Below are positions 1-64,000 of a DNA stretch of 64,000 nucleotides, one piece after another; position 1 is the stretch's first letter; the number at the start of each line of letters is the position of its first letter. Both the position numbers and the translations under genes were made by a program. The notes under the pieces are model-generated. The model had not been told where the DNA came from. It saw nothing but the letters and a program-made list of their open reading frames with translations, and did no database searches. Location of the stretch: IMG/VR virus record IMGVR_UViG_3300028797_000006, positions 54,403 through 118,402 of that record; one strand, written 5' to 3'. Origin of the DNA: a virus. Lineage: Duplodnaviria > Caudoviricetes.

Positions 1-125
1 AAAGATATTATAGGATATAAATTTCCTTTTGTCAAGTACCAGACTACCAAATTGATTAACTTGTTATTTTCGAATTAATTTTGATTCAAAATGAAAATCA
101 AATTAGTTATCCTCGCACTTTTCTT

Positions 126-1418
126 TTAATGAATGTACATATTGAATAAAAGTTCAAATTGCTGCCAGTTTACGACAAACAGGTTATCTTCAGCTCTAGT
201 TAGCGCAACATAAGCAATATTCAAATCCTCAGTACAACTAATAGTTGTATCAATAACGATTACATTCTTATATTCAAGACCTTTAGCCTGATGAATTGTC
301 GAAGCCTCAAAGTATCCCGCATCAGTAATGTATTTAACTTGTTTGTTAGTTCTACAAAGAATCATAGGTCTATTACTCATAAACTTTTTAAACTCTTCAA
401 TCAAGTTAATTTTGTGTTCAATGCCGTTCTCCATTTTAATACTTCTACCAAATGGATTGACGACTGTTACACTACCACCAGGACCACGAGCGCAATTAAT
501 TGCACTAGCCCTTTTTCACATAATTTCAGTGATATAGCAATCTTCTTCCATCATTGCATTTTCGCGCTGTTCAAGATAAACAGTAGTGGCATAATCAATT
601 ATCTCTTGATAACTTCTATAATTACACATTAACTTATATTCTTCAAAGTCCTCTGTCTTATCGAATACTTCACCATCTGCACCTCTAAAACAGAAGATTG
701 ATTGCCAAGGATCTCCAACGAAGAATTTCTTTTTAGCATTAACCTTTTGGAATAATTCAAACTGCACTTCATCGACATCTTGATATTCATCGACAAAAAG
801 CGCATCAATATTATTTATTTCCTCGTCATAAGTATTGAGAACATTATAGAGGTAAAGAGGATAATCTGTGAAATCATAAAGTAAATTATCTCTCTTGTAA
901 CGAATATATCTGTTTTCAAGCGCCACAAGAGTTCTCTTATAATTATCCTTGATATCCATGTTCTTATTTCCGCTAATAAAAGAATAAAGAATATCAATAT
1001 TTATATTTTTAATCTTTGAATGAATTATATAATCATCAACTAACTCTTGAAGAATTGATTTAATTTGCCCTTCTTGAAGTATTTTAATCTTAAACCCGTA
1101 TTTAATTGCGAAATCATTAAGTAATGTGCGGGCTCATACGTGGATTGTAGTAACATCAACATCAAAGATACCCATTTGTTGAAGGCGAGTTTCCATTTCA
1201 GCACGGGCTGCGCGAGTATAGGTGATCGCGCAGATTCTATCATTTATGTTCTCAAAACGATAGGCTGAAACCGCACTTAATATTGAGAAAGTTTTTCCAG
1301 AGCCAGCAGGTGCGCGCACTAAAATATTATCACTCTTGGAAGTGACAACCTTATATTGTGACTCATCTAATTTATCTAATTTTAATGTAAAGTTGTTGGC
1401 TCTAGTGATTTTTTCCAT
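126..1418 (-). CDS. UvrD/PcrA-family SF1 DNA helicase (TGA=Trp, 430 aa)
   Basis: Three same-frame ORF pieces joined across TGA at 1134 and 516; Walker A APAGSGKT, VDEYQD, VGDPWQSIF.FRGAD, NYRS, TIHQAKGLE, YVALTRA. Confidence 0.92.
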
Positions 1419-1927
1419 TCTTCTAATCTCTTTTCATAATCAGCTTCAATATCTTCAAGATGTGGATCGGTTTCAATATATTTGGATAAGAAATCGGCTG
1501 TAGCCAAAGCATTATGCATAGAAAGTTTTGAATCTTCATTTGTATACATATCAAGCATTGAAGTTAAATTGTCGTCTCCTTCAACTTTTTTCTTCATCAT
1601 TTCAACAAATTTATCTTCATATGGTAAAGATTCAACTAAGTCTTGAAAATTAACAATTAAATCAAACTTATATTTCTTAGGCATGTTGCCAATAATAATT
1701 AAATCATTCTTTTCTTTTTCTGCTAAATCATAAACTTTTTCCGCGCTTAAAATACTGTAAAAAAGCGCGTATTCTCAATTCTTTGCTAACTTTGTAACTA
1801 TTGTATAGTCCATGAAAGAAGGCATTGAAAAGCAATTATCTTTAGCATGCGCAGTTAGTCCTTTATAGACACCTACGCCCATATATGTATTTTTTTCATC
1901 TAAAGGCATTAAAACTAAAATCTTCAT
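1382..1927 (-). CDS. hypothetical protein (TGA=Trp)
   Basis: MKILVLMP start at 1927 is in frame with the 1382..1684 ORF across one TGA. Confidence 0.75.
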
Positions 1928-1929
1928 AA

Positions 1930-2409
1930 TTAATCCTCCAACTCCTGACGAGCACGGACTGCAAGCGCATCAACATAAATATTTCATTTATTGTCTGCGT
2001 GTCCTTTGACTCGAATAATTTCAATATCGAATTTTTCTTTTAACTTAATATAAAGGGCAATAACTCTTCCCCATAAATCTTGGTTTTTAACTGGTTGGCG
2101 GTCAGAAGTGCGCCATCCGTTTTTTAACCACGTAACATATCATTTATCATTGAAAGTGCGTTCAACATAGGCACTATCGGTATAGATTTTTACTTTTGTA
2201 AAGCGTGTTTGAATTGTATTAATGTTTTCAAGTGCGGATAAAAGTGCCATAATTTCCATTCTATTGTTCGTGGAATATGGTTCATATCCTGTCTTTTCAT
2301 CAATAATTTGCCCGTCTTCAAGACAAATCGCGGCCCAACCGCCCATTTCAGTTTTAGAGGAGAAAGCTCCATCTGTATAGAACTCTAATAATCTACTTGG
2401 TAGCATCAT
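1930..2409 (-). CDS. rnhA: ribonuclease HI (TGA=Trp)
   Basis: YTDG, TNNRME, YTDSAY; read-through gives [14 protein letters not shown] and VKGHADNK(W)NIYVDALA. Confidence 0.92.
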
Positions 2410-2862
2410 CTTTTGAGTCCTCCTTTTCATCGCATAAAGTAAAGAATAAATCTTTATATTTAATCGTAAAATTAAAGACATCATTTACTGTCTTATAATT
2501 AACGGCTTTTTTCATTAAAGAACGACTAGTTTTTATACCCATTAAATTTGAAGGAACATCTAAACGCCATTCACGTTCTCTTCTATCAGATTGAGTTAAT
2601 AAACCGAAGAAAACCGCGCATCCAACGTTAACAATAGATAAGAAGTTTACTATTTCTTCATCTGTTGCGTTACCTTCACCTTCAATATCGACAATATAAT
2701 GAACTGCTAAAGGGTCTTGGGATATAATTTGAGATAATGCGGTTTCAAAAGCTTTTTTAGCTTCAGAAACAGCGCTATTAAAGTTAATCGTAGCGCTGAT
2801 TTCTTTTGTTGTATATTTAAAATCTTTAATAATTTTATTGTCTACTAAATTAATGAACAACA
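2393..2862 (-). CDS. hypothetical protein
   Basis: ORF overlapping both neighbours; likely start MLFINL. Confidence 0.65.
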
Positions 2863-3437
2863 TTTTCTTTCTCCTGTTCTTCAACTTTCCTGAGATACGT
2901 AAAAACAGCGACTTCGCCCCAAACATCATTATAAGCATTATGTGCGTGATGTAAATAATAACCGGCTTCTTCGCAGAGGTCTGTAAGAGTTAAATGCTCA
3001 TTGCGCTTCAAAATGCGGCGTGCATTCGTGAATGTGCAGTAGCCATCAATTGGTTGGTCATTATAGGTATTAAGATTGAAACCCGCTTCTGTAAGGACAA
3101 TGCGGTCATTCTTGAGGCCATGACTTATAAGAAGCAATTCATTTAGAGGAATTATCTCTAGGTCATCTTGAATTGTCGCAATAAGGTCGCTTAATGGTAT
3201 TCCATTTTCTGAAAGGAAATTATTTGTAATTGATGTATATTCAGCAAAAGGATAACAAACTTGTTCAGTTACATATTGATTATAACTGCGCATTAGTTGG
3301 TATGTATCAATGTCAATGCGTTTAAAAAGAAGTCCAGCAAATTGAACGAGATGATTAGTGCTATCTTTTGTATTAAAGAACTCCAGGTCTATGAAAAAAA
3401 GATATGGATGATTCTCATTATAGGCTTTTATAATCAT
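2850..3437 (-). CDS. DEDDh 3'-5' exonuclease (DnaQ-like)
   Basis: FIDLEF, SHGLKND, HAHNAYNDV motifs. Confidence 0.8.
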   Translation of the reverse strand: MIIKAYNENHPYLFFIDLEFFNTKDSTNHLVQFAGLLFKRIDIDTYQLMRSYNQYVTEQVCYPFAEYTSITNNFLSENGIPLSDLIATIQDDLEIIPLNELLLISHGLKNDRIVLTEAGFNLNTYNDQPIDGYCTFTNARRILKRNEHLTLTDLCEEAGYYLHHAHNAYNDVWGEVAVFTYLRKVEEQEKENVVH

Positions 3438-3564
3438 TAATAAATTTCCTTTCTAAAATTACATTATAGTATAAGGGTCGAAATTGATTTAGTCAAAATA
3501 GGATAATTAAAGTTGGATTTGTGATTTAGAAGGATGGGAAGTATATTTTTTTGAGGTAAAATGC

Positions 3565-5340
3565 ATGAATAATTCAAGTTATATTTGAAAAGATTTTACA
3601 AAAGAAGACTTAAAGGCTTGGATTTTAGCGAATACAGACATTAAAGACTGGAATCATTGCCATAATATAGAATTAGATGAACAACAATTAAAATCATTAT
3701 GTAGTGCAATTGGGTGCGTCAGTATAAGTCCAGAGAATATATGGATTTATTTTTCTGATACAGTCAGTCCGCAACAATGATGAATTGGTACTGAAGACGA
3801 TAGCGCGATTACATTAACTTTTCCTGATACTTGTAAAAAAGTTAAAGGAGAATCTTTTAATAACAATTTAAAAAGAGCAAAAACTCGAGGAGTTGAAGAT
3901 AATAGCGAAGAGGGAAATATTTTGATATTAAGAAATATCAGAAGTGTTAGTTCAGCTTCAGATGCTCGAGGATCATATTGTCAGACGCCAAATGAATATA
4001 CTTTTTTAAGTTATATAGGTTTTACTGATAATAATATTTCCGCAACAAGCACGACTAATGGAAGTAAATTATATACAAAATCTTATTTAACAACACTAGG
4101 AAACTACGGAATAAATGGTAAACAATTTAAAATTATTACTTACCTAGATAATCCACCAGTTTATAATGATAATGAAGGATATCATTTTTACTATAAACAA
4201 AATTATGGTAATAATGCAGATACAAATAATTCTAAAAAATATAGAGATTGAGCAATTAATAATACTTCGATGGATATTGTGTGACACAATTTTACGTCTG
4301 GAGGAGGGTCTACCTCATCTCCTACAGTTACTAATGTCACTGAACAAGGTTTTGATCTAATTATTGGTGGTTCAACAACTCATTATATTAAAAATGCTTG
4401 GCAAGATGTATATGTTCTTTGTAGAGAAGCACCTAGCTCATATAATGGATGATGATCAGATAATGGTAATCAACCTCATATAGCGAGCGAAAATGAAAGT
4501 TATGCAGAAATGTTATATAGAACATATGGAACTTATATGGGAATTTTTCATGTTGGACAACTTACAGATAATTGAACAATGCCATTAATTGTTATGACGC
4601 CAGGAAAAGGAGGAGATAACCCTAATGTAGATGCAGACTATATTATTGATTGATATTATCCAACAATGTCCTATAAAAAGAATAGTGATAATACATGATA
4701 TAATATTAATGATAATATTTGATTAAGAAACAAAACAGTAGACTGAAAATCGGAAACACAATGAATAAATTGTCCTCATCAAAATCAAACTGTAGGAATA
4801 GCCCATTATAGTTGAGGATTTGCAGCAAGAAAAAAGAATACAAATAGAAAACCAGTAGAGTATGATACGCATATACTTGGCCCTGATAGTGATTATGCTT
4901 ATAATCGTGGTCGTTGATATGCGGTAGAATTTGATACATCAGGAAGAACTTATTGTATACAGTTAAATGTTGGTTATTGATCAATAAAAGGAATAAGCGA
5001 AAGTATTGCAAGCTCAAAGAGTACTACATTAAATTTTTCTTCTCTGACAGCCTACCATATGAGTTATTGAAATAACACATGACATATGGGTCCTTATAGT
5101 TCACTACAAGCGATAGTTACCGCAGATAAATTATTTCCAGGCATTTTTAAAAATAAGACAGTAATTAATGAAGAATTTTATAAAAAGGGTGCTTTTGATT
5201 GCGACACAGGTTATGACAACGAAACATTGGTAACTTTAGGCATAAGATCAGATGAGAGTGAATATGGAAAATGTCTATTAAAATTTGAAGGGAATAATAA
5301 TAATGGTTATGCAGTTATTTTGATAGATAATAGATCATAA
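3565..5340 (+). CDS. large Asn-rich hypothetical protein, possibly virion-associated (many TGA=Trp, ~591 aa)
   Basis: GAGG RBS then ATG at 3565; fragments 3922..4251 and 5086..5340 are in the same frame, interrupted by TGA; terminator follows. Confidence 0.7.
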
Positions 5341-5342
5341 TA

Positions 5343-5366
5343 AAAAGAGACCAAGCGGTCTCTTTT
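5343..5366. terminator. bidirectional intrinsic terminator
   Basis: AAAAAGAGACC-AAGC-GGTCTCTTTT between convergent genes. Confidence 0.75.
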
Positions 5367-5385
5367 ATCTCAGTTAAATTTTTAT

Positions 5386-5649
5386 TTAAAATGGCCAACG
5401 ATTAAATAAAAAGTCAAATAATGATTCCGCATCATTAATCGTTGTATGGAAATAACCATAATCTTTAATAAAATCTTTTAGAAGTTTCTTATAATTATCA
5501 AAAGCTTCTTGAACTTCTTTTGCTCTTTTAGCACGGACTTCTTTTTTAGCCTTTTCTTCTTCTTGCGCCTTGTTTAGGGCGGCTTCTGCTTTAATCAATG
5601 CTTCCTCAGAATTATAGAGTTTTTGTGTTTTTTCGGAATAATACTTCAT
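5386..5649 (-). CDS. hypothetical coiled-coil phage protein
   Basis: GGAGG RBS upstream of MKYYSEKTQKLY. Confidence 0.7.
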   Translation of the reverse strand: MKYYSEKTQKLYNSEEALIKAEAALNKAQEEEKAKKEVRAKRAKEVQEAFDNYKKLLKDFIKDYGYFHTTINDAESLFDFLFNRWPF

Positions 5650-5844
5650 ACTTTCTAACCTCCGTATGTTTAATGCGATCCTGTTCGCTTTATAAGTATC
5701 GGCCTGAGACACACCGAAAATAAACTATTTAATTCGTCGAGACCTACGGTTACATTTAAGTAGCTAGAACCGGTCTATCTTAATGAGCCACAACTCAAGA
5801 AGTTCACTAGTTTTTGTTTGTTTGTACTGTGACTAACGAATAAT

Positions 5845-5941
5845 TGGCACGGGTTGTAGGACTCGAACCCACACCTACCGCTTTGGACACGGAATCTTTA
5901 CGGTTTTGAAGACCGCTGTGCTGCCATTACACTAAACCCGC
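5845..5941 (-). tRNA. tRNA-Trp(UCA) opal decoder with ~23-nt expanded variable region
   Basis: GCGGGTT/AACCCGT acceptor, G73, CCA; anticodon arm GCGGT-CT TCA AA-ACCGT; T-arm GTGGG TTCGAGT CCTAC; acceptor resembles the phage's tRNA-Trp(CCA). Confidence 0.9.
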
Positions 5942-5956
5942 ATATTTAACTATTAA

Positions 5957-5985
5957 AATATAGTTAAAGTATTTTTGTTTGTCAA
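5957..5985 (-). promoter_or_regulatory. sigmaA-type promoter for tRNA-Trp(UCA)
   Basis: TTGACA-N17-TATATT immediately upstream of the tRNA. Confidence 0.65.
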
Positions 5986-5986
5986 G

Positions 5987-7717
5987 TTATTTTTCGAATG
6001 ATGATTTTTCTGGGAAATTAGTTTCAAAAAATTTATTTATATTAGCTCTTGTTATATCTTCTTTAATTGAAGAAACTTTTGTATCATTTAAACAGACCAT
6101 TTCTCTGTTCCTTACACAATCTCAAGGAGTATAACTATTTAATTCAAAATAATTAGATTTTTGATAAATTCTAGGTTTCTTTTTACTGACTCCTTGATAT
6201 TTCATACTATCAATAAACAATAAAGATGGAACGACATTCTTTTTATGTCTAAAACGTGAAACTTTCATAGCATCTCAAATTTCATCCATATATTTACTCA
6301 TAAAATCTATTTCATAAGATTTTAATCGTCCATCTGGTAAATGACTATAGTAAATATAGTTACTTCTTTGTCCGCAAATATTTTTTATTAAGAACTTAGT
6401 AGTATTATTTACAACAGAAGATCAAACGCCACTACCATTACCTCAATTTGCAGACATAGTTCCGGTTTCTCCATAATAAAGTGTATCACCTTCAAAGAAC
6501 ATATCCCTTGGAATAGGATTCATAAAATAAAAGTCATCATTACAAACAATAAAATGATTACTTAAATCTTTAATTCTATAATAGAACGTTTCAATAACTA
6601 ATGTACTAAAAGTTGGTAAAAACTCTTCAGGGATGAATTCATCATGATACACAATTCTAAGTTTCGGACATTCTCTATTTAATCATTCAGGTAATTGACT
6701 TTCTCTTTGAACAACTAAAAATACTTTATGTACTCAAGGACAATTTTTTTCAACACATCTAAATCAATATTTAAATACGCCTCAATCACGAGTTCTTTCA
6801 GTACCAAAAGCTTGAATATTAGAAGCATCTTGAATACCTTGATCAATTTCTAATTGTCTATATTTATTAAAATCTGCGCGTCAATTTTCATCATTAGGAT
6901 TAACTCATGGTACAATAATATCAATGTTTTCTCCGGTATTACAAGATTCTAATAAATCAATACGCTCTTCTTCAAACTGATTGAATCTCTCTAAATTAGA
7001 TGGCATATTTACTCCTTGAAAATCTAAAAATTCATTAATAGATAAATTTTTATCATCAATATAAAAATCTGCATTTGGTTTACCAAATCACAATTCGTCA
7101 TACTTAACGCCATTTTTATCTAATCAAGCACGTGTAATAGCATCATATTTAGCTATACGCTCTTCTATTGTTTTACAACTTTTTGCGCCACGAGCAGTAG
7201 AAAGAATAATCTTTCATCCTTGATCATGGAAACGATTAATTTGCTTAATTGTTTCAACAAGAGGATAAGAATTTTCAAAATCTCTATTTTTTGTGAGACA
7301 TAAGGTGTCATCAATATCTATACAAAGTGTGTTATATCTTTCTCTACTTTTAAGATATTCCTTTTCTTTTGTTGTGCTGATATTTGGGGTACGATCTAAA
7401 AAAACTACTTGAGCAAAAGTTTTTATACGATCAATATCATGGTATCCTTTATATTCTGAGCCACAAGCAAATATTTGGACATGTTTCAAATAACTAAATT
7501 TATCTTCTTGTGAGTAAAGAGGCACTACTTCATCGACATATCTAATGCTTAAAAGAATTTGTTTACGTTCTTCATATGAATAAAAAGGAATTTTGCCTTC
7601 AGGATTTACATTTACACCTACAACTAAATAATCGCCTAAAGCTTTAGCTCTGCGCAATAAACTAATATGTCCGTAATGTAGAATATCAAATGTTCCTGTT
7701 GTAAATACCTTTTTCAT
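5987..7717 (-). CDS. three-domain fusion: TagD-like cytidylyltransferase + HAD phosphatase + Stealth-family phosphotransferase (TGA=Trp, 576 aa)
   Basis: GTFDILHYGH; DIDDTL..STARG..FGKP..YIDD; IDIIVP(W)VNPND, P(W)VHKVFLV, HDEFIPEEFLPTFS, NDD; one frame with TGA interruptions. Confidence 0.85.
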
Positions 7718-8061
7718 TATCGACTCCTATGATATCTTTTTGGTTTTCTAGGTTTCTTTTCTTTTCTTTTATACGGGACTCAGCCTTTATTATATCCCGT
7801 TTCAATTGTATTCAACTTCTTAATCCAGTATTCCTCGCGCTCATTAAGTTTTGCTATTGGGCATAACTCAATTACATCTGCGCGAAAATTACGCCAGTCA
7901 GTCTTCCAATCTTTTTGCATATCTTTATTTGGATGATGACCCTTATAAAGTGCATTAATATGCTGTTTACATCTAAAATATACGTTCTGACTTTGCCCAA
8001 CGTATATTTTATTTTTCTTAAGGTTAGTTATTTTATATATTCCAGATGTTGGAAGCGTCAT
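7717..8061 (-). CDS. GIY-YIG nuclease (TGA=Trp)
   Basis: SGIYKI..YVGQS..R..E..GYN; read-through ends at a TAA overlapping the next ATG (TAATG). Confidence 0.85.
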
Positions 8062-8063
8062 AA

Positions 8064-8348
8064 TTAATGATTAAGTTTAATGACTACAGTCCAAGTTTCT
8101 GGGCGGACAATTTCACCGCTCTTATTAATCTTACCGGCTTTATATTTCTTTGTTGCAGCAGCAAATAAAGGATTTTGACGTGCTTCATTTACTTTTTCAT
8201 CTGCATCATTTTCGTCTTCATAGACGTATGTTTCTTTTGTTTCGACTACGAGCATGTGTCCGCATGTATCGTCTTCTGCCTTCATTTCAATCTTTGAGAG
8301 ATTGATGCCGAGGTTTTGAGCATAACTTGGTAAATCTTCAATTCTCAT
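8064..8348 (-). CDS. hypothetical protein
   Basis: 94-aa ORF with RBS. Confidence 0.7.
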   Translation of the reverse strand: MRIEDLPSYAQNLGINLSKIEMKAEDDTCGHMLVVETKETYVYEDENDADEKVNEARQNPLFAAATKKYKAGKINKSGEIVRPETWTVVIKLNH

Positions 8349-8384
8349 TTTATAAGTTTCCTTTCAATATAATTAAGTATAGAA

Positions 8385-8963
8385 TTAATTTTTGATGTTG
8401 TCAAGATAAGTTACTTCGGTCTCTTTGTATTTATTAGCTAAGAACTCAAGTAATCATTTTTCCACTTCTTTAGTAAGAACTCCAAAATCACTTAATCCTT
8501 TTGGTTTTTTGGGGGCATTGTTACATACAAAGAAAATTGCAGCATCGTCACAATTTATTGATAATTGAAATACAATATAGAATCGACCATCTTTTAATTC
8601 TTGATAAGCAAAGCCACCGACTTTATATTTGTCATCTATCATAATATCATTATAATCGCTACGAGCATTAAGGCCCTTATCTTTTAATTTATTAACTATA
8701 AAATTAGGGAACTCATGACAGAAATTATGATCTTTTTGCATAAAAATACCACTGATGTCCCCAACAGAATGTATGATTGTTCCGCCATTACGTCCGATAT
8801 TATAGACGGGGATACCTATATGAAGCACTTTATAATCTTTTTCAGTGCCAATAGTAATGATTTCTTTGTCATGGACCCCATAAGATAAATAGAAATCATT
8901 AGGATCTTTTAAAGAACTACTTAATCTATTGATTAATTGTTCAAAATTTCCTTTATAAATCAT
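8385..8963 (-). CDS. lipoate-protein ligase-like (BPL/LplA/LipB fold) (TGA=Trp)
   Basis: GRNGGTIIH..GDI and NDIMIDDKYKVGG resemble LplA motifs. Confidence 0.65.
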
Positions 8964-8974
8964 ATTATTCCTTT

Positions 8975-9499
8975 CTATTTTCCCGAACTACCTAATTTTC
9001 CATCTTTGCGCGCACTTTTCTCGCAAGCTATATCTCATTCAGCTTCGCCAATAGGCATAACTTTTACTACTGGCATCTCAACAGGGATAAGTTGCGCGAT
9101 TGCCTTAGATGCAGGATAGAATAAAATTGGTCCTGTATAATCATCAGATACAAACATTTTATCTACATAAGCCTTATCTACTGAATTAGTGATAATAGCT
9201 GGATAAGGGTTGTCGTTTTTTAAACAAATGAAAATTTCTCCCCTATAGTCCTTATCACAAACACCGCAATGAACGTGGAGTCCTTTACTGCCAGTTGATC
9301 CGCGATCGAAGGCCATTAACCAATAAGGTCCTTCAATAACATATGCTAAATCAGTCTTAAACATATGTTGTGAATGTGGTGGCATAACAACATGAGTTTC
9401 TGTTGTATAGATATCATATCCGGCCGCATCAGGTGCCTTAGTTGGCGTAATAGCTAATGAGCTAAAATGACGCCATTTAATTATACATTTTTCTTTCAT
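8975..9499 (-). CDS. dut: trimeric dUTPase (TGA=Trp)
   Basis: AAGYDI, RGS, GVCDKDYRGEI, IAQLI; motif 5 RKDGKLGSSGK appears only after TGA read-through. Confidence 0.92.
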
Positions 9500-9508
9500 A
9501 ATTTCTCC

Positions 9509-11146
9509 TTAATAATGAATTAAACTATCTCTATTCATATCAGAATTCTCTTCAATAAAATGATAGGTTGTTGGTGTAAATTCATAGGCAGGAATAATTA
9601 GCTTGCCTTCTGCTTCATATTCTCCTAACGCGCCTAAATTTAAACTATCTAACTGAGATAACTCTAATTGTCCGCCAACAATAGTACCATTATTTTTAGT
9701 ATAAACTGTTAACATTCCTCTACAAAAATCAGGTCAGTTTTCTTGTCTCATAAAATAAGCATTGATTTTGAAATCCTTATAAAGGTCTCATATTTTATTA
9801 TAAAAAGTATCTATAGACATTATTTTATAATTAACTTGTTCTATATCATCTAAGGATATAGTTTTTCTAAAATGTCCGTTTAGTGCTATATCTTCTATAG
9901 AACTTCCAACTGTATTTTGTAAATCTTCTTTTACCATGTTCGCACATCTACGAAAGAAGTTGTAACTTATATTTTTTAAAGTATTTTGCACAATTGAGTT
10001 ATCTGTAATAATTGCGCCGCCCTTAATTGCATCTGTTGCAATTAATTTTACTGTTTCAGATAGTGGTTTGATTGTTATAAAATTTCCAATACTAACACCA
10101 ACTTGAATCTTTTGAGATAATAAATTTTTAATTGTTTCAATTAAATTTTCATATTTATTTTTTATTAATTTACGTTCATTAAAATTTTTATTACTCATAT
10201 CTAACTCTACAGCCGTCTGTAATTTCTTTTTATTATCAATTAAAGTAATTCTAAATAAATCAATTAAACTCTTTACGCTTCCATGTGTTGTTTTCATTTG
10301 CACGAATTTAGTATGATTTTCAGGTCATTGTATTCTAAAACCATCTTGTGTATGAGCCATAACATCTTGCATCTCTCTAATAATTTTTTCAAGATGTTTT
10401 GAAAATCATCTGTCTATAATTCAATTAATTTGACTATTAGTAGTATCACCTGGTACTTTAGTAATACCAACAAAAACCTCTGCAATTAATTGTGCTAAAT
10501 TGTCTTCACGATTTTTCATACGCATTTCTGCTTGTAATTTTTCAGTGAAAACTTTTTGTAAATCTCTAAAAGCCTGAGTAGAACCTCGCTCAATAACAGT
10601 TCTCATTTGAGAAGGAGACATTTCTCTATTTAATACGTTTCCCTCAGTCGAAACCATTGCTTTATTTTGACCACCCATACTCATGGCTAATACATTATAT
10701 CCTAATTGTGTTCCATAATAATAAATATGCATTATTTCAGCAATATTTAAACGTTCTTGATCACTGTATTTTGTGCCATTTTGAAGCATATATGTTTCTT
10801 CACTATTAGCACGTTGTTTTTGACGAACTTCAAGTGTTGTATAGCTTGTTGTAAATCATTTCGCGGCAAAACGTTCAAAATCATTTTTGGGAATTCCAAA
10901 ATATGTATCATCATAGATTTCAATTACTATTTCATTTAAAGCATGTTGTAATATAAAAGATTGAAATTTTGGGTTTTCATAACTTTTATTACCAAAAAGA
11001 GACTCGTCCAATCATCCTTTGCTTCTTCCTCAAGCACCAGAAAAGTGGGCAAGCGCTCTTTTATACGTTCCTTTATCATTTGTCGCTTGTCCTATATATA
11101 ATGTTGTAGGGTCGTTTTTTGCATATATATGATAAATATAATTCAT
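9509..11146 (-). CDS. large protein with N-terminal GIY-YIG-like domain (TGA=Trp, ~545 aa)
   Basis: MNYIYHIY..LYIGQ..R..H..E..GYN; three same-frame ORF pieces. Confidence 0.65.
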
Positions 11147-11157
11147 AATCTATTTTT

Positions 11158-11316
11158 AATGCTCTGGCGCCAAGTCTTGAAACGAGGCCCTATTCGGATT
11201 GTTCTGCCGCTCCTTAAAGTCATCAGAGCTATACCGTTTTCCGACGCGCATAACCCCTTGAGTGGGCCTAAGTCTCTTATCCTACCACGAATCGAGGCAT
11301 CACCCATTCCAGAGCA
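11158..11316 (-). ncRNA. putative structured RNA or 5' leader
   Basis: GC-richer, ends pair (TGCTCTGG/CCAGAGCA), internal AGGCCC/GGGCCT stem, TATAAT just upstream. Confidence 0.45.
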
Positions 11317-11334
11317 ATTAATTATACTATTTTT

Positions 11335-12405
11335 CTAGTCGTGTAGCAAAAGCCAAGAAAGGTCTTTTCCTACGCCTTCTTCAAGTTGTTTAACAAAATT
11401 ATTCCAAGTTAATTCTTCAATAGTAAGCCCATACTTCGGCATATCATTTCTTAATGTCATATAGTATTTTAAACGCACTACCATAGTAGTTGATTTAAGT
11501 TCTTCTTCATAATTGTTTATGATTTCAAACATAAATTGATACATATTATAAACTCTCTTCTTTGTTTCTTCTTCTGTATCATTAAATTCTTTTAACTGTA
11601 AGAGGAAGAAAGTAAAGAATAAATCAACCCAAGCCAACTCTTTCAGTCTAGTATTCATTGGCTGTTCTTTTTTAAGTTTAATTAAAAGGTTTCTATTACA
11701 CATTATATAATCATGGTTATTCCAATAAAGATAATCCCTATTATCGTGGTTCCATTTTGAAGTAACGCTATCTGGATTTCTTACCCATAAATAAGTAAAA
11801 TAGTTACAATGAATTTGAGTTTCTTGTGGAGCTAAAAGCGCAACACACTTACCAAAGAATGTATCTTCGAATGTGCGAAGTCCTGGCAAGAATCTAATAT
11901 TATACTTTTCTAAAAAACTACGTCTGAAGACTTTTCCGTGCATCCAAATCATAGTTGGTTTCTCATGTTTAATTAAATCATAACCTTTTCCATCTGCGGC
12001 AATATGCTCTTCATAAAAACTACTTGAAAGTAAATTAAATTGCTCTCCTGTTTTTACGTTATTCACGCGCATCGCATTAAAAAGATTAAGTAGTGCTGTG
12101 CAGTCGAATAAACGGTCGTCCGCATCACAGAACATTACTAATGGATTTGATGTGTGGTCTAGACCTCATTGACGCGCCATACCGGCTCCGCCATTTTCTG
12201 GGGTTTCAAGATATTGAATTGGATAATTAAACGACTTTAAAAAGGCCTCTGATAGTTTATGGTCTGTATGGTCATTTACAATAGTTACTTGAAAGGCTGT
12301 ATTTTTAACGCCTACTTGGTTTTCGATTGATGTTAGAAGAGGTTTAATCATCTCTTCGGATTCTTTGTATTGAGGAATAATTATATCGAGATGTTCGAAT
12401 GTCAT
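11335..12405 (-). CDS. family 2 glycosyltransferase (TGA=Trp)
   Basis: DIIIPQY, IVND, NGGAGMARQ(W)G, FCDADD, FED. Confidence 0.88.
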
Positions 12406-12662
12406 AAAATTCTCCTTTATATATTATTATAGGGAAGATAAAAGAGTTTGATCAAAAATGAGGTATGGGAATTCTAAAGGAGAGATGCGGTTTTCGAAGG
12501 GCAATGAGCTTCTCAAAGCGCAAGCGGCTTACGTAGTAAGCCAAGATTGAAGTATTTTCCAGAGCTCATTTTCTTTCCTGTTTTCTAACCATTCCATGTA
12601 AATTTGATTTATAGAAGTTTTCAACTTAAAATAAATTGTATAAGTAGGAGTATATATTTTAC

Positions 12663-12971
12663 ATGGAGCATTTATCAATTATTCAAGGCGATACGTTAGA
12701 CGCCGTTGTAACAATCGAAAAACCGGCGGAACTTGTCATTGATAAGGTTCGCTTTGTTTGTGCTTCACTCAATCTCGATTGCGATTTGGAAGTCGCAGAT
12801 ACAGATGAAGAAGAGACAGAAATTGGTTATGCATTTATGTTAGCTCCTGAAGAAACACAAGCCTTAGGCGTTGGAAATTGAAATTTCGACATTATTGCGG
12901 AACTTGATAGCGGAGAGATTTACACAGTAATACAAGGCGTGTTTGAAGTAAAATATAGAAGAAATGCTTAA
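12663..12971 (+). CDS. putative virion/baseplate-associated protein (TGA=Trp)
   Basis: IIQGDT start; read-through stop overlaps the next start. Confidence 0.65.
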
Positions 12972-13458
12972 AAGTAGAAATAATCTTAAGGCTACAATAA
13001 GTGCGCAAAAGCTTAATGCAAGCCTTAAGCAACAAAATTTATCCGCTAGTTTCGGCAAGGGTGGATACACTCTTAAAGACCACTCTAAATTACAAAATCT
13101 TGATTATTTAAATAGTGGACATGAAGGTTTCGCTGGTATTCAATTCGGAACTACTGCGGAATGAAATGCCGAAAGAGATTATCGTCCTGTTAAGGGGATG
13201 CTTGTAGTTTATACAGATTATAGCTCAAAAGTTGATCCCGATACAGGCAAAATAATTTATATCCCAAACTTCAAGATAGGGGATGGTAATGCTTATCTCA
13301 TTGATAAACCATTTGTCGGAGATGACATTAGAGATATTCTTGAAGAACATATAGAAGATACCGGATTACATATTCAACCCGGTGAACGCGAATTCTGGAA
13401 CAATAAGCTAAATTATAATGAACCAGAAGGCGATTTATTAGAATTTACTAGAGATTAA
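12964..13458 (+). CDS. tail-fibre-type protein, Mtd N-terminal-like (TGA=Trp)
   Basis: GTTAE(W)N...FKIGDG pattern; two ORFs joined across TGA. Confidence 0.65.
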
Positions 13459-13475
13459 CTAGTAGGAGAGAATTT

Positions 13476-15104
13476 ATGGCAGCAGGAGCAACAAGTTTAT
13501 ATTATAATTTAGCGAAGTTAGGTAGAGTTCAATTACCTGGTGGTACTTCGTATGCTTTAATTGATTATAACGGTCGTGAATTAATTGCTGAAGTATTTAG
13601 CGCCAATGCAAGTTATGAAGAAGGACAATATATTCTTTATAGTAGTGATGGTTTCGGTAGTGAATTATTTCAATTCACTCAAGCCCATCCAGCAGGTGCA
13701 TGGAATTCAGCACATGTTCGTGGGCCAATTAATGTTGGCGGCGAATTAAATCGTTTAGAAGGTTTAATTGCTGGTGGTATCCATTATCGTGGTAAGACAA
13801 GTACCGCACTTTATGATGGTGCTACAACAAATCCAATTACAATTAATAGCGTAAGTTATACCGCAGAACAAGGTGATATGGTCATTGTTGACCGTTCAGC
13901 CGTTAAAGTTGATTATGCAACAGGTACAGCATATGCAATTCATACTTATATTTTAAATGGTGGTATTTATTATATTACTAATGCCGCAATTACTTCAACT
14001 GAAAATACATCTATTGATGCAATTAGAGATAAATTAGATGTCGTTAAAACTGATCCAGAGTTCTTATTTGATGGAACTATTTGGAATGTATTAGGTTCAG
14101 TTGCAGAAGGTTTAGGTGATTTAGCATTTAAAGATTCTGCAAGTGGTTCATATACCGCACCAACTGGTTCAGGTAGCGTATCAGTCAATGATTATTCTAC
14201 AACCAAGAAAAAATTAAGTACAACAACAGTTACTACAGTTGGAGGCACAGTTGGTGTTTCCAAAATGACTGCAGGAACAGCAGTTGATATTGCTAAAGCA
14301 GGTACAGCAGTTGTATATGGTACAGCTGATGTCGGAGATGAAGTTACTTATGGTACAGCCAACAAAGCTTCATCTGCAACTACTGTTGGTAATGCCGATG
14401 TTGGCTCTCCAGTAGTTTATGGAACTGCAGATGTCGCATCAGCTGTTACAGTCGCCGTTGCTGGAACACAAGTTGTTTATGGTATGGCAGACGTTGGTAG
14501 TGAAGTTACTTATGGTACTGCAAATCCTGGAACAGCAGTTACAGGAGTTGCTAAAGTAGGTAGCTCAAAAACATTTGCTACAGGTGGCATTACAGCCTCT
14601 GTTACAGATGACTGCTTAGCATTTGCGGCCGCAGGAACAAGTACTGTTATTGGTATCGCAGATACAACAGGTGTCTCAATCACACCAGCAGTTCAATCTA
14701 CAACCAAACTTACTCCTGCAACAGCAGCAGATACAAATAGAAAACTTACTCCTGTTGGTAGTACAACAAGTATTACACCAGCAAAAGCTGCAGATTCAAC
14801 AAGAACACTTACACCAGCAGTTCAATCTTCAACTTCAATTTATGGAGCAGTTGATTCAACAAGTAAATTAACTCCTGCAAAAGCTGCAGATTCAACAAGA
14901 ACAATTGTTCCAGCGGTATCAAATGGTTCAATTACACCTTGGTCAGAAACAGCACATACAGTTGCTGTCGCAGCGTCAAGTACAACAACACTTGCAACAG
15001 GTGGTCTCGAATCAGGTGATCAAATCGTTGTTGAAGTTACAGGCACTGCATCAACAAAGACAGTCACAGTCGGTACAACAACATCAACAGTTGTCGTTGA
15101 TTAA
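13476..15104 (+). CDS. Thr/Ala/Gly-rich repeat tail fibre or virion protein
   Basis: 542 aa; repeats VVYGTADVG and LTPAKAADST; LGDLAFKDS motif; terminator at ~15118-15143. Confidence 0.7.
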   Translation: MAAGATSLYYNLAKLGRVQLPGGTSYALIDYNGRELIAEVFSANASYEEGQYILYSSDGFGSELFQFTQAHPAGAWNSAHVRGPINVGGELNRLEGLIAGGIHYRGKTSTALYDGATTNPITINSVSYTAEQGDMVIVDRSAVKVDYATGTAYAIHTYILNGGIYYITNAAITSTENTSIDAIRDKLDVVKTDPEFLFDGTIWNVLGSVAEGLGDLAFKDSASGSYTAPTGSGSVSVNDYSTTKKKLSTTTVTTVGGTVGVSKMTAGTAVDIAKAGTAVVYGTADVGDEVTYGTANKASSATTVGNADVGSPVVYGTADVASAVTVAVAGTQVVYGMADVGSEVTYGTANPGTAVTGVAKVGSSKTFATGGITASVTDDCLAFAAAGTSTVIGIADTTGVSITPAVQSTTKLTPATAADTNRKLTPVGSTTSITPAKAADSTRTLTPAVQSSTSIYGAVDSTSKLTPAKAADSTRTIVPAVSNGSITPWSETAHTVAVAASSTTTLATGGLESGDQIVVEVTGTASTKTVTVGTTTSTVVVD

Positions 15105-15221
15105 TAAATACTTATTAAAGCTATCCTTCGGGATGGCTTTTTAATTGGAATGAAATTTGTAAAGTTCGGCTAATAAAGATATAATTTTAATGAAGAGAAA
15201 ATCTTATTTGATGGAGGGTGT

Positions 15222-15866
15222 ATGGCTAAACCAACTAATTCAATCGCGAATATCAAGATGCCGGGCGAAAATACTCAACGCCCTATTGTTCCATATGCAA
15301 TCGCGGTTGGAGGCAGTAATGTTTATCAAGCTACATTGCCGACACTTAGTGGAGACACTCAATTAGTAACTACTAGTGAAAATCATACAATTGATGGTTT
15401 AATAACTTTTACTAATGATAATTCTTTTACTGGTGAAAATACTTTTTCTGGCTGTAATCATTTTACTCAAGAAACTGAATTTACTCATGAAGAATATTGT
15501 CCTGATTGGATAGATATTGGCAGTGGTATTGGAAAATCATCTCTCTTTACAAGAGGTGCCTTCATGCAAGCAATTATTGGTCAGATTTTAACCGCCAATG
15601 ATGAGTATTATGATGAAGATACTGGTTACAATATCGAAGAAGGCAAATTAAAAATCGAACGTATTACTGATACTGAAGATGGACAACCTGTTTACACGAC
15701 AATTGCGGAATTTAGTGAAGATGGACTTGATTTAAAAGGAGGAGACTTGATTTTAAGTTCAAGTGGTAAGTTATCTAATGGAACCTATACTTTTGCACTT
15801 CCAACAGTAACTGCAAATAAAACATTAGGTCTTCAAATAGACATCGATGACTTAACGGAGTTATAA
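15222..15866 (+). CDS. putative tail fibre-associated protein
   Basis: 214 aa; NSFTGENTFSG; structural cluster. Confidence 0.6.
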   Translation: MAKPTNSIANIKMPGENTQRPIVPYAIAVGGSNVYQATLPTLSGDTQLVTTSENHTIDGLITFTNDNSFTGENTFSGCNHFTQETEFTHEEYCPDWIDIGSGIGKSSLFTRGAFMQAIIGQILTANDEYYDEDTGYNIEEGKLKIERITDTEDGQPVYTTIAEFSEDGLDLKGGDLILSSSGKLSNGTYTFALPTVTANKTLGLQIDIDDLTEL

Positions 15867-15868
15867 TT

Positions 15869-16423
15869 ATGAAGTACAAGGTAATGGTAGGAGATCAATG
15901 CTACAGAATCGCAATGAGTGATGGCTCTGATTATAAACCTGAAGAAGATAAAGATATTATAACCTTCTCTGTTGAAGATGGTATTCTATCTTATTCATTA
16001 AGTAATTTAAGTGCAAGAACTAAATATCTTCTTGATAATCATATACTTGGTTTAGGAGTATTTGTAGAAGAAAATCCTAGATGATTTAATAGAAAATGAA
16101 GAAGTAATTTTGCAAAGACAGAACATGAATGTAATCATTGTATAAAAGTCTTTAGAATTAATTCGATGAACGATCAATTCGATTTAACTAATGTAGGTTG
16201 ATATGCATGATCTGGTTGTTGAAGCAAGTCGTTGTATTACGTATTTAATTATTCAAGAACCTATCAAGACCCATATGTAGAAACGGGTATCGAAAAAATA
16301 GCTCTTGGACTAGGTAGAATGTATGATATTGATGAGTATAATTGAGTTGTATCAGCATTTAGACCGCATAAAGTTAGTCATTATGTAGAAACTGAAGTGC
16401 AGAATAAAGAACCAGAAGAATAA
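15869..16423 (+). CDS. hypothetical protein (several TGA=Trp)
   Basis: Frame continues through TGAs to TAA at 16421. Confidence 0.6.
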
Positions 16424-16517
16424 AATAAAATAAATAAATAGTTGGTGGGTCGTAGTGTACGAGCCTGGGTGGGGATGGGGTCAATATTTTTATATTCAAT
16501 TAAATGGAGGCCGGTAT

Positions 16518-17015
16518 ATGGTTGATTTACAAAGAGTAGTTAAATTAACTCAAGCACAGTATAATACGTTAAAAGCAGGTGGAACTGTAGGCAGTTATAC
16601 CGGTTTAAGCGCGAATTATATTTATTTTATTCAAGATAAGAATCAATATATTATAGATATTTCTAATGGCATTACTGCGGCTCATAAAGAGGCAGTTGAA
16701 GCCAATCCTGCAACATTAATTCAATATGGAGAATATGTATATGTACCAAATTATAGAGATGAAAGCATACCATCATATTACTCTTGCTTTGCGGTTGATG
16801 AATATAATGCATATTGATTTAATATTGATTGAGAAGAGTTAGATATAACTGATTCAAGTAATTATACTATTGCTACAACAAGTGATATTCCAACCGTAAA
16901 TAATGCGACCTTAACAATCACACAAAACAGTACATCAATAGGTACTTTTACTGCTAATGCGGCAAGTAACGTTACTGTTAATGTTGTAACACCACAAGTA
17001 AAAAGATATATTTAA
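16518..17015 (+). CDS. putative tail fibre protein (TGA=Trp)
   Basis: VVKLTQAQYNTL..YFI and IPTVNNATLTITQN..GTFTAN fibre-type motifs. Confidence 0.65.
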
Positions 17016-17042
17016 TATCTTATTTTTAGAAAAGGATTTTTT

Positions 17043-18695
17043 ATGAGAATAAGATATGGCAAGTCAATTAAAGTAAAAAGTTTATTGGGGAAACAAGATT
17101 CTCTTTCTTTTAATGATTATTACTCTGATCCAAGCTCTTATAGAACAGTTGGTAATGGCGAATATATTTTCAGCAACGGTCTTGGTTTAACCCTACATGG
17201 TAGTTACTTTACAAACATTACTTTAGATTCAACTCATCAATATCTATTTATTAGACTCGATACGTTTCAAGTAACACAATCTTCTGAATATTCTTGTAAT
17301 ATAGATGGTTCATTAACTTCACACACAGGTGCATATAGACCTGAAAATAGTCATTATACATTAGTTAAATTTACTGATACAACAGAATTTATAGGTTGGG
17401 AATGTTATAGATGAGGTGGTGATGCTTGGAATAATACGATGTATCCGCTTGCATTTTCATTAATAGATTTAACAGCAATAGGTCTAGACACATTAACAGC
17501 AGAACAATTTTATAATAAATACAATAGATATCTTCCTTTACTTGCTACAGGAGAAGAAATAACTATAGACAATAAAACTGGACAAATAGCATATGAAAAT
17601 TTAAATGATGATGTTATTAGATGTAAAGCTGCCGGCGGTTCATCAGATATTTATTACGGCTATAATCAATATACTCAGTTGTGGTCAGATGGTTCATATG
17701 GTGGAGTCACTATTACAGCAACGAATAATGGAAGAGGTATTTTATTACAAAATACCGCAACTAGTTGGTTTACATATGATAATTTATTTAACACTACAAT
17801 ACTATCTGGTCATAAAGTTTTAGTTAGAAGTACAGTCGTTAATAATACAGGTGCAAATTTTGGTTATAGATTAAGATATAATAATGGAACGATAGCATAT
17901 AGTGGGAATAATTTTAATCAAATCATAACTTTATCTGGGGATATAAATAAACTCCAATTATATGCTGATTTAAACGATGATTGTACAGGTATAACCTTAG
18001 ATGATTGTAATATAATAGATTTAACAGCTTGATTTGGATCTGGAAAAGAGCCAACTACAATAGCTGAATTTGAGGAAAAATTTATAAAAAATTACTATGG
18101 TTATTGTCCTACGTCTATTAAATTAACACACTATCAAATAGAAGCACTACCTAATTATGGATATAATCAAGTATTTAAAATAGGTAGTAGTAATGAATGT
18201 AATAGAGCTTATGATTCCGAAAAAGATGAATTTACTTTAACTGCCAACTCATCCACAACACATAATTATTTCGGCTTAACTTGTTATGGTGACAACTATA
18301 ATTTAGACTCAATTAAAGGACATAAAGCACTATGTATTGCAAAAATAACTGAGATTTCAACCGCAGATGCTTTTAGTAACATCCAATTTAGATGATCTTT
18401 ATCAAATATTACTGATAGACAAGATATAGCTCAACCAGGAATTGTTTGAGGCATAGGCACATGAGGCACGGCAAATCAAACTTTTATTAATATAATTAAA
18501 AATAGTGGCACTTTTACTCAAGGTGATTATTTTAAGGTGACAAATGTTCAAATTATAGACTTAACAGATTGATATGGCACTGGAAATGAACCAACAACTT
18601 ATGAACAATTTAAAGCTACCTTCCCAAATCGATACTATCCTTATTCAAAAAAACGACTATTGAATAAGTATATAATAAATAAACTAATCAACTAA
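17043..18695 (+). CDS. putative receptor-binding/tail protein with repeated IIDLT..FG.GKEPT module (TGA=Trp)
   Basis: IDLT motif three times; one frame across TGAs. Confidence 0.65.
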
Positions 18696-18746
18696 TAAAA
18701 TTGACTGGAATACAGTTTAAAAATATACTATTGAAGGAAGAGTATT

Positions 18747-19694
18747 ATGGCGAATTTAAAAGACCTTATTTATTTAAGTAATGAAGACTATGAAACATTA
18801 GTCACTACAGGCACCGTTACTATTGATGGTGAAACTTTAACATATAATGAAAATAATCTTTATGTTGTTCCTGATAAGCTTGCTTCTACTACTGAAGATG
18901 GCTTAATGTCTGCAGCAGATAAAACTAAATTAGATAATCTTCCAAAACCGATGGTTTATAAAGGTACCTTAGGTACTGGTGGAACTATTACTGATCTACC
19001 TGCTGCATCTTCTTCAAATGAAGGCTATACATATAAAGTTATTACTGCGGGTACTTATGCTTCAACTGCAGCAAAAGTTGGTGATGTTTTTATCTCCAAT
19101 GGCAGTGAATGGACATTAATTCCAGCTGGCGATGATGTTGAAGATACTTGAAGAAATATCAAAGTCGATAATACAGAAAAATTAGGATCAGGGATAAGTA
19201 CTGGTGCTTTAAATTTTATTTCTCAAAACGCTAATGCAGGAGATGTTTCCTTTACATATGATGGCGGAATTAAAGCATCCGCGAAAATGCCCTCAATTCC
19301 TTCAAAAGATAGCGATCTAACTAATGACAGATATGTCAGATATGATATTAATTCGCAAGGATTAACTGATGTTCAAAAATCTAATGCTAGAACTAACATT
19401 GGCGCATTACCAGACTCAACGACTTATTTAGCAAGCGCAGTTGCCAGTGGACATACATTAACAATTACTCCTTCTACTGGTTCTGATATTACTTTTACTG
19501 ACACAACCTATTCTGAAGCTACAACAAGTGCTACGGGATTAATGAGCGCAAGTGATAAAACCAAATTGGATGGAATTGCTACTGGCGCGCAAGTTAATGT
19601 CATAGAGACAGTCAAAGTTAATGGTACAGCTTTAACAGTTACTTCTAAGGCTGTTGATGTTATTGTTCCGCAAATTATTGATTATAGGAGTTAA
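18747..19694 (+). CDS. tail fibre protein (TGA=Trp)
   Basis: GLMSAADKTKLD twice, NARTNIG, GAQVNVIETVKVNGTAL. Confidence 0.75.
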
Positions 19695-19696
19695 TT

Positions 19697-20860
19697 ATGT
19701 CTACTTTTAAAATAGCTTGCGGATATCATAACGAACTTGAAGATAATACTTATACCTATAGTAATACTCCGCTTCCAGGAGCCTGAATAACTATTTCAAC
19801 AGGTCTTAATAGATATAGACATAGTTTATCAATAACGAATGATACAATTAAACATATTTGAGGTTTAGATGATAGAACAATAACTAGTTTTTCTATTTTA
19901 AAAGGAGGAAGTACTAGCGTTATAGGAAGTTGTATTTTTTCTGAAGTTTCGACTAATAAAGCTATTATTTTTACATATCTAGATACGGAATCAACTGTGC
20001 CTCTACTTACATCAGTTTCAGCAACTATAGATTATAAAGATTATACTAAAAAAGTTGCCGATATTTATAATAATGTTGTTCTTGGTCAAGCTACTACTGC
20101 ATCTAAAGAAATAACTATAGGCCCATATTATGATACTTATACTGGAACCGCAACTTGTATTGTTTATATTCCCGTGCCCCTCAGAAATCCTACACACACG
20201 GAGTTTCTGTTCAGTTCTATAAATTTAAACAATAGACTTGCTAGAAATATTGTAGTAGACAGCGTTACAATTGATACATTACCAGAATGGAACGCTTATG
20301 ATAAAACTTGTACAATAACTCATCAATATGTTCCTGATGCAACACAGGCAGTTTTTAAATTTTCGACACCTCCACAAACAACAATTGAAACGCCATTTAT
20401 CTGTAATGTCTCAGTCAATTATCATTATGATAAAGTATTACCAGACATATTTAATATATTAAGTGATTCTCCTAAACAAGGTCCTAGTTATGATGCTGGT
20501 GGGACTATTGTATTAGAAAATGGTACTAATTTTACAATAAGCGGTAAATTAAGTGAACAAGGATATTTAACAATGTATTTTACATTTAGTGATGGTTTAG
20601 ATACTTATTCTTTCTGGGATATATATAATGGTTCTCAATTTATAACAACACAAGAATCAGGATTTGGGACGATTTTTGATTATGATTATGATTATAATAG
20701 TGTTCATGAGATTAGAATATATAATCAAGAAGGTTCTTATGACCAAGGTGGCTTGCCTAATTATGATGAATCTTATATTAAAAGTATAGGATTAAAATTA
20801 ATATTAAAATTAGTATTAAAAAATGGTTATTGGTATTATTATGATTTCACAGGAGATTAA
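19697..20860 (+). CDS. putative virion protein (TGA=Trp)
   Basis: ATG at 19697 with RBS is in frame with 19997..20860. Confidence 0.6.
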
Positions 20861-21407
20861 AGATTTAGCAAAAAGAATATACGATGCTTGTCAACCGTAT
20901 TGTATTTCTATTTACTATGGTGGTAGTAGAGTTAATAAATATATAAAAAATCCAGGAGATTATGACTTCATATTGTTTGGAAGAACACCTGAAGATATGT
21001 GTCATATAAGAAGAGTTTTATTTAGATATCTAAATAAAAATTCAGATATACATTATATAAATGATTTCTCTCAAGTAAGAAATAAAGAAATAGAAGAACA
21101 TTCTTATGGTTCATATATCAATAATATGATGATAAAACTTGTAGGAGAAGATATAGAATTCAAATTTGATATTATTGATAAAAATAGAGAAGAATACAAA
21201 CAAATTCTTAAAGAAACTATTGTAAAATTAAATGAAGGTAAAATTAAAAATCAAAAGAGATGGTATCAAATTTATCAAGGATTATGTATAATGAATAATA
21301 ATTCTTATGAATTAACAGAAAAACAAATTAAAAATATAAATATACTTCATGACAAAAAAGAAGGTAGCAAAGAGATTATAGAGGAGATAAAGCTATGGCA
21401 AATTTAG
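20841..21407 (+). CDS. Pol-beta-type nucleotidyltransferase domain protein
   Basis: IYYGGSR..PGDYDF signature. Confidence 0.6.
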   Translation: MISQEIKDLAKRIYDACQPYCISIYYGGSRVNKYIKNPGDYDFILFGRTPEDMCHIRRVLFRYLNKNSDIHYINDFSQVRNKEIEEHSYGSYINNMMIKLVGEDIEFKFDIIDKNREEYKQILKETIVKLNEGKIKNQKRWYQIYQGLCIMNNNSYELTEKQIKNINILHDKKEGSKEIIEEIKLWQI

Positions 21408-21844
21408 GGAATGTAATTAAAATATCACAAGCAGATTTTGATTTAATTTTTAATGCCTATCCAAATTCAGAAGAAATTTCTACAGGGGACACTGTCACCT
21501 ATGATCCAAATAGTATTTATTTAGTTGAAGAAGAAGAGCCATCTTGGGTTAGTCAAAATTTAAGTAGTCAAAATTATTTAAATCTAGGTGATTGAAATCT
21601 AGTTCAAAGAAAAACAATTCAATTCACTTTTGATACAAATAATACAGGTAACGTATATTGTGGTCAAATGACACTATATCCAGCTTGGAAAGATTTTTAT
21701 TATGCATATATAGATTCAGATCCATATCGTCTTATAAGACTATCATTTTCAAACCAAGAAGCACATGCTCAAGTTATGAATTACAACTCAGGCACTTGGA
21801 CTGTTAATACTGCTGGTACACTATACGCAAGAATAGTAGATTAA
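21395..21844 (+). CDS. putative tail-associated protein (TGA=Trp)
   Basis: N-terminus resembles those of the 16518 and 18747 proteins (ISQADF..YDPNSIYLV). Confidence 0.6.
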
Positions 21845-21903
21845 GATATAAAAATAATAATATAAACAAATTAAAAAGAGCTCAATTGAGCTCTTTTTTA
21901 GTA

Positions 21904-22017
21904 TCTAAGCCGGGAGTCATAGTTCATTAGACTGAGACTCACACCCCAGCATTTCAACTAGAGGTGAATCATATCTTGCGATATGACGCCCGGTTCCGCA
22001 TCGAGCACCGGCTTAGA
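21904..22017. ncRNA. putative multi-stem structured RNA
   Basis: Closing stem TCTAAGCCGG/CCGGCTTAGA enclosing three hairpins. Confidence 0.45.
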
Positions 22018-22022
22018 CGATA

Positions 22023-23711
22023 TTAATCATTTATAATGTAAGTTACTTCAATTGTTTTGAAACGAGTATTCCCGCTACCGCTTGAAGCAGTAATTGTTAC
22101 ACTTGTAGGTGGATCTGTTTCGGTATTAAACCAAACACTTGTAGCATTAGCGCCCTTCCAATCAAGAGTATCTACATCAGAAGAGAATGTTTTTTGTGCA
22201 GCGCTAACAACATAATTAATAGTTTTTATATAACCATCAATACCATCTGCTATATGAATAGTCATAGTGTTGTTGCCATATATACGGAGTTCTCCACCAT
22301 TTTTAAAGTATTTTGGTTGAGAAGATCCGCCACCTTTTCCGCATAGCATTTGAACGTTGCCATCACCAATATCTACTTCAATACCATCTAATACGGTATC
22401 TGCGTCATATATTGTAGAGAATGTAATTGATTCAGTATATTCAGTTCCACCGCCACCGCCACCAGTAATGGTAATTTCTTTTTCATCATAAGTACCGTCC
22501 TCACAAGTAGCACGGATTAATAACGTACCAGCACTGACACCAGTAATATCGCAGTAGAAGTGACCATCTTCTTCATAAGAATCCAATTCAACTTCACCGT
22601 CACCATCAATAATTTCTCAAGTCATTTCTTCTGGTAGAACAATACATTTAGCTTCTCAAGTAACAGTTTCATCCGCAGCAACACCACCAATACCAATAAT
22701 TTTAACTCTATGAATTGGTGCATCTTCAAGGTGAGTATATAAGACACCATATCTTATACCAACCTGATTGCTTGCATTGTCGAATCTAAAGCGAACCTTT
22801 TGCGCATAAACATCTTCAGGCAATCATCCTCTTAATCAGAAATCGCTAGATACTAGACCACTGTCTTCCCAGGTAACGCCGCCGTCTTCAGAATAATCTA
22901 AATGGACAGTTTGTTGTTTTCCGCCCCATTGATCAAAGCTAATTGAGATACCATCAATATAACGTCTCAATTCATCTGTTTCGATGATAAATGGACCTTG
23001 TTTCGTAACAGGTTCATTATTAATCGGTTGTTCTGGACCTTGATGCGAAGCAGTTAAATAAGCAACCGCATAACCGAAGTCAATTTCATGTTCAACATAA
23101 CCACTTGTCCATTCATCGAAATCTTCAATTTCTCTGAAGTTCATAATAGCTGAATTTTCATCAGGTTCATAATGAATATTTACATTATAAGTATAACTGT
23201 CGCCGATATCATAATAACTATCATAGTAAGTAACAGTTACACCTGTTGTTTGCCCTTCGGTTTGTTCACCAATATCTACACTAGAAGGTTCGACATATTT
23301 ACTTAAACTTTCTTTTGAATAAGAGGCATAGCAATCACCATCAAATTCAATTTCATCGCCATAGATATAATCTTTAGTCATATCTTTACAGGTGACTTCT
23401 ATTTCCATCGGCTTAACAGTGATATTATAAGAAGCTTCTAATCCCTTAAAATATGTATAAACAGGATAGCTTCCCGCCACTTCGATGTCCACATCAGACA
23501 AATCTACTTCTGCAAATTCGCTTACATCTGCACTACCAATTGTCTCGGCACGTGCTGGATCATAATTATCTTTAATCCAAATAGTTCCATCACCTCTATC
23601 AGTAGCTACAGTAGACATCCATTCATATGGATCAATTTCTGTTGTATTAACTTTAATCTTGCCTTTAATTTCGGCAGAGCTTTCCACTTTAATATTGTTT
23701 TCTAATGGCAT
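22023..23711 (-). CDS. acidic Ig-like (Big-type) multidomain surface/virion protein (TGA=Trp, ~562 aa)
   Basis: TKDYIYGD..VTVTY and GVSAGT..IRAT..DGT Ig-type modules; one frame across TGAs. Confidence 0.65.
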
Positions 23712-24064
23712 GCCTCTACCTCCGCTTTCTTTTTGGCGAAGATTGTAACGATAGTTCCTTCATGATCGATGAATTTCGCGCAATAAATATATTTGCCTAT
23801 TGGGAACTTACTACTAATCTCTTCTGTAAAATCAAGATTAACGGAGTTACCTTCAATATTTGAGAAACGGAATTCATGAACAAGTTCTTTACCAATAGAT
23901 GTATAGAACTCGAATACAATTTCATCATTTTCATCGAAAATTAATGGTTCATCGTCTTTTGTTAACGAAATACCTCACTCAATGGTGAAGGTATTATTAA
24001 CGTATCATTTCAAAGTCTCACCTTCGAATCGCGGACTTTGTTTAGCAGGTTTAATTTCTATCAT
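23702..24064 (-). CDS. hypothetical protein (TGA=Trp)
   Basis: GGAGG RBS, MIEIKP start, two in-frame TGA; absent from the code-11 ORF track. Confidence 0.7.
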
Positions 24065-24256
24065 AAACGCATACCTCCATTAATCATAATTAGTATAAGA
24101 TTAGACAAGAGATAAGTCAAAATTTATAGTATGAGCGACGGGATTACTAAAGAGAAGCGCGGTTTTTGAAGGGTAATGAGCTTCTCAATCAATTTTATTA
24201 TATAGTTGAAATTGCATCTTTCTATAAAAATCAATATAATACTTTAGGAGATTATT

Positions 24257-26872
24257 ATGATCGAAGATTTAACTAATACTGAATGATTGATTAAAAGTAA
24301 TGCTACAATAGTAGAAACAACTGTAAGTTATGCAATTAATTTTGAAAGCAATAAAGAAGATTATTCTAGTATAACTTTTCTTCTTGGCGGAAATAATATA
24401 CATTTCTTACAATATGATCAAAAAGATGTAGCCTTTACTAACAATAGTTATTATGTTTTTCCTCCTGTCAATCAAGATTATCGTTTAATTAAAATTACTG
24501 GCGGCGAGGATGCAGTTAATATAAATTTAATTATTTGATTAACTACAAATGCAAAAAGAGTCCACAGTTATGATTTATTAGATAATAATATCGTAAGAGA
24601 AGATAAAAAGACTTCTTATTTAGTTGGTGTAAATGAATATAATGAAGTTGACACATCTCTTTATACAAAAGTTACATATACACCAAAATGACCATATATT
24701 ATTTTTGAAAGTAAAACTAGTTTTACTTTAGAAGTTTATGATCATATTAAACATTGAGATGGTATTTTAGAGTATTCTACAGATAGAAAACACTGGAATA
24801 CTTGAAGTGGCACAACTATTAGTTCTGCTTATAATAATATTAAAGAAAAACAATGTATTTTTGTTCGTGGATTGAATAATACAGTTATTACAGGATATTC
24901 AGGAGAATATAGATGAGTTTTAGATGGTTCACAAATAGAATGTCATGGTAATATCGAGGCTTTATTAGATTATAGAAAGATGCAATTATCTCATCCAATA
25001 ATTGGGGATTATTGTTATGCTTGTATGTTCTACAGATGTACAAGTCTTACAACAGCCCCAGAACTTCCAGCTGAAACTTTAGCTAATTATTGTTATGAAT
25101 CTATGTTTAGAGGATGTACAAGTCTTACAACAGCCCCAGAACTTCCAGCTGAAACTTTAGCTAATTATTGTTATGAATCTATGTTTAGAGAATGTACAAG
25201 CCTTACAACAGCCCCAGCATTACCAGCTGAAACTTTAACACAACTTTGTTATGAACATATGTTCCAGGGGTGTACAAGTCTTACATCAGCTCCAGAGTTA
25301 CCGGCTGAAACTTTAGCCGACAACTGCTATGAATATATGTTTGCAGGATGCACAAGTCTTACATCAGCTCCAGAATTACCTGTTGAAACTTTAGCTAACA
25401 ATTGTTATCGCGGTATGTTTAGTGGTTGTATAAAACTTGAAGAAGCACCAGAACTACCTGCTAGAAGAATAAATGATTATAGCTATGCTTTTATGTTTGA
25501 AGGATGTACTAATCTTGTAGAGGCACCAGAATTGCTTGCTACAGTTGTAGGGAGTAACAGTTATGAAGGTATGTTTAAGGGATGTACAAGTCTTACAATG
25601 GCTCCAGAATTATCAGCTGAAACTTTAGCCGCTTATTGTTATAGTCGTATGTTTGAAAATTGTACGAGCCTCATATCTGCTCCAGAATTATCAGCTGAAA
25701 CTTTAGCTAACAATTGTTATCAATATATGTTTGCAGGATGTACAAGTCTTACATCAGCTCCAGAGTTACCAACTGAAACTTTAGTTAACGCTTGCTATCA
25801 ATATATGTTTCAAGGATGTACAAGTCTTACTACAATTCCAACATTACCTGCTGAAACTTTGGCTACTTATTGCTATAATTATATGTTTAATAAATGTACA
25901 AGTCTCGTGTCGGTTCCAACTTTACCGACTGAAACTCTAGCTCAAGGTTGTTATCGAGGTATGTTTAATAAATGTACAGGTCTTATACTGCCCCCAACTC
26001 TACCAATCGAAACTTTAGCTAACAATTGTTATCAATATATGTTTGAAGGATGTACAAGTCTTACATCAGCTCCTGCTTTACCTGCTGAAACTTTAGCAGA
26101 TTATTGTTATGAATCTATGTTTAGGGGATGTACAAGTCTTACATCAGCTCCAGAGTTACCAGCTGAAACTTTAGCTAAATATTGTTATGCACATATGTTT
26201 GCAGGATGTACAAGTCTTACAATAGTTTCAACCTTACCTGCTGAAACTTTAGTTCAATATTGTTATCAATATATGTTTAGTGGATGTACAAGTCTTGCAA
26301 CGGCTCCTGTTTTACCTGCTGAAACTTTAGCTTACAATTGTTATGAATCTATGTTTGAAGGATGTACAAGTCTTACATCAGCTCCTGCTTTACCTGCTGA
26401 AACTTTAGCCGCTTATTGTTATGAATCTATGTTTAGTGGATGTACAAGTCTTACAACTGCTCCAGAGCTTCCGGCTGAAACTTTAGCTAATTACTGTTAT
26501 CAATATATGTTTCAAAGATGTACAAGTCTTACATCAGCTCCTGAATTACCAGCTGAAACTTTAGCTAATTACTGTTATCAATATATGTTTCAAGAATGTA
26601 CAAGCCTTATAAAACTACCTTATTTACGATGCAAGAACTTGACAGCTGGTTGCTATGGATATATGTTTCAAAAGTGTCATTCACTTCAACTTATTCAGTC
26701 GATAGCGCCAAGGGGTCAATACATATATCCTTATAGTATCCCACCTACTAGAGACGGCACTAGTAGCCAATCATCTGCATTAAGAGGTATGTTTGACTAT
26801 ACTGGAGGTATTTTTGTGGGTACGCCAGTAATTAATGAGCAATATTATACAAATAATGAACCAATTGGTTAG
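24257..26872 (+). CDS. BspA-like leucine-rich-repeat protein (~871 aa; N-terminus TGA=Trp)
   Basis: More than 20 tandem 26-aa repeats CTSLTSAPELPAETLANYCYxxMFxG. Confidence 0.85.
25000..26690 (+). repeat. 78-bp coding tandem repeat
   Basis: tgtacaagtcttaca...gctgaaactttagc...tgttat...atgttt repeated. Confidence 0.9.
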
Positions 26873-26886
26873 AATAGGAGTCTAAT

Positions 26887-27108
26887 ATGAACAAAATTAT
26901 CGCACAAAATGTCTCAAACAAAATCTTCAATGAACCAACTGACTTTGAAAGATGTAACATTACAAACTGCACCTTTAACGCAGAGTGTTATTGTGACAGA
27001 TGCAACATCATTAATTGCACTAACACATATAACTGCATCTGTGAAAAAAGCAATATCATCAATGAAGATGAAGAAGAGAGACCAGAAGAAGAAATTATTG
27101 AAGCTTAA
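26887..27108 (+). CDS. small Cys/Asn-rich protein
   Basis: RBS; CNITNC/CNIINC repeats; terminator after. Confidence 0.6.
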   Translation: MNKIIAQNVSNKIFNEPTDFERCNITNCTFNAECYCDRCNIINCTNTYNCICEKSNIINEDEEERPEEEIIEA

Positions 27109-27233
27109 AAAAGAACCCAATGAGGTTCTTTTTAAATGGACTCGCTAAAGGGATAATGCGGTTTTTGAAGCTCTATGACCTTCTTGAAGCCGCACCTTTG
27201 TTGTTTACGTAGTAAACAAAAAAGGGAGCATCT

Positions 27234-27491
27234 TTAGATGCTCTCTTTCTTTTTCTCCCAAGGCTCTTCGCCTTGAATTGTTTTAATTATATCTTCTGCG
27301 ACCCAGTCGGCCAAGAACCATTTTACCTTGACCTCAAAGTCATCAAATTCTCTAGCCCAATGTTCTTTGAGCTTATCTATTTTTTCTCTTGGGATATTGT
27401 GCTTAGTCATCAATTCGTCCAAGCTATCAAAATCAATCTCAAGAGTTGCGTGCACAATTTGTCGTGTTTCTAGAGTTTTTATATTTTCCAT
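27234..27491 (-). CDS. hypothetical protein
   Basis: ORF with RBS. Confidence 0.65.
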   Translation of the reverse strand: MENIKTLETRQIVHATLEIDFDSLDELMTKHNIPREKIDKLKEHWAREFDDFEVKVKWFLADWVAEDIIKTIQGEEPWEKKKESI

Positions 27492-27641
27492 TTAGTGCAC
27501 TCCTTAAAGCATATGTCTGGACGGAACTTTATATAAGCTAATTCTTACTACATCATTCTGTTCTGCAGGCTTATCAAAAGTAACTCTTGCAGTACGCTTA
27601 ATATGTTTAGCTTTCCTTTTTATAAGTTTTATCCTGTTCAT

Positions 27642-27920
27642 CTAGCGTACCTCATATTCTCTAACGTAGGCGTATTCTTCTACATTAAGTTCATCATCAA
27701 TTTCGTCTTTTCTAGCTACTGCGCGATCATAGTCCGCATAGACAGAATCAAGACGAGTAGAGGTGACTTTAGTTTCATAATAATCATCATAGCCGTCATC
27801 TTCATCCCAGCAAAGATCGTTAGATACTCTTTCTATTGTATCAACTAATACACAATAGACAACACGTTTAAGTTGACCGCCATTATAAGTGATAGTATCT
27901 TTTATATTGACGGTGCCCAT
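27642..27920 (-). CDS. hypothetical protein
   Basis: Coupled to upstream ORF. Confidence 0.65.
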   Translation of the reverse strand: MGTVNIKDTITYNGGQLKRVVYCVLVDTIERVSNDLCWDEDDGYDDYYETKVTSTRLDSVYADYDRAVARKDEIDDELNVEEYAYVREYEVR

Positions 27921-28180
27921 TAATCTAATATCTCCTCTACTGTTTGTTTAAGAAGATTTTTATGATAGCAATAATGCCATCCGCCGCCTGGAATCATATC
28001 ACCTGGATTATGGATGCCAGATACATAATAGCGGCCGTAAGTATCGTCAAGAGAAGCAAAGGTTCTAGCGATGAACTTAGCTGCCTTGAACTCATTACAG
28101 ATACAAAGAGTATGGACTTTATCGTTCACAATCTCGTATACCTGATATTGCGCAAATTCTTCTACTTCATACTTATACAT
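27920..28180 (-). CDS. hypothetical protein
   Basis: ORF with RBS. Confidence 0.65.
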   Translation of the reverse strand: MYKYEVEEFAQYQVYEIVNDKVHTLCICNEFKAAKFIARTFASLDDTYGRYYVSGIHNPGDMIPGGGWHYCYHKNLLKQTVEEILD

Positions 28181-28181
28181 A

Positions 28182-28403
28182 TTAAATACTCCTTACTATA
28201 TCCCAGCAAGCGTGGATTCCCAATAAAAATATTGGACCCAAGAATATATAAGTTGTTAATACAAATAAACACCAAGGACTAAAGAAAATAGCAAAGGTAA
28301 TTGCCACAGCTAATGGAGCTAATGATATTAGTATCATAAGAGCTAATAATAAACAATAACAATATTTTTCTAAAGCGGTTTCAAATTTCATTTTTATTTT
28401 CAT
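28182..28403 (-). CDS. small membrane protein
   Basis: Two hydrophobic segments. Confidence 0.6.
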   Translation of the reverse strand: MKIKMKFETALEKYCYCLLLALMILISLAPLAVAITFAIFFSPWCLFVLTTYIFLGPIFLLGIHACWDIVRSI

Positions 28404-28413
28404 ATTAGTCTCC

Positions 28414-28656
28414 TTAAGCTACATCACAAATTAAATCAACTACATCTATCGGATCGTCGATTTCACCATGATAATACATATTAAGTATGTCATTAATTTT
28501 TTCTAATTTCTTTTTATTCTCTTCCGCCTTTTTAAGATATGTTTCCATAAAGACTCTAAATTCTGCATCTTTAGGTGCTTTTAATTCATCCATAAATAGA
28601 CTAAAGGCTTCTAATGGTTTTAACATTTTACCCATAATTATCTCCTTATAAGTCAT
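28414..28656 (-). CDS. hypothetical protein
   Basis: ORF downstream of ligase. Confidence 0.6.
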   Translation of the reverse strand: MTYKEIIMGKMLKPLEAFSLFMDELKAPKDAEFRVFMETYLKKAEENKKKLEKINDILNMYYHGEIDDPIDVVDLICDVA

Positions 28657-29758
28657 TTCTTAATCTAACCACGTAAGGATGGCGAAGTCTGCCCAAATCG
28701 TTCGTTTGCATTGCCTTGACGACTGCATATAATTCGCCATGCTCAATCATCTCTTGCGCTTCGGCTGTTGCAAGCCATTCTCTATCTTCATCAGTTAGAC
28801 CGCTTGTAACGTCACAAGTTGTATTATTATATTCGACTGTGATGCCGTTCGCCCAATGATAGAAGTAAGGCTTAGTCACAGGATAACCTGGTATAGTTTT
28901 TCTATCGACATCTGGTTTAATTTCCACTAGCTCATTAATCTCGTATAATTCGCCTGTTTCTGGATCTTCACTATTTTCACCAGTAAAGATTTCCCAATAA
29001 GGCCATGTATCTTCGCAATCACCTTCATACCATTTCTTTGGTGGTAAAGCAGCGATTACTTTTAATTCCATTTCAGGAAGTGATTGCTTAAGCTTTAATG
29101 TTTTCCAAGCTGTTCTGGTGCCTGGCATATATGGATTGTCTTTTCTTTGAATGACTAATCCCTCTCCACCTAAACCAATTATCTCATCGGCTGCCTCCGC
29201 GAAGTCAATGCCATTATAGAGGATAGGTGTTCTCTTAAAATATTCTGCCTCATAATCTTGCGGGACTAAACCTGTGACTTCCTCCGCATATTCGCAAATA
29301 CGCTTTTCATAAGGTGTATTGGTTAGGTCTGTACCCGCGAACATTAATATATCAAATACAAAGGCATAAAGAGGATTATTCTTTTGTCTTTCTATTGCCT
29401 TTTCTGGTAAGCATCTAAGGATTGTGCCGACTGTATTCGCATTAGTGCCGCGTTCTTTAAAACATAGCTCTGCGAGAACTACTGTGTTATCTGGCCAGTT
29501 ATCCATTTCCGCTACAAGATGCGGAACTTTGGCTGTATAGTCTCCGTAGACACCAGTCACTTTACTGATACTGCGGCTACGAATTAAGTTTTTTCCTTTT
29601 GTATAATGGATGCACATTGACCAATCGCCATCGCGCTTTTCGGTCGCAATATAAAGGTTGTCTTTGTCTTCGATCATTTCTCTTCTTTTTGGACAATCAT
29701 TTTCATTATTATAGTACTTCATTGGCTCCATCATTGCGAAGTCATCTATTGTTCTCAT
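28646..29758 (-). CDS. ATP-dependent DNA ligase
   Basis: EKRDG, LAEL, FVFDIL, EGLVI, LKLK, LRHP motifs. Confidence 0.9.
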   Translation of the reverse strand: MRTIDDFAMMEPMKYYNNENDCPKRREMIEDKDNLYIATEKRDGDWSMCIHYTKGKNLIRSRSISKVTGVYGDYTAKVPHLVAEMDNWPDNTVVLAELCFKERGTNANTVGTILRCLPEKAIERQKNNPLYAFVFDILMFAGTDLTNTPYEKRICEYAEEVTGLVPQDYEAEYFKRTPILYNGIDFAEAADEIIGLGGEGLVIQRKDNPYMPGTRTAWKTLKLKQSLPEMELKVIAALPPKKWYEGDCEDTWPYWEIFTGENSEDPETGELYEINELVEIKPDVDRKTIPGYPVTKPYFYHWANGITVEYNNTTCDVTSGLTDEDREWLATAEAQEMIEHGELYAVVKAMQTNDLGRLRHPYVVRLRNDL

Positions 29759-29842
29759 ATTTTTATTCCTTTTTAATCTATATTATTATAGTAGACTTAT
29801 ATGGCTTAAGCAAGAAAAAAGAGAGTAAAGCCTCTCTTTTAT

Positions 29843-30328
29843 TTATTCTTCTGCATGTTTAATCTTATGAACAATAGGTTCAGAGAAGCCATTACCCATA
29901 ACAATAATTGTTTCTGAGCTCCAATCATCTCTAATTTTTAAGATTCCTTCACGTGCACCCAATTCCACAAGTGCATTAGTAAACCATTTAATAATATGAT
30001 TGACTTCAGTTTCTCCGCCATAATCACGAAGATCCCCTTCAATTGCGATTAAAGAACCTTCTCCAAGGACATTTTCATTCGCCTCAGAAGTATCTACAAA
30101 ATACCATTCAAGACTTCCTTCACTGCCCATAGGAATTCCGCAACCTTTTTCATTATCATCAAAAGCTTTACACCAGACATTTTGATGGAAATCTTCCCAT
30201 TCAGGTGAACGATACTTAAATTGTAGTCCGTCTTTCCAAAGGATAGGTTTACCCAAAATCTTTTCAAGTTCTTCTGGTTTTCTATATGAATATTGTATTG
30301 TTCCTATAGCGTGTGTCCATTGACTCAT
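29843..30328 (-). CDS. hypothetical phage protein
   Basis: MSQWTH..PMGSEGSL..GDLRD. Confidence 0.7.
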   Translation of the reverse strand: MSQWTHAIGTIQYSYRKPEELEKILGKPILWKDGLQFKYRSPEWEDFHQNVWCKAFDDNEKGCGIPMGSEGSLEWYFVDTSEANENVLGEGSLIAIEGDLRDYGGETEVNHIIKWFTNALVELGAREGILKIRDDWSSETIIVMGNGFSEPIVHKIKHAEE

Positions 30329-30330
30329 AG

Positions 30331-30624
30331 TTAGTTCTCCTTATAATAACTTTCTAAAGCGCACATAATATTGTAAAGATTTAATACAATTTTTCTATTT
30401 GTTTCACTTAAAGGTACGCCGTCGCAGTCTACACCAGAATCAAGTTCTTTTTTATATTCTGCTATTCTCCATTCGATACCTTTTTTAAGTTCTTCAAAGG
30501 CTTTAAGTGATTTTTCAATAGTATCTAAGTTAGTTAAATCTATAATACTTCCATATGTAGTATTACCTTCTACTTTAATTAATTTGGCTTTAATCTTATA
30601 AAAAGCTTCTAATTCTTTATTCAT
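30331..30624 (-). CDS. hypothetical protein
   Basis: ORF in operon. Confidence 0.65.
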   Translation of the reverse strand: MNKELEAFYKIKAKLIKVEGNTTYGSIIDLTNLDTIEKSLKAFEELKKGIEWRIAEYKKELDSGVDCDGVPLSETNRKIVLNLYNIMCALESYYKEN

Positions 30625-31066
30625 ATTTCTTTAACTCTTCCATAAGGTCATTATAATAGTAATCATCTGTGTCTAATAACCCGGCAATCAAAAAGCCTGT
30701 GCCAAACCATTCTTTATTCTTTGTTCGTAAGAAATAACATTCAGTAGGTTCATCACCTTTTTCATAACGATAAGTGCTGCCATCTTTATTGACCATAGTA
30801 GCTTTATAAATAATATGTTGTTCAGGAGCATATAACCAATAACAGCTATCTATCTCATATGCTAAATCCTCAAGAAGTTCTTCATCAACTTCTTCATTAT
30901 CTAGGTCGATAGCTTTATCAATGCGCCAATAATCTAAACGACTTAAGCGGATTTTTCCGTCATCAAAACATTTATAAATTTTGCCGACTTCTGGTGCTGG
31001 TGAATCGTGTCCTTCACCACAGTTAATTACTACAACACCACCATCATTCTTTTGTTTGAATTTCAT
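30617..31066 (-). CDS. hypothetical protein
   Basis: ORF with promoter and RBS. Confidence 0.7.
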   Translation of the reverse strand: MKFKQKNDGGVVVINCGEGHDSPAPEVGKIYKCFDDGKIRLSRLDYWRIDKAIDLDNEEVDEELLEDLAYEIDSCYWLYAPEQHIIYKATMVNKDGSTYRYEKGDEPTECYFLRTKNKEWFGTGFLIAGLLDTDDYYYNDLMEELKKYE

Positions 31067-31155
31067 AATCTTATATCCTTTTTAATCTATATTAGTATAG
31101 CAGACTTTTTAGATTAAGGCAAGTAAAAAGCCCTTTTTAAGGGCTTATTTATTGA

Positions 31156-32343
31156 TTACTTATATTGTGCGCCTCAAACTACGAATCGTTTTGCAGAAGA
31201 GCCAGTGAATGTAATTGTTGTTTCTTCACTAATAGATAATGTTATCTCTTGTAAGTAATTATCTGCGCTTCCATTTAAAGTGAAAGGATTATTATTAGCT
31301 ATACCGGAATCTGAAGTAAGAGCGATAGCTTCATGAGTAATACCGCTAATATTGAGTGAAAGGCTATTTACTCCATTCCAAGCAGCAGCATAGAATTTTA
31401 GTTCAGTTGCAGTTCCAGGAACTGTTATTGACATTGCGCCGCCTTTTTTAGAGGTGCCCACCTTAATGCCATTAATACCATTTACAGTACAAGAAGTGCC
31501 TTCTGTTACACCAGTCATAGTCGCATCTTGCCAAGAACCAGTAGACTCTTTCCAATGAGCTGTAAGTGTTATATCTTCAGTAATTGTCAATGGAAATGAG
31601 ACCTCTGTTTCTCCAATATACCAAGCATCAAATTCTTTTCCGGTTGGAGCAGTAAATTCAGAGTGAGTAGGAGTTGTAATTTGTTCATTTTCAATTACTC
31701 TTATTGAATCTTTTGTTCCTGACCCCTCGCCGGCGCTGAATGATACTGTATATTTAATTACAGGTGCTGGCTTATTATAGGCAAAGTTTTCTAATTGTGT
31801 ACTTCTATCCTCATCAGTCCAGTTACATCTTGATTCCGCAGCACCAAATTCATCTTGTGTATAAAAATAAATTGGTCCATAAGAATCTCCAACATTACCA
31901 GAATATGCTCTGCCATAATCATTTGAGAAGCTATATAATAATGTTCTTGAGCCTTCATGTTGTTTTAATAATCCACTTGATAAATCTCAAGTTGAACTAG
32001 TGTTTTTTAAGGCAGTATCAGAAGTACCTTTATAACCTAAATTATATGAACCGCGTTGAATAGTAACTGTTGTATTAGTAGTAAAAGTAACTGTAAATAG
32101 TGCTTCTGATGGGTCATTGGTTGTTTCCATTTTATCTCCACCAGTATAGGTTAAGTAATGTTCTTCATCATCAATAAGTGTGCGGCAATAAAATTCATTT
32201 ACATAATCACTACTTGTCGCAACATAATCTCTAGTTAATGCCAATGTATGAAACTCTGGCTTAGCTATAAATACTGTCGTAAGCGCGGTAATAGACACAC
32301 TAACGACAGAAAGTAAAGTTCATTTTTTATTAGTTGTAGTCAT
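31156..32343 (-). CDS. secreted or membrane-anchored protein with InlB B-repeat (TGA=Trp, ~395 aa)
   Basis: Signal-like MTTTNKK(W)TLLSVVSV; YTVSF..APTGKEFDAWY..EDITLTAHW. Confidence 0.7.
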
Positions 32344-32453
32344 ATCTTTTTACCTCATCTTATAACTATAACAAGTGAGACCGTAAAAGACAAATTTACT
32401 CTAAATCTCTATAAATAAGTCCGTATAAATCTAATTTGATTTAAAATTTGAAT

Positions 32454-32822
32454 CTATTTAGATTCAGTTTCATAAAGTTGATAACTATATCTTATACCAT
32501 TCTTTAAGGCTTCAAACTCTTCTTCATTCAAAAGAACGCGAGTAAAGTTAAGCCAATGATTTTTATAAAAGAAGTAATCAAAAGAACCTTTTATAAAAGT
32601 ATTATAAAATGTTATCATTTCCGGCATAGCTCTATCGAGCAAATCGAGATATTGTGTCGCAGGAACTAGGTCATCAAGGTAGTCCAACATCTCGTAAACA
32701 TCTTTACAATCCATTGGTCCACCATCAGGTCCTTCATTATATTCATCAATAGCATACTTGATATTCTGCGCATTTAAGCAAAGTGTATGCTCTAGTTTTT
32801 CAAACTTTTGTTCATTATTCAT
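32454..32822 (-). CDS. hypothetical protein
   Basis: ORF in operon. Confidence 0.65.
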   Translation of the reverse strand: MNNEQKFEKLEHTLCLNAQNIKYAIDEYNEGPDGGPMDCKDVYEMLDYLDDLVPATQYLDLLDRAMPEMITFYNTFIKGSFDYFFYKNHWLNFTRVLLNEEEFEALKNGIRYSYQLYETESK

Positions 32823-33054
32823 CTAATAAATCTCCTCTCACTACATAGCGAGGATAAATACCGTTTTTATGTAAAACATCATAATAACTTTCTTCTACGG
32901 CTAATATTCCTACCTTCGTAAGAAAATCTAATGTATAACTAACTGCATAATCCGGTACGCGGATTAATTCTACAGTATGTGTTACCATCATAGTTGGATG
33001 TTTAATATATGGCTCGATGTTATAGTGACATTGTAAATTAAAAGGTTGTTTCAT
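32815..33054 (-). CDS. hypothetical protein
   Basis: Overlapping stop/start. Confidence 0.6.
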   Translation of the reverse strand: MKQPFNLQCHYNIEPYIKHPTMMVTHTVELIRVPDYAVSYTLDFLTKVGILAVEESYYDVLHKNGIYPRYVVRGDLLDE

Positions 33055-33359
33055 TATTTAAATACCTTTCTGGAGTCCTCTAATCTTTTTTCGTTCTTCT
33101 CTATGGCTTCTTTAGAAGGAGGTGTTAATGCTTCTCTTAAAGCATCCGATTCATTTTTTTCTTCTATTTCTGCCAAATCCCAAACGGCTTCTTGTAGACA
33201 TTGTGCCGCATGAGATACTTTAACAGCATCTTCTTTCTTTTCTAAGGCTTCTTGTAAAAATTCAAGCTCTAATTCTATTTCATCTAATTGTTTAATTCTT
33301 TTTCTAAGAAAGTTTTGTCTTTGAGCTTTATTTAATTGTTTAATTTTTTCTGCAATCAT
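33054..33359 (-). CDS. hypothetical coiled-coil protein
   Basis: Start MIAEK just after upstream TAA. Confidence 0.6.
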   Translation of the reverse strand: MIAEKIKQLNKAQRQNFLRKRIKQLDEIELELEFLQEALEKKEDAVKVSHAAQCLQEAVWDLAEIEEKNESDALREALTPPSKEAIEKNEKRLEDSRKVFK

Positions 33360-33360
33360 A

Positions 33361-33528
33361 TTATTTCTTTCCGTTAAATTTATCAATCATTTTTTGTATT
33401 TCACGCTCTTTTTTATATTCTTTGATATCGTCAATCATTATCCAAATTAACATACCTACTTCCGCACCAGCAATAAGTATTAAAAGAACTGCCATTATAA
33501 TAAGTATAACAATTAAAAATTTAACCAT
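33361..33528 (-). CDS. small membrane protein
   Basis: MVKFLIVILIIMAVLLILI. Confidence 0.55.
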   Translation of the reverse strand: MVKFLIVILIIMAVLLILIAGAEVGMLIWIMIDDIKEYKKEREIQKMIDKFNGKK

Positions 33529-33861
33529 ACTATTACCCCACTATTATTTTACTAATCGCGCAACAGATACCAGTAACCAATAACATTATTGATCCACTAA
33601 ATAATACCCAACGGATGTTTTCGCGCGAGAAAGTATGTCTAATATCTTCCCAAATTTTTCTGAAGAATGCTTTAATCTTAAATTGAAGTTTAATCATAAA
33701 TTGACTCTCCTGTATCTATGCCCCAAATTGTGCAGAATACTGCAGACAGTAACATGCACAAGAAGGCAATTAAATAAACTACGCCCAACATTGCCCAAGC
33801 TAAAATAATAAAAGGTATAACAATAATTGTAGAAATAACTCTAACAATAACCGCGAAAATT

Positions 33862-34113
33862 TTATCTATCATACCAAAAGTCCTCCAATTCTTCTCTTGT
33901 AGGTGGAAGGCTTGCCGCAGGTATTGTTTCAATAATAGGTGCGACAACATCTCTTGATTTTTCAAGCTCACTTAATTTTGTGTAAGCATCTTGTTCCATC
34001 CATTCGATCACAGCCTTATAATCTGGATCGTGTTCATCTATTGTAATTGCGAAAAGACCGCTACCATAACGTGCGTGCTTTTTCAAAATTTTTGCTATTT
34101 CAATACTATTCAT
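33862..34113 (-). CDS. hypothetical protein
   Basis: ORF with RBS and promoter. Confidence 0.6.
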   Translation of the reverse strand: MNSIEIAKILKKHARYGSGLFAITIDEHDPDYKAVIEWMEQDAYTKLSELEKSRDVVAPIIETIPAASLPPTREELEDFWYDR

Positions 34114-34382
34114 CTTTTTAATCTCCTATTGTATTATAATAAACTATTTGGATTGAGGCAACTAATTCTGGCTTTTCGCCGCACGATTTTTTATTGGAGG
34201 AACGACAATAAAAAAAGAGGTCGATGTTAATCGACCTCTCTGATTTCATCCTTTGGCGCCTTATAGGTCACATTGTCCTTTAGGCGTCTGACTTGCACGG
34301 TAGTAGAATCAATCTCTTTAATTATCTCTACTGTTTTATTAGTTCTAATATCAATATATTTCATTCTACTACCTCCTGGACT

Positions 34383-35114
34383 TTACTCTATGTCCTTATA
34401 AAGTTCGGCTTTCCAGTATTCAGTATGATATTTCATTGGCTTAAATAGCTTGAATATACAGAACTTATCCTGTTCAACCTTTACGTGATTCATTGCGAAG
34501 TAATTGTGGAATGGAACCATATAGCCTACGATGTCGTTATGGTCGTAGAAGTTGTAACACTCTTTTGTGCACTTGCTAAGATATTCTCTCATATCCGGAT
34601 CTTTGCCGGCCCAAGGTTTAACACTACCATAAGTAAATAGGTGTGCTTTAACCCCATAATTGAAGAATAAATCTTGCGCGCACAATTGAGCTATTGCTGA
34701 GCCAAGTGACCAGCCAATAATTTCAACCTCTTTTACGCCAACTTCATCTATTAAAGCCTTATATTCATCTCTAATAAGGTGTTTGAGGGCGCAGTATAGG
34801 TCTACCCATCCACGTGCTGCTTTAAGTTGGATGTCCTTCCCATCAAATTGGAACCTATCATAATAGGTATCTGGGAAGTTAAAGTTCGCCATCCATTGCG
34901 ATTTTGATGATGTCTCTTTGAAATAGATTTGAATTACATCTCTTGCCTTCTCATACCATATCCAGTAGTAAGCATCATGCTTGTGACCATGACGGCAGGT
35001 GTATTCAACCTTCTTATAAGGGATATGCATGCGGGGATATCCGCCGTAGTTCCCATTTGATTGATCGGCAAAGTATTGCTCGAATCTTAGTCTTTTATAT
35101 TCCATAATAAGCAC
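34383..35114 (-). CDS. class 3 lipase / alpha-beta hydrolase
   Basis: IIGWSLGSAIA nucleophile elbow, FTYGS, DIV, C-terminal His. Confidence 0.8.
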   Translation of the reverse strand: MLIMEYKRLRFEQYFADQSNGNYGGYPRMHIPYKKVEYTCRHGHKHDAYYWIWYEKARDVIQIYFKETSSKSQWMANFNFPDTYYDRFQFDGKDIQLKAARGWVDLYCALKHLIRDEYKALIDEVGVKEVEIIGWSLGSAIAQLCAQDLFFNYGVKAHLFTYGSVKPWAGKDPDMREYLSKCTKECYNFYDHNDIVGYMVPFHNYFAMNHVKVEQDKFCIFKLFKPMKYHTEYWKAELYKDIE

Positions 35115-35133
35115 CTCTTTATAGAAGTTTAGC

Positions 35134-35859
35134 TTATTTAGGTTCTCCGGTCAAGTTTTTACGCGCGATTTGCTTGTCGATTGCAATTCTATGGATATCA
35201 GGGGTATTCTTTAATACTCCGCTAGTGACGATTTCTTTTAATGAGACAGGAGTATAGTTGATATGCTCCGCACAAATATTCATATAAAGTGAATTGTAAT
35301 CTAAATTATGTTGATGTCCATGGATATTGAAGAGAAATTCTGGTAACCATCCAATTGGCTCATGTGATAAAACGATTTTATTTGAAATTATAACTGCGCC
35401 TTCATAGACTTCATCAAAGAGATGATTATCTTCATAAACATCATCTTTTGGTTTTACAGTGCCGCACTCAGGACACCAAGCATATTCATAACCGCAGTTA
35501 TAAGCAGTTAATAAATCATGATTAACTTCTCCTCCACATTTTGGGCAAGTATCTGAATTATGTTCTATTTCAGTTATCTTTCTTTTGTAATAACTTGCGC
35601 CGCGGTCATGGTTTCCTAAAATTAAAACCTTATAGCCTGCTTTTAACTTTTTGACGCGTTCAATGTCACCAACGTCTCCTAAAATAATAAGAGTATCATT
35701 CTTGTGAACTACTGCGTTAATGCGGTTAATTTGTTCTTCATCTGTGATACCACGAATGGCATTCATTTCTGCGTCGCCAAAATGCGGATCGCTATAGAGG
35801 TAAATTGAACCTCCGCGATACCAGCGTTGCGCGAAAACATCATACAAATGTTTAATCAT
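35134..35859 (-). CDS. calcineurin-like metallophosphoesterase with Zn-ribbon insert
   Basis: SDPHFG, LGDVG, GNHD, HEP, HGHQH; CPKC..CPEC insert. Confidence 0.85.
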   Translation of the reverse strand: MIKHLYDVFAQRWYRGGSIYLYSDPHFGDAEMNAIRGITDEEQINRINAVVHKNDTLIILGDVGDIERVKKLKAGYKVLILGNHDRGASYYKRKITEIEHNSDTCPKCGGEVNHDLLTAYNCGYEYAWCPECGTVKPKDDVYEDNHLFDEVYEGAVIISNKIVLSHEPIGWLPEFLFNIHGHQHNLDYNSLYMNICAEHINYTPVSLKEIVTSGVLKNTPDIHRIAIDKQIARKNLTGEPK

Positions 35860-35877
35860 AATAAATCCTTTCTTTAA

Positions 35878-35953
35878 TGGCACCGCTAGTAGGATTTGCA
35901 CCCACGTAAGACGACTTAGAAGGTCGTTGCATCATCTTCTATGCTATAGCGGT
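35878..35953 (-). tRNA. tRNA-Arg(TCT)
   Basis: ACGAC-CT TCT AA-GTCGT, CCA. Confidence 0.88.
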
Positions 35954-35958
35954 AAATT

Positions 35959-36033
35959 TGGCACCCTTGGTAGGAGTTGCACCCGCATCCTGAGTTTCGT
36001 AGACTCACATTCTATCTGTTGAACTACAAGGGT
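35959..36033 (-). tRNA. tRNA-Arg(ACG)
   Basis: TGAGT-CT ACG AA-ACTCA. Confidence 0.88.
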
Positions 36034-36036
36034 AAA

Positions 36037-36127
36037 TGGCAGAGACGGTGGGATTCGAACCCACGGGCCCGTTACAGGCACACAAGATTTCAAATCTAGG
36101 CGCTTATGACCACTTGCGCACGTCTCT
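36037..36127 (-). tRNA. tRNA-Ser(TGA)
   Basis: TT TGA AA loop, long variable arm, G73. Confidence 0.85.
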
Positions 36128-36216
36128 AGATGGTTACTCCCAACATAAACCTGATAAAGGGGTTTCACCTGGCATTCTTTTTTATCTGCTCATGACTAGT
36201 ATTGAGCAAGTAGGTT

Positions 36217-36302
36217 TGGCAGAAGCGGAGAGATTCGAACTCTCGGTCCTTGCGGACTCTTGTTTTCTAGACAAGTGGTTTAAACCGCTCACCCACACTT
36301 CT
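36217..36302 (-). tRNA. tRNA-Ser(AGA)
   Basis: CTTGT-CT AGA AA-ACAAG, long arm. Confidence 0.85.
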
Positions 36303-36473
36303 ATATTGTCATGCTAGTATCACTGCTAACGGCTAGACAGAGCCGGGTGGTTCACAAACACCATTCGCCTGCAGATCTTCGCTGTAGACCCAAGCAGTGC
36401 TTTTCGATAGACTGCCTCGCTGTCGTTTCGTTGATTAATCGGGTAGACAGCACCATACCTGTTATAAATTATT

Positions 36474-36568
36474 TGGCAGAGAACGCCGGACTTGAACCGG
36501 CACCCCGGATTACTCCGAGTACTGGCGGTTTAGCAAACCACTGCCTTACCAATTAGGCTTAGTTCTCT
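36474..36568 (-). tRNA. tRNA-Ser(GCT)
   Basis: GTGGT-TT GCT AA-ACCGC. Confidence 0.88.
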
Positions 36569-36571
36569 ATT

Positions 36572-36647
36572 TGGTGCGCCTAGAGTGATTCGAACACTCG
36601 ACTCCATAATTAAAAGTTATGTACTCTACCGGCTGAGTTATAGGCAC
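36572..36647 (-). tRNA. tRNA-Lys(TTT)
   Basis: CATAA-CT TTT AA-TTATG. Confidence 0.9.
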
Positions 36648-36837
36648 ATATGGTGGGCCTTACACCCACTCAAGAGGTATCGTAACGCGTGTCATACTTG
36701 CGAGTTTAAAGTTTTCTTTCTTATATAATAAGGAAGTAGCGGCCCCTGCCTACTTTACAATGGACTTCTTTGCGAGGCTCCGTTCTCCTTCTCATATTGG
36801 TTATTTTGAGAACTATCCATTAACCTTATAAATTAAT

Positions 36838-36913
36838 TGGTACTCCGCCTGGGACTCGAACCCAGATAACACTAATTAAGAGTTAGTTGCACGACCAGTT
36901 GTGCTAACGGAAT
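36838..36913 (-). tRNA. tRNA-Lys(CTT)
   Basis: ACTAA-CT CTT AA-TTAGT. Confidence 0.88.
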
Positions 36914-36916
36914 ATT

Positions 36917-37018
36917 TGGTGGGAATTGAGGACTCGAACCTCCACCTCTCACTTCACCGAGAGGCCTTTGTTTCACCCCGTTTTCGCAGGGCGGTGCCAC
37001 CTTGACACTTTCATCCCA
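36917..37018 (-). ncRNA. atypical tRNA-like RNA
   Basis: D-arm, T-loop TTCGAGT and CCA present; non-canonical anticodon arm plus extra CCTCTC/GAGAGG hairpin. Confidence 0.6.
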
Positions 37019-37020
37019 TT

Positions 37021-37105
37021 TGGTACCGGAAGTGGGACTCGAACCCACACGTCTCTCGACAATTGCTTCTAAGGCAATCTTCTGTGCCAACTCGAATATT
37101 CCGGC
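37021..37105 (-). tRNA. tRNA-Leu(TAG)
   Basis: ATTGC-CT TAG AA-GCAAT. Confidence 0.88.
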
Positions 37106-37108
37106 ATT

Positions 37109-37195
37109 TGGTGTCTAAGGTGAGACTCGAACTCACACGCCCTTTCGGACATTACCCCCTCAAAGTAAGGCGTCTACCAGTTCCGCCACTTAGAC
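37109..37195 (-). tRNA. tRNA-Leu(GAG)
   Basis: TTACT-TT GAG GG-GGTAA. Confidence 0.88.
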
Positions 37196-37201
37196 GTTTT
37201 T

Positions 37202-37334
37202 TGGAATAGGCAGGAGTTGAACCCGCATAAAATACTTCTGTGATGACAAACAATATTCCGATAGATCTGCCCATAAGTCATCTAATTATTGGACTCGTCC
37301 CGTCAGCTCTCCCATTTGAGCTATAACTATTCCA
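37202..37334 (-). ncRNA. tRNA-like RNA with greatly enlarged anticodon region
   Basis: TGGAATAG/CTATTCCA ends, D-arm GCTC..GAGC, T-arm GCGGG TTCAACT CCTGC, ~75-nt middle. Confidence 0.6.
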
Positions 37335-37338
37335 TATA

Positions 37339-37414
37339 TGGTGGTCAGACTCAGAGTCGAACTGAGGTGCATGGTTTTTCAGACCATTGTACCAACCGTG
37401 TATACCATCTGACC
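37339..37414 (-). tRNA. tRNA-Phe(GAA)
   Basis: ATGGT-CT GAA AA-ACCAT. Confidence 0.88.
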
Positions 37415-37416
37415 AG

Positions 37417-37962
37417 TTAGATGGAATCTGCTGTAATTCCACTATTATCGCACATTCTAATAACTTTCATCATCTCGACAGGAGTATAATCCCATCTTTC
37501 TACACATAGACATGCGCCATTACGTGCGATTGTAGGGAACATGCCATGAAAGTCCTTTGCGTGCACATGACCATAGAAGTGATAGTCATATGTATCATGT
37601 GAGTTTCCTGGACGCGCATCAGGTCTGTGTGAGAAGAAGATTTTATTCCCTGCAATTTCTTTAATGAATGAAGGTAATACTTCTTCAAAACCGCAATCAA
37701 GATAGAATTGTTTGGACTTAGTGTCGTGATTGCCGCGCACTAGAATTTTATGTCCTTTAAGTCGAGGAATGATCCACTTAAGTGAAGACTCTTGACCGAG
37801 CCCGACATCACCAAGATGAATAACAATGTCGTCATCTGTGACTACTGCATTCCATCTCTTAATCATTGCGTCATTCATTTCTTCAATAGAGCGAAATGGT
37901 CTATCTTCATATTGAATGATATTTTTATGATTGAAGTGAGTGTCGCTAATTAAATAAATCAT
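37417..37962 (-). CDS. calcineurin-like metallophosphoesterase
   Basis: SDTHFNH, HLGDVG, GNHD, GHVH. Confidence 0.88.
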   Translation of the reverse strand: MIYLISDTHFNHKNIIQYEDRPFRSIEEMNDAMIKRWNAVVTDDDIVIHLGDVGLGQESSLKWIIPRLKGHKILVRGNHDTKSKQFYLDCGFEEVLPSFIKEIAGNKIFFSHRPDARPGNSHDTYDYHFYGHVHAKDFHGMFPTIARNGACLCVERWDYTPVEMMKVIRMCDNSGITADSI

Positions 37963-38029
37963 AACTTTCCTTTCTTATACAAATAATTATACCAGAACCT
38001 TTTGAGTTTGTCGATAACTTTTTTCCTTT

Positions 38030-38101
38030 TGGTCGCCGCACGTGGAGTCGAACCACGCTAAGACGCTTATGAAACGTCCGCGATCACCGGATCATACGGC
38101 G
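38030..38101 (-). tRNA. tRNA-Met(CAT) elongator (or Ile2), short D-arm
   Basis: GACGT-TT CAT AA-GCGTC; 1-72 paired. Confidence 0.75.
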
Positions 38102-38103
38102 GT

Positions 38104-38180
38104 TGGCTAGGGCGGGAGGACTCGAACCTCCACAAACACGGGTTCAAGGCCCGTTGACTCTACCATTCGTCCACGCCCCA
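38104..38180 (-). tRNA. tRNA-Gln(TTG)
   Basis: CT TTG-type loop in ACGGG..CCCGT stem. Confidence 0.85.
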
Positions 38181-38184
38181 ATGT

Positions 38185-38279
38185 TGGTACTCCCTGAGGG
38201 ACTCGAACCCCCAACCAGCCAATTATCTGTTGCTATACGGGGTATAAACCCGCCGCTCTACCGGTTGAGCTAAGGGAGT
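38185..38279 (-). tRNA. tRNA-Ile(TAT) with long variable region
   Basis: GCGGG-TT TAT AC-CCCGT plus ~24-nt variable region. Confidence 0.8.
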
Positions 38280-38283
38280 ATAA

Positions 38284-38364
38284 TGGAGACACTGGCAGGA
38301 TTTGCACCTGCGATGATTTACTGAGGTTGCAGCTCAGCCCCTTCGACTACTCGGGCACAGTGCC
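38284..38364 (-). tRNA. tRNA-Cys(GCA)
   Basis: CTGAG-CT GCA AC-CTCAG, U73. Confidence 0.88.
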
Positions 38365-38367
38365 AAT

Positions 38368-38402
38368 AAAAAACCGCTAGACATATTCCTATGCTAGCGG
38401 TT
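38368..38402 (-). terminator. attenuator terminator preceding tRNA operon 1
   Basis: AACCGCTAG-CATAGGAATATGT-CTAGCGG-TTTTTT; its TAGCATAGGAA can instead pair with TTCCTATGCTA in the leader ORF. Confidence 0.8.
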
Positions 38403-38436
38403 GTACCTGATTGTACACTGTTAGTGCCAGTGTTAA

Positions 38437-38526
38437 TTATTTGGTTTTGTTAGCATAGGAAAACTTACACTTCATAAAGCGTGAACTAAGTCTTTGTTTG
38501 GAACATATCTTTAATTCGTTGATCAT
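38437..38526 (-). CDS. leader peptide 1, MINELKICSKQRLSSRFMKCKFSYANKTK
   Basis: AAAGGAGA RBS; codons match operon-1 anticodons; last codons form the antiterminator. Confidence 0.8.
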   Translation of the reverse strand: MINELKICSKQRLSSRFMKCKFSYANKTK

Positions 38527-38995
38527 GTTGTGTTTCTCCTTTGCTAAACGATTATAAGGTTCATTTAACCAACAGACAGTAAGCTTGTAGGGTTCTCTTT
38601 CGAGACTTTGCAGTTGGCACCTCGGGCCTCGCACCGTCCACTGACATAATGCCAGATACCTTACCTATCTTAACCTTACATTATTATTATAGGATAATTT
38701 TTCGATCCTGTCAATAGAATTTTCATAAAAAAATTACCGAGTTATCGGTAATCTCCGGGAATAGATTTTGAGTAAGGCCCCTAAGGTCACTATTCAGTGT
38801 TAACTTTTATGCAGCCGTTAACGAACAACTAGTTATCGTACTAGCGAACTAGAATGGATTTGGGACCATTCATTTACCCAAGAACATATTTACTAGCTAT
38901 CGGTAAAGGCCACTTAGTCAACCCTATTCATTCTTACTCTTATGTAGGAACTCATCCTTTACTATTATGGGGTCTATTGTTAGGCTAGTAACGTA

Positions 38996-39598
38996 ACTGC
39001 CCTTTGATAATTATCTAATGCTGACCTTCGTCATACACGGCTTATTAACTGACATTATTCACACACGTTCACTAGAGTCTGAGGCAAAGGGAGCGACCCA
39101 ATGACTTCTCTAATGGCATAAAGCGATCAACGGGAACAGTTTACTTTGTTCCAACTTTCACCGAGCTTCAGAGCATATTGTATATTGATCGTAACTTTCA
39201 ACGTCGCGGTCAGATTTAACCTTATGTTAAAGCTTCTTCATTTGTCTTTCAGCTACTCGTACAGCCATATTCAGTTATAGGTTATTTCTAACCATCAAGA
39301 CACCGGTTTCCTTTGAGTGCCGGGATATTAAGTTTCTCAGGCTTAATTCCTTAGGCGAGATGCATTACTGCAGTTGCTACTTGTCACCGCTGAATTTAGG
39401 CTTTGCTTATGCGTAGTTAACACGATGCACAACCAACTACATCCTTCACTGCTTTCCCATAGTAGGTTTACCTATAAGTTTCCCGATAGGTTTCTTACTC
39501 ACAATACAGTATCCCATATTGCTTTCATTCTGTAGCTGGCTCCAGGCGGTCCGCAAGACCATCTTCACCTGGTTGCAAAGATAATTATCAAAGAACAA
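38996..39598 (-). ncRNA. large structured ncRNA, ROOL-like (~600 nt)
   Basis: Ends pair (CTTTGATAATTATCT/AGATAATTATCAAAG); own TTGACA-N17-TATAAT promoter; ORF-free and tRNA-adjacent; GGGTCGCTCCC..TCAGACT segment recalled from ROOL RNAs but not verified. Confidence 0.6.
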
Positions 39599-39941
39599 TT
39601 ACAACATTAAGAAGTTTATTTTTCCTTAATGGTATATGTATTATAGAATTTTTCTGACGAGATGTCAAGAAACTTTCCACTAATTTTTGAAGAAGTTTTT
39701 GGTTATAGCCCTTAGGGCAACCTTAAGGCGAACTTCTCGGAAACCTCCAGATCGTTCTAATTGGCAGTAGAACTTATTGGCTAAGACTGTTTGCTACTGT
39801 AGCCTTCCGCTTCACATTGTTTAAGCACTTGTCGCAGCCATACCGCATCTCGGAACTTTTTAGCAAATAGGTATACGCGGCCAATCTCAACCCTATTGGT
39901 AGGTCGGGGTTATAACTCCCACTTGAATAATTAAATATAAA

Positions 39942-40277
39942 TTATTTTCTCTTCTTAGTCAAGGACTTTTTGGCTTTTTCTTCAAGAATTCTCTTGAGGT
40001 TATCCTTGATATCAGCAAGGTAAACATCTTTTGCCGCACAAGTTGGAAGTAATTTATATTCATCCCATAAGTCAGAAACACAAATCTTAACACCACGTGC
40101 GTTGCAAGCAAGAGCAAATGACTCTTTATCGTGATATTTACTTAACAAACCACAAGCACCGACATCAATGCGGCCGACTTTGTCGAGACCGTGCCATAAA
40201 TGTCTTTTTGGACCGTGATGTTTGCGCAAGCGTATTTTAACTGGGGCCGCTGGCTTACCCCCTCTTCGAACTGCCAT
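39942..40277 (-). CDS. basic hypothetical protein
   Basis: Arg/Lys/His-rich N-terminus; own promoter. Confidence 0.7.
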   Translation of the reverse strand: MAVRRGGKPAAPVKIRLRKHHGPKRHLWHGLDKVGRIDVGACGLLSKYHDKESFALACNARGVKICVSDLWDEYKLLPTCAAKDVYLADIKDNLKRILEEKAKKSLTKKRK

Positions 40278-40341
40278 TGTAGTAGTTCTCCTTTCTTTAT
40301 ATAAATAATTATAGCATAACCTTTTGAGTTATGCCACAATT

Positions 40342-40635
40342 TTATTCTCTAATAATGCAACGATCATGGAATTCATCACTACCTACATAGTGAAGTTTTC
40401 CATCAAGAACATAGAAAACTCCTTCGCAACCGTCATATTCAACGATTTGATAATCAGTTGCTTCATCTGGAACCTCTACAACCTTAAGTGTTTCGGCGTA
40501 TCCACCGAACTCATTAATGCGACCGACAAAGCGTCCTGTTTCCACTAATTCAATAAAATCTGGACGGAAACGTGCTATTGCACTGGTTTCACTAATTTTT
40601 CCGTAACTTGTATTTATAACTACTTTCATGCGCAT
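40342..40635 (-). CDS. hypothetical phage protein
   Basis: KVVIN..LKVVEVPD..YQIVEYDGCE. Confidence 0.7.
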   Translation of the reverse strand: MRMKVVINTSYGKISETSAIARFRPDFIELVETGRFVGRINEFGGYAETLKVVEVPDEATDYQIVEYDGCEGVFYVLDGKLHYVGSDEFHDRCIIRE

Positions 40636-41018
40636 TTTCTCCGTTTTTCCGCCACTTCCCTTTAGAACTCCCCAGTATCATTTTTAATACTGAGATTGTC
40701 GAGTTCTTCCTCATAAAGTCTTTCAACTTCGTCCTCATATTCGTCACAGTTCTCGCAGTTAATGTGGCAATAGTAAGAATGTTCACAGTCCATGCACATC
40801 ATCTCATATACATAATCTTCAATGTTAATCATAAAAGTGCTCCTTTTTATTTTCATAGCCGTGCTCAATCCAGCCTCTTATATAATCTTCTCTATTGCTT
40901 TTATTTCTAAGAAGATAGAACCAAGCACTAAGTTTGCTGGTATAAGCCTTTTTAATAACAAAGCCGCCGCGGATTAAATAGCAGCCATAATAAACTTCTT
41001 GCATTTCTGGTTTTTCCA

Positions 41019-41669
41019 TTAATCCCACCAGCTTTCTAAATATTTAGACACGATGCCTAAAAACTTTCTTTTATACTTTTGTTCTAATTTATACATCTTT
41101 TTATGCCATTTCTTGACGATTTTGCGGCTAGATGGATACCATTTTCCGTCTGGTCTGAAACGGTATTCGCACTTCCAATTGCGGTCAAAAATCTTTTCAG
41201 AGTCGTCAAGGTCAATGACTTTAAAATTATCATCACTAATGTGTTGCCATTTATAATAATATTCAAGAGCTTTTGTGAGTGTTTCTTCACGAGTTGGCTC
41301 ATTTTTATAACGGATAGGATCTTCGTCTTTTTGTTCCATAGCGTGAACACCTTCACCGCCATGATAAAAATCCTTCATAAGATTTAAGTAAGTGACGAAC
41401 ATATCCATACCATAGCTCCATTCGCCTGGATGGCTTTCATCAACAATTTTATGAAGTTCATTTTTATAAGCGTCTATCATATCATAATAGCCGTCAGAAT
41501 AATCGCATTTTATTTCGTTGCCGAGAGAATTATATGCTTCGTTAGAAGAACAAGATGGGTCTTCATCTTCTTCATCATCGTGAAGCAGAAGATTCTCGCA
41601 GTCATCAAAAAAGAAGTCTTGTGCTAAATCTTCTTCTGCTGTATCAGGCATTAAATCCATTTTACACAT
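41019..41669 (-). CDS. hypothetical protein
   Basis: 216-aa ORF ending WWD. Confidence 0.7.
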   Translation of the reverse strand: MCKMDLMPDTAEEDLAQDFFFDDCENLLLHDDEEDEDPSCSSNEAYNSLGNEIKCDYSDGYYDMIDAYKNELHKIVDESHPGEWSYGMDMFVTYLNLMKDFYHGGEGVHAMEQKDEDPIRYKNEPTREETLTKALEYYYKWQHISDDNFKVIDLDDSEKIFDRNWKCEYRFRPDGKWYPSSRKIVKKWHKKMYKLEQKYKRKFLGIVSKYLESWWD

Positions 41670-41671
41670 AA

Positions 41672-42052
41672 CTATTTATCCCTTATACGTAAGAATTGAT
41701 CCCAGTTCCAAGGATACCAATCGGTTTCACCATAGGAACGGAGTGTATCCATACACCATTCAACAAATTCTATTGAGCGGCGTCTATTGAAAAATTTGTC
41801 TTCTCTTGGAAGATAAATCATTAGTTCATCACCGATACATTCGGTGCAAATCTGCTTTAATGTTTGTTTTGCGAAAAGTTTATTAGCTCTATACATTAAA
41901 GGTATAAGTCTACGAACTCTATCATAAGCAGTTGCTGGTTGAAGATGATTGTTGCGTCTGTAAGCATATCTACATTCAACGATTAAAAGGTCATACATAT
42001 CTTTTAATTCTATTCTAATTTTAGCATTTATATCCCATTCTAGTGTTTTCAT
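41672..42052 (-). CDS. hypothetical protein
   Basis: RBS before MKTLEW. Confidence 0.65.
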   Translation of the reverse strand: MKTLEWDINAKIRIELKDMYDLLIVECRYAYRRNNHLQPATAYDRVRRLIPLMYRANKLFAKQTLKQICTECIGDELMIYLPREDKFFNRRRSIEFVEWCMDTLRSYGETDWYPWNWDQFLRIRDK

Positions 42053-42063
42053 AATTGTTCTCC

Positions 42064-42456
42064 TTAGATAATGTAGATATCGAGGCAATCAATATAATCT
42101 TTACCAACGTATTCTATTTTTAATTCTCCGTTTAAGTCTTTGCTGAAGTTCATTGGTCTGAAACCACTTGCTTCTATGCGGAAAACTTTATAATTACCAA
42201 ATCTCTTGAGCAATACATTTGTTTCAGTATCAAGAGGTTTATAATGACGAGCATCATCGCAGAATGGATTATTATCCCAATAATCTTCATTTAAGCTAAG
42301 TATTTTATTAAGAGTGTTTCTGCGGCTTCTATCTCTAAAATTATAAGGACTATGAACCTTACGAAAAGACTCGAAGATTAAACAATCTCTATTTGGTTGA
42401 TAAATGCGATAATGTGTATGAGGTGCTAAATTTAGAATGAATTCTCGTAGGGTCAT
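42064..42456 (-). CDS. hypothetical protein
   Basis: ORF with promoter and RBS. Confidence 0.65.
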   Translation of the reverse strand: MTLREFILNLAPHTHYRIYQPNRDCLIFESFRKVHSPYNFRDRSRRNTLNKILSLNEDYWDNNPFCDDARHYKPLDTETNVLLKRFGNYKVFRIEASGFRPMNFSKDLNGELKIEYVGKDYIDCLDIYII

Positions 42457-42514
42457 ATTTTATATACTCCTTTTAATCTATATTAGTATACCATAACTTT
42501 TTAGTTTAGTCAAT

Positions 42515-42905
42515 AAAAAACCTCCCTTAAGGGAGGAAAAGAGCCCCTCTGACTAATACAGGAAGAGAGGCGCAGGCACAACCCTGCTAGCAGACTTACT
42601 GTCTGGAGTTTCCCGGCTTTCTCTTCTTTCTACCTTATGCATTGAGGTTAATTACCTATTACATAGACAAGTACGACTTGTAGCATATGCCTAATAGGCT
42701 GAAGGAGTCCACTGACTTCTTAGGACAGGCCTTTCACCTGCATGTCCCTCCTACTCGATATTATTTCAATCTTTCTGAGGATGCTTCTACGTGCAATTAC
42801 TTGCTGTCAACTTAAGTTACCTAAGAAACAACATTCAGTACTGGGTGGTGGAACATGCGCGCGGGATATCCCCGGGCCTAATAGGACAACTAAGTCCTAC
42901 CTCTT
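42515..42905 (-). ncRNA. putative ~380-nt ncRNA
   Basis: ORF-free; TTGACA..TATAAT promoter upstream; 5' hairpin; terminator CCTCCC/GGGAGG-T6. Confidence 0.55.
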
Positions 42906-42924
42906 TTGATATATAATTATATGA

Positions 42925-43263
42925 TTAATCTTCTGCTTTGTCAAGACTTTTCCTATAATCGTCTAAAAGTTCTTGGGCCTCTTCATCAGAGAAGACAAGA
43001 TGTCTTGAGTTGTCTGGTAAAGTTATCCAAGTACCAACTTCTTGTTCCATACCAATATATTGGAATTGTCCGCCCCATTCGTGATTATATGGGACAACAT
43101 CCCATTCAATAATGGTACAATAGCCGTCAGTACATATATGTATATCACAATAATGCTCGTCACTTTTATTATTATATTCAAAAAGATAATCTAAAAGTTT
43201 TTTATGTAATCCTTGCTCTACTTCTTCTGGAGTAAAAGCCATACTATTATATTCTGTTTTCAT
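42925..43263 (-). CDS. hypothetical protein
   Basis: ORF with RBS. Confidence 0.65.
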   Translation of the reverse strand: MKTEYNSMAFTPEEVEQGLHKKLLDYLFEYNNKSDEHYCDIHICTDGYCTIIEWDVVPYNHEWGGQFQYIGMEQEVGTWITLPDNSRHLVFSDEEAQELLDDYRKSLDKAED

Positions 43264-43274
43264 ATTTTAACTCC

Positions 43275-43574
43275 TTATTGCTTTTGTTTTTGTTTAATTA
43301 AATCATTAACATAATCAACGACTTCATTCCAATCTTGGATGGCTTTATTTTTAGCTTCATCATCTTTAACATTGATGTTATCATAGCCATCTGCTTTAAT
43401 AATTCCGCAGCCGCCACATTCTAACCAATATTCTGTGCAGCAATCATACTCCATATCACCCCATGGGTCGAAGCCTCTTGACTTTATGACAGGAGCTGCG
43501 CCGCAAATTGGGCATGGCTTTCCCACATAATCCTTGTGTTCTAGTCTTGTTTTTAATCTATCTATCGTACTCAT
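43275..43574 (-). CDS. Lar-like Zn-ribbon protein
   Basis: KPCPICG..C..CG..AIQDWN pattern. Confidence 0.6.
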   Translation of the reverse strand: MSTIDRLKTRLEHKDYVGKPCPICGAAPVIKSRGFDPWGDMEYDCCTEYWLECGGCGIIKADGYDNINVKDDEAKNKAIQDWNEVVDYVNDLIKQKQKQ

Positions 43575-43648
43575 AAAACTTATACCTTTCTAATATCTAT
43601 ATTAGTATACTAAAAAAGATGGACTATGTCCATCATATTATTGGTTAA

Positions 43649-43724
43649 TGGTGCGTCTTGAAGGGCTCGAACCTCCGACCTCTACTACGTCAAAGTGGCG
43701 CTCTCCCAACTGAGCTAAAGGCGC
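43649..43724 (-). tRNA. tRNA-Val(GAC)
   Basis: TT GAC GT loop. Confidence 0.88.
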
Positions 43725-43885
43725 ATGAGTGGAATTTTTGGCAGGAACTCCACGAACCGTCAACTATTTTAACCACGAAAGTTTTCACAAAGGATAGGTT
43801 TTAACGCGACCCAGTTTGAGTTGATGAGGCTCCACCTACAAACGGCTGTTAGGACATTACAGCTTTGGGAATCACCCGCCCTACT

Positions 43886-43961
43886 TGGTACTCCCTGACG
43901 GGCTTGAACCGCCGACCCACTGCGTGTAAAACAGTAGCTCTCCCAACTGAGCTAAAGGAGT
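43886..43961 (-). tRNA. tRNA-Val(TAC)
   Basis: ACTGT-TT TAC AC-GCAGT. Confidence 0.9.
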
Positions 43962-43968
43962 ATATATA

Positions 43969-44205
43969 TAATTTCTCTCTGAAGTCTCATTTTTTGTGCA
44001 GCCTGGGCTTCGTTGTTATCTGCACGTTCGTCGACGCCAGGTCTTTTTTATCGCGTCCCTCAATATCACGCCTTAGTCGGAAAACCCCGGCTCGCCTTTG
44101 ATATGGTCTTGGGAACATCCTTTGTTACAAGCAGTCTTCATCTGCAGCCCTTCTCCGTTCTACTACTGTGCACATAGTAAATCGGTAATACGTTGAGAGA
44201 AATTA
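43969..44205 (-). ncRNA. putative ~235-nt structured RNA in tRNA operon
   Basis: Ends pair AATTTCTCTC/GAGAGAAATT; GC-richer interior. Confidence 0.5.
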
Positions 44206-44213
44206 GAAATAAT

Positions 44214-44310
44214 TGGACAGGCTAACGGAGTTGAACCGATGGCCCCTCGAGCGAGCCTTTTATAATCAACCGTATACAATTGATTATAAAACTTACCGTA
44301 AGTTAACCTG
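44214..44310 (-). ncRNA. tRNA-like RNA with 12-bp extended anticodon stem
   Basis: Acceptor-like CAGGTTA/TAGCCTG, CCA end, T-loop TTCAACT, stem TTTTATAATCAA/TTGATTATAAAA. Confidence 0.6.
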
Positions 44311-44314
44311 ATAA

Positions 44315-44388
44315 TGGAGCCGTAAGAGGGAGTCGAACCCTCGACCTTTCCTTGGCAAGGAAATGTTTTACCGCTAAACTACTACGAC
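44315..44388 (-). tRNA. tRNA-Gly(GCC)
   Basis: TTTCC-TT GCC AA-GGAAA. Confidence 0.9.
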
Positions 44389-44389
44389 A

Positions 44390-44463
44390 TGGCACGGGAG
44401 CTACGATTTGAACGCAGATACACAGTTTTGGAGACTGCAGTCCTACCGTTGGACGACACCCGC
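44390..44463 (-). tRNA. tRNA-Trp(CCA)
   Basis: GCAGT-CT CCA AA-ACTGT. Confidence 0.88.
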
Positions 44464-44706
44464 ATATGATGGAGAGTGATTATTTTCGCAGCCCTCTCTC
44501 CCAGGATTTCTTGTGTCCGTTCTGCTAGCCGAGTTTCACGGCATCTTTTATAGACATGTGGACGTCACTTGAAGGCTAAGTCTTGTAGCCCAACGGTTGC
44601 TCTCGGTAATGGCCGTTCCCTGCACCGCCGCTTTTATGCGAGGATAGCGGTACCTCTTAACTATTTTGTTTTTATGTTAAACGGGCGTCACCCCATGCAA
44701 ACTATT

Positions 44707-44792
44707 TGGTGGGTAAAGAGAGACTTGAACTCTCACGACCAACCGGTCAGCGGATTTTAAGTCCGCTTTGTCTGCCATTCCAACACTTACCC
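44707..44792 (-). tRNA. tRNA-Leu(TAA)
   Basis: GCGGA-CT TAA AA-TCCGC. Confidence 0.9.
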
Positions 44793-44805
44793 AATGAATG
44801 GTTAT

Positions 44806-44882
44806 TGGTACCCCTCGAAGGATTCGAACCTTCACTAAATAGTTTTTGAAACTACTGCCTCTGCCAGTTGGGCTAGAAGGGC
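44806..44882 (-). tRNA. tRNA-Leu(CAA), short variable arm
   Basis: GTAGT-TT CAA AA-ACTAT. Confidence 0.82.
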
Positions 44883-44885
44883 ATA

Positions 44886-44962
44886 TGGTCCGAAGCAAAG
44901 GATTTGAACCTTTGATCCCCTGATCCCAAATCAGGTGCATTACCAAGCTCTGCTAGCTCCGG
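44886..44962 (-). tRNA. tRNA-Pro(TGG)
   Basis: CCTGA-TT TGG GA-TCAGG. Confidence 0.9.
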
Positions 44963-44967
44963 ATAAT

Positions 44968-45041
44968 TGGTGGATCGAAGGGGAATCGAACCCCTAGCCC
45001 CTGAGTGCAAATCAGGAAGTTTCCCGTTAGCCTACCGACCC
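44968..45041 (-). tRNA. tRNA-Ala(TGC)
   Basis: CCTGA-TT TGC AC-TCAGG; G3:U70. Confidence 0.88.
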
Positions 45042-45044
45042 ATA

Positions 45045-45620
45045 TGCGCGGTTGTCAGTGGTTTAGAGAGGTACCGTAACCGCAAATCAACCTCTATACC
45101 TACCTTGGCTTTCTCCGCACCCTGCTACTCGCAATAGCCAACCCCGAGTTGCGGCTCAAGTTTCTGGGCTCTCCACCCCGCGGGCACTGCCAAATTCGTT
45201 CAACACTTTCATCCTGTGGTAGTTGCCACCAACGGCTTTATCGGGTGGATAGCCGCAAACCTCGCGTCGAGCATCATATTTCTATGAAGGTTATCTGCAA
45301 CGCACTACCTCGTCGTAGCCCGCTCCTAGGGTTCATCAATGCTTCCTCAGTTTCGGGTCGTTCTGTCCCACGGTGACCACATGGTCTTTATCCTTTGTTG
45401 TGGGTTTTAAGTAATACTGACTTTTGCCACTGGATGGCAGGATTGGCCTGCGTTCCGAAGTCCTAAACCTCGGGTGCTAGATCGGCACTACGTCCAGATC
45501 ATCAGTATTTTTATTTAACATCAGCAGGGCGGTAACCGACGCGCGTCCCTTTCGTTAGCCAGCTTTCATCCGATGACCTTCTAGTCGGTAATGTCTCATC
45601 GGTATCTACCCTCTAACTTT
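45045..45620 (-). ncRNA. ~575-nt GC-rich noncoding tract (one or more structured RNAs) in tRNA operon
   Basis: No credible ORF; many hairpins, e.g. ATACTGA/TCAGTAT enclosing ~100 nt. Confidence 0.55.
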
Positions 45621-45642
45621 TTGTATTGATGTTATAAACTAA

Positions 45643-45719
45643 TGGTGCCCGTTGAAAGATTTGAACTTCCAACCCTTCGCTTACAAGGCGACTGCTCTAC
45701 CGTTAAGAGCTAAACGGGC
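45643..45719 (-). tRNA. tRNA-Thr(TGT)
   Basis: TCGC-CT TGT AA-GCGA. Confidence 0.88.
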
Positions 45720-45896
45720 ATATCGGATTTTCTCTTCCCCGTCGGGCGATGCAATTATTCCGGGCGATTTGTCCTGTCAACACGCCACCGATGACAGACT
45801 CTTTTGGCGTTCTCTGGAAAGAGTAATTTCGAGGGAGATTCACCTCCACGCAGTCTTAATTTACTATTGCTAATAAACTAACATTGCGTGAGAACT

Positions 45897-45978
45897 TAGT
45901 CGAGGGAATGGGATTCGAACCCATGGTCACTGATACTGTTTTAATCCGGAAGCTGCCTTACCACTTGGCTATCCCTCG
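45897..45978 (-). ncRNA. tRNA-like RNA or pseudo-tRNA without canonical anticodon arm
   Basis: Intact acceptor, D and T arms; anticodon region unpaired; ends CTA. Confidence 0.6.
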
Positions 45979-45980
45979 AT

Positions 45981-46055
45981 TGGTTGCCGGGGTGAGAGTC
46001 GAACTCACTACCCAAAGGTTATGAGCCTCAGATGCAACCGTTACACTTCCCGGCG
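45981..46055 (-). tRNA. tRNA-fMet-like (CAT)
   Basis: CT CAT AA loop; C1:A72 mismatch. Confidence 0.8.
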
Positions 46056-46062
46056 ATATTAT

Positions 46063-46136
46063 TGGAGCCGCACAACGGATTCGAACCGATGTCATCTGCT
46101 TGGAGGGCAGAGGTATTGCCACTATACGAGTGCGAC
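46063..46136 (-). tRNA. tRNA-Gly(TCC)
   Basis: TCTGC-CC TCC AA-GCAGA. Confidence 0.88.
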
Positions 46137-46141
46137 ATAAT

Positions 46142-46216
46142 TGGCGGAGCCAGAGGGAGTCGAACCCTCACCGTCCGCGTGACAGGCGGACATCATAACC
46201 CCTAGACCATGACTCC
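46142..46216 (-). tRNA. tRNA-Asp(GTC)
   Basis: TCCGC-CT GTC AC-GCGGA. Confidence 0.9.
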
Positions 46217-46218
46217 AT

Positions 46219-46295
46219 TGGTGGGAGGCCAGGGAATTGAACCCCGAACCTTTGCCTTATCAAGACACTGCTCTAACCTATTGAGCTAGCTTCCC
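46219..46295 (-). tRNA. tRNA-Ile(GAT)
   Basis: TT GAT AA loop. Confidence 0.88.
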
Positions 46296-46299
46296 ATAT

Positions 46300-46374
46300 T
46301 GGTGACCCCGGTCGGTTACGCTCCGGCCGTGTTAGGATGAAAGCCTAATGACTTCACTAGTTGTCTACGGGGCC
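46300..46374 (-). tRNA. tRNA-Glu(TTC)
   Basis: TTAGG-CT TTC AT-CCTAA. Confidence 0.85.
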
Positions 46375-46449
46375 AATTAGTTTTCTTCTTTCTTTTTACA
46401 TATATATTATACGGTAAGCTTTTGAGTTTGTCCATATAATTTTTCTTTT

Positions 46450-46525
46450 TGGTGTGAGGTGCGGGAGTTGAACCCGCATAGCTGGTTTCACAGACCAGTG
46501 AACTAACCATTGTTCTAACCTCACC
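46450..46525 (-). tRNA. tRNA-His(GTG)
   Basis: CTGGT-CT GTG AA-ACCAG. Confidence 0.88.
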
Positions 46526-46532
46526 ATAGCAT

Positions 46533-46609
46533 TGGCGGCCCGTTAGGGATTCGAACCCCAAACCCTCTCCTTAACAGGGAGCTGCTCTGACCGTTGGAGC
46601 TACCGAGCC
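46533..46609 (-). tRNA. tRNA-Asn(GTT)
   Basis: CTCC-CT GTT AA-GGAG. Confidence 0.9.
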
Positions 46610-46611
46610 AT

Positions 46612-46696
46612 TGGTGGAGATTGATGGAGTTGCACCACCCGAAGTTTCCTAACAGTTTTACAGACTGCCCCGCTACTATCTACGGTATAAATCTCC
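46612..46696 (-). tRNA. tRNA-Tyr(GTA)
   Basis: GCAGT-CT GTA AA-ACTGT. Confidence 0.88.
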
Positions 46697-46698
46697 AA

Positions 46699-46896
46699 TT
46701 ACTTATTGCTTAGTACTTTGATATAAAGTCCGCATTGGCATTCGCCATCACCTTGTTCTCTAAACTCCTTACACATACATTTATTTTCAGGAATATGTTT
46801 TAATTTACAAGGACAATAGCCATCATTAGCTTTTAGAGCTTTTTTGACTTCATCGACAATATCCTTATCGACATTTTGTATAACTAAATACTTCAT
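46699..46896 (-). CDS. ferredoxin-thioredoxin reductase catalytic-subunit-like protein
   Basis: GYCPC..CMC..GECQCGLY. Confidence 0.75.
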   Translation of the reverse strand: MKYLVIQNVDKDIVDEVKKALKANDGYCPCKLKHIPENKCMCKEFREQGDGECQCGLYIKVLSNK

Positions 46897-46908
46897 AGTT
46901 CTCCTAAT

Positions 46909-46935
46909 AAAAAAGCAAGGGTTAGAGCCCTTGCT
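46909..46935 (-). terminator. attenuator terminator preceding tRNA operon 2
   Basis: AGCAAGGG-CTCTAA-CCCTTGCT-TTTTT; its 5' arm can pair with the leader's CCTTGTTAATTAGT. Confidence 0.8.
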
Positions 46936-46962
46936 AATTAGTTTTCAAGTGATAAATTGAGA

Positions 46963-47043
46963 CTAATTAACAAGGTTGCTTAAAGGTTCGACATCTAAGC
47001 CGTGAATGGTATTATATGCTACTGTCCACAATACTTTTGCCAT
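46963..47043 (-). CDS. leader peptide 2, MAKVLWTVAYNTIHGLDVEPLSNLVN
   Basis: AAAGGAGA RBS; codons match operon-2 anticodons; last codons and stop form the antiterminator. Confidence 0.8.
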   Translation of the reverse strand: MAKVLWTVAYNTIHGLDVEPLSNLVN

Positions 47044-47059
47044 AACCTTTTCTCCTTTG

Positions 47060-47430
47060 CGTAACGGTAGTAATCGCTTCACTACCAAGCTACCACATCC
47101 TTGCGTGGTTCCAATGACCTGCCGTTTTATAGTCCCCTCGGGTCAATCGAGATAGGGTAATTTTGCTGTGTCGTGCGTCAGGATTACTACAACCATAATC
47201 ACGGTGGCGTTCATTCATAGGGGAATGCATATAGCCACAACCATCACCCGGAAGTTTTCTATGCCTGTCTAGATTAAGAAGGTTACGCCGTCAAAACGGT
47301 TAGTGGAGCCTTCATACTTCCAACTACATTGGTATCTCGCCGCAGCATCGCGCTACTTTATCTCTGCCGATAATTTGTTAGTCGCATCAGTTTAAGCATA
47401 AGTGGTAAATCGTGGCTTGCGACCAATAAG
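47060..47430 (-). ncRNA. ~370-nt structured 5' leader upstream of leader peptide 2
   Basis: ORF-free, hairpin-rich, downstream of TTGACA-N17-TATAAT at ~47455-47483. Confidence 0.5.
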
Positions 47431-47491
47431 ATATATTATATCTTATCTATAATTATTATAGAACTTTCTTGTCCCGTTGTCAAGAGATTTT

Positions 47492-48475
47492 CTACTTTTG
47501 GTGTTTCTTTTCCCAAGCCTCTCTATATTCAGCAGGGATATGTACTTCAAGAGTCTCTCTACTGCGTTCACTTTCGTCTATATTATAAATAACTTCATCA
47601 ATAGTATAGGCAAGGAATTTCCACTCTTCAGGAGCTTCTTTGATTACATCTTGGACATCTTCATAAGTTTTGAAATAGGACATACTGCCGCAATCAAACT
47701 TTGTGCCCATCCAATCTGGTGCTTGTCTTACATATTTAATTTCATAGCGTGTATAGGAATCGTCACCATTTTCATCGTGTAAAAACCTATTTTCATATTC
47801 TTCAAGCATATGCTCTTCTTTATCGAGCAAATCAAACAAGCCTTGAATATAAAGGTTACGGTCATCCTTATCATAAACACTATCACTAATATCACTTACT
47901 TGTTCACCTGTGTGGCGGTTAGTAGTATAACCATAGTCATAGGCAACATAATTACCATATCTATTGATGCCGATCTGTCCATTATCTCCAGTAAAACCGA
48001 AGTGGTCATTTAAAGCCTCCATAGCTTCGACTGCCTTGGTAGCACTTTCATAAGTTCTATCATAGCGTTCAGAGAACTCTTCTTCTGTTTCATTCTCTCT
48101 GCGGTTGACATAATCCATATAGTCATCAACATCACTATAATCGTCGTAAAAGTCTCTCCAGTCTTCAACTTCTACTCTTTCCATAATCTCGACAAAACGC
48201 CCATATGCGGCGATTTCCGCGAGTGGTAAAAAGTCACAGCATTCTAAATATGTTTTAATTTCAAGTTGATTTTGTCTGTATCCACCAATTCCCATTGCGA
48301 CTTTAACAATACAAGGGAAAGGAATACGCAAACCAAGTTTATATTCTAATTCAGTAGAAAATGGAAAGACCATGCGGGCGCAACCTGCATCCTCAGTATT
48401 TAATCCCATAACATAATCTAAGATTATTTTCTCTTGTTCGTGTGTTAGAACTATAATGTTTTCAGTTAATACCAT
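47492..48475 (-). CDS. acidic protein, possibly protein-kinase-like fold
   Basis: GCARMVF..VKVA..NQLE..IMERV..DNGQIG..VAYDYG resemble kinase subdomains. Confidence 0.5.
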   Translation of the reverse strand: MVLTENIIVLTHEQEKIILDYVMGLNTEDAGCARMVFPFSTELEYKLGLRIPFPCIVKVAMGIGGYRQNQLEIKTYLECCDFLPLAEIAAYGRFVEIMERVEVEDWRDFYDDYSDVDDYMDYVNRRENETEEEFSERYDRTYESATKAVEAMEALNDHFGFTGDNGQIGINRYGNYVAYDYGYTTNRHTGEQVSDISDSVYDKDDRNLYIQGLFDLLDKEEHMLEEYENRFLHDENGDDSYTRYEIKYVRQAPDWMGTKFDCGSMSYFKTYEDVQDVIKEAPEEWKFLAYTIDEVIYNIDESERSRETLEVHIPAEYREAWEKKHQK

Positions 48476-48589
48476 AGCCTTTCTACCTTCTTTCTTATAT
48501 AATTATTATACTATATAAAAAAGGCTTGTTCAAGATATTTTCCGCTCAAGCCCAAATATTTTCGCAATTCCGTCTGCCTTCCAAAATAA

Positions 48590-49925
48590 AAGGACTAGTA
48601 AGTAATTACTAGTCCAAAAGAAGGAGGAAAATGAAGAGTAAGAATTACCCTTCAAGCAGGACATTAGGTTAGGAAGGAGGTGATAAATGAAACACCTAAT
48701 GTACTGCTTGAAGGGTAGTAGGACACTTTACGACTCGAATAAGTGAGCCCACCTACTACTCTATTGTACCCATAGTCGCGCAACTATGGTCATTACTTTT
48801 TATGGAAGTGAATTATAAACTTCCATGTATTGTAATCGGGTGGCCGTTGAAGTAATGAGAACCCGCATTAGTCTATTATCCGTTTTTCGAGTGTCGTCCG
48901 TTCCTAATGAAAACCTGTCTCTGTTAGCAGTCCCTGTGCTAACACATGGTCAATAGAACTTACTCAGTCGCCACTGACTTCGACTGGGTGTACCCTGCTA
49001 GACACCATAGCTGTCGTGCTGTTCTTCCCGACATGTCAAGTAGATCGGTTCGGCTACTGCGACTTCTCTTACGGTGGAGAGTACCGGTCAATTGCGTCCC
49101 AACTAACAAGAACGATTAGGTCGTAAACCCAGTATATAAGGCCCTGCGGCTTCATACATTTACGCTACCAGCATGGTTACGAGTGAATAACGGCTCCACT
49201 AGGCGGTCGGGGTTTAATTCATAGCAGGAAGCATCCGACTTGGCTCCTGTCCTACCATCGCAAGCACGATAGGCGGTGTCTCTTTTGAACTTGCGAAGAG
49301 ATTAAGCAGGAGAGTTTTATACAGATACATACCTCTCTAACTTCTGCCTTTTACGATTAGCATCTCACGCCGTTTACGCAGTAAACGGAAACTGGATAAG
49401 ACATCATTTCTTTGGAGCTTGTCTTTTCATTTCACACCAGTAGGGGCCGGTTATTAAGTTCATTTTCTACCCTACATCTTCGCTACACCTTATCTAAATG
49501 GAGGTGCCAACCGTACTGAACATTTTACTTCGCCAGTCAGAAGGTTCGTTCTACTTACGAAGAGAGACTGTGGTCTGCTACTTCGTCATACTCCGGAAAG
49601 ACACATCGGTCGGAATGGACTTACGGGCTGTAAGGTCGCCGTGCCCTGTTCATTCAGTGGGCTCACCGAGCTCATTGTCACCAGATTGCTCACTAGGCTG
49701 GTCTAGTTAGCCATTTAGTCTATTGCTAACTTGTGTACCCATACGTTGAGGTTTCCATGGTCTACGGGTTTAACGCCGTGCCGCCGAACGTCTTACACAG
49801 GCACAACTGTGCTGCGCGGACAACAAGTTGTCCTGATGCTTTACGGACTTACTGCACATCCCAGCGGGGAGTTTGAGTTTAACGACTTCGGGGTCCAACC
49901 GTTCTGGTCAAGAGAAGACAAGAAT
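48590..49925 (-). ncRNA. giant (~1.3 kb) noncoding transcript candidate
   Basis: TTGCTA-N17-TATAAT promoter upstream; no credible ORF; 3' hairpin displaying ATCACCTCCTT; terminator GGACTAGTAA/TTACTAGTCC-TTTT. Confidence 0.6.
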
Positions 49926-50041
49926 TATCTTTCTTCTCTATATATAATTATACGATATATTGTTAAACTTAGCAAGAAATTTTTACAATATAAAGGGGAG
50001 TTTTTAGGAACTCCCCAACCTGATTTATTACTGTCTAATGA

Positions 50042-50527
50042 CTATTCAATGTCACGGACAAATCCGTAGACACCGACTTCTGACTTAGAAACAGATGGGA
50101 CTTCAACCATATCTCCTTTTGAGAGATTGCCTTTCTTAACAAGACCATTGATTGAACCTGAACTCATTTTGTCTCTGCCCATAGCTTTTGCTAAATCAGC
50201 AAGAGTGAATGGTGATTCGATTGAGCTGACTACTTCAAGGATAGCCTTTTCGCCATCAGTGTAGTTGAATGGTTTTCCTTCTGCATTTGAGAGGGCTTCT
50301 GCTGTAACGAAGTTATAGCTGGAAACTTCTCTTGTTGATGGTCTTTCGATTTCTCTTGTACCAATCTTTGCGATTAAACCTTTCTTGATAGCGGAAGTAA
50401 GGTGACCTGGTTTGAATTCTCCGCCGTTAGCGTTTAATTCAGCAAGAGTTAAACCTTCTGTTCCTTTGAGTGCTGCTACGAGAGCACGGTCGTTGTCTGT
50501 ATAGACGATTTCTTTTGCTTTAGACAT
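50042..50527 (-). CDS. tandem winged-HTH protein (phage paralogue family)
   Basis: Two repeats YTD..AL..TLAEL..G..T.LxKKG. Confidence 0.7.
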   Translation of the reverse strand: MSKAKEIVYTDNDRALVAALKGTEGLTLAELNANGGEFKPGHLTSAIKKGLIAKIGTREIERPSTREVSSYNFVTAEALSNAEGKPFNYTDGEKAILEVVSSIESPFTLADLAKAMGRDKMSSGSINGLVKKGNLSKGDMVEVPSVSKSEVGVYGFVRDIE

Positions 50528-50616
50528 CTCGAATGTCTCCTTTCTTATCTTATATATAATTATAGTCTTTGATGGCGACTATGACCAGAGTTTTTTTCAT
50601 ATTAAGTGAAGAACTT

Positions 50617-50835
50617 TTAGATTAGTGCGGTATTTCTTTCAGTAGCGACTAATTCAGCCTCTTCAAGTAAATGCTCTTTAATGTATGATTTTGCCTCACG
50701 CATTTTAACTTCTTTCGGCATAACCATTGAGATGCGGTATCCGTCTTTTAAGGTGAGAGAACCTTCCCAACCACCTTGTGTGGCGTGACCCCACTCAATA
50801 TTTTTAACTAATTTATCTGTGAGTTTCTTGTCCAT
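50617..50835 (-). CDS. hypothetical protein
   Basis: ORF with promoter and RBS. Confidence 0.65.
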   Translation of the reverse strand: MDKKLTDKLVKNIEWGHATQGGWEGSLTLKDGYRISMVMPKEVKMREAKSYIKEHLLEEAELVATERNTALI

Positions 50836-50911
50836 ATTTTAATTTTTTCCTTCTCTTATTATCTATATAAGTATAGCTCATAAGGTTCACTTAATCCAGT
50901 AAAACTTTTAG

Positions 50912-51757
50912 TTAGTTGAACATATTTTCGTAGATTCCGTCTGAGTTCGCAAAATACTTGATTGGCTCTTCGTCACTCTCATAAACAAAGGCATTAACTT
51001 TTCCGCCATAAGGATAATTTGAGCAACCATCAATAGCGATTAACTTTCCATTTTTATGAGTGTATGTTGAACAATCAATATCTGTCCCCCAAACAGCTCT
51101 CATACTTGGGTCGGCAACTCTTGGATATCCGTGTTCTTGTGCAAGTCTCCAAGCGTGCCAGTGTCCGATTAAGAGTGGTTTTTCTGGATAACAAGCAGGT
51201 CTCTTTGATAAGTTTTGAGAGTGAGCCCAAGATGACTCATACCATTTATTCCAGCTGGTTTTTCTCCAATCAGCCTTTAACTTCAATTGATGAGTTTTTG
51301 TATCTTCATTGATAGGAAGCCAAGCGTGAACTGCGATCAAATCTTTGAACTCTATAGCCCAGCAACATTCGTGAAAATATTGAAACAATGATTTCTTTAC
51401 TTCTTCATTTTGTGGAAAACCAAGAGCATAAATCATTGTGTCTAAGCCAACTGTTTTCTTACTCATATGTGTAAAAGACTCCAAAGTCTCTGGAACGCCA
51501 TTTTGAATATCAGCTCCTGATATGTAATCTAAACCGAAAACTAATTGTCTTAATCTCGCGTCGTGGTTTCCCCAGATGAGTATTCTGTTAGGGCAACTTA
51601 AAAGATAATCCAAGACTTCTTTGCTTGCCGGACCTCTGTCGAAAGGATCGCCCACACTGACGAGTGTATCTTTTTCCTTATCAAAATCAACACCATTAAG
51701 TGCTTCAATTAACAAATCAAACTTTCCGTGAATATCGGACACAAATACATATTTCAT
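50912..51757 (-). CDS. metallophosphoesterase (Ser/Thr phosphatase-like)
   Basis: SDIHG, GDPFDRG, GNHD, VHA, GHWH, IDG. Confidence 0.88.
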   Translation of the reverse strand: MKYVFVSDIHGKFDLLIEALNGVDFDKEKDTLVSVGDPFDRGPASKEVLDYLLSCPNRILIWGNHDARLRQLVFGLDYISGADIQNGVPETLESFTHMSKKTVGLDTMIYALGFPQNEEVKKSLFQYFHECCWAIEFKDLIAVHAWLPINEDTKTHQLKLKADWRKTSWNKWYESSWAHSQNLSKRPACYPEKPLLIGHWHAWRLAQEHGYPRVADPSMRAVWGTDIDCSTYTHKNGKLIAIDGCSNYPYGGKVNAFVYESDEEPIKYFANSDGIYENMFN

Positions 51758-51966
51758 TTGAATGCTCTCCTTTCTGCTTTGCCGTCTTTCCAATAGAGGT
51801 ATCCCCAAATATCTATCTTGCGGTCAATCACGTGGTTAGTATAATCTTTCAACTTACCACCAACTAATCGGCAATAGATACCAAGTTTATCAGTTTCACG
51901 AAGGACTAAATCAATTTGCTCGATTTTCTTTTCCTTCATCAACTTTTCTAAATCTGCTCGTTTCAT
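51754..51966 (-). CDS. hypothetical protein
   Basis: ORF with promoter. Confidence 0.6.
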   Translation of the reverse strand: MKRADLEKLMKEKKIEQIDLVLRETDKLGIYCRLVGGKLKDYTNHVIDRKIDIWGYLYWKDGKAERRAFK

Positions 51967-52031
51967 ACCTCTACCTTTCTATATAATAATTATAGCATAA
52001 GAAAAAGGCTTATGCAAGCCTTTTTTACATA

Positions 52032-52757
52032 TTATTTACTTACCTTATTGTGTTCGGCAATATATTCATCTAATTCTTTTGGACAATATCGTGAGATGTA
52101 GGCGGTCAATTTTTTGAAGTTTTCGAGGTCATTTTTTATTTCATCTCTTTTCTTATGAATAATGTAATTTTCCCATACCTCAACGAGCATTTTCTTAAAC
52201 TCGCGCTCGCCTTTTTCTTTATCGTTCAAAATCGCTTTTGCGTCGCCAACACTTTCGGTTACCAAATCATCTATGCTATATGTATCTCCCAATAATACAT
52301 CAATAAAGTTTCTCATACCCCATTTCTGTATTGCTTCATAGTTCGCGGAGTTGTTTTTTAAGCGAAAAGTTTTGCTTTTTGTCTGTGTTAAACTTGATGA
52401 TTGAAATGTATAAGCGATGCGCGCTTTCTTTTTCTTCCAATTCACATAACATCTAACCATATGATTTTTATAAATCAAGGTAATGATATGGCTATCCCAA
52501 TCCGAAGCTTGAACCCCAATATGTAGTTCTTCTTCTTTACAATACCAAACAACACCGAAAGCCGTAATTAAATGCTTTACGAATACATCTCTAAACTTAC
52601 CTATTTGTTCAAGGTAAGGGTTTGTTTCTCCGCTTTCAACGGTGAACTCGCCTGTATCCCATGGTGTCTTGAAGAATATATAGTATATTAACAAACAAAT
52701 TGCTAAGACCAGTAACCCCGCTAATATAATTAGCGTCCAGCTATCAGCCTTACTCAT
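52032..52757 (-). CDS. membrane-anchored hypothetical protein
   Basis: N-terminal transmembrane helix. Confidence 0.7.
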   Translation of the reverse strand: MSKADSWTLIILAGLLVLAICLLIYYIFFKTPWDTGEFTVESGETNPYLEQIGKFRDVFVKHLITAFGVVWYCKEEELHIGVQASDWDSHIITLIYKNHMVRCYVNWKKKKARIAYTFQSSSLTQTKSKTFRLKNNSANYEAIQKWGMRNFIDVLLGDTYSIDDLVTESVGDAKAILNDKEKGEREFKKMLVEVWENYIIHKKRDEIKNDLENFKKLTAYISRYCPKELDEYIAEHNKVSK

Positions 52758-52759
52758 AA

Positions 52760-53200
52760 TTAGTCCTCAAGGAATTCGACATCCTCATTGTAGTCGTCAG
52801 CATAATCATAGCCTTCGACGTCCGCATTATAGTTGTCTTCTTGTATCATTTCGTGGATGAAGTCGCCAAGATATTGTTTATAAGGTTTATCTTCTTCTGG
52901 CTTTCTAATCCAACTATCGTGAGTTTCATTCCAGCCATAACCTTCGCTAATGAGTTCATAGCTAATGGTTTCATCATCGCCTCTATCCCATTTCTTATAG
53001 TCTTCATAAACTTGTTCCCAAGTTAAATCTTTAACTGCGTTATAAATTGCGATGTGGTCTCTTGCCCAACTTGTAGTGGCTTCTTTCTCTGTGAAAGATT
53101 TTAACCATTCAACTGTTTTCTTCCAGTCTTCCTCACCGAATTCATTTACTCTTGTTTCCCACACTAATTCACTGCGGGTCATTCTAATTGCTTTGGACAT
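52760..53200 (-). CDS. hypothetical acidic protein
   Basis: ORF with RBS. Confidence 0.7.
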   Translation of the reverse strand: MSKAIRMTRSELVWETRVNEFGEEDWKKTVEWLKSFTEKEATTSWARDHIAIYNAVKDLTWEQVYEDYKKWDRGDDETISYELISEGYGWNETHDSWIRKPEEDKPYKQYLGDFIHEMIQEDNYNADVEGYDYADDYNEDVEFLED

Positions 53201-53338
53201 ATTGTAAGTCCTCCTTATTATGTTATTTAATTATAGTATATCTTTTTAGCTTAAGCAAACTTTTTTGATTGAAAACCCGCAACTTCTCTTTAGCACTCCT
53301 GTTGCTCATTCCAAATAAAAAGGACTATGTAAGTCCTT

Positions 53339-53776
53339 TTAGTTAAGTAAGTTTTTCTTTGCTTCAAGTTCGGCTAATTTTCTTTGGCGTTTTTCTTCAA
53401 TCTCTGCTTGTTTCTTTGCCTTTTCTTCTGCCTTTGCTTTTTTCTTGGCTTCTTTTTCGGCATTTTCTTCGTCAAAGGTTGAGGCTTCAATGAATGGGTC
53501 GTAGTCAATACTCTTAATAGTTGTCTTAATTTCTCAACTAAAACTAAAATCGCCTGGTTCATTCTCTGCTACGATGACGATACCATCCTTAGTTTCGACA
53601 ACATCAAATTCATCCCCATACATATCAATGAGGTCTTGTTTGAATGCGGCGACACCTCTCTTACGAAGGATATTTCTTTGTGATTGTTGAATTGTGTTAG
53701 CACCTGTTGCTGTGGTATTTGTTTCAAACTCTGTTTGTTCTACTTCTCTTAAAAAAGAACTAAAATTGTTTTCCAT
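53339..53776 (-). CDS. hypothetical protein with Lys/Glu/Ala-rich tail (one TGA=Trp)
   Basis: Read-through FSFS(W)ELKTTIK..EKEAKKKAKAEEKAKK to TAA at 53339. Confidence 0.65.
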
Positions 53777-53944
53777 TTACATCTCCTATCAAAACAATAA
53801 AGTATCTTATCTATCCAAATATCTTTTATACCTAACAAATAATTATAATAGTTTTATTTTGAATGGGCAAGCAATTTTCGTAATTTTTATTAAAAAATCC
53901 ACCTCATAGAGATGGTTTTTATATAACTTATCAGTTCTACTTAA

Positions 53945-54598
53945 TTAGTCAATTCTTGCCCATCTATATCCACCGGCTTGATTTCTTTTACCATTACAAA
54001 CCTTTGTAATAGAACTATTATCAATGCCTGTTTCGCGGGCTGCGGCCGCAATGCTTGTATATTCCTTAACCAATTCTCCACCTAAGGTAAATTGTGCTAC
54101 ACCTTGTCTTTTATTGCTCACTCTTAATGGGTAAGTTTCTTTCGGATCGGTCCAAGTTCTACCTTGGTTAATATCTTCTACTGTGCTTAATCCTACATCG
54201 AATTGTTTAGCAATCTCTGTTAAACTCAAATTTGTATTTTTAATTAGATTGCGAACTTCCTCGCCTTTATCAAATAATTTATCAGTTATTCTTTCAAACT
54301 TTTGAGCACTAATTAACGCAGTATTATATCCGTTTGGTTGAAGAGAATTGTAATATAAAATCCAATATTCTTCTCTATTATTTAAGAACTTTTCATCGCA
54401 TTCTTCAATTACTTCTTTTGAAAAATTATTCCAACCATATTCTCTAATATCTACACTTAATGGTCTATTATAAGCAGGCCTATTTTCATAGAAAGCCTCA
54501 TTAAATTCTTCTTGCCATCTTGTTTCGATATGAATAGATTGACCGATATAAATCTTTCCGTTGATTAGGTTTGTAATTTTATATATTCCACATTTCAT
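53945..54598 (-). CDS. GIY-YIG homing endonuclease with NUMOD1 HTH
   Basis: CGIYKITN..YIGQS..PNGYN; EYTSIAAAARETG..AGGYRW. Confidence 0.88.
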   Translation of the reverse strand: MKCGIYKITNLINGKIYIGQSIHIETRWQEEFNEAFYENRPAYNRPLSVDIREYGWNNFSKEVIEECDEKFLNNREEYWILYYNSLQPNGYNTALISAQKFERITDKLFDKGEEVRNLIKNTNLSLTEIAKQFDVGLSTVEDINQGRTWTDPKETYPLRVSNKRQGVAQFTLGGELVKEYTSIAAAARETGIDNSSITKVCNGKRNQAGGYRWARID

Positions 54599-54700
54599 AC
54601 CTTATTATACACAGGTTGGACAGATAAATCAAGAATTAGGTAATAAAAAATCCACCTTTTGATAAGATGGATTTTATTTATGAGTGGAATTATTTCTTAA

Positions 54701-54946
54701 TTAGTCAATGAAGTAGACTTTGTAAGAGTGCTTACTTCCACATGTTGGGCAGACATCTTCTCTGTCTTCTTTGTGGATAACAACGCCTTCACCTGGGAAT
54801 TTGTCAGCTTTTTTGCTGATTGAGGTTAAGACTGCTGGTTTAATTCCTAATTGTGCAGCTGATAATGGTGTTCCTCTATTTGAACGGAGGACTTCAAGAG
54901 CTGCCATTTCGTTTTCTGTGTAAACGAGTTCTGTTGCTTTTGCCAT
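54701..54946 (-). CDS. small wHTH-family paralogue with CxxC
   Basis: YTENEMAALEVL..VYFID. Confidence 0.65.
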   Translation of the reverse strand: MAKATELVYTENEMAALEVLRSNRGTPLSAAQLGIKPAVLTSISKKADKFPGEGVVIHKEDREDVCPTCGSKHSYKVYFID

Positions 54947-55147
54947 TGTAATTTTTTCCTTTTCTTATAATAAGACTGGTCATTGGTTGAAACGCCATCG
55001 CCACTTGAAGGCTGACCATTGATGGCTTGGGGCAATCCCGCGTATACTGTCGTGGCCTTAGACAATATTATTTGATTACCTTTAATACTTTATTATATGC
55101 TAATCTTTGAGGTCTGTCAAGAAACTTTTCAAGATTTCCAAGATTGG

Positions 55148-55738
55148 TTATTTATTTTTCGTCCGCATCGACGCCTTTTCAACTTCGTGTCGGCAACGAT
55201 CACTCCACAATTCTTCAGGTATAAAGTAAGTTCTTGCTCTTCGGCAACTATCCAGGACACTATAATCACCCTTGCGTAGTAAACCGCAACTCTCCAAGTA
55301 ATCAGTATCTTCCGATATGCTATCCTTATTCATCATTAACTTTAATGCTATACTCATCCTTGCGTGCGTATATGAACCTAAATTGCGCATCGCCCAATAA
55401 TAGAGGTAAAGGTATAAGCGCACGATCGTTTTCTTCTCTCGCGTCGACCTACTTTTTACAACCTCATAAAGCTTGTCCCAAACCTCAAACGGCATCAATA
55501 CCACAAAACCTTCGAAAAACCGCACTTCCCGATGTATATCCCTTATTCCCCTGTATGTCTTTCGGTCAATACCAAAATAAGAGCGCATCTCCTTATCGTT
55601 CTTCTGGGTAGTTAAATAATAGATATAATTCATATCAAAATCAATCAACACCTGAGGGGATATATTCCTAATAAACCCGCAAGTATAGTAAAGATTCTCA
55701 TTATGTTTCATATCTCCTGATGGGCTGAGTTCAAACAT
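55148..55738 (-). CDS. putative replication initiator-like wHTH protein
   Basis: LYLYL..IALKL..SIS..YLESCGLL; next to an AT-rich noncoding region. Confidence 0.45.
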   Translation of the reverse strand: MFELSPSGDMKHNENLYYTCGFIRNISPQVLIDFDMNYIYYLTTQKNDKEMRSYFGIDRKTYRGIRDIHREVRFFEGFVVLMPFEVWDKLYEVVKSRSTREKKTIVRLYLYLYYWAMRNLGSYTHARMSIALKLMMNKDSISEDTDYLESCGLLRKGDYSVLDSCRRARTYFIPEELWSDRCRHEVEKASMRTKNK

Positions 55739-56157
55739 ATCCTCAGTTAGTGGTATTACTTGATTTCAATTTGTAGTCATATTGGTAGTATAGGGTAGTT
55801 AAATGGTACTGTCAAGATTTTTAAGATAAAAGTGGGGAATAACTGTGTCACTTATCATAATATAATAGAGAACATTTTTATCTTCCCGATAATGATTTTT
55901 GATTTAGTAGTTTTATATCTCAATTAACTTGTGATAAAGAAATTATCTTTTTCGAGCGCAGCGAGAGATGAGCATCTTTAGATGCGAATGTTGGGGTTAA
56001 GGGGCTTGCCCCTTATCATAGGTAGCCCAAGTTCTCTATGAAGCTCATTGACCTTGAAAAACCGCAACTTTCCTTTAGATTTCCCAAAAGCTCAATTCCA
56101 ATCCCGATAACTCGTTTCACTCGTTTATCGTAACGTGCGTCCCACTAACGTGCGTAA

Positions 56158-56358
56158 TTACTTTTCTTCTTTACTATTGTTTCTTTCCATTAACTCGTTC
56201 GCTCCGGCTTGAGGCCTACGCTCACGAGAGGTTGAAAAATCAAGGGTTACTTCGTTATCCTGATTAACCTGTATGTTCACCTTTAGTGGTTCTCCATTTA
56301 TAGTGATGTTAGCCTTTTTCAAGGTTCTTGCTAAATGTTTAAGTTCTCTTATCGTCAT
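56158..56358 (-). CDS. hypothetical protein
   Basis: MTIRELK ORF. Confidence 0.5.
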   Translation of the reverse strand: MTIRELKHLARTLKKANITINGEPLKVNIQVNQDNEVTLDFSTSRERRPQAGANELMERNNSKEEK

Positions 56359-56987
56359 AACGTGTGTATTGTGTATCCTTCTAAATCGTGCGTTCTATGC
56401 CAACGGCTTAGCACGATTTCCCGAGCCGAGAGAGTCGATTGTATACTTTCCCTCATAGTAGTATAGGGAATAACTAAAGGATTGGCAAGGATTTTTTCTA
56501 TGTAAACCGCATTCTTTTTACTATTGGGATTAGTTGAATGAGGCTCATTTTTCTTCACGGTTATAGGGATTTCTAAAGGGAATATGGGATGTCTAAAGAA
56601 CTGCGCGGACACTTTGTGTCCTTGCTGCGGTCAAAGTCAGAAGAAATGCCGCCCGCGATTTTATTGAATTTGTAGCTTCTAGCGTTTATATTACGTGGAT
56701 TTCTTAAGAAAAACGTTTAATTTTTGAATTTTTTATGCCAAATTGTCATATTTTTCAGTAGAATTATATAAAAAACTGTATAATTATTGCTTTTTTATGC
56801 GACATTATATAGGATTTTATATAAAAACTATGGGATTTCTAAAGAGACTATGCGGTTTCAGTGAAAAAGATGCGCACTTTAATCAAAAATAGCTTGTATA
56901 ATCCGAAAAAGATATGGTATAATAAATTGGAACAACAAAATTTTGTGGATTTATTTTCAAATAAAAAAAGAATCCAAGTGGATTCTT

Positions 56988-57836
56988 TTACATTGGTAGT
57001 TTATCTCCGAACTGGAGCTTGAGGTCCTGACAGGCTTTTACAAGGATTTGTCTGACGCGCTCTCTGGTAAGGGTTGGAGTAAGTAGCCCGCCGATTTCCT
57101 CAAGAGTGTGCTCCTCGAAATACATTTGCGGATCACCTGGTTCTCCAAGTCCAAATCTAAGTTTGAAGATTTTCTTGGTGCGGTCATCGAGACTGCCGAT
57201 AATCTTCATAGCGAGTTCGTGTTGAGCGTTTCTTTCCACATACTCGGTTGGTGTTTCGGTATGTGTGTCCTCACATAAGTCTTCAAGGGTGTTGTCCTCT
57301 TCATCGTTAATAGGTGTTGAGAGGCTGACTGTGTTTTGCTTCCAGCTCATCAAGTCATTATAGTCCTTGATATCCATACCAAGTTTCTTAGCGACTTCTT
57401 CGGAGCTTGGTTCTCTGCAGAGGTCAGCTGTGAGTTCTTCACGAGCTTTTCTTTCTTGATTAAACTTTTGAACGATATGAGCAGGGATACGGATAGGTCT
57501 GCTTTTATCAATTATGGATTTTGTGATAGCTTGTTTAATCCAAGGAACTGCGCAGGTTGAGAATCTGTAGCCAAGTGTGTAGTCATACTTTTCTACTGCG
57601 GTAATGAGTCCAGTAGTACCTTCAGCGATTAAGTCTTCTAAGCTCATATTGTTATATGAATTTTTGAAAGGCTTAGCTATTGATACAACGAGTCTAAGGT
57701 TGTGCTTAATCATTAACTGACGAGCATCTTCATCGTTCTCATCTTTGATGCGGCGACCAAGCTCGAGTTCCTCTTTTGCTGTAAGTAATCTATAACTTCC
57801 AATTTCTTTAAGATAAATTGATAGTGAATTGTCCAT
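56988..57836 (-). CDS. RpoD-like sigma-70 family RNA polymerase sigma factor
   Basis: YLKEIG..LLT, NLRLVVSIAK, DLIAEG..GL, YRFST, RPIRIPAH, TLEEIG..TRERVRQI. Confidence 0.95.
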   Translation of the reverse strand: MDNSLSIYLKEIGSYRLLTAKEELELGRRIKDENDEDARQLMIKHNLRLVVSIAKPFKNSYNNMSLEDLIAEGTTGLITAVEKYDYTLGYRFSTCAVPWIKQAITKSIIDKSRPIRIPAHIVQKFNQERKAREELTADLCREPSSEEVAKKLGMDIKDYNDLMSWKQNTVSLSTPINDEEDNTLEDLCEDTHTETPTEYVERNAQHELAMKIIGSLDDRTKKIFKLRFGLGEPGDPQMYFEEHTLEEIGGLLTPTLTRERVRQILVKACQDLKLQFGDKLPM

Positions 57837-57929
57837 AATAATAATCTCCTTCTTAACTTATATATATAATTATACTACATAACTCCCAAGTATTCAAGAA
57901 GTTTTTTAGCTAGTTGGAAAAATTATCCT

Positions 57930-58202
57930 CTACCAAACATCTTCAGAGTAGAGGCAGGTTCCATTAAAGTCATCACTGATTATTTGGTTTGCCTGCTTGG
58001 CGATGACCGCGGCCTCATAGCGGCTTACGAACCTATCACGGTTAGTGACAAATCCTTCTACTGCGGTCACCTTATCGTATTTGATGCCGTCTAAATACAT
58101 GCGGCGTAATGCGTCACAATGGCGTTTTCCAGTGTAAATACACCAGGCGTCCATATCGTCAAGACGGTGGAACTTAATTGCTGAACAAATGACTTTCTCC
58201 AT
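57930..58202 (-). CDS. conserved-type phage hypothetical protein
   Basis: ICSAI..GKRH..GFVT..RFVSR.EA..LYSEDVW. Confidence 0.7.
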   Translation of the reverse strand: MEKVICSAIKFHRLDDMDAWCIYTGKRHCDALRRMYLDGIKYDKVTAVEGFVTNRDRFVSRYEAAVIAKQANQIISDDFNGTCLYSEDVW

Positions 58203-58203
58203 A

Positions 58204-58356
58204 TTAGTCCTCCTGATTACGGTGTTTACGCTTGCGGGTATATTTAGTGCGGTCGCGGAAAATATTCATACGGTTTCGTTTTTGTATGTTGAAATGAAAT
58301 TCATTACGAACCTTGGCCGGATCGACTTTAATATGGATTGTTTGCTTGTCCGCCAT
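58204..58356 (-). CDS. 50-aa basic protein, ArfA-like C-terminal motif
   Basis: MADKQTIHIK..IFRDRTKYTRKRKHR; GGAGG RBS and promoter. Confidence 0.55.
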   Translation of the reverse strand: MADKQTIHIKVDPAKVRNEFHFNIQKRNRMNIFRDRTKYTRKRKHRNQED

Positions 58357-58584
58357 AATATTTTCCTCCTTTTATTTTATATAAATATATTACACCCAGC
58401 TTCTGGGTTTGTCAATAGTTTTTTAGATTACTCCTGCTATTAGGACGTCTAAAGGGAAGATGCGGTTCAACCGGACTTATGTCGAATAAATCGACGAAAG
58501 TCGCATAAAATAATTTTAGTTAAAATTATATTTACAAAGTGCCTGCGATGTGGTATAATACCAGACGGAATAATTTTTATAAAC

Positions 58585-60200
58585 AAAAAGCACTCCATTT
58601 GGAGTGCTACGCGATCTAATGCTCATTTCTCATACCCGAGAGCTAGGGTAATTATGCGCTACCTCCCGGCAAGGAGGTTGCCCGTTATTGCCGTAACAGG
58701 ACTTCTACTATACGATAGTAGCCAACGACTGGCTGTAACGTTTGCCACCGGTGCCGCTTTCTTAGGGTTTCTTGTCGTAACCCTGCTCCGGTCTCACTAG
58801 CTGAATCCAGGGCGGTCAACTCCCCAGCGTCTTACTCAACCATCAGGTGCCTCCAGGAGGTCGACTCCTGGATTTTACGAGTCTGCTCGAAGCGCAGTTT
58901 AATGTGGTACACCCCACTGACCGATGAGGTTTTTTTAACGAGTGTTTCCCTACTCACTCGGTTGTCTCCTCTTGAGACATAGTCAAGTCGTGTATCGTTA
59001 CTACCCGGCGGCTTTACAGTGTGCCACACACTTCTGGTTTCACCGCAACCACCAGCAAGGAGTACTACGCCCGAGTCCACAGGTGTCGTCAGCACATCGT
59101 CGACCCTAGACGATTTTGTCGTCACAGGTCGTTGCTACACGGTTAGTTTTCTAGGCACTAACACTCGCCATCGGAGTTATCCTATTCTCAGCCATCGGCT
59201 CCTCAACTTGCTTTAGACAAATTGTCTGGTAAAGCGTAGCGTCCCCGGTCCTGCCGGCCCCAGCTCGCATCACAGTGGGGAAGAGTTGCAGATTACCCGT
59301 CTGCCTCTCGCTTCGGGGAGTTTAAGCCCGTGCTCGGCGAACTTCGTTCTCAGGTACGTTGCCCCGGTCTTGTGACTGCCGGTCATTGGGTTCCAGCCCA
59401 CTGCTGTTAATTAGTTGTTTTCTACAATGATGAGAGTGTAGTCTCTGGCCGACATATTCCCTCGACCCGTTGGTATGCTTTGATAATAATCGGGCGTTTA
59501 GCTCCTTAAACCCTTTGCCGGATAGATGCCGGCACCAGGACGTCCCGTTTTTATGGAGGTTGTACCCCTCGCAGCCGTCCCGACCGCAGGTCCATAGACC
59601 CCATGTGGTACTGCTTTCGTACGGCACAATGCCCGGTATCGTACCACTGAATGGATAACGTTTCCAAGCCCAGACACTCGACACGGTCTGGCGCGGCAGC
59701 CTTGCTTGCTCCATCACTGCTTAGGAGACTAACATACTATACCCCATCAGTTAGCCTAAGGGTTGCAGGCCATCAGCCTGCTGGGTACCTTGTACGGATT
59801 ACCAAACGTCCGCCAGCAGATCGATTCCCGTTTCGACGGCTTTCGCTTTCTCACCTGGTTACTGCTGGATGGGAGTTATGAGACCTCGGTGGGAGTTGCA
59901 CCCAATAGATGCTCTGTATCTACCAGACTCGTACATTTTTCGAGTCCACCGCGACCCTGCTGAGGGAGGCCATATCGTTGGAAGGAGTGGCCCGTGACGT
60001 GGGCCTTACGGCTATCTTCTTTGTTTTTTAGAGTGGAGTATACGCCTAGCAGGGAGCTGTTCCACTGGATTTTATTTGTTGGATTATTTCACTAATCTAA
60101 GGATGTGAGTAGTTTACAGACGTGCTCAGGTTGTCGCTTTCGCGTGTCCCAGTATGACGGTCTGGTTCCGTTGGCCCCGCATTTGGGCTAGAGTTTTTAA
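58585..60200 (-). ncRNA. giant (~1.6 kb) GC-rich noncoding transcript candidate
   Basis: TTGACT-N17-TATAAT at ~60228-60256; terminator AGCACTCCA/TGGAGTGCT-TTTT; dense hairpins; no ORF with RBS or phage-like codon use. Confidence 0.65.
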
Positions 60201-60262
60201 GACTTTTATCTTTGTCCTTATATAATAATTATACTCTTGTTTTCCCGTTAAGTCAAGGAGAA

Positions 60263-60526
60263 TTAGTCATTGCTGACTAATTCATAGACCTTGGCGGATT
60301 TCTTGACGGAGCCGACTTTAACGCCGTTGTAGATTACATCACAAGCGTATTCGACTTCCTCATCAGCCTTGACGATACCTTTCTTGATTAAGGTATTGAC
60401 TGAACCAGACTTGAAGTTAAAACCTTTGAAGTAGTTTAATTCAAATAAGGTTGCCTTTCCACCGTTGTCCTTTAATGCCTTACAGAAGGCAGTTTGGGTT
60501 TCATTCATTGACCATTGTTTTTCCAT
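60263..60526 (-). CDS. small wHTH-family paralogue
   Basis: W..NETQ..LK..ATL.EL..FKSGSVNTLIKKG. Confidence 0.7.
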   Translation of the reverse strand: MEKQWSMNETQTAFCKALKDNGGKATLFELNYFKGFNFKSGSVNTLIKKGIVKADEEVEYACDVIYNGVKVGSVKKSAKVYELVSND

Positions 60527-60837
60527 TTTTAATTTTTCCTTTCTTCTTTTTTGATAATATAATTATACCATATCTTTTTGACCTGGTCAATAAGTTTTTC
60601 AACTTAGTTCCAAATCTTTTTGATTAAGTAATAACTTATTATCTTTCTTTTCTTATACTATAATTATACTATAGCTTTTTGACTTGGTCAACATAATTTG
60701 CAGTTTCTCCTGCTGCTTTTGCACTAGTGGACCTTATGTGCAAAAAATGCACAGAAGTAGCAAGACGACCCACGATCGGATCGGCCTAAAAAATAAGTTC
60801 CAATTTATTATAACATATCTTTTTGACTTAGTCAATA

Positions 60838-61630
60838 TGAAAGCGCTTACATCCGTCTGCTTTCCGTCTGGTATTTGTAAGCGCTTACATTAGCACGCGA
60901 AAAAAGTTGCTCGATCGAGCAACTTGGTTATTCCGTCTGCCGTAGGGCTATCGGTTATTCACCGATAGCGTAGGTAGCGACTTCGACATAGACAGTCTTA
61001 GCGACTTTCTTGGTGCCGACTTTCTTGATAAGTCCAGCAGCGAGCATAGCGTTGGTTGTGCCGGTTTTGACTTCGACACCTGCGGCGTTGCTGATTTCTG
61101 CGAGGGTCATTTCTCCGTCTGCTTCCTTAAGGACAGCAAGGACTTTCTCACGAATTGGGTTCATTTTGATTTTGATTTCTTTAGACATAATTTCTTTTCT
61201 CCTTCTTTATATATATATTATATCATTTTTTCGGGTTGAGGTCAAGTAGTTTTTAACTAACTTTTTATTTAATTTTTAACTCCTTTCCCTTACCTTACAT
61301 ATATAATTATACGCCTAAACTTTCACTATTACAAGACCCAAATGAAAAAGTTTCGATCAATTCTAACTTTTTATTTGTCAAGTTGAAACCGCTTACATCC
61401 TGCTGCTTGTAAGCGCTTACATTCCGTCTGGTGACCCCTTCGGGGCCCCTTCCCCGAAGCACATTTTGGGCCGGAAGTCAAGTAGAAAGCGCTTACATTT
61501 TATATCAAAATATCATTTTAATTTTGATATAATTTATTTGTCAAGATGAAAACGTTTACATTTTTATTTCGCAAACCCAAAAATTTTTTAGAAACGCGAA
61601 ATAAGATTTGTCAAGATGAAAGCGCTTTCA
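60838..61630. promoter_or_regulatory. cluster of 7 cre/LacI-type palindromes TGWAAGCGCTTACA
   Basis: At 60838, 60876, 61384, 61408, 61484, 61547, 61617. Confidence 0.75.
60955..61188 (-). CDS. small wHTH-family paralogue
   Basis: VLAVLKEADGEMTLAEIS..TGTTNAMLAAGLI. Confidence 0.75.
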   Translation of the reverse strand: MSKEIKIKMNPIREKVLAVLKEADGEMTLAEISNAAGVEVKTGTTNAMLAAGLIKKVGTKKVAKTVYVEVATYAIGE

Positions 61631-61729
61631 TGCTGCTTTAGTGAAAAAATACTTGACAAACCCCGTTCCGTCTGCAAGCAGACGGACTTTCCGTCTGCGA
61701 AAAAGAGCAGACTTCCGTCTGCCCGTTTC

Positions 61730-62344
61730 TTAGGCACTGGCCAGAGCCAATGCCTTCAACAATATCGCCAATTCTATTTTGCTATCTTCAAGGGCTGTGT
61801 GTTCTTCGGTGTAATCCGTCTGCCCAGTGAGATATCTAAATACCGTTTCGGCTTTCGCTTGTGGTCTTGGTTTCTTGTGCTTGGTCATAAACCCATTCCG
61901 TCTGCAGAATTCCTTATACTCTTTTGTAGAGGTGATATGTGGGTCGGTTAATCCTTTCCAAATATCTTTAATTCCGTCTGCGGTAGGATTACTCTTAATC
62001 CCAAGTTTTTCGCAAGTCTTGGCGATAGCACGAGTATCAAAGCGAGAGTTATAAGCGTAAATTCCGTCTACCTTATATTTATTCATATCTCTCTTTAACA
62101 TACGCAACGCATACGCCCACTTAATTTTCTTACAATATCCGTCTGCTAATCTCTTGTGATAGATAGGCAACTTGTCGGCATAGTAAGCAGTTTTCATTTT
62201 GCGTTCATCATCAAAGATTTCACTAGTGATGTAATCACGGGTTTTAATAATTCCGTCTGCGTCATCATAGATGAGATAACCTAAATCGTAAACTGATGGG
62301 TCAAATACTCCAAGGGTTTCGGTATCAAGTACTAATAATCGCAT
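61730..62344 (-). CDS. DEDDh 3'-5' exonuclease
   Basis: LVLDTET, AYNSRFD, EEHTALED. Confidence 0.85.
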   Translation of the reverse strand: MRLLVLDTETLGVFDPSVYDLGYLIYDDADGIIKTRDYITSEIFDDERKMKTAYYADKLPIYHKRLADGYCKKIKWAYALRMLKRDMNKYKVDGIYAYNSRFDTRAIAKTCEKLGIKSNPTADGIKDIWKGLTDPHITSTKEYKEFCRRNGFMTKHKKPRPQAKAETVFRYLTGQTDYTEEHTALEDSKIELAILLKALALASA

Positions 62345-63240
62345 TTTTCCTTCCTTCCTTTGATACATATATTATAACATAATCAACTACTGATTACAAG
62401 AGGCAGACTTTAAGTTCCGTCTGCCAGGGAACAGCAGTTTATTTCCGTCTGCCAATATCGGAGAGGGCTTGGTTTATACAGGATTAACCATAGGTCGCAA
62501 TCACCCACGAACTGACCGTTCTATTCTATTTCCTTTTCTGTTTTTGAGGGACAGCGGTGTGTTGAATTAACCTTTCCCTTTTGATGATATAATTATATCA
62601 TATCTAAGTATTAAATACAATACCTATTTAAGAATTCCGTCTGTGCCGGTGATTACGCGTTTCACTCACTCATTACTCTGCCGTTTCCGTCTGCCCGACT
62701 AGTTCTTGGGCTACATAGATACCGATTTTGCGACCCACATCTTAGGTCTTATCCGTATTTTTCCGTCTGCTACGCAATTCGATACTTTACATTGTGGTTA
62801 AACGGAACTCTTAAATAAGTGGTAGACTTTTTCATTCCGTCTACCAGGGAATGATAGTTCAGATTACAAACCTTCTTTTTGTTTGGAAGAAAGTCGTTTA
62901 ACTAACAACTCGCATATAGAAACCAAATATTTCCGTCAGTGGAGCATAACCGCTATCCTAGGTCAGGTTATGCTTATACTCCCCAGATTATCCGTCTGGC
63001 GGTCGGAGGTCTTCTTATTCTACAAATTCCTAAACTCATCTGGTTTCTTTACAAAGCCAGCAAAGTGTAGCCCGTTTTCACTCACGTGGAACAATGATTA
63101 CGATAATCCCGTCTGCCGTTGTGGCTCGCAGCGAACCGTCTGGGTGTTCCCATTAGACAAGGTAGATGAAGGTAAGAGAGAAGAACTCCGTCTGCCCTGT
63201 CTAATGGGGGAACGGGTTGCCCCGTTCCGTCTGCCCTTAG

Positions 63241-63495
63241 TTATTTTAAGCGATAGGTTTTTGCTGGGACTTTTCTTTCGCCAACTTTTGTGCCACGATA
63301 GAATTGTTCGTAAACGATTTCTCCGTCTGCACTTTCAACCAATTCTCTCATATGAGCATTATTGATTGTGCCTGTTGCGAACTTAATACCCTTATCAATC
63401 TCAATGTCTTTGAGAGTTGCTCCGTCTGGGTAGTCCTTTAAGACCTCTAAGAACTTTGCTTGATTTTCGTTTGGTGTCCAAGATTTTTCTGCCAT
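63241..63495 (-). CDS. small wHTH-family paralogue
   Basis: WTPNENQ..LEVLK..ATL.DI..FATGTIN. Confidence 0.7.
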   Translation of the reverse strand: MAEKSWTPNENQAKFLEVLKDYPDGATLKDIEIDKGIKFATGTINNAHMRELVESADGEIVYEQFYRGTKVGERKVPAKTYRLK

Positions 63496-63693
63496 AAATT
63501 TTTCTCCTTCCTTATCTTGTTATAGATATTATAGCATAACTTGATTTGATTTTCAAGTGGTTTTTATCAGTTTCCGTCTGCCGTTCTCTCTTGTCGGTGT
63601 GAGAGTTTTTAGTTATCACCTTTTCTTTACATATATATTATACCATTTTTGAAGATGGCTGTAAAGCGTTTCTTTTGACTTTCCGTCTGGTCG

Positions 63694-63906
63694 CTACCTT
63701 ATGATTTGATACATATAGCAACGACCGACATCATACGCTTTTCCGTCTGGGTCATCAAGAACTCTAATTAACATATGTTCTTTTCCGTCTCGCCCAGTGT
63801 ATTTAATATGCTCACTTGCTTGACTGATAATCCATTCACGGCATTCCGTCTCAGTTCCTTCAAATAAGACTGGACTATCTTTCTTTTGGTAATATATAAC
63901 TTTCAT
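63694..63906 (-). CDS. hypothetical protein
   Basis: MKVIYYQK after GAGG RBS. Confidence 0.55.
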   Translation of the reverse strand: MKVIYYQKKDSPVLFEGTETECREWIISQASEHIKYTGRDGKEHMLIRVLDDPDGKAYDVGRCYMYQIIR

Positions 63907-64000
63907 TCCGTCTGACCTCTCTTTCTTTGAGATACTAATTATCTCTTCTTTACACATATAATTATATCATATGTGTATAGAAGAAACAAGTAGTTTTACT

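Follow-up and report, generated by a model that had tools for sequence, protein, structure and literature searches.

A predicted GC-rich, non-coding transcription unit

The DNA analysed here, hereafter the window, is a 64,000-nt stretch of a phage of the Caudoviricetes (IMG/VR record IMGVR_UViG_3300028797_000006, positions 54,403 to 118,402). Positions 58585-60220 coincide with the GC maximum of this 118-kb phage (0.52-0.56 versus 0.35 genome-wide), in agreement with the GC excess over the surroundings that the initial annotation had pointed out. The features that we distinguish here, given from the promoter to the terminator, are as follows:

60228..60256, minus strand: sigma-70-type promoter (TTGACT at 60256-60251, 17-nt spacer, TATAAT at 60233-60228)
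58585..60220, minus strand: predicted whole transcript, about 1,636 nt, its start set about 7 nt past the -10 box
60069..60220, minus strand: 5' leader, present in this phage only and holding a hairpin that had been read as a plus-strand terminator
60031..60068, minus strand: module A, a hairpin with a covarying stem and a 24-nt loop, AACAnCUCCCnnCUnGGCGUAUAC
60012..60030, minus strand: A-rich single-stranded tail with the conserved sequence UAAAAAACAAAGAAGA(G/U)AG
59879..59971, minus strand: tRNA-like element, one per unit, in 8 of 8 members
59813..59878, minus strand: module B, a conserved stem CAGCAG/CUGCUG around a covarying hairpin CCG-UCGAAA-CGG
59653..59754, minus strand: middle block (MAFFT block, columns 851-978), which aligns to the relatives less well than the other blocks
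59272..59404, minus strand: domain C, which forms a closed five-helix junction and is better conserved than any other part of the RNA
59082..59206, minus strand: domain D, made up of several covarying hairpins, with the conserved motif CGAUGUGCUGACGACACC at its end
58661..58700, minus strand: two 3' hairpins separated by 2 nt, the CGGCAA hairpin (58700-58681) and the UUGCCG hairpin (58678-58661)
58585..58608, minus strand: intrinsic terminator found by the scan, with an 8-pair stem and a 4-nt loop, followed by UUUUUGUUU

The promoter matches the consensus at 11 of 12 positions and begins 7 nt past the stop codon of an upstream 87-aa open reading frame (ORF). The same arrangement, TTGAC[TC]-17-TATAAT immediately 5' of module A, recurs in G002, G010, L062, L119 and L148, which together with this phage constitute the six full-length members described below. 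In all six it is the only sense-strand promoter with at least 10 of 12 matches at or within the unit, a scan of the unit interiors at this threshold having returned none, and every unit ends in a hairpin followed by a U-run, with no internal terminator on the minus strand. The span from promoter to terminator is 1.5-1.8 kb throughout. In the RNA sense the transcript is A/G-rich and U-poor (28% A, 27% G, 24% C, 20% U). Its strand is shared by all neighbouring genes, the tRNAs and the large structured RNA ROOL. Downstream on this strand lie a 50-aa ORF, a 90-aa ORF and a phage sigma factor (56988-57836); searches of PHROGs and Pfam with the neighbouring small proteins gave no functional clue.

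The earlier description of the stretch as free of ORFs holds up under several kinds of comparison. Its longest stop-free frames fall within the length range of shuffled sequence, tblastx similarity to the relatives is distributed equally over all six frames in scraps of 10-30 aa, and the indels that separate the relatives do not come in multiples of three. An open frame conserved at the codon level, the signal that the initial annotation had named as pointing to a protein instead, was sought in the stretch and was not found.

Relatives and phyletic distribution

Relatives were located with DnaE as a probe; the neighbouring sigma factor, used in the same way, found none. At least seven relatives were recovered, all of them uncultured phage or metagenome contigs, and with this phage they make up a family set of at least eight members, several of which are closely related. 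A scan of metagenomes gave at least 120 loci, five of which, among those listed, were true (L062, L064, L090, L119 and L148), and further members probably exist beyond these. Scans of IMG/VR with motifs from module A, domain C and domain D added only G010, the other motif matches being chance occurrences with no similarity beyond the motif. A covariance model of domain C (R1) recovers exactly one copy per phage at 106-168 bits, against which 57 exact-motif loci from GTDB, at 18 bits or less, were dismissed. The GTDB genome scan thus supplied no bacterial or prophage copy and hence no clue to the host. The INPHARED phages gave no blastn match to the region, and no equivalent RNA was seen in the part of G006, a related phage with 59% DnaE identity, that was examined. 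As known so far, the family is confined to a small clade of 115-130-kb uncultured phages with ROOL and tRNA arrays.

Over about 60% of its length, the RNA of this phage shows little conservation with those of the other phages. The consensus folds of six alignment blocks have z-scores of -3.4 to -15.6 against column shuffles, and five of the six contain more compensatory pairs than nearly all shuffles, statistics that are to be read as modest with at least eight members, several of them close kin, and shuffle controls that retain phylogenetic signal. A lack of covariation, which would have told against a structured RNA, is not what the conserved blocks display.

Architecture of the conserved modules

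The 5' leader is missing from L148 and G010, where module A begins 10-25 nt past the -10 box. The module A stem differs from member to member (GUGGA/UCCAC, UGUGC/GCACA, GAGG/CCUC) and encloses a loop that is conserved except at four positions; its consensus fold has z = -3.4, with three compensatory pairs against a shuffle maximum of two. The A-rich tail that follows is near-identical in six members. Its 3' end can pair with CGACUCUC of the middle block in 37 of 40 cells, a weak case with a single compensatory change. The middle block itself has z = -5.1 and 12 compensatory pairs, a number matched by one of 100 shuffles. In module B the inner hairpin varies as ACG/CGU, CCG/CGG and CCG/CGG, and the block formed by module B and the tRNA-like element reaches z = -10.0. 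A pairing between the module A loop and domain C, complementary over 12 nt in G010, was rejected because the variable loop positions mismatch the invariant C strand in other members and because the partner strand is already paired within domain C. Complements of the conserved single-stranded motifs were searched for elsewhere in the genome and none were found.

In the tRNA-like element, an acceptor-like stem of seven pairs (GGCCNNC / NNNGGUC) is accompanied by a UGGUAG stretch resembling a D-loop and by a T-arm whose 7-nt T-loop reads UGCAACU; two hairpins are inserted, and the 3' tail is UCA. A cloverleaf-like junction with a T-loop-like GGGUGCAACUCCC had been remarked upon before; it proves to be conserved in all relatives (59879-59971), albeit on the minus strand only. 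Altogether 83% of the cells pair, and the covariation score of 0.242, compared with 0.076 in shuffles, was reached by none of 500. Two-sided changes are seen at pairs 5:68 and 6:67, while G.U pairs are retained at G2.U71 in seven of seven and at G5.U68 in six of seven sequences. The element has what is expected of a tRNA mimic, namely an acceptor-type stem on a T-arm, a 7-nt T-loop with U1 and A5, and a GG-containing analogue of the D-loop. It lacks the complete cloverleaf with an anticodon arm that would make it a tRNA: this arm is missing in G010 and G005 and is replaced by other hairpins in the rest, the T-stem has only three sound pairs in four members, and CCA is not encoded. The Rfam tRNA model (RF00005) does not call it with either the gathering score or E<=10 as threshold, and neither does ARAGORN, which reports no true tRNA in any member and no tmRNA. 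Conversely, a model built from the element (R2) weakly detects genuine phage tRNAs, at 16-19 bits.

Domain C has a mean column identity of 76% in an alignment of seven sequences (A2), for which RNAalifold predicts 37 pairs, nine of them changed on both sides, with z = -8.5; its closing stem, P1, covaries at four of six pairs. The position of this domain is not fixed. The order is A, C, tRNA-like element, B in G002, G010, L062, L119 and L064, and A, tRNA-like element, B and then C in this phage and L148, so that the domain has been relocated among RNAs that are otherwise 92-96% identical. Domain C also follows module B in G005, a divergent member in which module A could not be recognised. A search for internal repeats in the unit found none, and the module order is thus not a repeat artefact. 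Domain D is 75-79% identical to its counterparts in G002, G010 and L062 and has z = -3.9, with ten compensatory pairs against a shuffle maximum of seven.

The stems of the two hairpins near the 3' end also covary: in an alignment of five members (A5), 96.8% of cells pair, two-sided changes occur at nine of 13 stem pairs, and a score of 0.621, against 0.234 in shuffles, was reached by none of 500. Their loops, CGGCAA and UUGCCG, are nonetheless invariant and perfectly complementary (6/6 pairs in 5/5 members). The linker between the hairpins is 2-3 nt across members, which looks too short for a kiss within one molecule, and the loops therefore probably join separate copies of the RNA. This is a hint, at the level of sequence, of the conserved loop-loop or A-minor bridges by which large ornate RNA-only assemblies homo-oligomerise. 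L148 and G005 were found to lack the loop pair, and neither hexamer occurs in ROOL.

Viewed as a whole, the consensus fold comprises 285 pairs in 63 helices, just two of them long-range, and entire hairpins have been gained and lost among members. Single-sequence folding of the promoter-proximal half (59300-60225) is unremarkable on either strand (z = -0.3). The abundance of GAAA loops suggested earlier did not survive comparison with shuffled sequence, which has the same one or two stem-closed GNRA tetraloops per RNA.

Comparison with known RNAs

Scanning the region with cmscan against the 4,227 families of Rfam 15, which include OLE, HEARO, raiA, RNase P, tmRNA, group I and II introns, rRNA, ribozymes and riboswitches, gave nothing at the gathering score; four matches at E-values of 2-9 lay far below the cut-offs. 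The Rfam models likewise did not match the G002 and G005 loci. The initial annotation had recognised no rRNA, intron, tmRNA or RNase P signature, and the Infernal-type search bears this out. What remains is a predicted transcription unit of some 1.6 kb, conserved, non-coding and rich in structure, that fits none of the known RNA families. As had also been proposed, it is larger than ROOL (574 model positions), GOLLD (many exceed 800 nt; PMC12286853) and OLE (about 600 nt; PMC9723947).

ROOL itself is present in the window as a single match (39002-39596, 222 bits), and the two RNAs co-occur in three of three complete phage genomes. Both are large structured RNAs encoded on the same strand of the same phages as GC-rich islands in an AT-rich genome, and for neither is a protein partner evident. 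ROOL is nevertheless a separate gene about 20 kb away, the new RNA is about three times longer, and the ROOL model (RF03087, gathering cut-off 99.1 bits) has no match in 58300-60500 even at E<=10. With GOLLD the new RNA shares the character of a very large, ornate phage or prophage non-coding RNA that has a variable part and more conserved domains. It differs from GOLLD in being about twice as long, in folding as a string of local domains that includes one of variable position, and in that its embedded element is a tRNA mimic and not a tRNA. The GOLLD linker sometimes holds tRNAs, and conserved GOLLD loops form intermolecular bridges (PMC12286853); tRNA genes in or beside the RNA are frequent, though not universal, in GOLLD. 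The model of the conserved GOLLD 3' region (RF02032, cut-off 150 bits) has no match in G000, G002 or G005 and nothing at E<=10 in the region itself; its best score, 10.3 bits, falls at an unrelated place in G010.

Comparisons can also be drawn for the tRNA-like element alone. The acceptor/T-arm stack is the recognition unit of RNase P and RNase Z. The tRNA-like domains of tmRNA and of YrlA, a bacterial Y RNA, have an acceptor stem and a T-arm together with a D-loop that is reduced, and no anticodon arm, an inventory that the new element shares, but its conserved G.U pair is at 2:71 rather than 3:70, and it has neither a tag reading frame nor an Rfam match. Species 1 and 2 RNAs of phage T4 and the tRNA-like RNAs of T5, which are stable RNAs of phage tRNA clusters, and the mascRNA of MALAT1 also present a tRNA-shaped element within a longer non-coding RNA. 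The element described here differs from these in lacking an anticodon arm in two members and an encoded CCA, and in lying 12 kb from the tRNA arrays of the phage.

Interpretation and alternative explanations

In our reading the unit represents a new family of large modular phage non-coding RNAs. We assign a probability of about 0.6 to the proposal that positions 58585-60220 form a single minus-strand unit for a non-coding RNA of about 1.64 kb, of an uncatalogued family, that operates along the following lines. Host RNA polymerase would produce it as an early RNA, from a strong consensus promoter within a block of small early-type genes. The domains would fold independently, like beads on a string, and the tRNA-like element, with its 12-pair acceptor/T-arm stack and T-loop, would offer a handle to tRNA-processing enzymes, with RNase P acting at its 5' side and RNase Z or a similar enzyme at its 3' side, cutting the primary transcript into stable pieces. 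The CGGCAA and UUGCCG loops would link separate copies of the RNA in the manner of the kissing loops of ROOL, GOLLD and OLE. We infer the cleavage and the multimerisation from geometry and analogy; probably the RNA is cleaved at the tRNA-like element, linked with further copies by way of the loop pair, or both. Its role would most likely be that of a stable structural or decoy RNA acting on the RNA or translation machinery of the host during infection.

The unit had been placed on the plus strand by the initial annotation, from a promoter at 58531-58559 to a hairpin at 60171-60191. Both motifs exist: the promoter matches at 11 of 12 positions and has a TG extension, and a T-rich tail follows the 7-pair stem of the hairpin. 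In G002, L062 and L148, weaker antisense promoters are also present past the terminator. Yet G010 and L119 have nothing that corresponds to the plus-strand promoter, the hairpin lies inside the 150-nt leader that is unique to this phage, and the promoter and terminator that are conserved are those of the minus strand. The RNA sense can further be read from the conserved G.U pairs, which become A.C mismatches on the plus strand, and from the T-loop and acceptor/T-arm geometry, which is found in the minus sense only. Consensus folding alone does not separate the strands for modules A and B and the middle block; domain D folds at -62.4 kcal/mol in the sense versus -52.6 in the antisense orientation, and the 3' domain also folds better on the minus strand. 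A plus-strand RNA is accordingly the least probable of the alternatives, and we regard it as highly improbable. Only slightly better placed, and still very unlikely, is the idea that the unit acts in cis on the downstream genes, as a long leader or a regulator, or else is a functionless, decaying remnant of a tRNA array. Its position upstream of the sigma-70 gene on the same strand and the large tRNA arrays of the phage are compatible with this, as is a second 3' hairpin followed by a U-run in G010, where alternative CGGCAA-UUGCCG pairing could in principle modulate termination. A strong terminator, followed by a separate promoter with a ribosome-binding site (58415-58387), nevertheless stands before the next gene, no tRNA is detected in any member, and conserved sequence with covarying stems argues against decay.

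The other two alternatives concern the fate of a minus-strand transcript. One is that the RNA remains intact and unprocessed and self-assembles into a complex of RNA alone, a larger analogue of ROOL and GOLLD that displays the tRNA-like element, a possibility that we consider unlikely but worth serious attention. A single promoter and a single terminator without internal signals fit such a molecule, as do the invariant complementary loops on covarying hairpins 2-3 nt apart, the presence of ROOL in all three complete phages, and the precedent of ROOL, GOLLD and OLE, which multimerise by kissing loops, and of the tRNAs in the GOLLD linker (PMC12286853). Against it, supported long-range helices are nearly lacking, a conserved domain that moves is hard to fit with one fixed global architecture, some 60% of the length shows little conservation when this phage is compared with the others, and two members do without the loop pair. 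The second, which we hold to be slightly less probable still, is a polycistronic precursor that has no function as a whole and from which RNases release several unrelated small RNAs, each with a role of its own.

RNases, those of tRNA processing among them, release stable RNAs from the tRNA clusters of T4 and T5. The local fold, the closed and relocated domain C, the internal tRNA-like element and the case of G005, where modules B and C persist in more AT-rich surroundings with no module A that could be recognised, would all agree with such a precursor. With a single tRNA-like element per unit, though, a processing signal is not obvious at most domain boundaries, and in six of six full-length members the modules stay together as a set between one promoter and one terminator. 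The initial annotation had allowed for either one giant RNA or a polycistron of several, and the data point to something between the two. Taken together, the local fold, the relocated domain C and the internal tRNA-like element are better fitted by a modular, possibly processed 'train' than by a globally closed fold.

Implications

Apart from rRNA, bacteria and phages rarely have large structured RNAs, and the few that are known, OLE, GOLLD and ROOL, turned out to form unexpected RNA-only assemblies. The RNA described here would be a further and much longer example, encoded alongside ROOL in the same phages. Its most far-reaching form, a new class of giant RNA of 1.5-1.8 kb with independently folding, re-orderable domains that is linked by its loops into an RNA-only assembly displaying a tRNA mimic, is a doubtful prospect at present; if it is true, the mimic might, for example, bind or divert host factors that process tRNA, cleave tRNA or serve translation in early infection. 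The family provides several testable handles: 1) a tRNA mimic that possibly recruits RNase P and RNase Z; 2) a loop pair that predicts multimerisation; and 3) a highly conserved 133-nt junction domain. The moved domain C amounts to a natural permutation experiment on which parts of such an RNA fold alone. More generally, the finding adds to the evidence that large phages contain substantial unannotated RNA machinery.

A GC-rich, non-coding stretch shared by related phages

The window covers the right-hand end (64 kb) of an IMG/VR phage record (G000) of 118,402 bp, which has 35% GC and direct terminal repeats and encodes DnaE, GyrA/GyrB, a DnaB-like helicase, RecJ, an ATP-dependent ligase, a complete sigma-70-type factor and about 30 tRNAs, every one on the minus strand. 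The strongest GC peak of the whole genome lies at window positions 58499-60198 (0.52-0.56); the tRNA arrays are less GC-rich (0.46-0.49 in 1-kb windows, at most 0.53 in short windows). ORFs in the RNA region are all short, the longest having 131 aa, and the longest stop-free frames there and in five relatives fall inside the range of shuffled sequences. Similarity to the relatives in tblastx is broken into 10-30-aa pieces that fall in every one of the six frames, indicating conservation at the nucleotide rather than the codon level. An Rfam 15 scan of the region gave zero matches at gathering scores and just four meaningless ones at E<=10, one being a Tymovirus tRNA-like match (14.7 bits) on the T-arm of the tRNA-like element. 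Together, these results bear out the view of the initial annotation that this is a real GC-rich, ORF-free stretch outside known families.

With the DnaE of the phage as probe, nine related contigs were recovered. BLAST with the RNA region picked out G002 (complete, 130 kb) and G005; G010 (complete, 115.7 kb) and the metagenome contigs L062, L064, L119 and L148 came from motif scans, among the matches listed; the IMG/VR members found by these scans were G000, G002, G010 and the divergent G005 only. The family comprises at least 8 members, several of them close kin, and the RNA in the window aligns only weakly with the others over about 60% of its length. Among the GTDB representatives, domain C occurs in no bacterial genome, so neither a host copy nor a prophage copy turned up. 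A 2023 survey of candidate structured RNAs in IMG/VR names nothing similar in its text, its 8,495 unnamed candidates lying outside this comparison (PMC10690425).

Features of the window (coordinates, strand, description)
60263-60526, minus: 87-aa ORF, just upstream of the RNA
60256-60228, minus: promoter of the TTGAC[TC]-17-TATAAT type, conserved in full-length members
60220-60069, minus: leader, only in the window's phage
60068-60031, minus: module A, hairpin with covarying stem
60030-60012, minus: A-rich tail, almost invariant, directly after module A
59971-59879, minus: tRNA-like element, in 8/8 members found
59878-59813, minus: module B, conserved stem around a covarying hairpin
~59754-59653, minus: middle block, alignment poorer than in other blocks
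59404-59272, minus: domain C, closed five-helix junction, best conserved part
59206-59082, minus: domain D, consensus fold beats column shuffles
58700-58681 and 58678-58661, minus: two hairpins at the end of the 3' domain
58608-58585, minus: terminator, hairpin and U-run
58531-58559, plus: promoter with TG extension, 11/12 consensus, pointing back into the 3' end of the RNA
56988-57836, minus: sigma-70-family factor (regions 1.2, 2, 3, 4), ~750 nt downstream of the RNA terminator
48480-50040: second GC-rich patch, ~1.5 kb, GC 0.46-0.51 vs 0.35 for the genome
39002-39596, minus: full-length ROOL RNA, 222 bits

Strand and transcription unit

Promoter- and terminator-like motifs are present on both strands of the region, and the initial annotation had read the unit on the plus strand, from 58531-58559 to 60171-60191. 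The conserved signals of the relatives lie on the minus strand. In all six full-length units (the window's, G002, G010, L062, L119 and L148) the promoter motif directly precedes the first conserved module in the equivalent sense, no other promoter of such quality occurs inside the unit, and a hairpin with a U-run follows 1.5-1.8 kb downstream. The proposed plus-strand terminator falls inside the 150-nt 5' leader unique to this phage, and the plus-strand promoter lacks a counterpart in G010 and L119; weaker promoters occupy the equivalent place in G002, L062 and L148. This plus-strand promoter may drive antisense transcription or be a chance occurrence in AT-rich DNA. Because the relatives share the minus-sense promoter and terminator, we assign the RNA to the minus strand, with a predicted transcript of ~1,636 nt. 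The minus sense is also supported by conserved G.U pairs, which the opposite strand would turn into A.C mismatches: G2.U71 (7/7) and G5.U68 (6/7) in the tRNA-like element, and one in domain C (6/7). The sense strand is rich in A/G and poor in U; for domain D and the 3' domain the minus sense gives the better fold, and in the remaining blocks the two strands cannot be told apart by consensus folding alone.

Domain architecture and relocation of domain C

Consensus folding energies of all six conserved blocks lie far below those of column shuffles (z -3.4 to -15.6), and compensatory pairs exceed nearly all shuffles in 5/6 blocks; shuffling, here and in the tests below, does not correct for phylogenetic signal. 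The 24-nt loop of module A is conserved except at four variable positions. Mean column identity in domain C is 76% across 7 sequences, the divergent G005 among them; RNAalifold gives the domain 37 pairs, 9 of them changed on both sides, and its closing stem covaries at 4/6 pairs. Once domain C was taken out, folding of the full alignment yielded 285 pairs (77 compensatory) in 63 helices, only two of them long-range, which points to a chain of locally folded domains. One of the two was rejected as an A-run/U-run artefact; the other joins the end of the A-rich tail to CGACUCUC in the middle block (37/40 cells pair, one compensatory).

Such a chain agrees with the differing positions of domain C, which follows the A tail and precedes the tRNA-like element in G002, G010, L062, L119 and L064, and is downstream of module B in the window, L148 and G005. 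The flanking blocks of L148 and G002 are 92-96% identical, which marks the move as recent, and no internal repeats that could mimic relocation were found in the RNA. Whole hairpins have also been gained or lost among members. Just 3' of domain C, a 36-nt minus-strand stretch (59235-59270, GGGGCCGGCAGGACCGG...) resembles the 5' half of the tRNA-like element of G010, where that element comes after domain C; the stretch may be a remnant of the recombination event behind the domain's move.

The tRNA-like element

The cloverleaf with a T-loop noted in the initial annotation corresponds to the tRNA-like element. It combines a 7-pair acceptor-type stem, UGGUAG at the D-loop position, a T-arm with a 7-nt T-loop and a 3' tail of (C/U)CA. 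G010 and G005 have a minimal form of 48-49 nt without an anticodon arm; in other members two unrelated hairpins replace this arm. Pairing holds in 83% of the cells of its alignment (A4), with a covariation score of 0.242 versus 0.076 in shuffles, 0/500 of which reach it; the signal is lost when partners are slid. A model of the element finds one copy per RNA and matches the genuine tRNAs of the phage weakly, and ARAGORN calls neither a tRNA nor a tmRNA in the members. The acceptor/T-arm stack, 12 pairs long in the minimal forms, is the unit recognised by RNase P and RNase Z; by analogy the element is a plausible processing handle, which would split the transcript.

The 3' loop pair and likeness to other large RNAs

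The two terminal hairpins (5-7 pairs, linker 2-3 nt) have 9/13 pairs changed on both sides, and 96.8% of their cells pair, a level reached by 0/500 shuffles. In five members the 6-nt loops of the two hairpins, CGGCAA and UUGCCG, do not vary and are exact complements of each other. A coaxial loop-loop helix within one molecule would set the hairpin bases ~50 Å apart, too far for the linker, so that the loops more likely bridge separate molecules. This predicted intermolecular pairing resembles the kissing loops used by ROOL, GOLLD and OLE (PMC12286853); tRNAs can also sit in GOLLD linkers (PMC12286853). Identity with ROOL or GOLLD was rejected, as neither model matches the RNA region. ROOL has a gene of its own in G000, G002 (69793-70386) and G010 (23878-24455), and the two large RNAs co-occur in these three phages.

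Genomic neighbourhood and expression

Two small ORFs with their own promoter separate the RNA terminator from the sigma-70-family gene. The 87-aa ORF is one of a family that each phage carries in 2-4 copies, with paralogues in G002, G005, G006 and G010, and for which Pfam and PHROG gave no match; a copy directly precedes the RNA promoter in five members. The second GC-rich patch has no ORF >=50 aa on the minus (coding) strand and no Rfam match, shares only a 46-nt piece with G002, and may be another unannotated RNA gene. In G006, a related phage without an equivalent RNA in the part examined, the early-gene region (69001-79069, L179) packs 18 near-perfect promoters of the form TTGACA-N16-18-TATAAT into 10 kb; several of these are arranged in tandem at ~90-nt spacing ahead of short ORFs. 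As the RNA has a consensus sigma-70 promoter within a block of small, similarly promoted genes, we infer that it would be synthesized early by the host polymerase.

The comparative evidence, drawn from sequence, shows the unit to be a conserved promoter-to-terminator, non-coding, multi-domain structured RNA that includes a tRNA mimic and two loops complementary to each other. The initial proposal of a very large ncRNA is partly supported, on the opposite strand: the RNA represents a real family of very large modular phage ncRNAs, apparently one not described before. We assign it no function past its likeness to ROOL, GOLLD and OLE, and it would add a new family to a known kind, the large ornate phage RNAs.

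Follow-up and report, generated by a model that had tools for sequence, protein, structure and literature searches.

The described systems closest to the locus reported here comprise (i) the Cluster A stoperators of temperate actinophages (L5 gp71 type), (ii) the operators of phage phi105, (iii) the PeSLs of T4-like phages, and (iv) polar signals such as Chi, KOPS/SRS and the T5 injection-stop region. The L5-type repressor recognizes asymmetric multi-site operators, the orientation of which correlates with transcription (PMC9283540); PeSLs are intergenic and have been proposed to work via homologous recombination (PMC2839356, PMC4122927); and T5 DNA is injected in two steps, with A1/A2 required (10.1101/866236). 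By our analysis, the array described below resembles the stoperators and the phi105 operators, yet its sites are packed far more densely and overprint coding sequence.

Extent and copy number of the array

The window, a stretch of 64,000 nucleotides (positions 54,403 to 118,402 of IMG/VR record IMGVR_UViG_3300028797_000006), derives from an uncultured rumen phage with a 118-kb genome of Firmicute type and 35% GC, in which GGCAGACGGAAA, a 10-12-bp word, is found in about 43 same-strand copies within a 4.4-kb early-gene module. The exact word TCCGTCTG (sense strand, CAGACGGA) occurs 32 times in the whole window compared to 0.66 expected, the largest value among 100 shuffles being 5. Between 60852 and 63914 there are 28 exact copies, 27 on the + strand and one on the − strand (61679), with a spacing that averages 109 bp, and the four others are located at 41145, 48569 and 50936 (+) and at 58562 (−). 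The original prediction had counted about 35 copies, a figure reached when one-mismatch variants (TCCGTCTA/C, CCCGTCTG, ACCGTCTG and similar) are added to the 28 exact ones; its description of the copies as nearly all in one orientation and rare elsewhere in the window agrees with these numbers. The interval 60852-63914 does contain a dense array, but its coordinates cut the feature. Within the window, the array occupies 60852..64000 (− strand), with the 27 CAGACGGA on the sense strand corresponding to TCCGTCTG on +. The contig ends share a 127-bp overlap, and the window end is therefore an assembly junction within a circular contig, past which the array goes on to C1:1402, adding 16 copies.

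The whole array comprises 43 sense copies and one antisense copy in 4,440 bp, compared to 0.03-0.07 expected (binomial P = 5e-12 for the strand bias), whereas the other 114 kb of the genome contain only three sense copies and one antisense copy. The k-mer enrichment along the genome, proposed earlier as a check, returns CAGACGGA as the commonest 8-mer of the entire 118 kb, with a density in the array 550 times that of the remaining genome. The copy positions show a codon (3-nt) bias and no clear period at 10, 10.5 or 11 bp, and an Rfam search of 57800-64000 gave no match, even at E ≤ 1. The array was also thought to mark a terminal or first-entering region. Nothing shows such a position, because the polarity is tied to promoters, the window end is an assembly cut, and the contigs of two near-full-length relatives break at different places, so that no physical end is located.

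Promoter registers and orientation

With a length of about 12 bp, the element is complete in itself and invariably oriented with local transcription, and it occupies two promoter registers: about −59 to −50, and directly after the antisense −10 at the module borders. Sigma-A-type early promoters of six phages are preceded by 49 copies whose start lies exactly 23-24 nt before the −35 hexamer; these represent 49 of the ~70 motif-to-promoter distances of up to 80 nt. In this upstream register the word is followed by an A-rich 14-nt spacer and then the −35, a fixed helical register as in an upstream activator or UP-type promoter element. The sequences between motif and −35 are not conserved, and the spacing itself is therefore under selection. 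The linked promoters display perfect −10 hexamers, often with a TG extension.

In the window, motif-linked promoters of the − strand include (i) the early promoter cassette at 63637..63689, with the motif at 63682-63689 starting 24 nt before the −35 of TTTACA-N17-TATAAT (63665-63637); (ii) the promoter of the wHTH84 gene at 63528..63580 (motif, 63573-63580; TTGAAA-N17-TATAAT, 63556-63528); (iii) a promoter at 62592..62643 (motif, 62636-62643; TTGTAT, 62620-62615, N17 and TATAAT, 62597-62592), downstream of which lies a short stretch without an ORF; (iv) the exonuclease gene promoter at 62371..62423 (motif, 62416-62423; TTGTAA-N17-TATAAT, 62399-62371); and (v) the last motif-linked promoter of the array at 60807..60859 (motif, 60852-60859; TTGACT-N17-TATAAT, 60835-60807), its 16-nt spacer containing a cre-like palindrome. 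In addition, the 87-aa ORF of no known family at 63694..63957 (−), which carries two motif copies (SDG, PDG), has a promoter at ~63961-63989 whose linked motif lies past the window end, at C1:132-139.

The second register is observed at five antisense consensus promoters from four phages, where a co-oriented, that is reversed, copy lies 0-3 nt after the −10. In the studied phage this arrangement is found at 58531..58569 (+), with TTTACA-N17-TGgTATAAT at 58531-58559 and the copy 58562-58569 beginning 3 nt past the −10, which places it at the transcription start, as in an operator. Furthermore, in L002 a consensus promoter on the + strand is preceded by a reversed copy, 24 nt before its −35. In each of the five relatives, between one and seven copies are reversed close to where the array ends downstream, mostly just past a bidirectional terminator; besides the copy at 58562, the studied phage has one at 61679..61686 (+), the sole reversed copy within the array, which forms a 9-bp inverted repeat with the copy 61667-61674. 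Motif orientation thus tracks transcription and promoter geometry, not a DNA end. The directional DNA-level signal of the original prediction is genuine, as evidenced by the strand bias and the promoter-fixed registers.

The stretches between the promoter sites, both genes and spacers, contain most of the copies, which are spaced about 100 bp apart and kept by nucleotide-level selection. About 85% of all copies (271/320 over six loci) are outside the promoter registers, self-contained and about half within ORFs, and no cryptic promoters were found behind these non-linked copies. In nearly every unit, the first copy follows at +27 to +111 from the predicted start.

Overprinting on coding sequence

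Inside seven ORFs lie 22 of the 43 copies, 19 of them in the frame that encodes x-Asp-Gly, in agreement with the proposal that the copies force the recurrent ADG, PDG and SDG tripeptides. The DG dipeptide reaches 3.0 per 100 aa in the array genes compared to 0.37 per 100 aa elsewhere in the genome, an 8-fold enrichment, and GAC-GGA encodes 23 of 24 DG in the array genes versus 5 of 68 elsewhere. The word is nevertheless found in all three reading frames and in ORF-free stretches, and in one alignment column of the NT5C orthologues it reads ADG in one phage and ETE in others. Judged from these sequences, selection targets DNA rather than peptide. The gene of the 212-aa DEDD-type exonuclease-like protein (61730..62368, −) illustrates the overprinting, with five copies in three frames (three ADG, CRRN and GQTD), and is followed by a terminator-like hairpin made from a motif copy (61705..61724, −; GCAGAC-GGAA-GTCTGC, then a T-run).

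Conservation in related phages

The full element, (G)G[C>T>G]AGACGGAA(A), displays a logo of ~12 bp without dyad symmetry and is kept in the corresponding early module of at least eight related rumen or gut phage contigs. The early modules of L002, L006/G001, L133, L135 and L136/L137 carry the identical word, and the short contigs L143, L203 and L245, scored by the word alone, also have arrays. The loci of the relatives contain 32-77 copies of AGACGGA each, and six loci together comprise 320 sense copies; in G001, a relative with a complete genome, 28 sense copies of TCCGTCTG fall within 4.2 kb and two lie elsewhere. The word is invariant throughout the relatives, whereas the orthologous module proteins are only 25-83% identical. 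The 49 promoter-linked and 271 other copies have a common extended logo, with the promoter-linked ones nearer to the consensus, and no additional flanking signal was found around the 271.

G002 and G004-G006, TerL relatives that have neither the word nor the wHTH genes, are fragments, and the early region is probably absent from them. TerL is at most 35% identical to that of large Bacillus/Geobacillus siphoviruses, and blastn of the array against 50,697 phage records, run for close cultured relatives, gave no match. When viral contigs were scanned for pairs of motifs, the matches were mostly tandem repeats in coding sequence (collagen-like and similar), plus one G001 fragment. Among the matches listed for a composite-pattern scan of genome contigs, three short phage-like MAG contigs (mis-binned) have arrays, none is a bacterial chromosome with the composite cassette, and the remainder are chance singles.

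The small winged-helix family

The candidate binder is a conserved family of 77-91-aa winged-helix paralogues, three or four of which are encoded in each of the five loci examined. In the window, the family comprises (i) an 84-aa paralogue within the array (63241..63495, −; candidate binder, two motif copies); (ii) a 77-aa paralogue (60955..61188, −; one motif copy), which weakly matches HTH_47/HTH_IclR and is preceded by a consensus promoter of its own at 61245-61217, without motif; (iii) an 87-aa paralogue just past the array (60263..60526, −; candidate binder), with a consensus promoter at 60590-60562, also without motif; and (iv) outside the array, a 161-aa protein with two tandem winged-helix domains (50042..50527, −; candidate binder). 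The 87-aa paralogue founds a family of 466 proteins, all from metagenomes, and its model (pLDDT 85) adopts a winged-helix fold in which the wing is long. Across 119 family members, the recognition helix, FKxGSxNTL, ranks with the best conserved segments. The wHTH assignment is based on weak fold matches (best E = 7.5e-3) and co-occurrence, and these proteins might instead bind the cre-like palindromes adjoining their own promoters. A reader encoded by the host would likewise be compatible with a word that stays identical in diverged phages.

Interpretation of the array

The array most likely comprises regulator sites rather than a DNA-end, Chi or packaging signal, because copies occupy fixed promoter positions and also lie within genes. 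We consider it rather probable, from the sequence features above, that these are asymmetric binding sites for a site-specific DNA-binding regulator, with the wHTH paralogues as candidate binder. The protein-binding lattice of the original prediction is the favoured reading, in which the wHTH paralogues would be the binder and regulation could be of either sign. (G)G[C/T/G]AGACGGAA(A) would be an asymmetric double-stranded site for a transcription regulator of the early ('host-takeover') module, and the array a co-oriented operator lattice. One protein, most simply a monomeric winged-helix protein, would read every copy, placing its recognition helix on AGACGG and its wing in the A-tract. At −55 the regulator could touch RNA polymerase and either activate or hold it, at antisense promoter starts it would occlude, and the intragenic copies may serve as polar roadblocks, cooperative anchoring sites or a sink. 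All copies would jointly switch the whole module as a unit, with host core polymerase and the phage sigma factor still used. Several points count against this model: a promoter-acting regulator needs about 10 sites, not 43-77; the motif-linked promoters, given their perfect −10 hexamers, may need no activator; and a simple roadblock would put RNA 3' ends ~15 nt upstream, not within copies, where six of the nine listed RNA-library contig ends fall.

These ends bear on an unlikely alternative, in which CAGACGGAA in early transcripts would be read by an RNA-binding protein or a sequence-specific endoribonuclease, marking early RNAs for timed inactivation or protection, much as T4 RegB cuts GGAG in early mRNAs. 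Such a tag would account for the location of all copies on the transcribed sense strand, with the reversed ones at the 5' end of antisense transcription units, for the use of all three frames and ORF-free stretches, for the near absence of the word from the 114 kb that house the remaining genes, and for the first copy at +27 to +111. A weak hint comes from the RNA-library contigs, six of nine listed lower (3') ends in the array falling within exact copies (60934, 61719, 62416, 62637, 63231 and 63233, the last two from two different studies), compared to only one of 16 DNA-contig ends. The survey covered 24 runs as contigs, ignoring gaps in cover; RNA-library contigs extend over most of the region, which is no proof of transcription, and contig ends cannot show RNA ends. 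Moreover, five of the six ends lie at the 5' side of a hairpin or terminator, itself a cause of cDNA assembly breaks, and a high-depth RNA-library contig (62637-63111) crosses three internal exact copies without a break. At the RNA level there is no rationale for the 23/24-nt register to the −35 of 49 promoters, those copies being upstream of the transcription start, and the module revealed neither an RNase nor an RNA-binding domain.

Somewhat less likely again, the array could be a track read by the transcribing polymerase rather than a classical repressor lattice, with a polar ops-like or Q-like loading signal every ~100 bp, each unit having one copy at −55 and its first at +27 to +111. If true, this would imply processive antitermination, resistance to host silencing, or T7-like transcription-driven DNA internalisation for the first-expressed module, which the reversed border copies would insulate. 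We know of no described precedent for a co-transcriptional signal that shapes the Asp-Gly content of a coding region 8-fold.

It is doubtful, and less probable than either of these, that the word belongs to a mobile cassette (early promoter/terminator) for gene shuffling, for which the PeSLs offer a precedent (PMC2839356, PMC4122927), or an alternative promoter element. The 49 instances of the form GGNAGACGGAAA - A-rich 14 nt - TTGNNN - N17 - TATAAT flank small, fast-evolving ORFs, and several copies are fused to hairpins or terminators, as a cassette would predict; however, 271 of 320 copies have no promoter-like sequence downstream, and about half of these lie in ORFs, unexpected for a recombination cassette or a promoter. 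In the alternative-promoter version, AGACGG would be the −35 of an upstream-shifted class for a phage sigma and the TTGNNN 17 bp downstream its −10. The AGACGG-to-TTGNNN spacing is indeed exactly 17 bp, and the phage encodes a sigma-70-family factor (56988-57836), but use by that sigma predicts the word across the genome, the remainder of which has only four copies, and the copies right after an antisense −10 are unfit for a −35 role.

The least probable reading invokes a polar signal read from a DNA end or by a DNA translocase, either Chi-like, taming AddAB/RecBCD on first-entering DNA, or orienting, ratcheting or stopping injection or packaging (KOPS/SRS-like, T5-like). Strong strand polarity and high local density are shared with known polar signals, and the array starts 3.4 kb from the terminase gene, heading the leftward early operon. 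The module encodes a nuclease and a 5'-deoxyribonucleotidase, and T5 has comparable pre-early functions, A1/A2 and a deoxyribonucleotidase. With a physical end between C1:2,500 and C1:4,300, a nuclease entering there would meet TCCGTCTG on the 3'-ending strand in the orientation of Chi. On the other hand, an end-referenced signal would not be expected to keep fixed promoter registers or to reverse when the promoter does, and among the matches listed the cassette occurs on the three short MAG contigs and on no bacterial chromosome. The T5 stop signal resides in untranslated DNA with DnaA boxes (10.1101/866236), whereas half of the copies here are coding. The Chi-like, injection and packaging readings, put forward in the original prediction, are poorly supported, as they leave the fixed promoter registers unexplained. 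A Neisseria-type DNA uptake sequence, which has CCGTCTG in common with the motif, is rejected in view of the 35% GC Firmicute-type phage genome and the local array.

Implications of the proposed operator lattice

If the operator lattice is true, these large and apparently virulent rumen phages form a lineage in which a single family of small DNA-binding proteins, acting through 40-80 co-oriented sites, switches the host-takeover module as a whole. This would represent a second, independent invention of stoperator logic. The density of sites would then be high enough for a regulatory code to rewrite proteins, as in the 8-fold rise in Asp-Gly and the ADG/ETE column, providing a natural case for the study of overlapping regulatory and coding information. 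Confirmation of the binder would yield compact, orientation-dependent promoter/operator parts for Firmicutes, comprising a 12-bp word and an 87-aa protein. In addition, AGACGGAA arrays are a simple sequence marker for this phage lineage and its early region in metagenomes.

Comparison with known systems

Both the stoperators and the array comprise many short, asymmetric, transcription-oriented sites, at promoters and away from them, and a monomeric HTH reader is known for L5 and proposed here. The promoter site of the array lies at −59 to −50, unlike in L5, where the promoter operator overlaps the −35, and the candidate binder is an apparently unrelated family of small winged-helix proteins. 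L5 has more than twenty 13-bp sites genome-wide, mostly in short intergenic gaps (PMC9283540), whereas the arrays described here comprise 43-77 sites in 4-6 kb, one every ~100 bp, and that of the studied phage is confined to 4.4 kb of 118 kb, with about half of it overprinted on coding sequence. A whole-genome search revealed no PF01381 HTH (XRE-type repressor) and no PF00589 integrase, and the phage is therefore apparently virulent and the array apparently not an immunity system.

The phi105 operator, GACGGAAATACAAG, was verified in NC_004167. Both systems use asymmetric operators as direct repeats, one phi105 copy being coding (28360, ORF4), and the 8-mer GACGGAAA is common to the phi105 operator and the array core. 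Nevertheless, phi105 has three or four operators at one divergent promoter region, and its 14-bp operator is not matched, since the 3' half (TACAAG) is not conserved in the array, where the positions after GACGGAAA are uninformative. A tblastn search of the genome gave no match to the phi105 ORF1 repressor at E ≤ 10 and matches to ORF4 only at E ≥ 0.86, and hmmsearch with the wHTH profile found nothing significant in the two phi105 proteins. Given the lack of a phi105-repressor homologue and the dissimilar wHTH family, the shared 8-mer is a resemblance and not evidence of homology.

The PeSLs and the array share composite early-promoter cassettes repeated between small variable early ORFs in a plastic region, a PeSL-type composite (promoter, some with hairpins) being seen at the 49 motif-linked promoters of the six phages, ~15% of copies. 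Compared to PeSLs, the conserved part here is a 12-bp word set a fixed distance ahead of the promoter, and most copies lack a promoter, often lying within genes. Finally, Chi, KOPS/SRS and the T5 injection-stop region resemble the array in placing short polarised words or host-protein boxes at controlled directional DNA processes. These signals are referenced to replication, a DNA end or a translocase and have no fixed promoter register, whereas the polarity of the array flips with promoter direction.

A polarized element array spanning the assembly junction

The window contains 32 copies of the word TCCGTCTG, where 0.66 would be expected from shuffled sequence, with 28 of these copies located within 60852-63914, 27 on the plus strand and one on the minus strand. 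The genome of this phage comprises a single virus contig of 118,402 bp, the window representing its final 64 kb, and the first and last 127 bp of the contig are identical (window 63874-64000 corresponding to C1:1-127, where C1 denotes coordinates at the start of the full contig), classified in IMG/VR as 'direct terminal repeats'. This identity is an assembly overlap, so that the genome has a circular map, and the window ends at an assembly junction and not at a physical terminus. The array extends past the window end to C1:1402, and the circular sequence contains 43 sense copies and one antisense copy in 4,440 bp, where 0.03-0.07 are expected, the remaining 114 kb of the phage displaying only three sense copies and one antisense copy. 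The motif is 550-fold denser in the array than in the rest of the genome, its strand bias has a binomial P of 5e-12, and the top-ranking 8-mer of the whole AT-rich phage genome is CAGACGGA, the form read on the sense strand. The enrichment near the window end, the nearly uniform orientation and the rarity elsewhere, as described in the original prediction, are thus all borne out by the counts.

The array is conserved. TerL relatives L002 and L006, the latter being the complete 115.7-kb record G001, carry it with unchanged location and orientation, with 28 sense copies in 4.2 kb and two elsewhere in G001. In addition, loci L133, L135, and L136/L137, found through the winged-helix family discussed below, display 25-67 sense copies of AGACGGAA versus 1-5 antisense copies; enrichment and polarity therefore hold in related phages. 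A composite-pattern scan of bacterial assemblies revealed at least three further short phage-like contigs with arrays (L143, L203, and L245), and no bacterial chromosome with an array among the matches listed. The orthologues encoded in the module are 25-83% identical across relatives, yet the word is invariant. Altogether, the motif array is a real, conserved and strongly selected array of cis-elements. The early regions of L135 and L136 also contain a second enriched 8-mer, GTAGGTTA, which outnumbers its reverse complement 21 to 9 and 17 to 4, respectively.

Selection on the word at the DNA level

Alignment of the copies gives the consensus (G)G[C>T>G]AGACGGAA(A), and the 271 non-promoter copies from six phages hold no information outside the ca. 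12 motif positions. Seven ORFs carry 22 copies, 19 of them in the x-Asp-Gly frame, and the DG dipeptide is 8-fold enriched in motif-bearing ORFs, in agreement with the earlier proposal that the motif forces xDG tripeptides. The codon pair GAC-GGA encodes 23 of the 24 DG dipeptides in these ORFs versus 5 of 68 elsewhere in the genome. In the alignment of NT5C orthologues, motif positions are partly common and partly lineage-specific, and in one column the word is read as ADG in the array phage and as ETE in two other phages. As judged from these codon and alignment patterns, selection on the motif acts at the DNA level.

The early module and its phage

All genes under the array are short minus-strand genes, whose coding strand therefore shows the word as CAGACGGA, and most are preceded by a TTGxxx-N17-TATAAT promoter of their own. 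They comprise (i) an NT5C-type 5'-deoxyribonucleotidase (C1:811-1272, minus), (ii) a DEDD-type exonuclease-like protein (61730-62368, minus), and (iii) several orphan ORFs and small winged-helix proteins, also on the minus strand. The gene content is reminiscent of the T5 pre-early region. Outside the array, the phage encodes 31 tRNA genes, a ROOL RNA and its own sigma-70-family factor, and neither an integrase nor an XRE-type HTH protein was found in the genome, which is apparently that of a virulent phage. Even for its closest cultured phages, TerL identity does not exceed 35%, and the runs containing its sequence are bovine gut metagenomes and metatranscriptomes.

The sigma-70-family factor (282 aa; 56988-57836, minus) is encoded downstream of the early module, with orthologues displaying regions 1.2-4 in L133, L134, and L136. 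The ROOL RNA (39002-39596, minus; 222 bits) lies amid 30 minus-strand tRNA genes (35878-46609), and a further tRNA with anticodon UCA, which reads UGA (5845-5941, minus; called tRNA-SeC by ARAGORN), possibly functions in stop-codon suppression or recoding. Between the early (minus) and terminase (plus) genes, the divergent region C1:2500-4300 shows few convincing ORFs; a small fragment ORF (C1:2321-2488) and a small ORF for a Zn-ribbon protein (C1:3756-3944) lie in or near it, and it might harbour a pac or cos site.

Two ORF-free stretches are also observed on the minus strand. The first (58606-60220, ca. 1.6 kb, 49% GC) is located between a consensus promoter (60256-60228) and a terminator (58608-58589), is covered in two studies by RNA-library contigs at a depth far above that of neighbouring genes, and shows patches 70-93% identical in relatives and no Rfam match at E ≤ 1; it may correspond to a large, structured RNA of the phage from a so far undescribed family. 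The second (62637-63240), inside the array, is covered at high depth by an RNA-library contig over 62637-63111, with an adapter marking a fragment end at 63111, and shows patches that are conserved in L135 and L133; another non-coding RNA may be encoded here.

Promoter registers and the reading of the array

The copies occupy two registers relative to promoters. In register 1, ten copies of the array phage begin 23-24 nt before a -35 hexamer that belongs to a good promoter (63689, 63580, 62643, 62423, and 60859 in the window, and five more past the junction), and across six phages the distance is exactly 23 or 24 nt in 49 of ca. 70 motif-promoter distances of up to 80 nt. The motif thus occupies ca. 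-59 to -50, and the 14-nt spacer after it is A-rich but otherwise unconserved in sequence; because the spacing is kept while the spacer sequence is not, the spacing is selected, which argues for a stereospecific relation of the word to RNA polymerase on double-stranded DNA. In register 2, a co-oriented copy begins 0-3 nt after the -10 element at five antisense-direction consensus promoters from four phages (one of them at 58531-58569 in the window), a position that, from sequence, is operator-like and at the start site. The first copy downstream of motif-linked promoters lies at +27 to +111 from the predicted start, never nearer.

Orientation follows the same logic. In L002, a reversed copy precedes the -35 hexamer of a plus-strand consensus promoter by 24 nt, each of five relatives displays one to seven reversed copies near the downstream array edge, mostly just past a bidirectional terminator, and the array phage has reversed copies at 61679, within the array, and at 58562. 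Reversed copies pair with opposite-direction promoters, hence polarity tracks local transcription and not a DNA end; with the window end being an assembly junction, the suggested terminal or first-entering region is not supported.

We read the array, with moderate confidence, as a co-oriented lattice of sites putatively bound by a transcription regulator that is site-specific and controls the early module. A tag read at the RNA level, in transcripts, accords with the universal sense orientation of the word, and six of nine listed RNA-library contig lower ends in the array fall inside exact copies versus one of 16 DNA-contig ends, a weak hint given that contigs cannot reveal RNA ends. Hairpins adjoin five of the six motif-internal RNA-contig ends, however, a high-depth RNA-library contig runs uncut across three copies, and the promoter registers are left unexplained, making such a tag unlikely. 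For the linked copies, it is conceivable that a class of phage-sigma promoters uses the word as its -35 element, because AGACGG sits 17 bp before TTGNNN, but this role leaves the remaining copies unexplained. The Chi-like, injection (for T5 injection, see 10.1101/866236) or packaging signal originally suggested is improbable, being at odds with a word that holds fixed promoter registers and flips with promoter direction.

At the downstream array edge, all six genome matches to the catabolite-responsive-element consensus TGWAANCGNTNWCA cluster within ca. 800 bp (60838-61630), including TGTAAGCGCTTACA at 60876 and 61408, several of them directly upstream of the TTGACA hexamers of early promoters. 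This arrangement suggests a role for CcpA or a different LacI-type protein in regulation, and further suggests that the host belongs to the Bacillota.

A candidate winged-helix reader

For the regulator of such a lattice, the candidates are winged-helix paralogues of 77-91 aa, three or four of which are present per locus in all five loci examined, together with a tandem protein of 161 aa (50042-50527, minus), both domains of which belong to the paralogue family and which has a homologous tandem form in G001. The small paralogues of the array phage in the window are encoded at 60263-60526, 60955-61188 and 63241-63495. The paralogue family comprises 466 members, all metagenomic and with no Pfam domain, and its nearest named protein-atlas clusters are winged-helix families, a match at lead level only. 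The AlphaFold model of a paralogue (pLDDT 85) displays an H-beta-H-H topology with a long beta wing, and its Foldseek matches, although weak, are at the top ranks mostly winged-helix DNA binders, including Stf76, F93, a ROK repressor, MarR/PadR proteins, and RTP. With the sequence FKxGSxNTL, the recognition helix ranks with the best-conserved segments of the family. The predicted site is GGCAGACGGAAA; a monomeric winged helix, placing its helix on the AGACGG within this site and its wing in the A-tract, would suit an asymmetric site of 10-12 bp.

Comparison with known systems

The system most similar to the array is that of the L5-type repressor, which binds more than 20 asymmetric 13-bp sites at promoters and at intergenic 'stoperator' positions; these sites are oriented with transcription, and their function depends on this orientation (PMC9283540). 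The phi105 operator GACGGAAATACAAG (NC_004167) is also asymmetric and arranged in direct repeats, one inside ORF4, and has GACGGAAA in common with the array core; the rest of the phi105 site is unconserved in the array, and the array phage genome encodes no phi105-type repressor. Of the array copies, only the promoter-linked 15% bear a resemblance to the PeSL cassettes of T4-like phages (PMC2839356, PMC4122927). Compared to L5 and phi105, the array is ca. 20-fold denser, confined to one module, overprinted on coding sequence and marked by a -55 promoter register, in an apparently virulent phage with an unrelated candidate binder. By analogy, the logic of the proposed lattice would be stoperator-like, and its density and coding overprint new.
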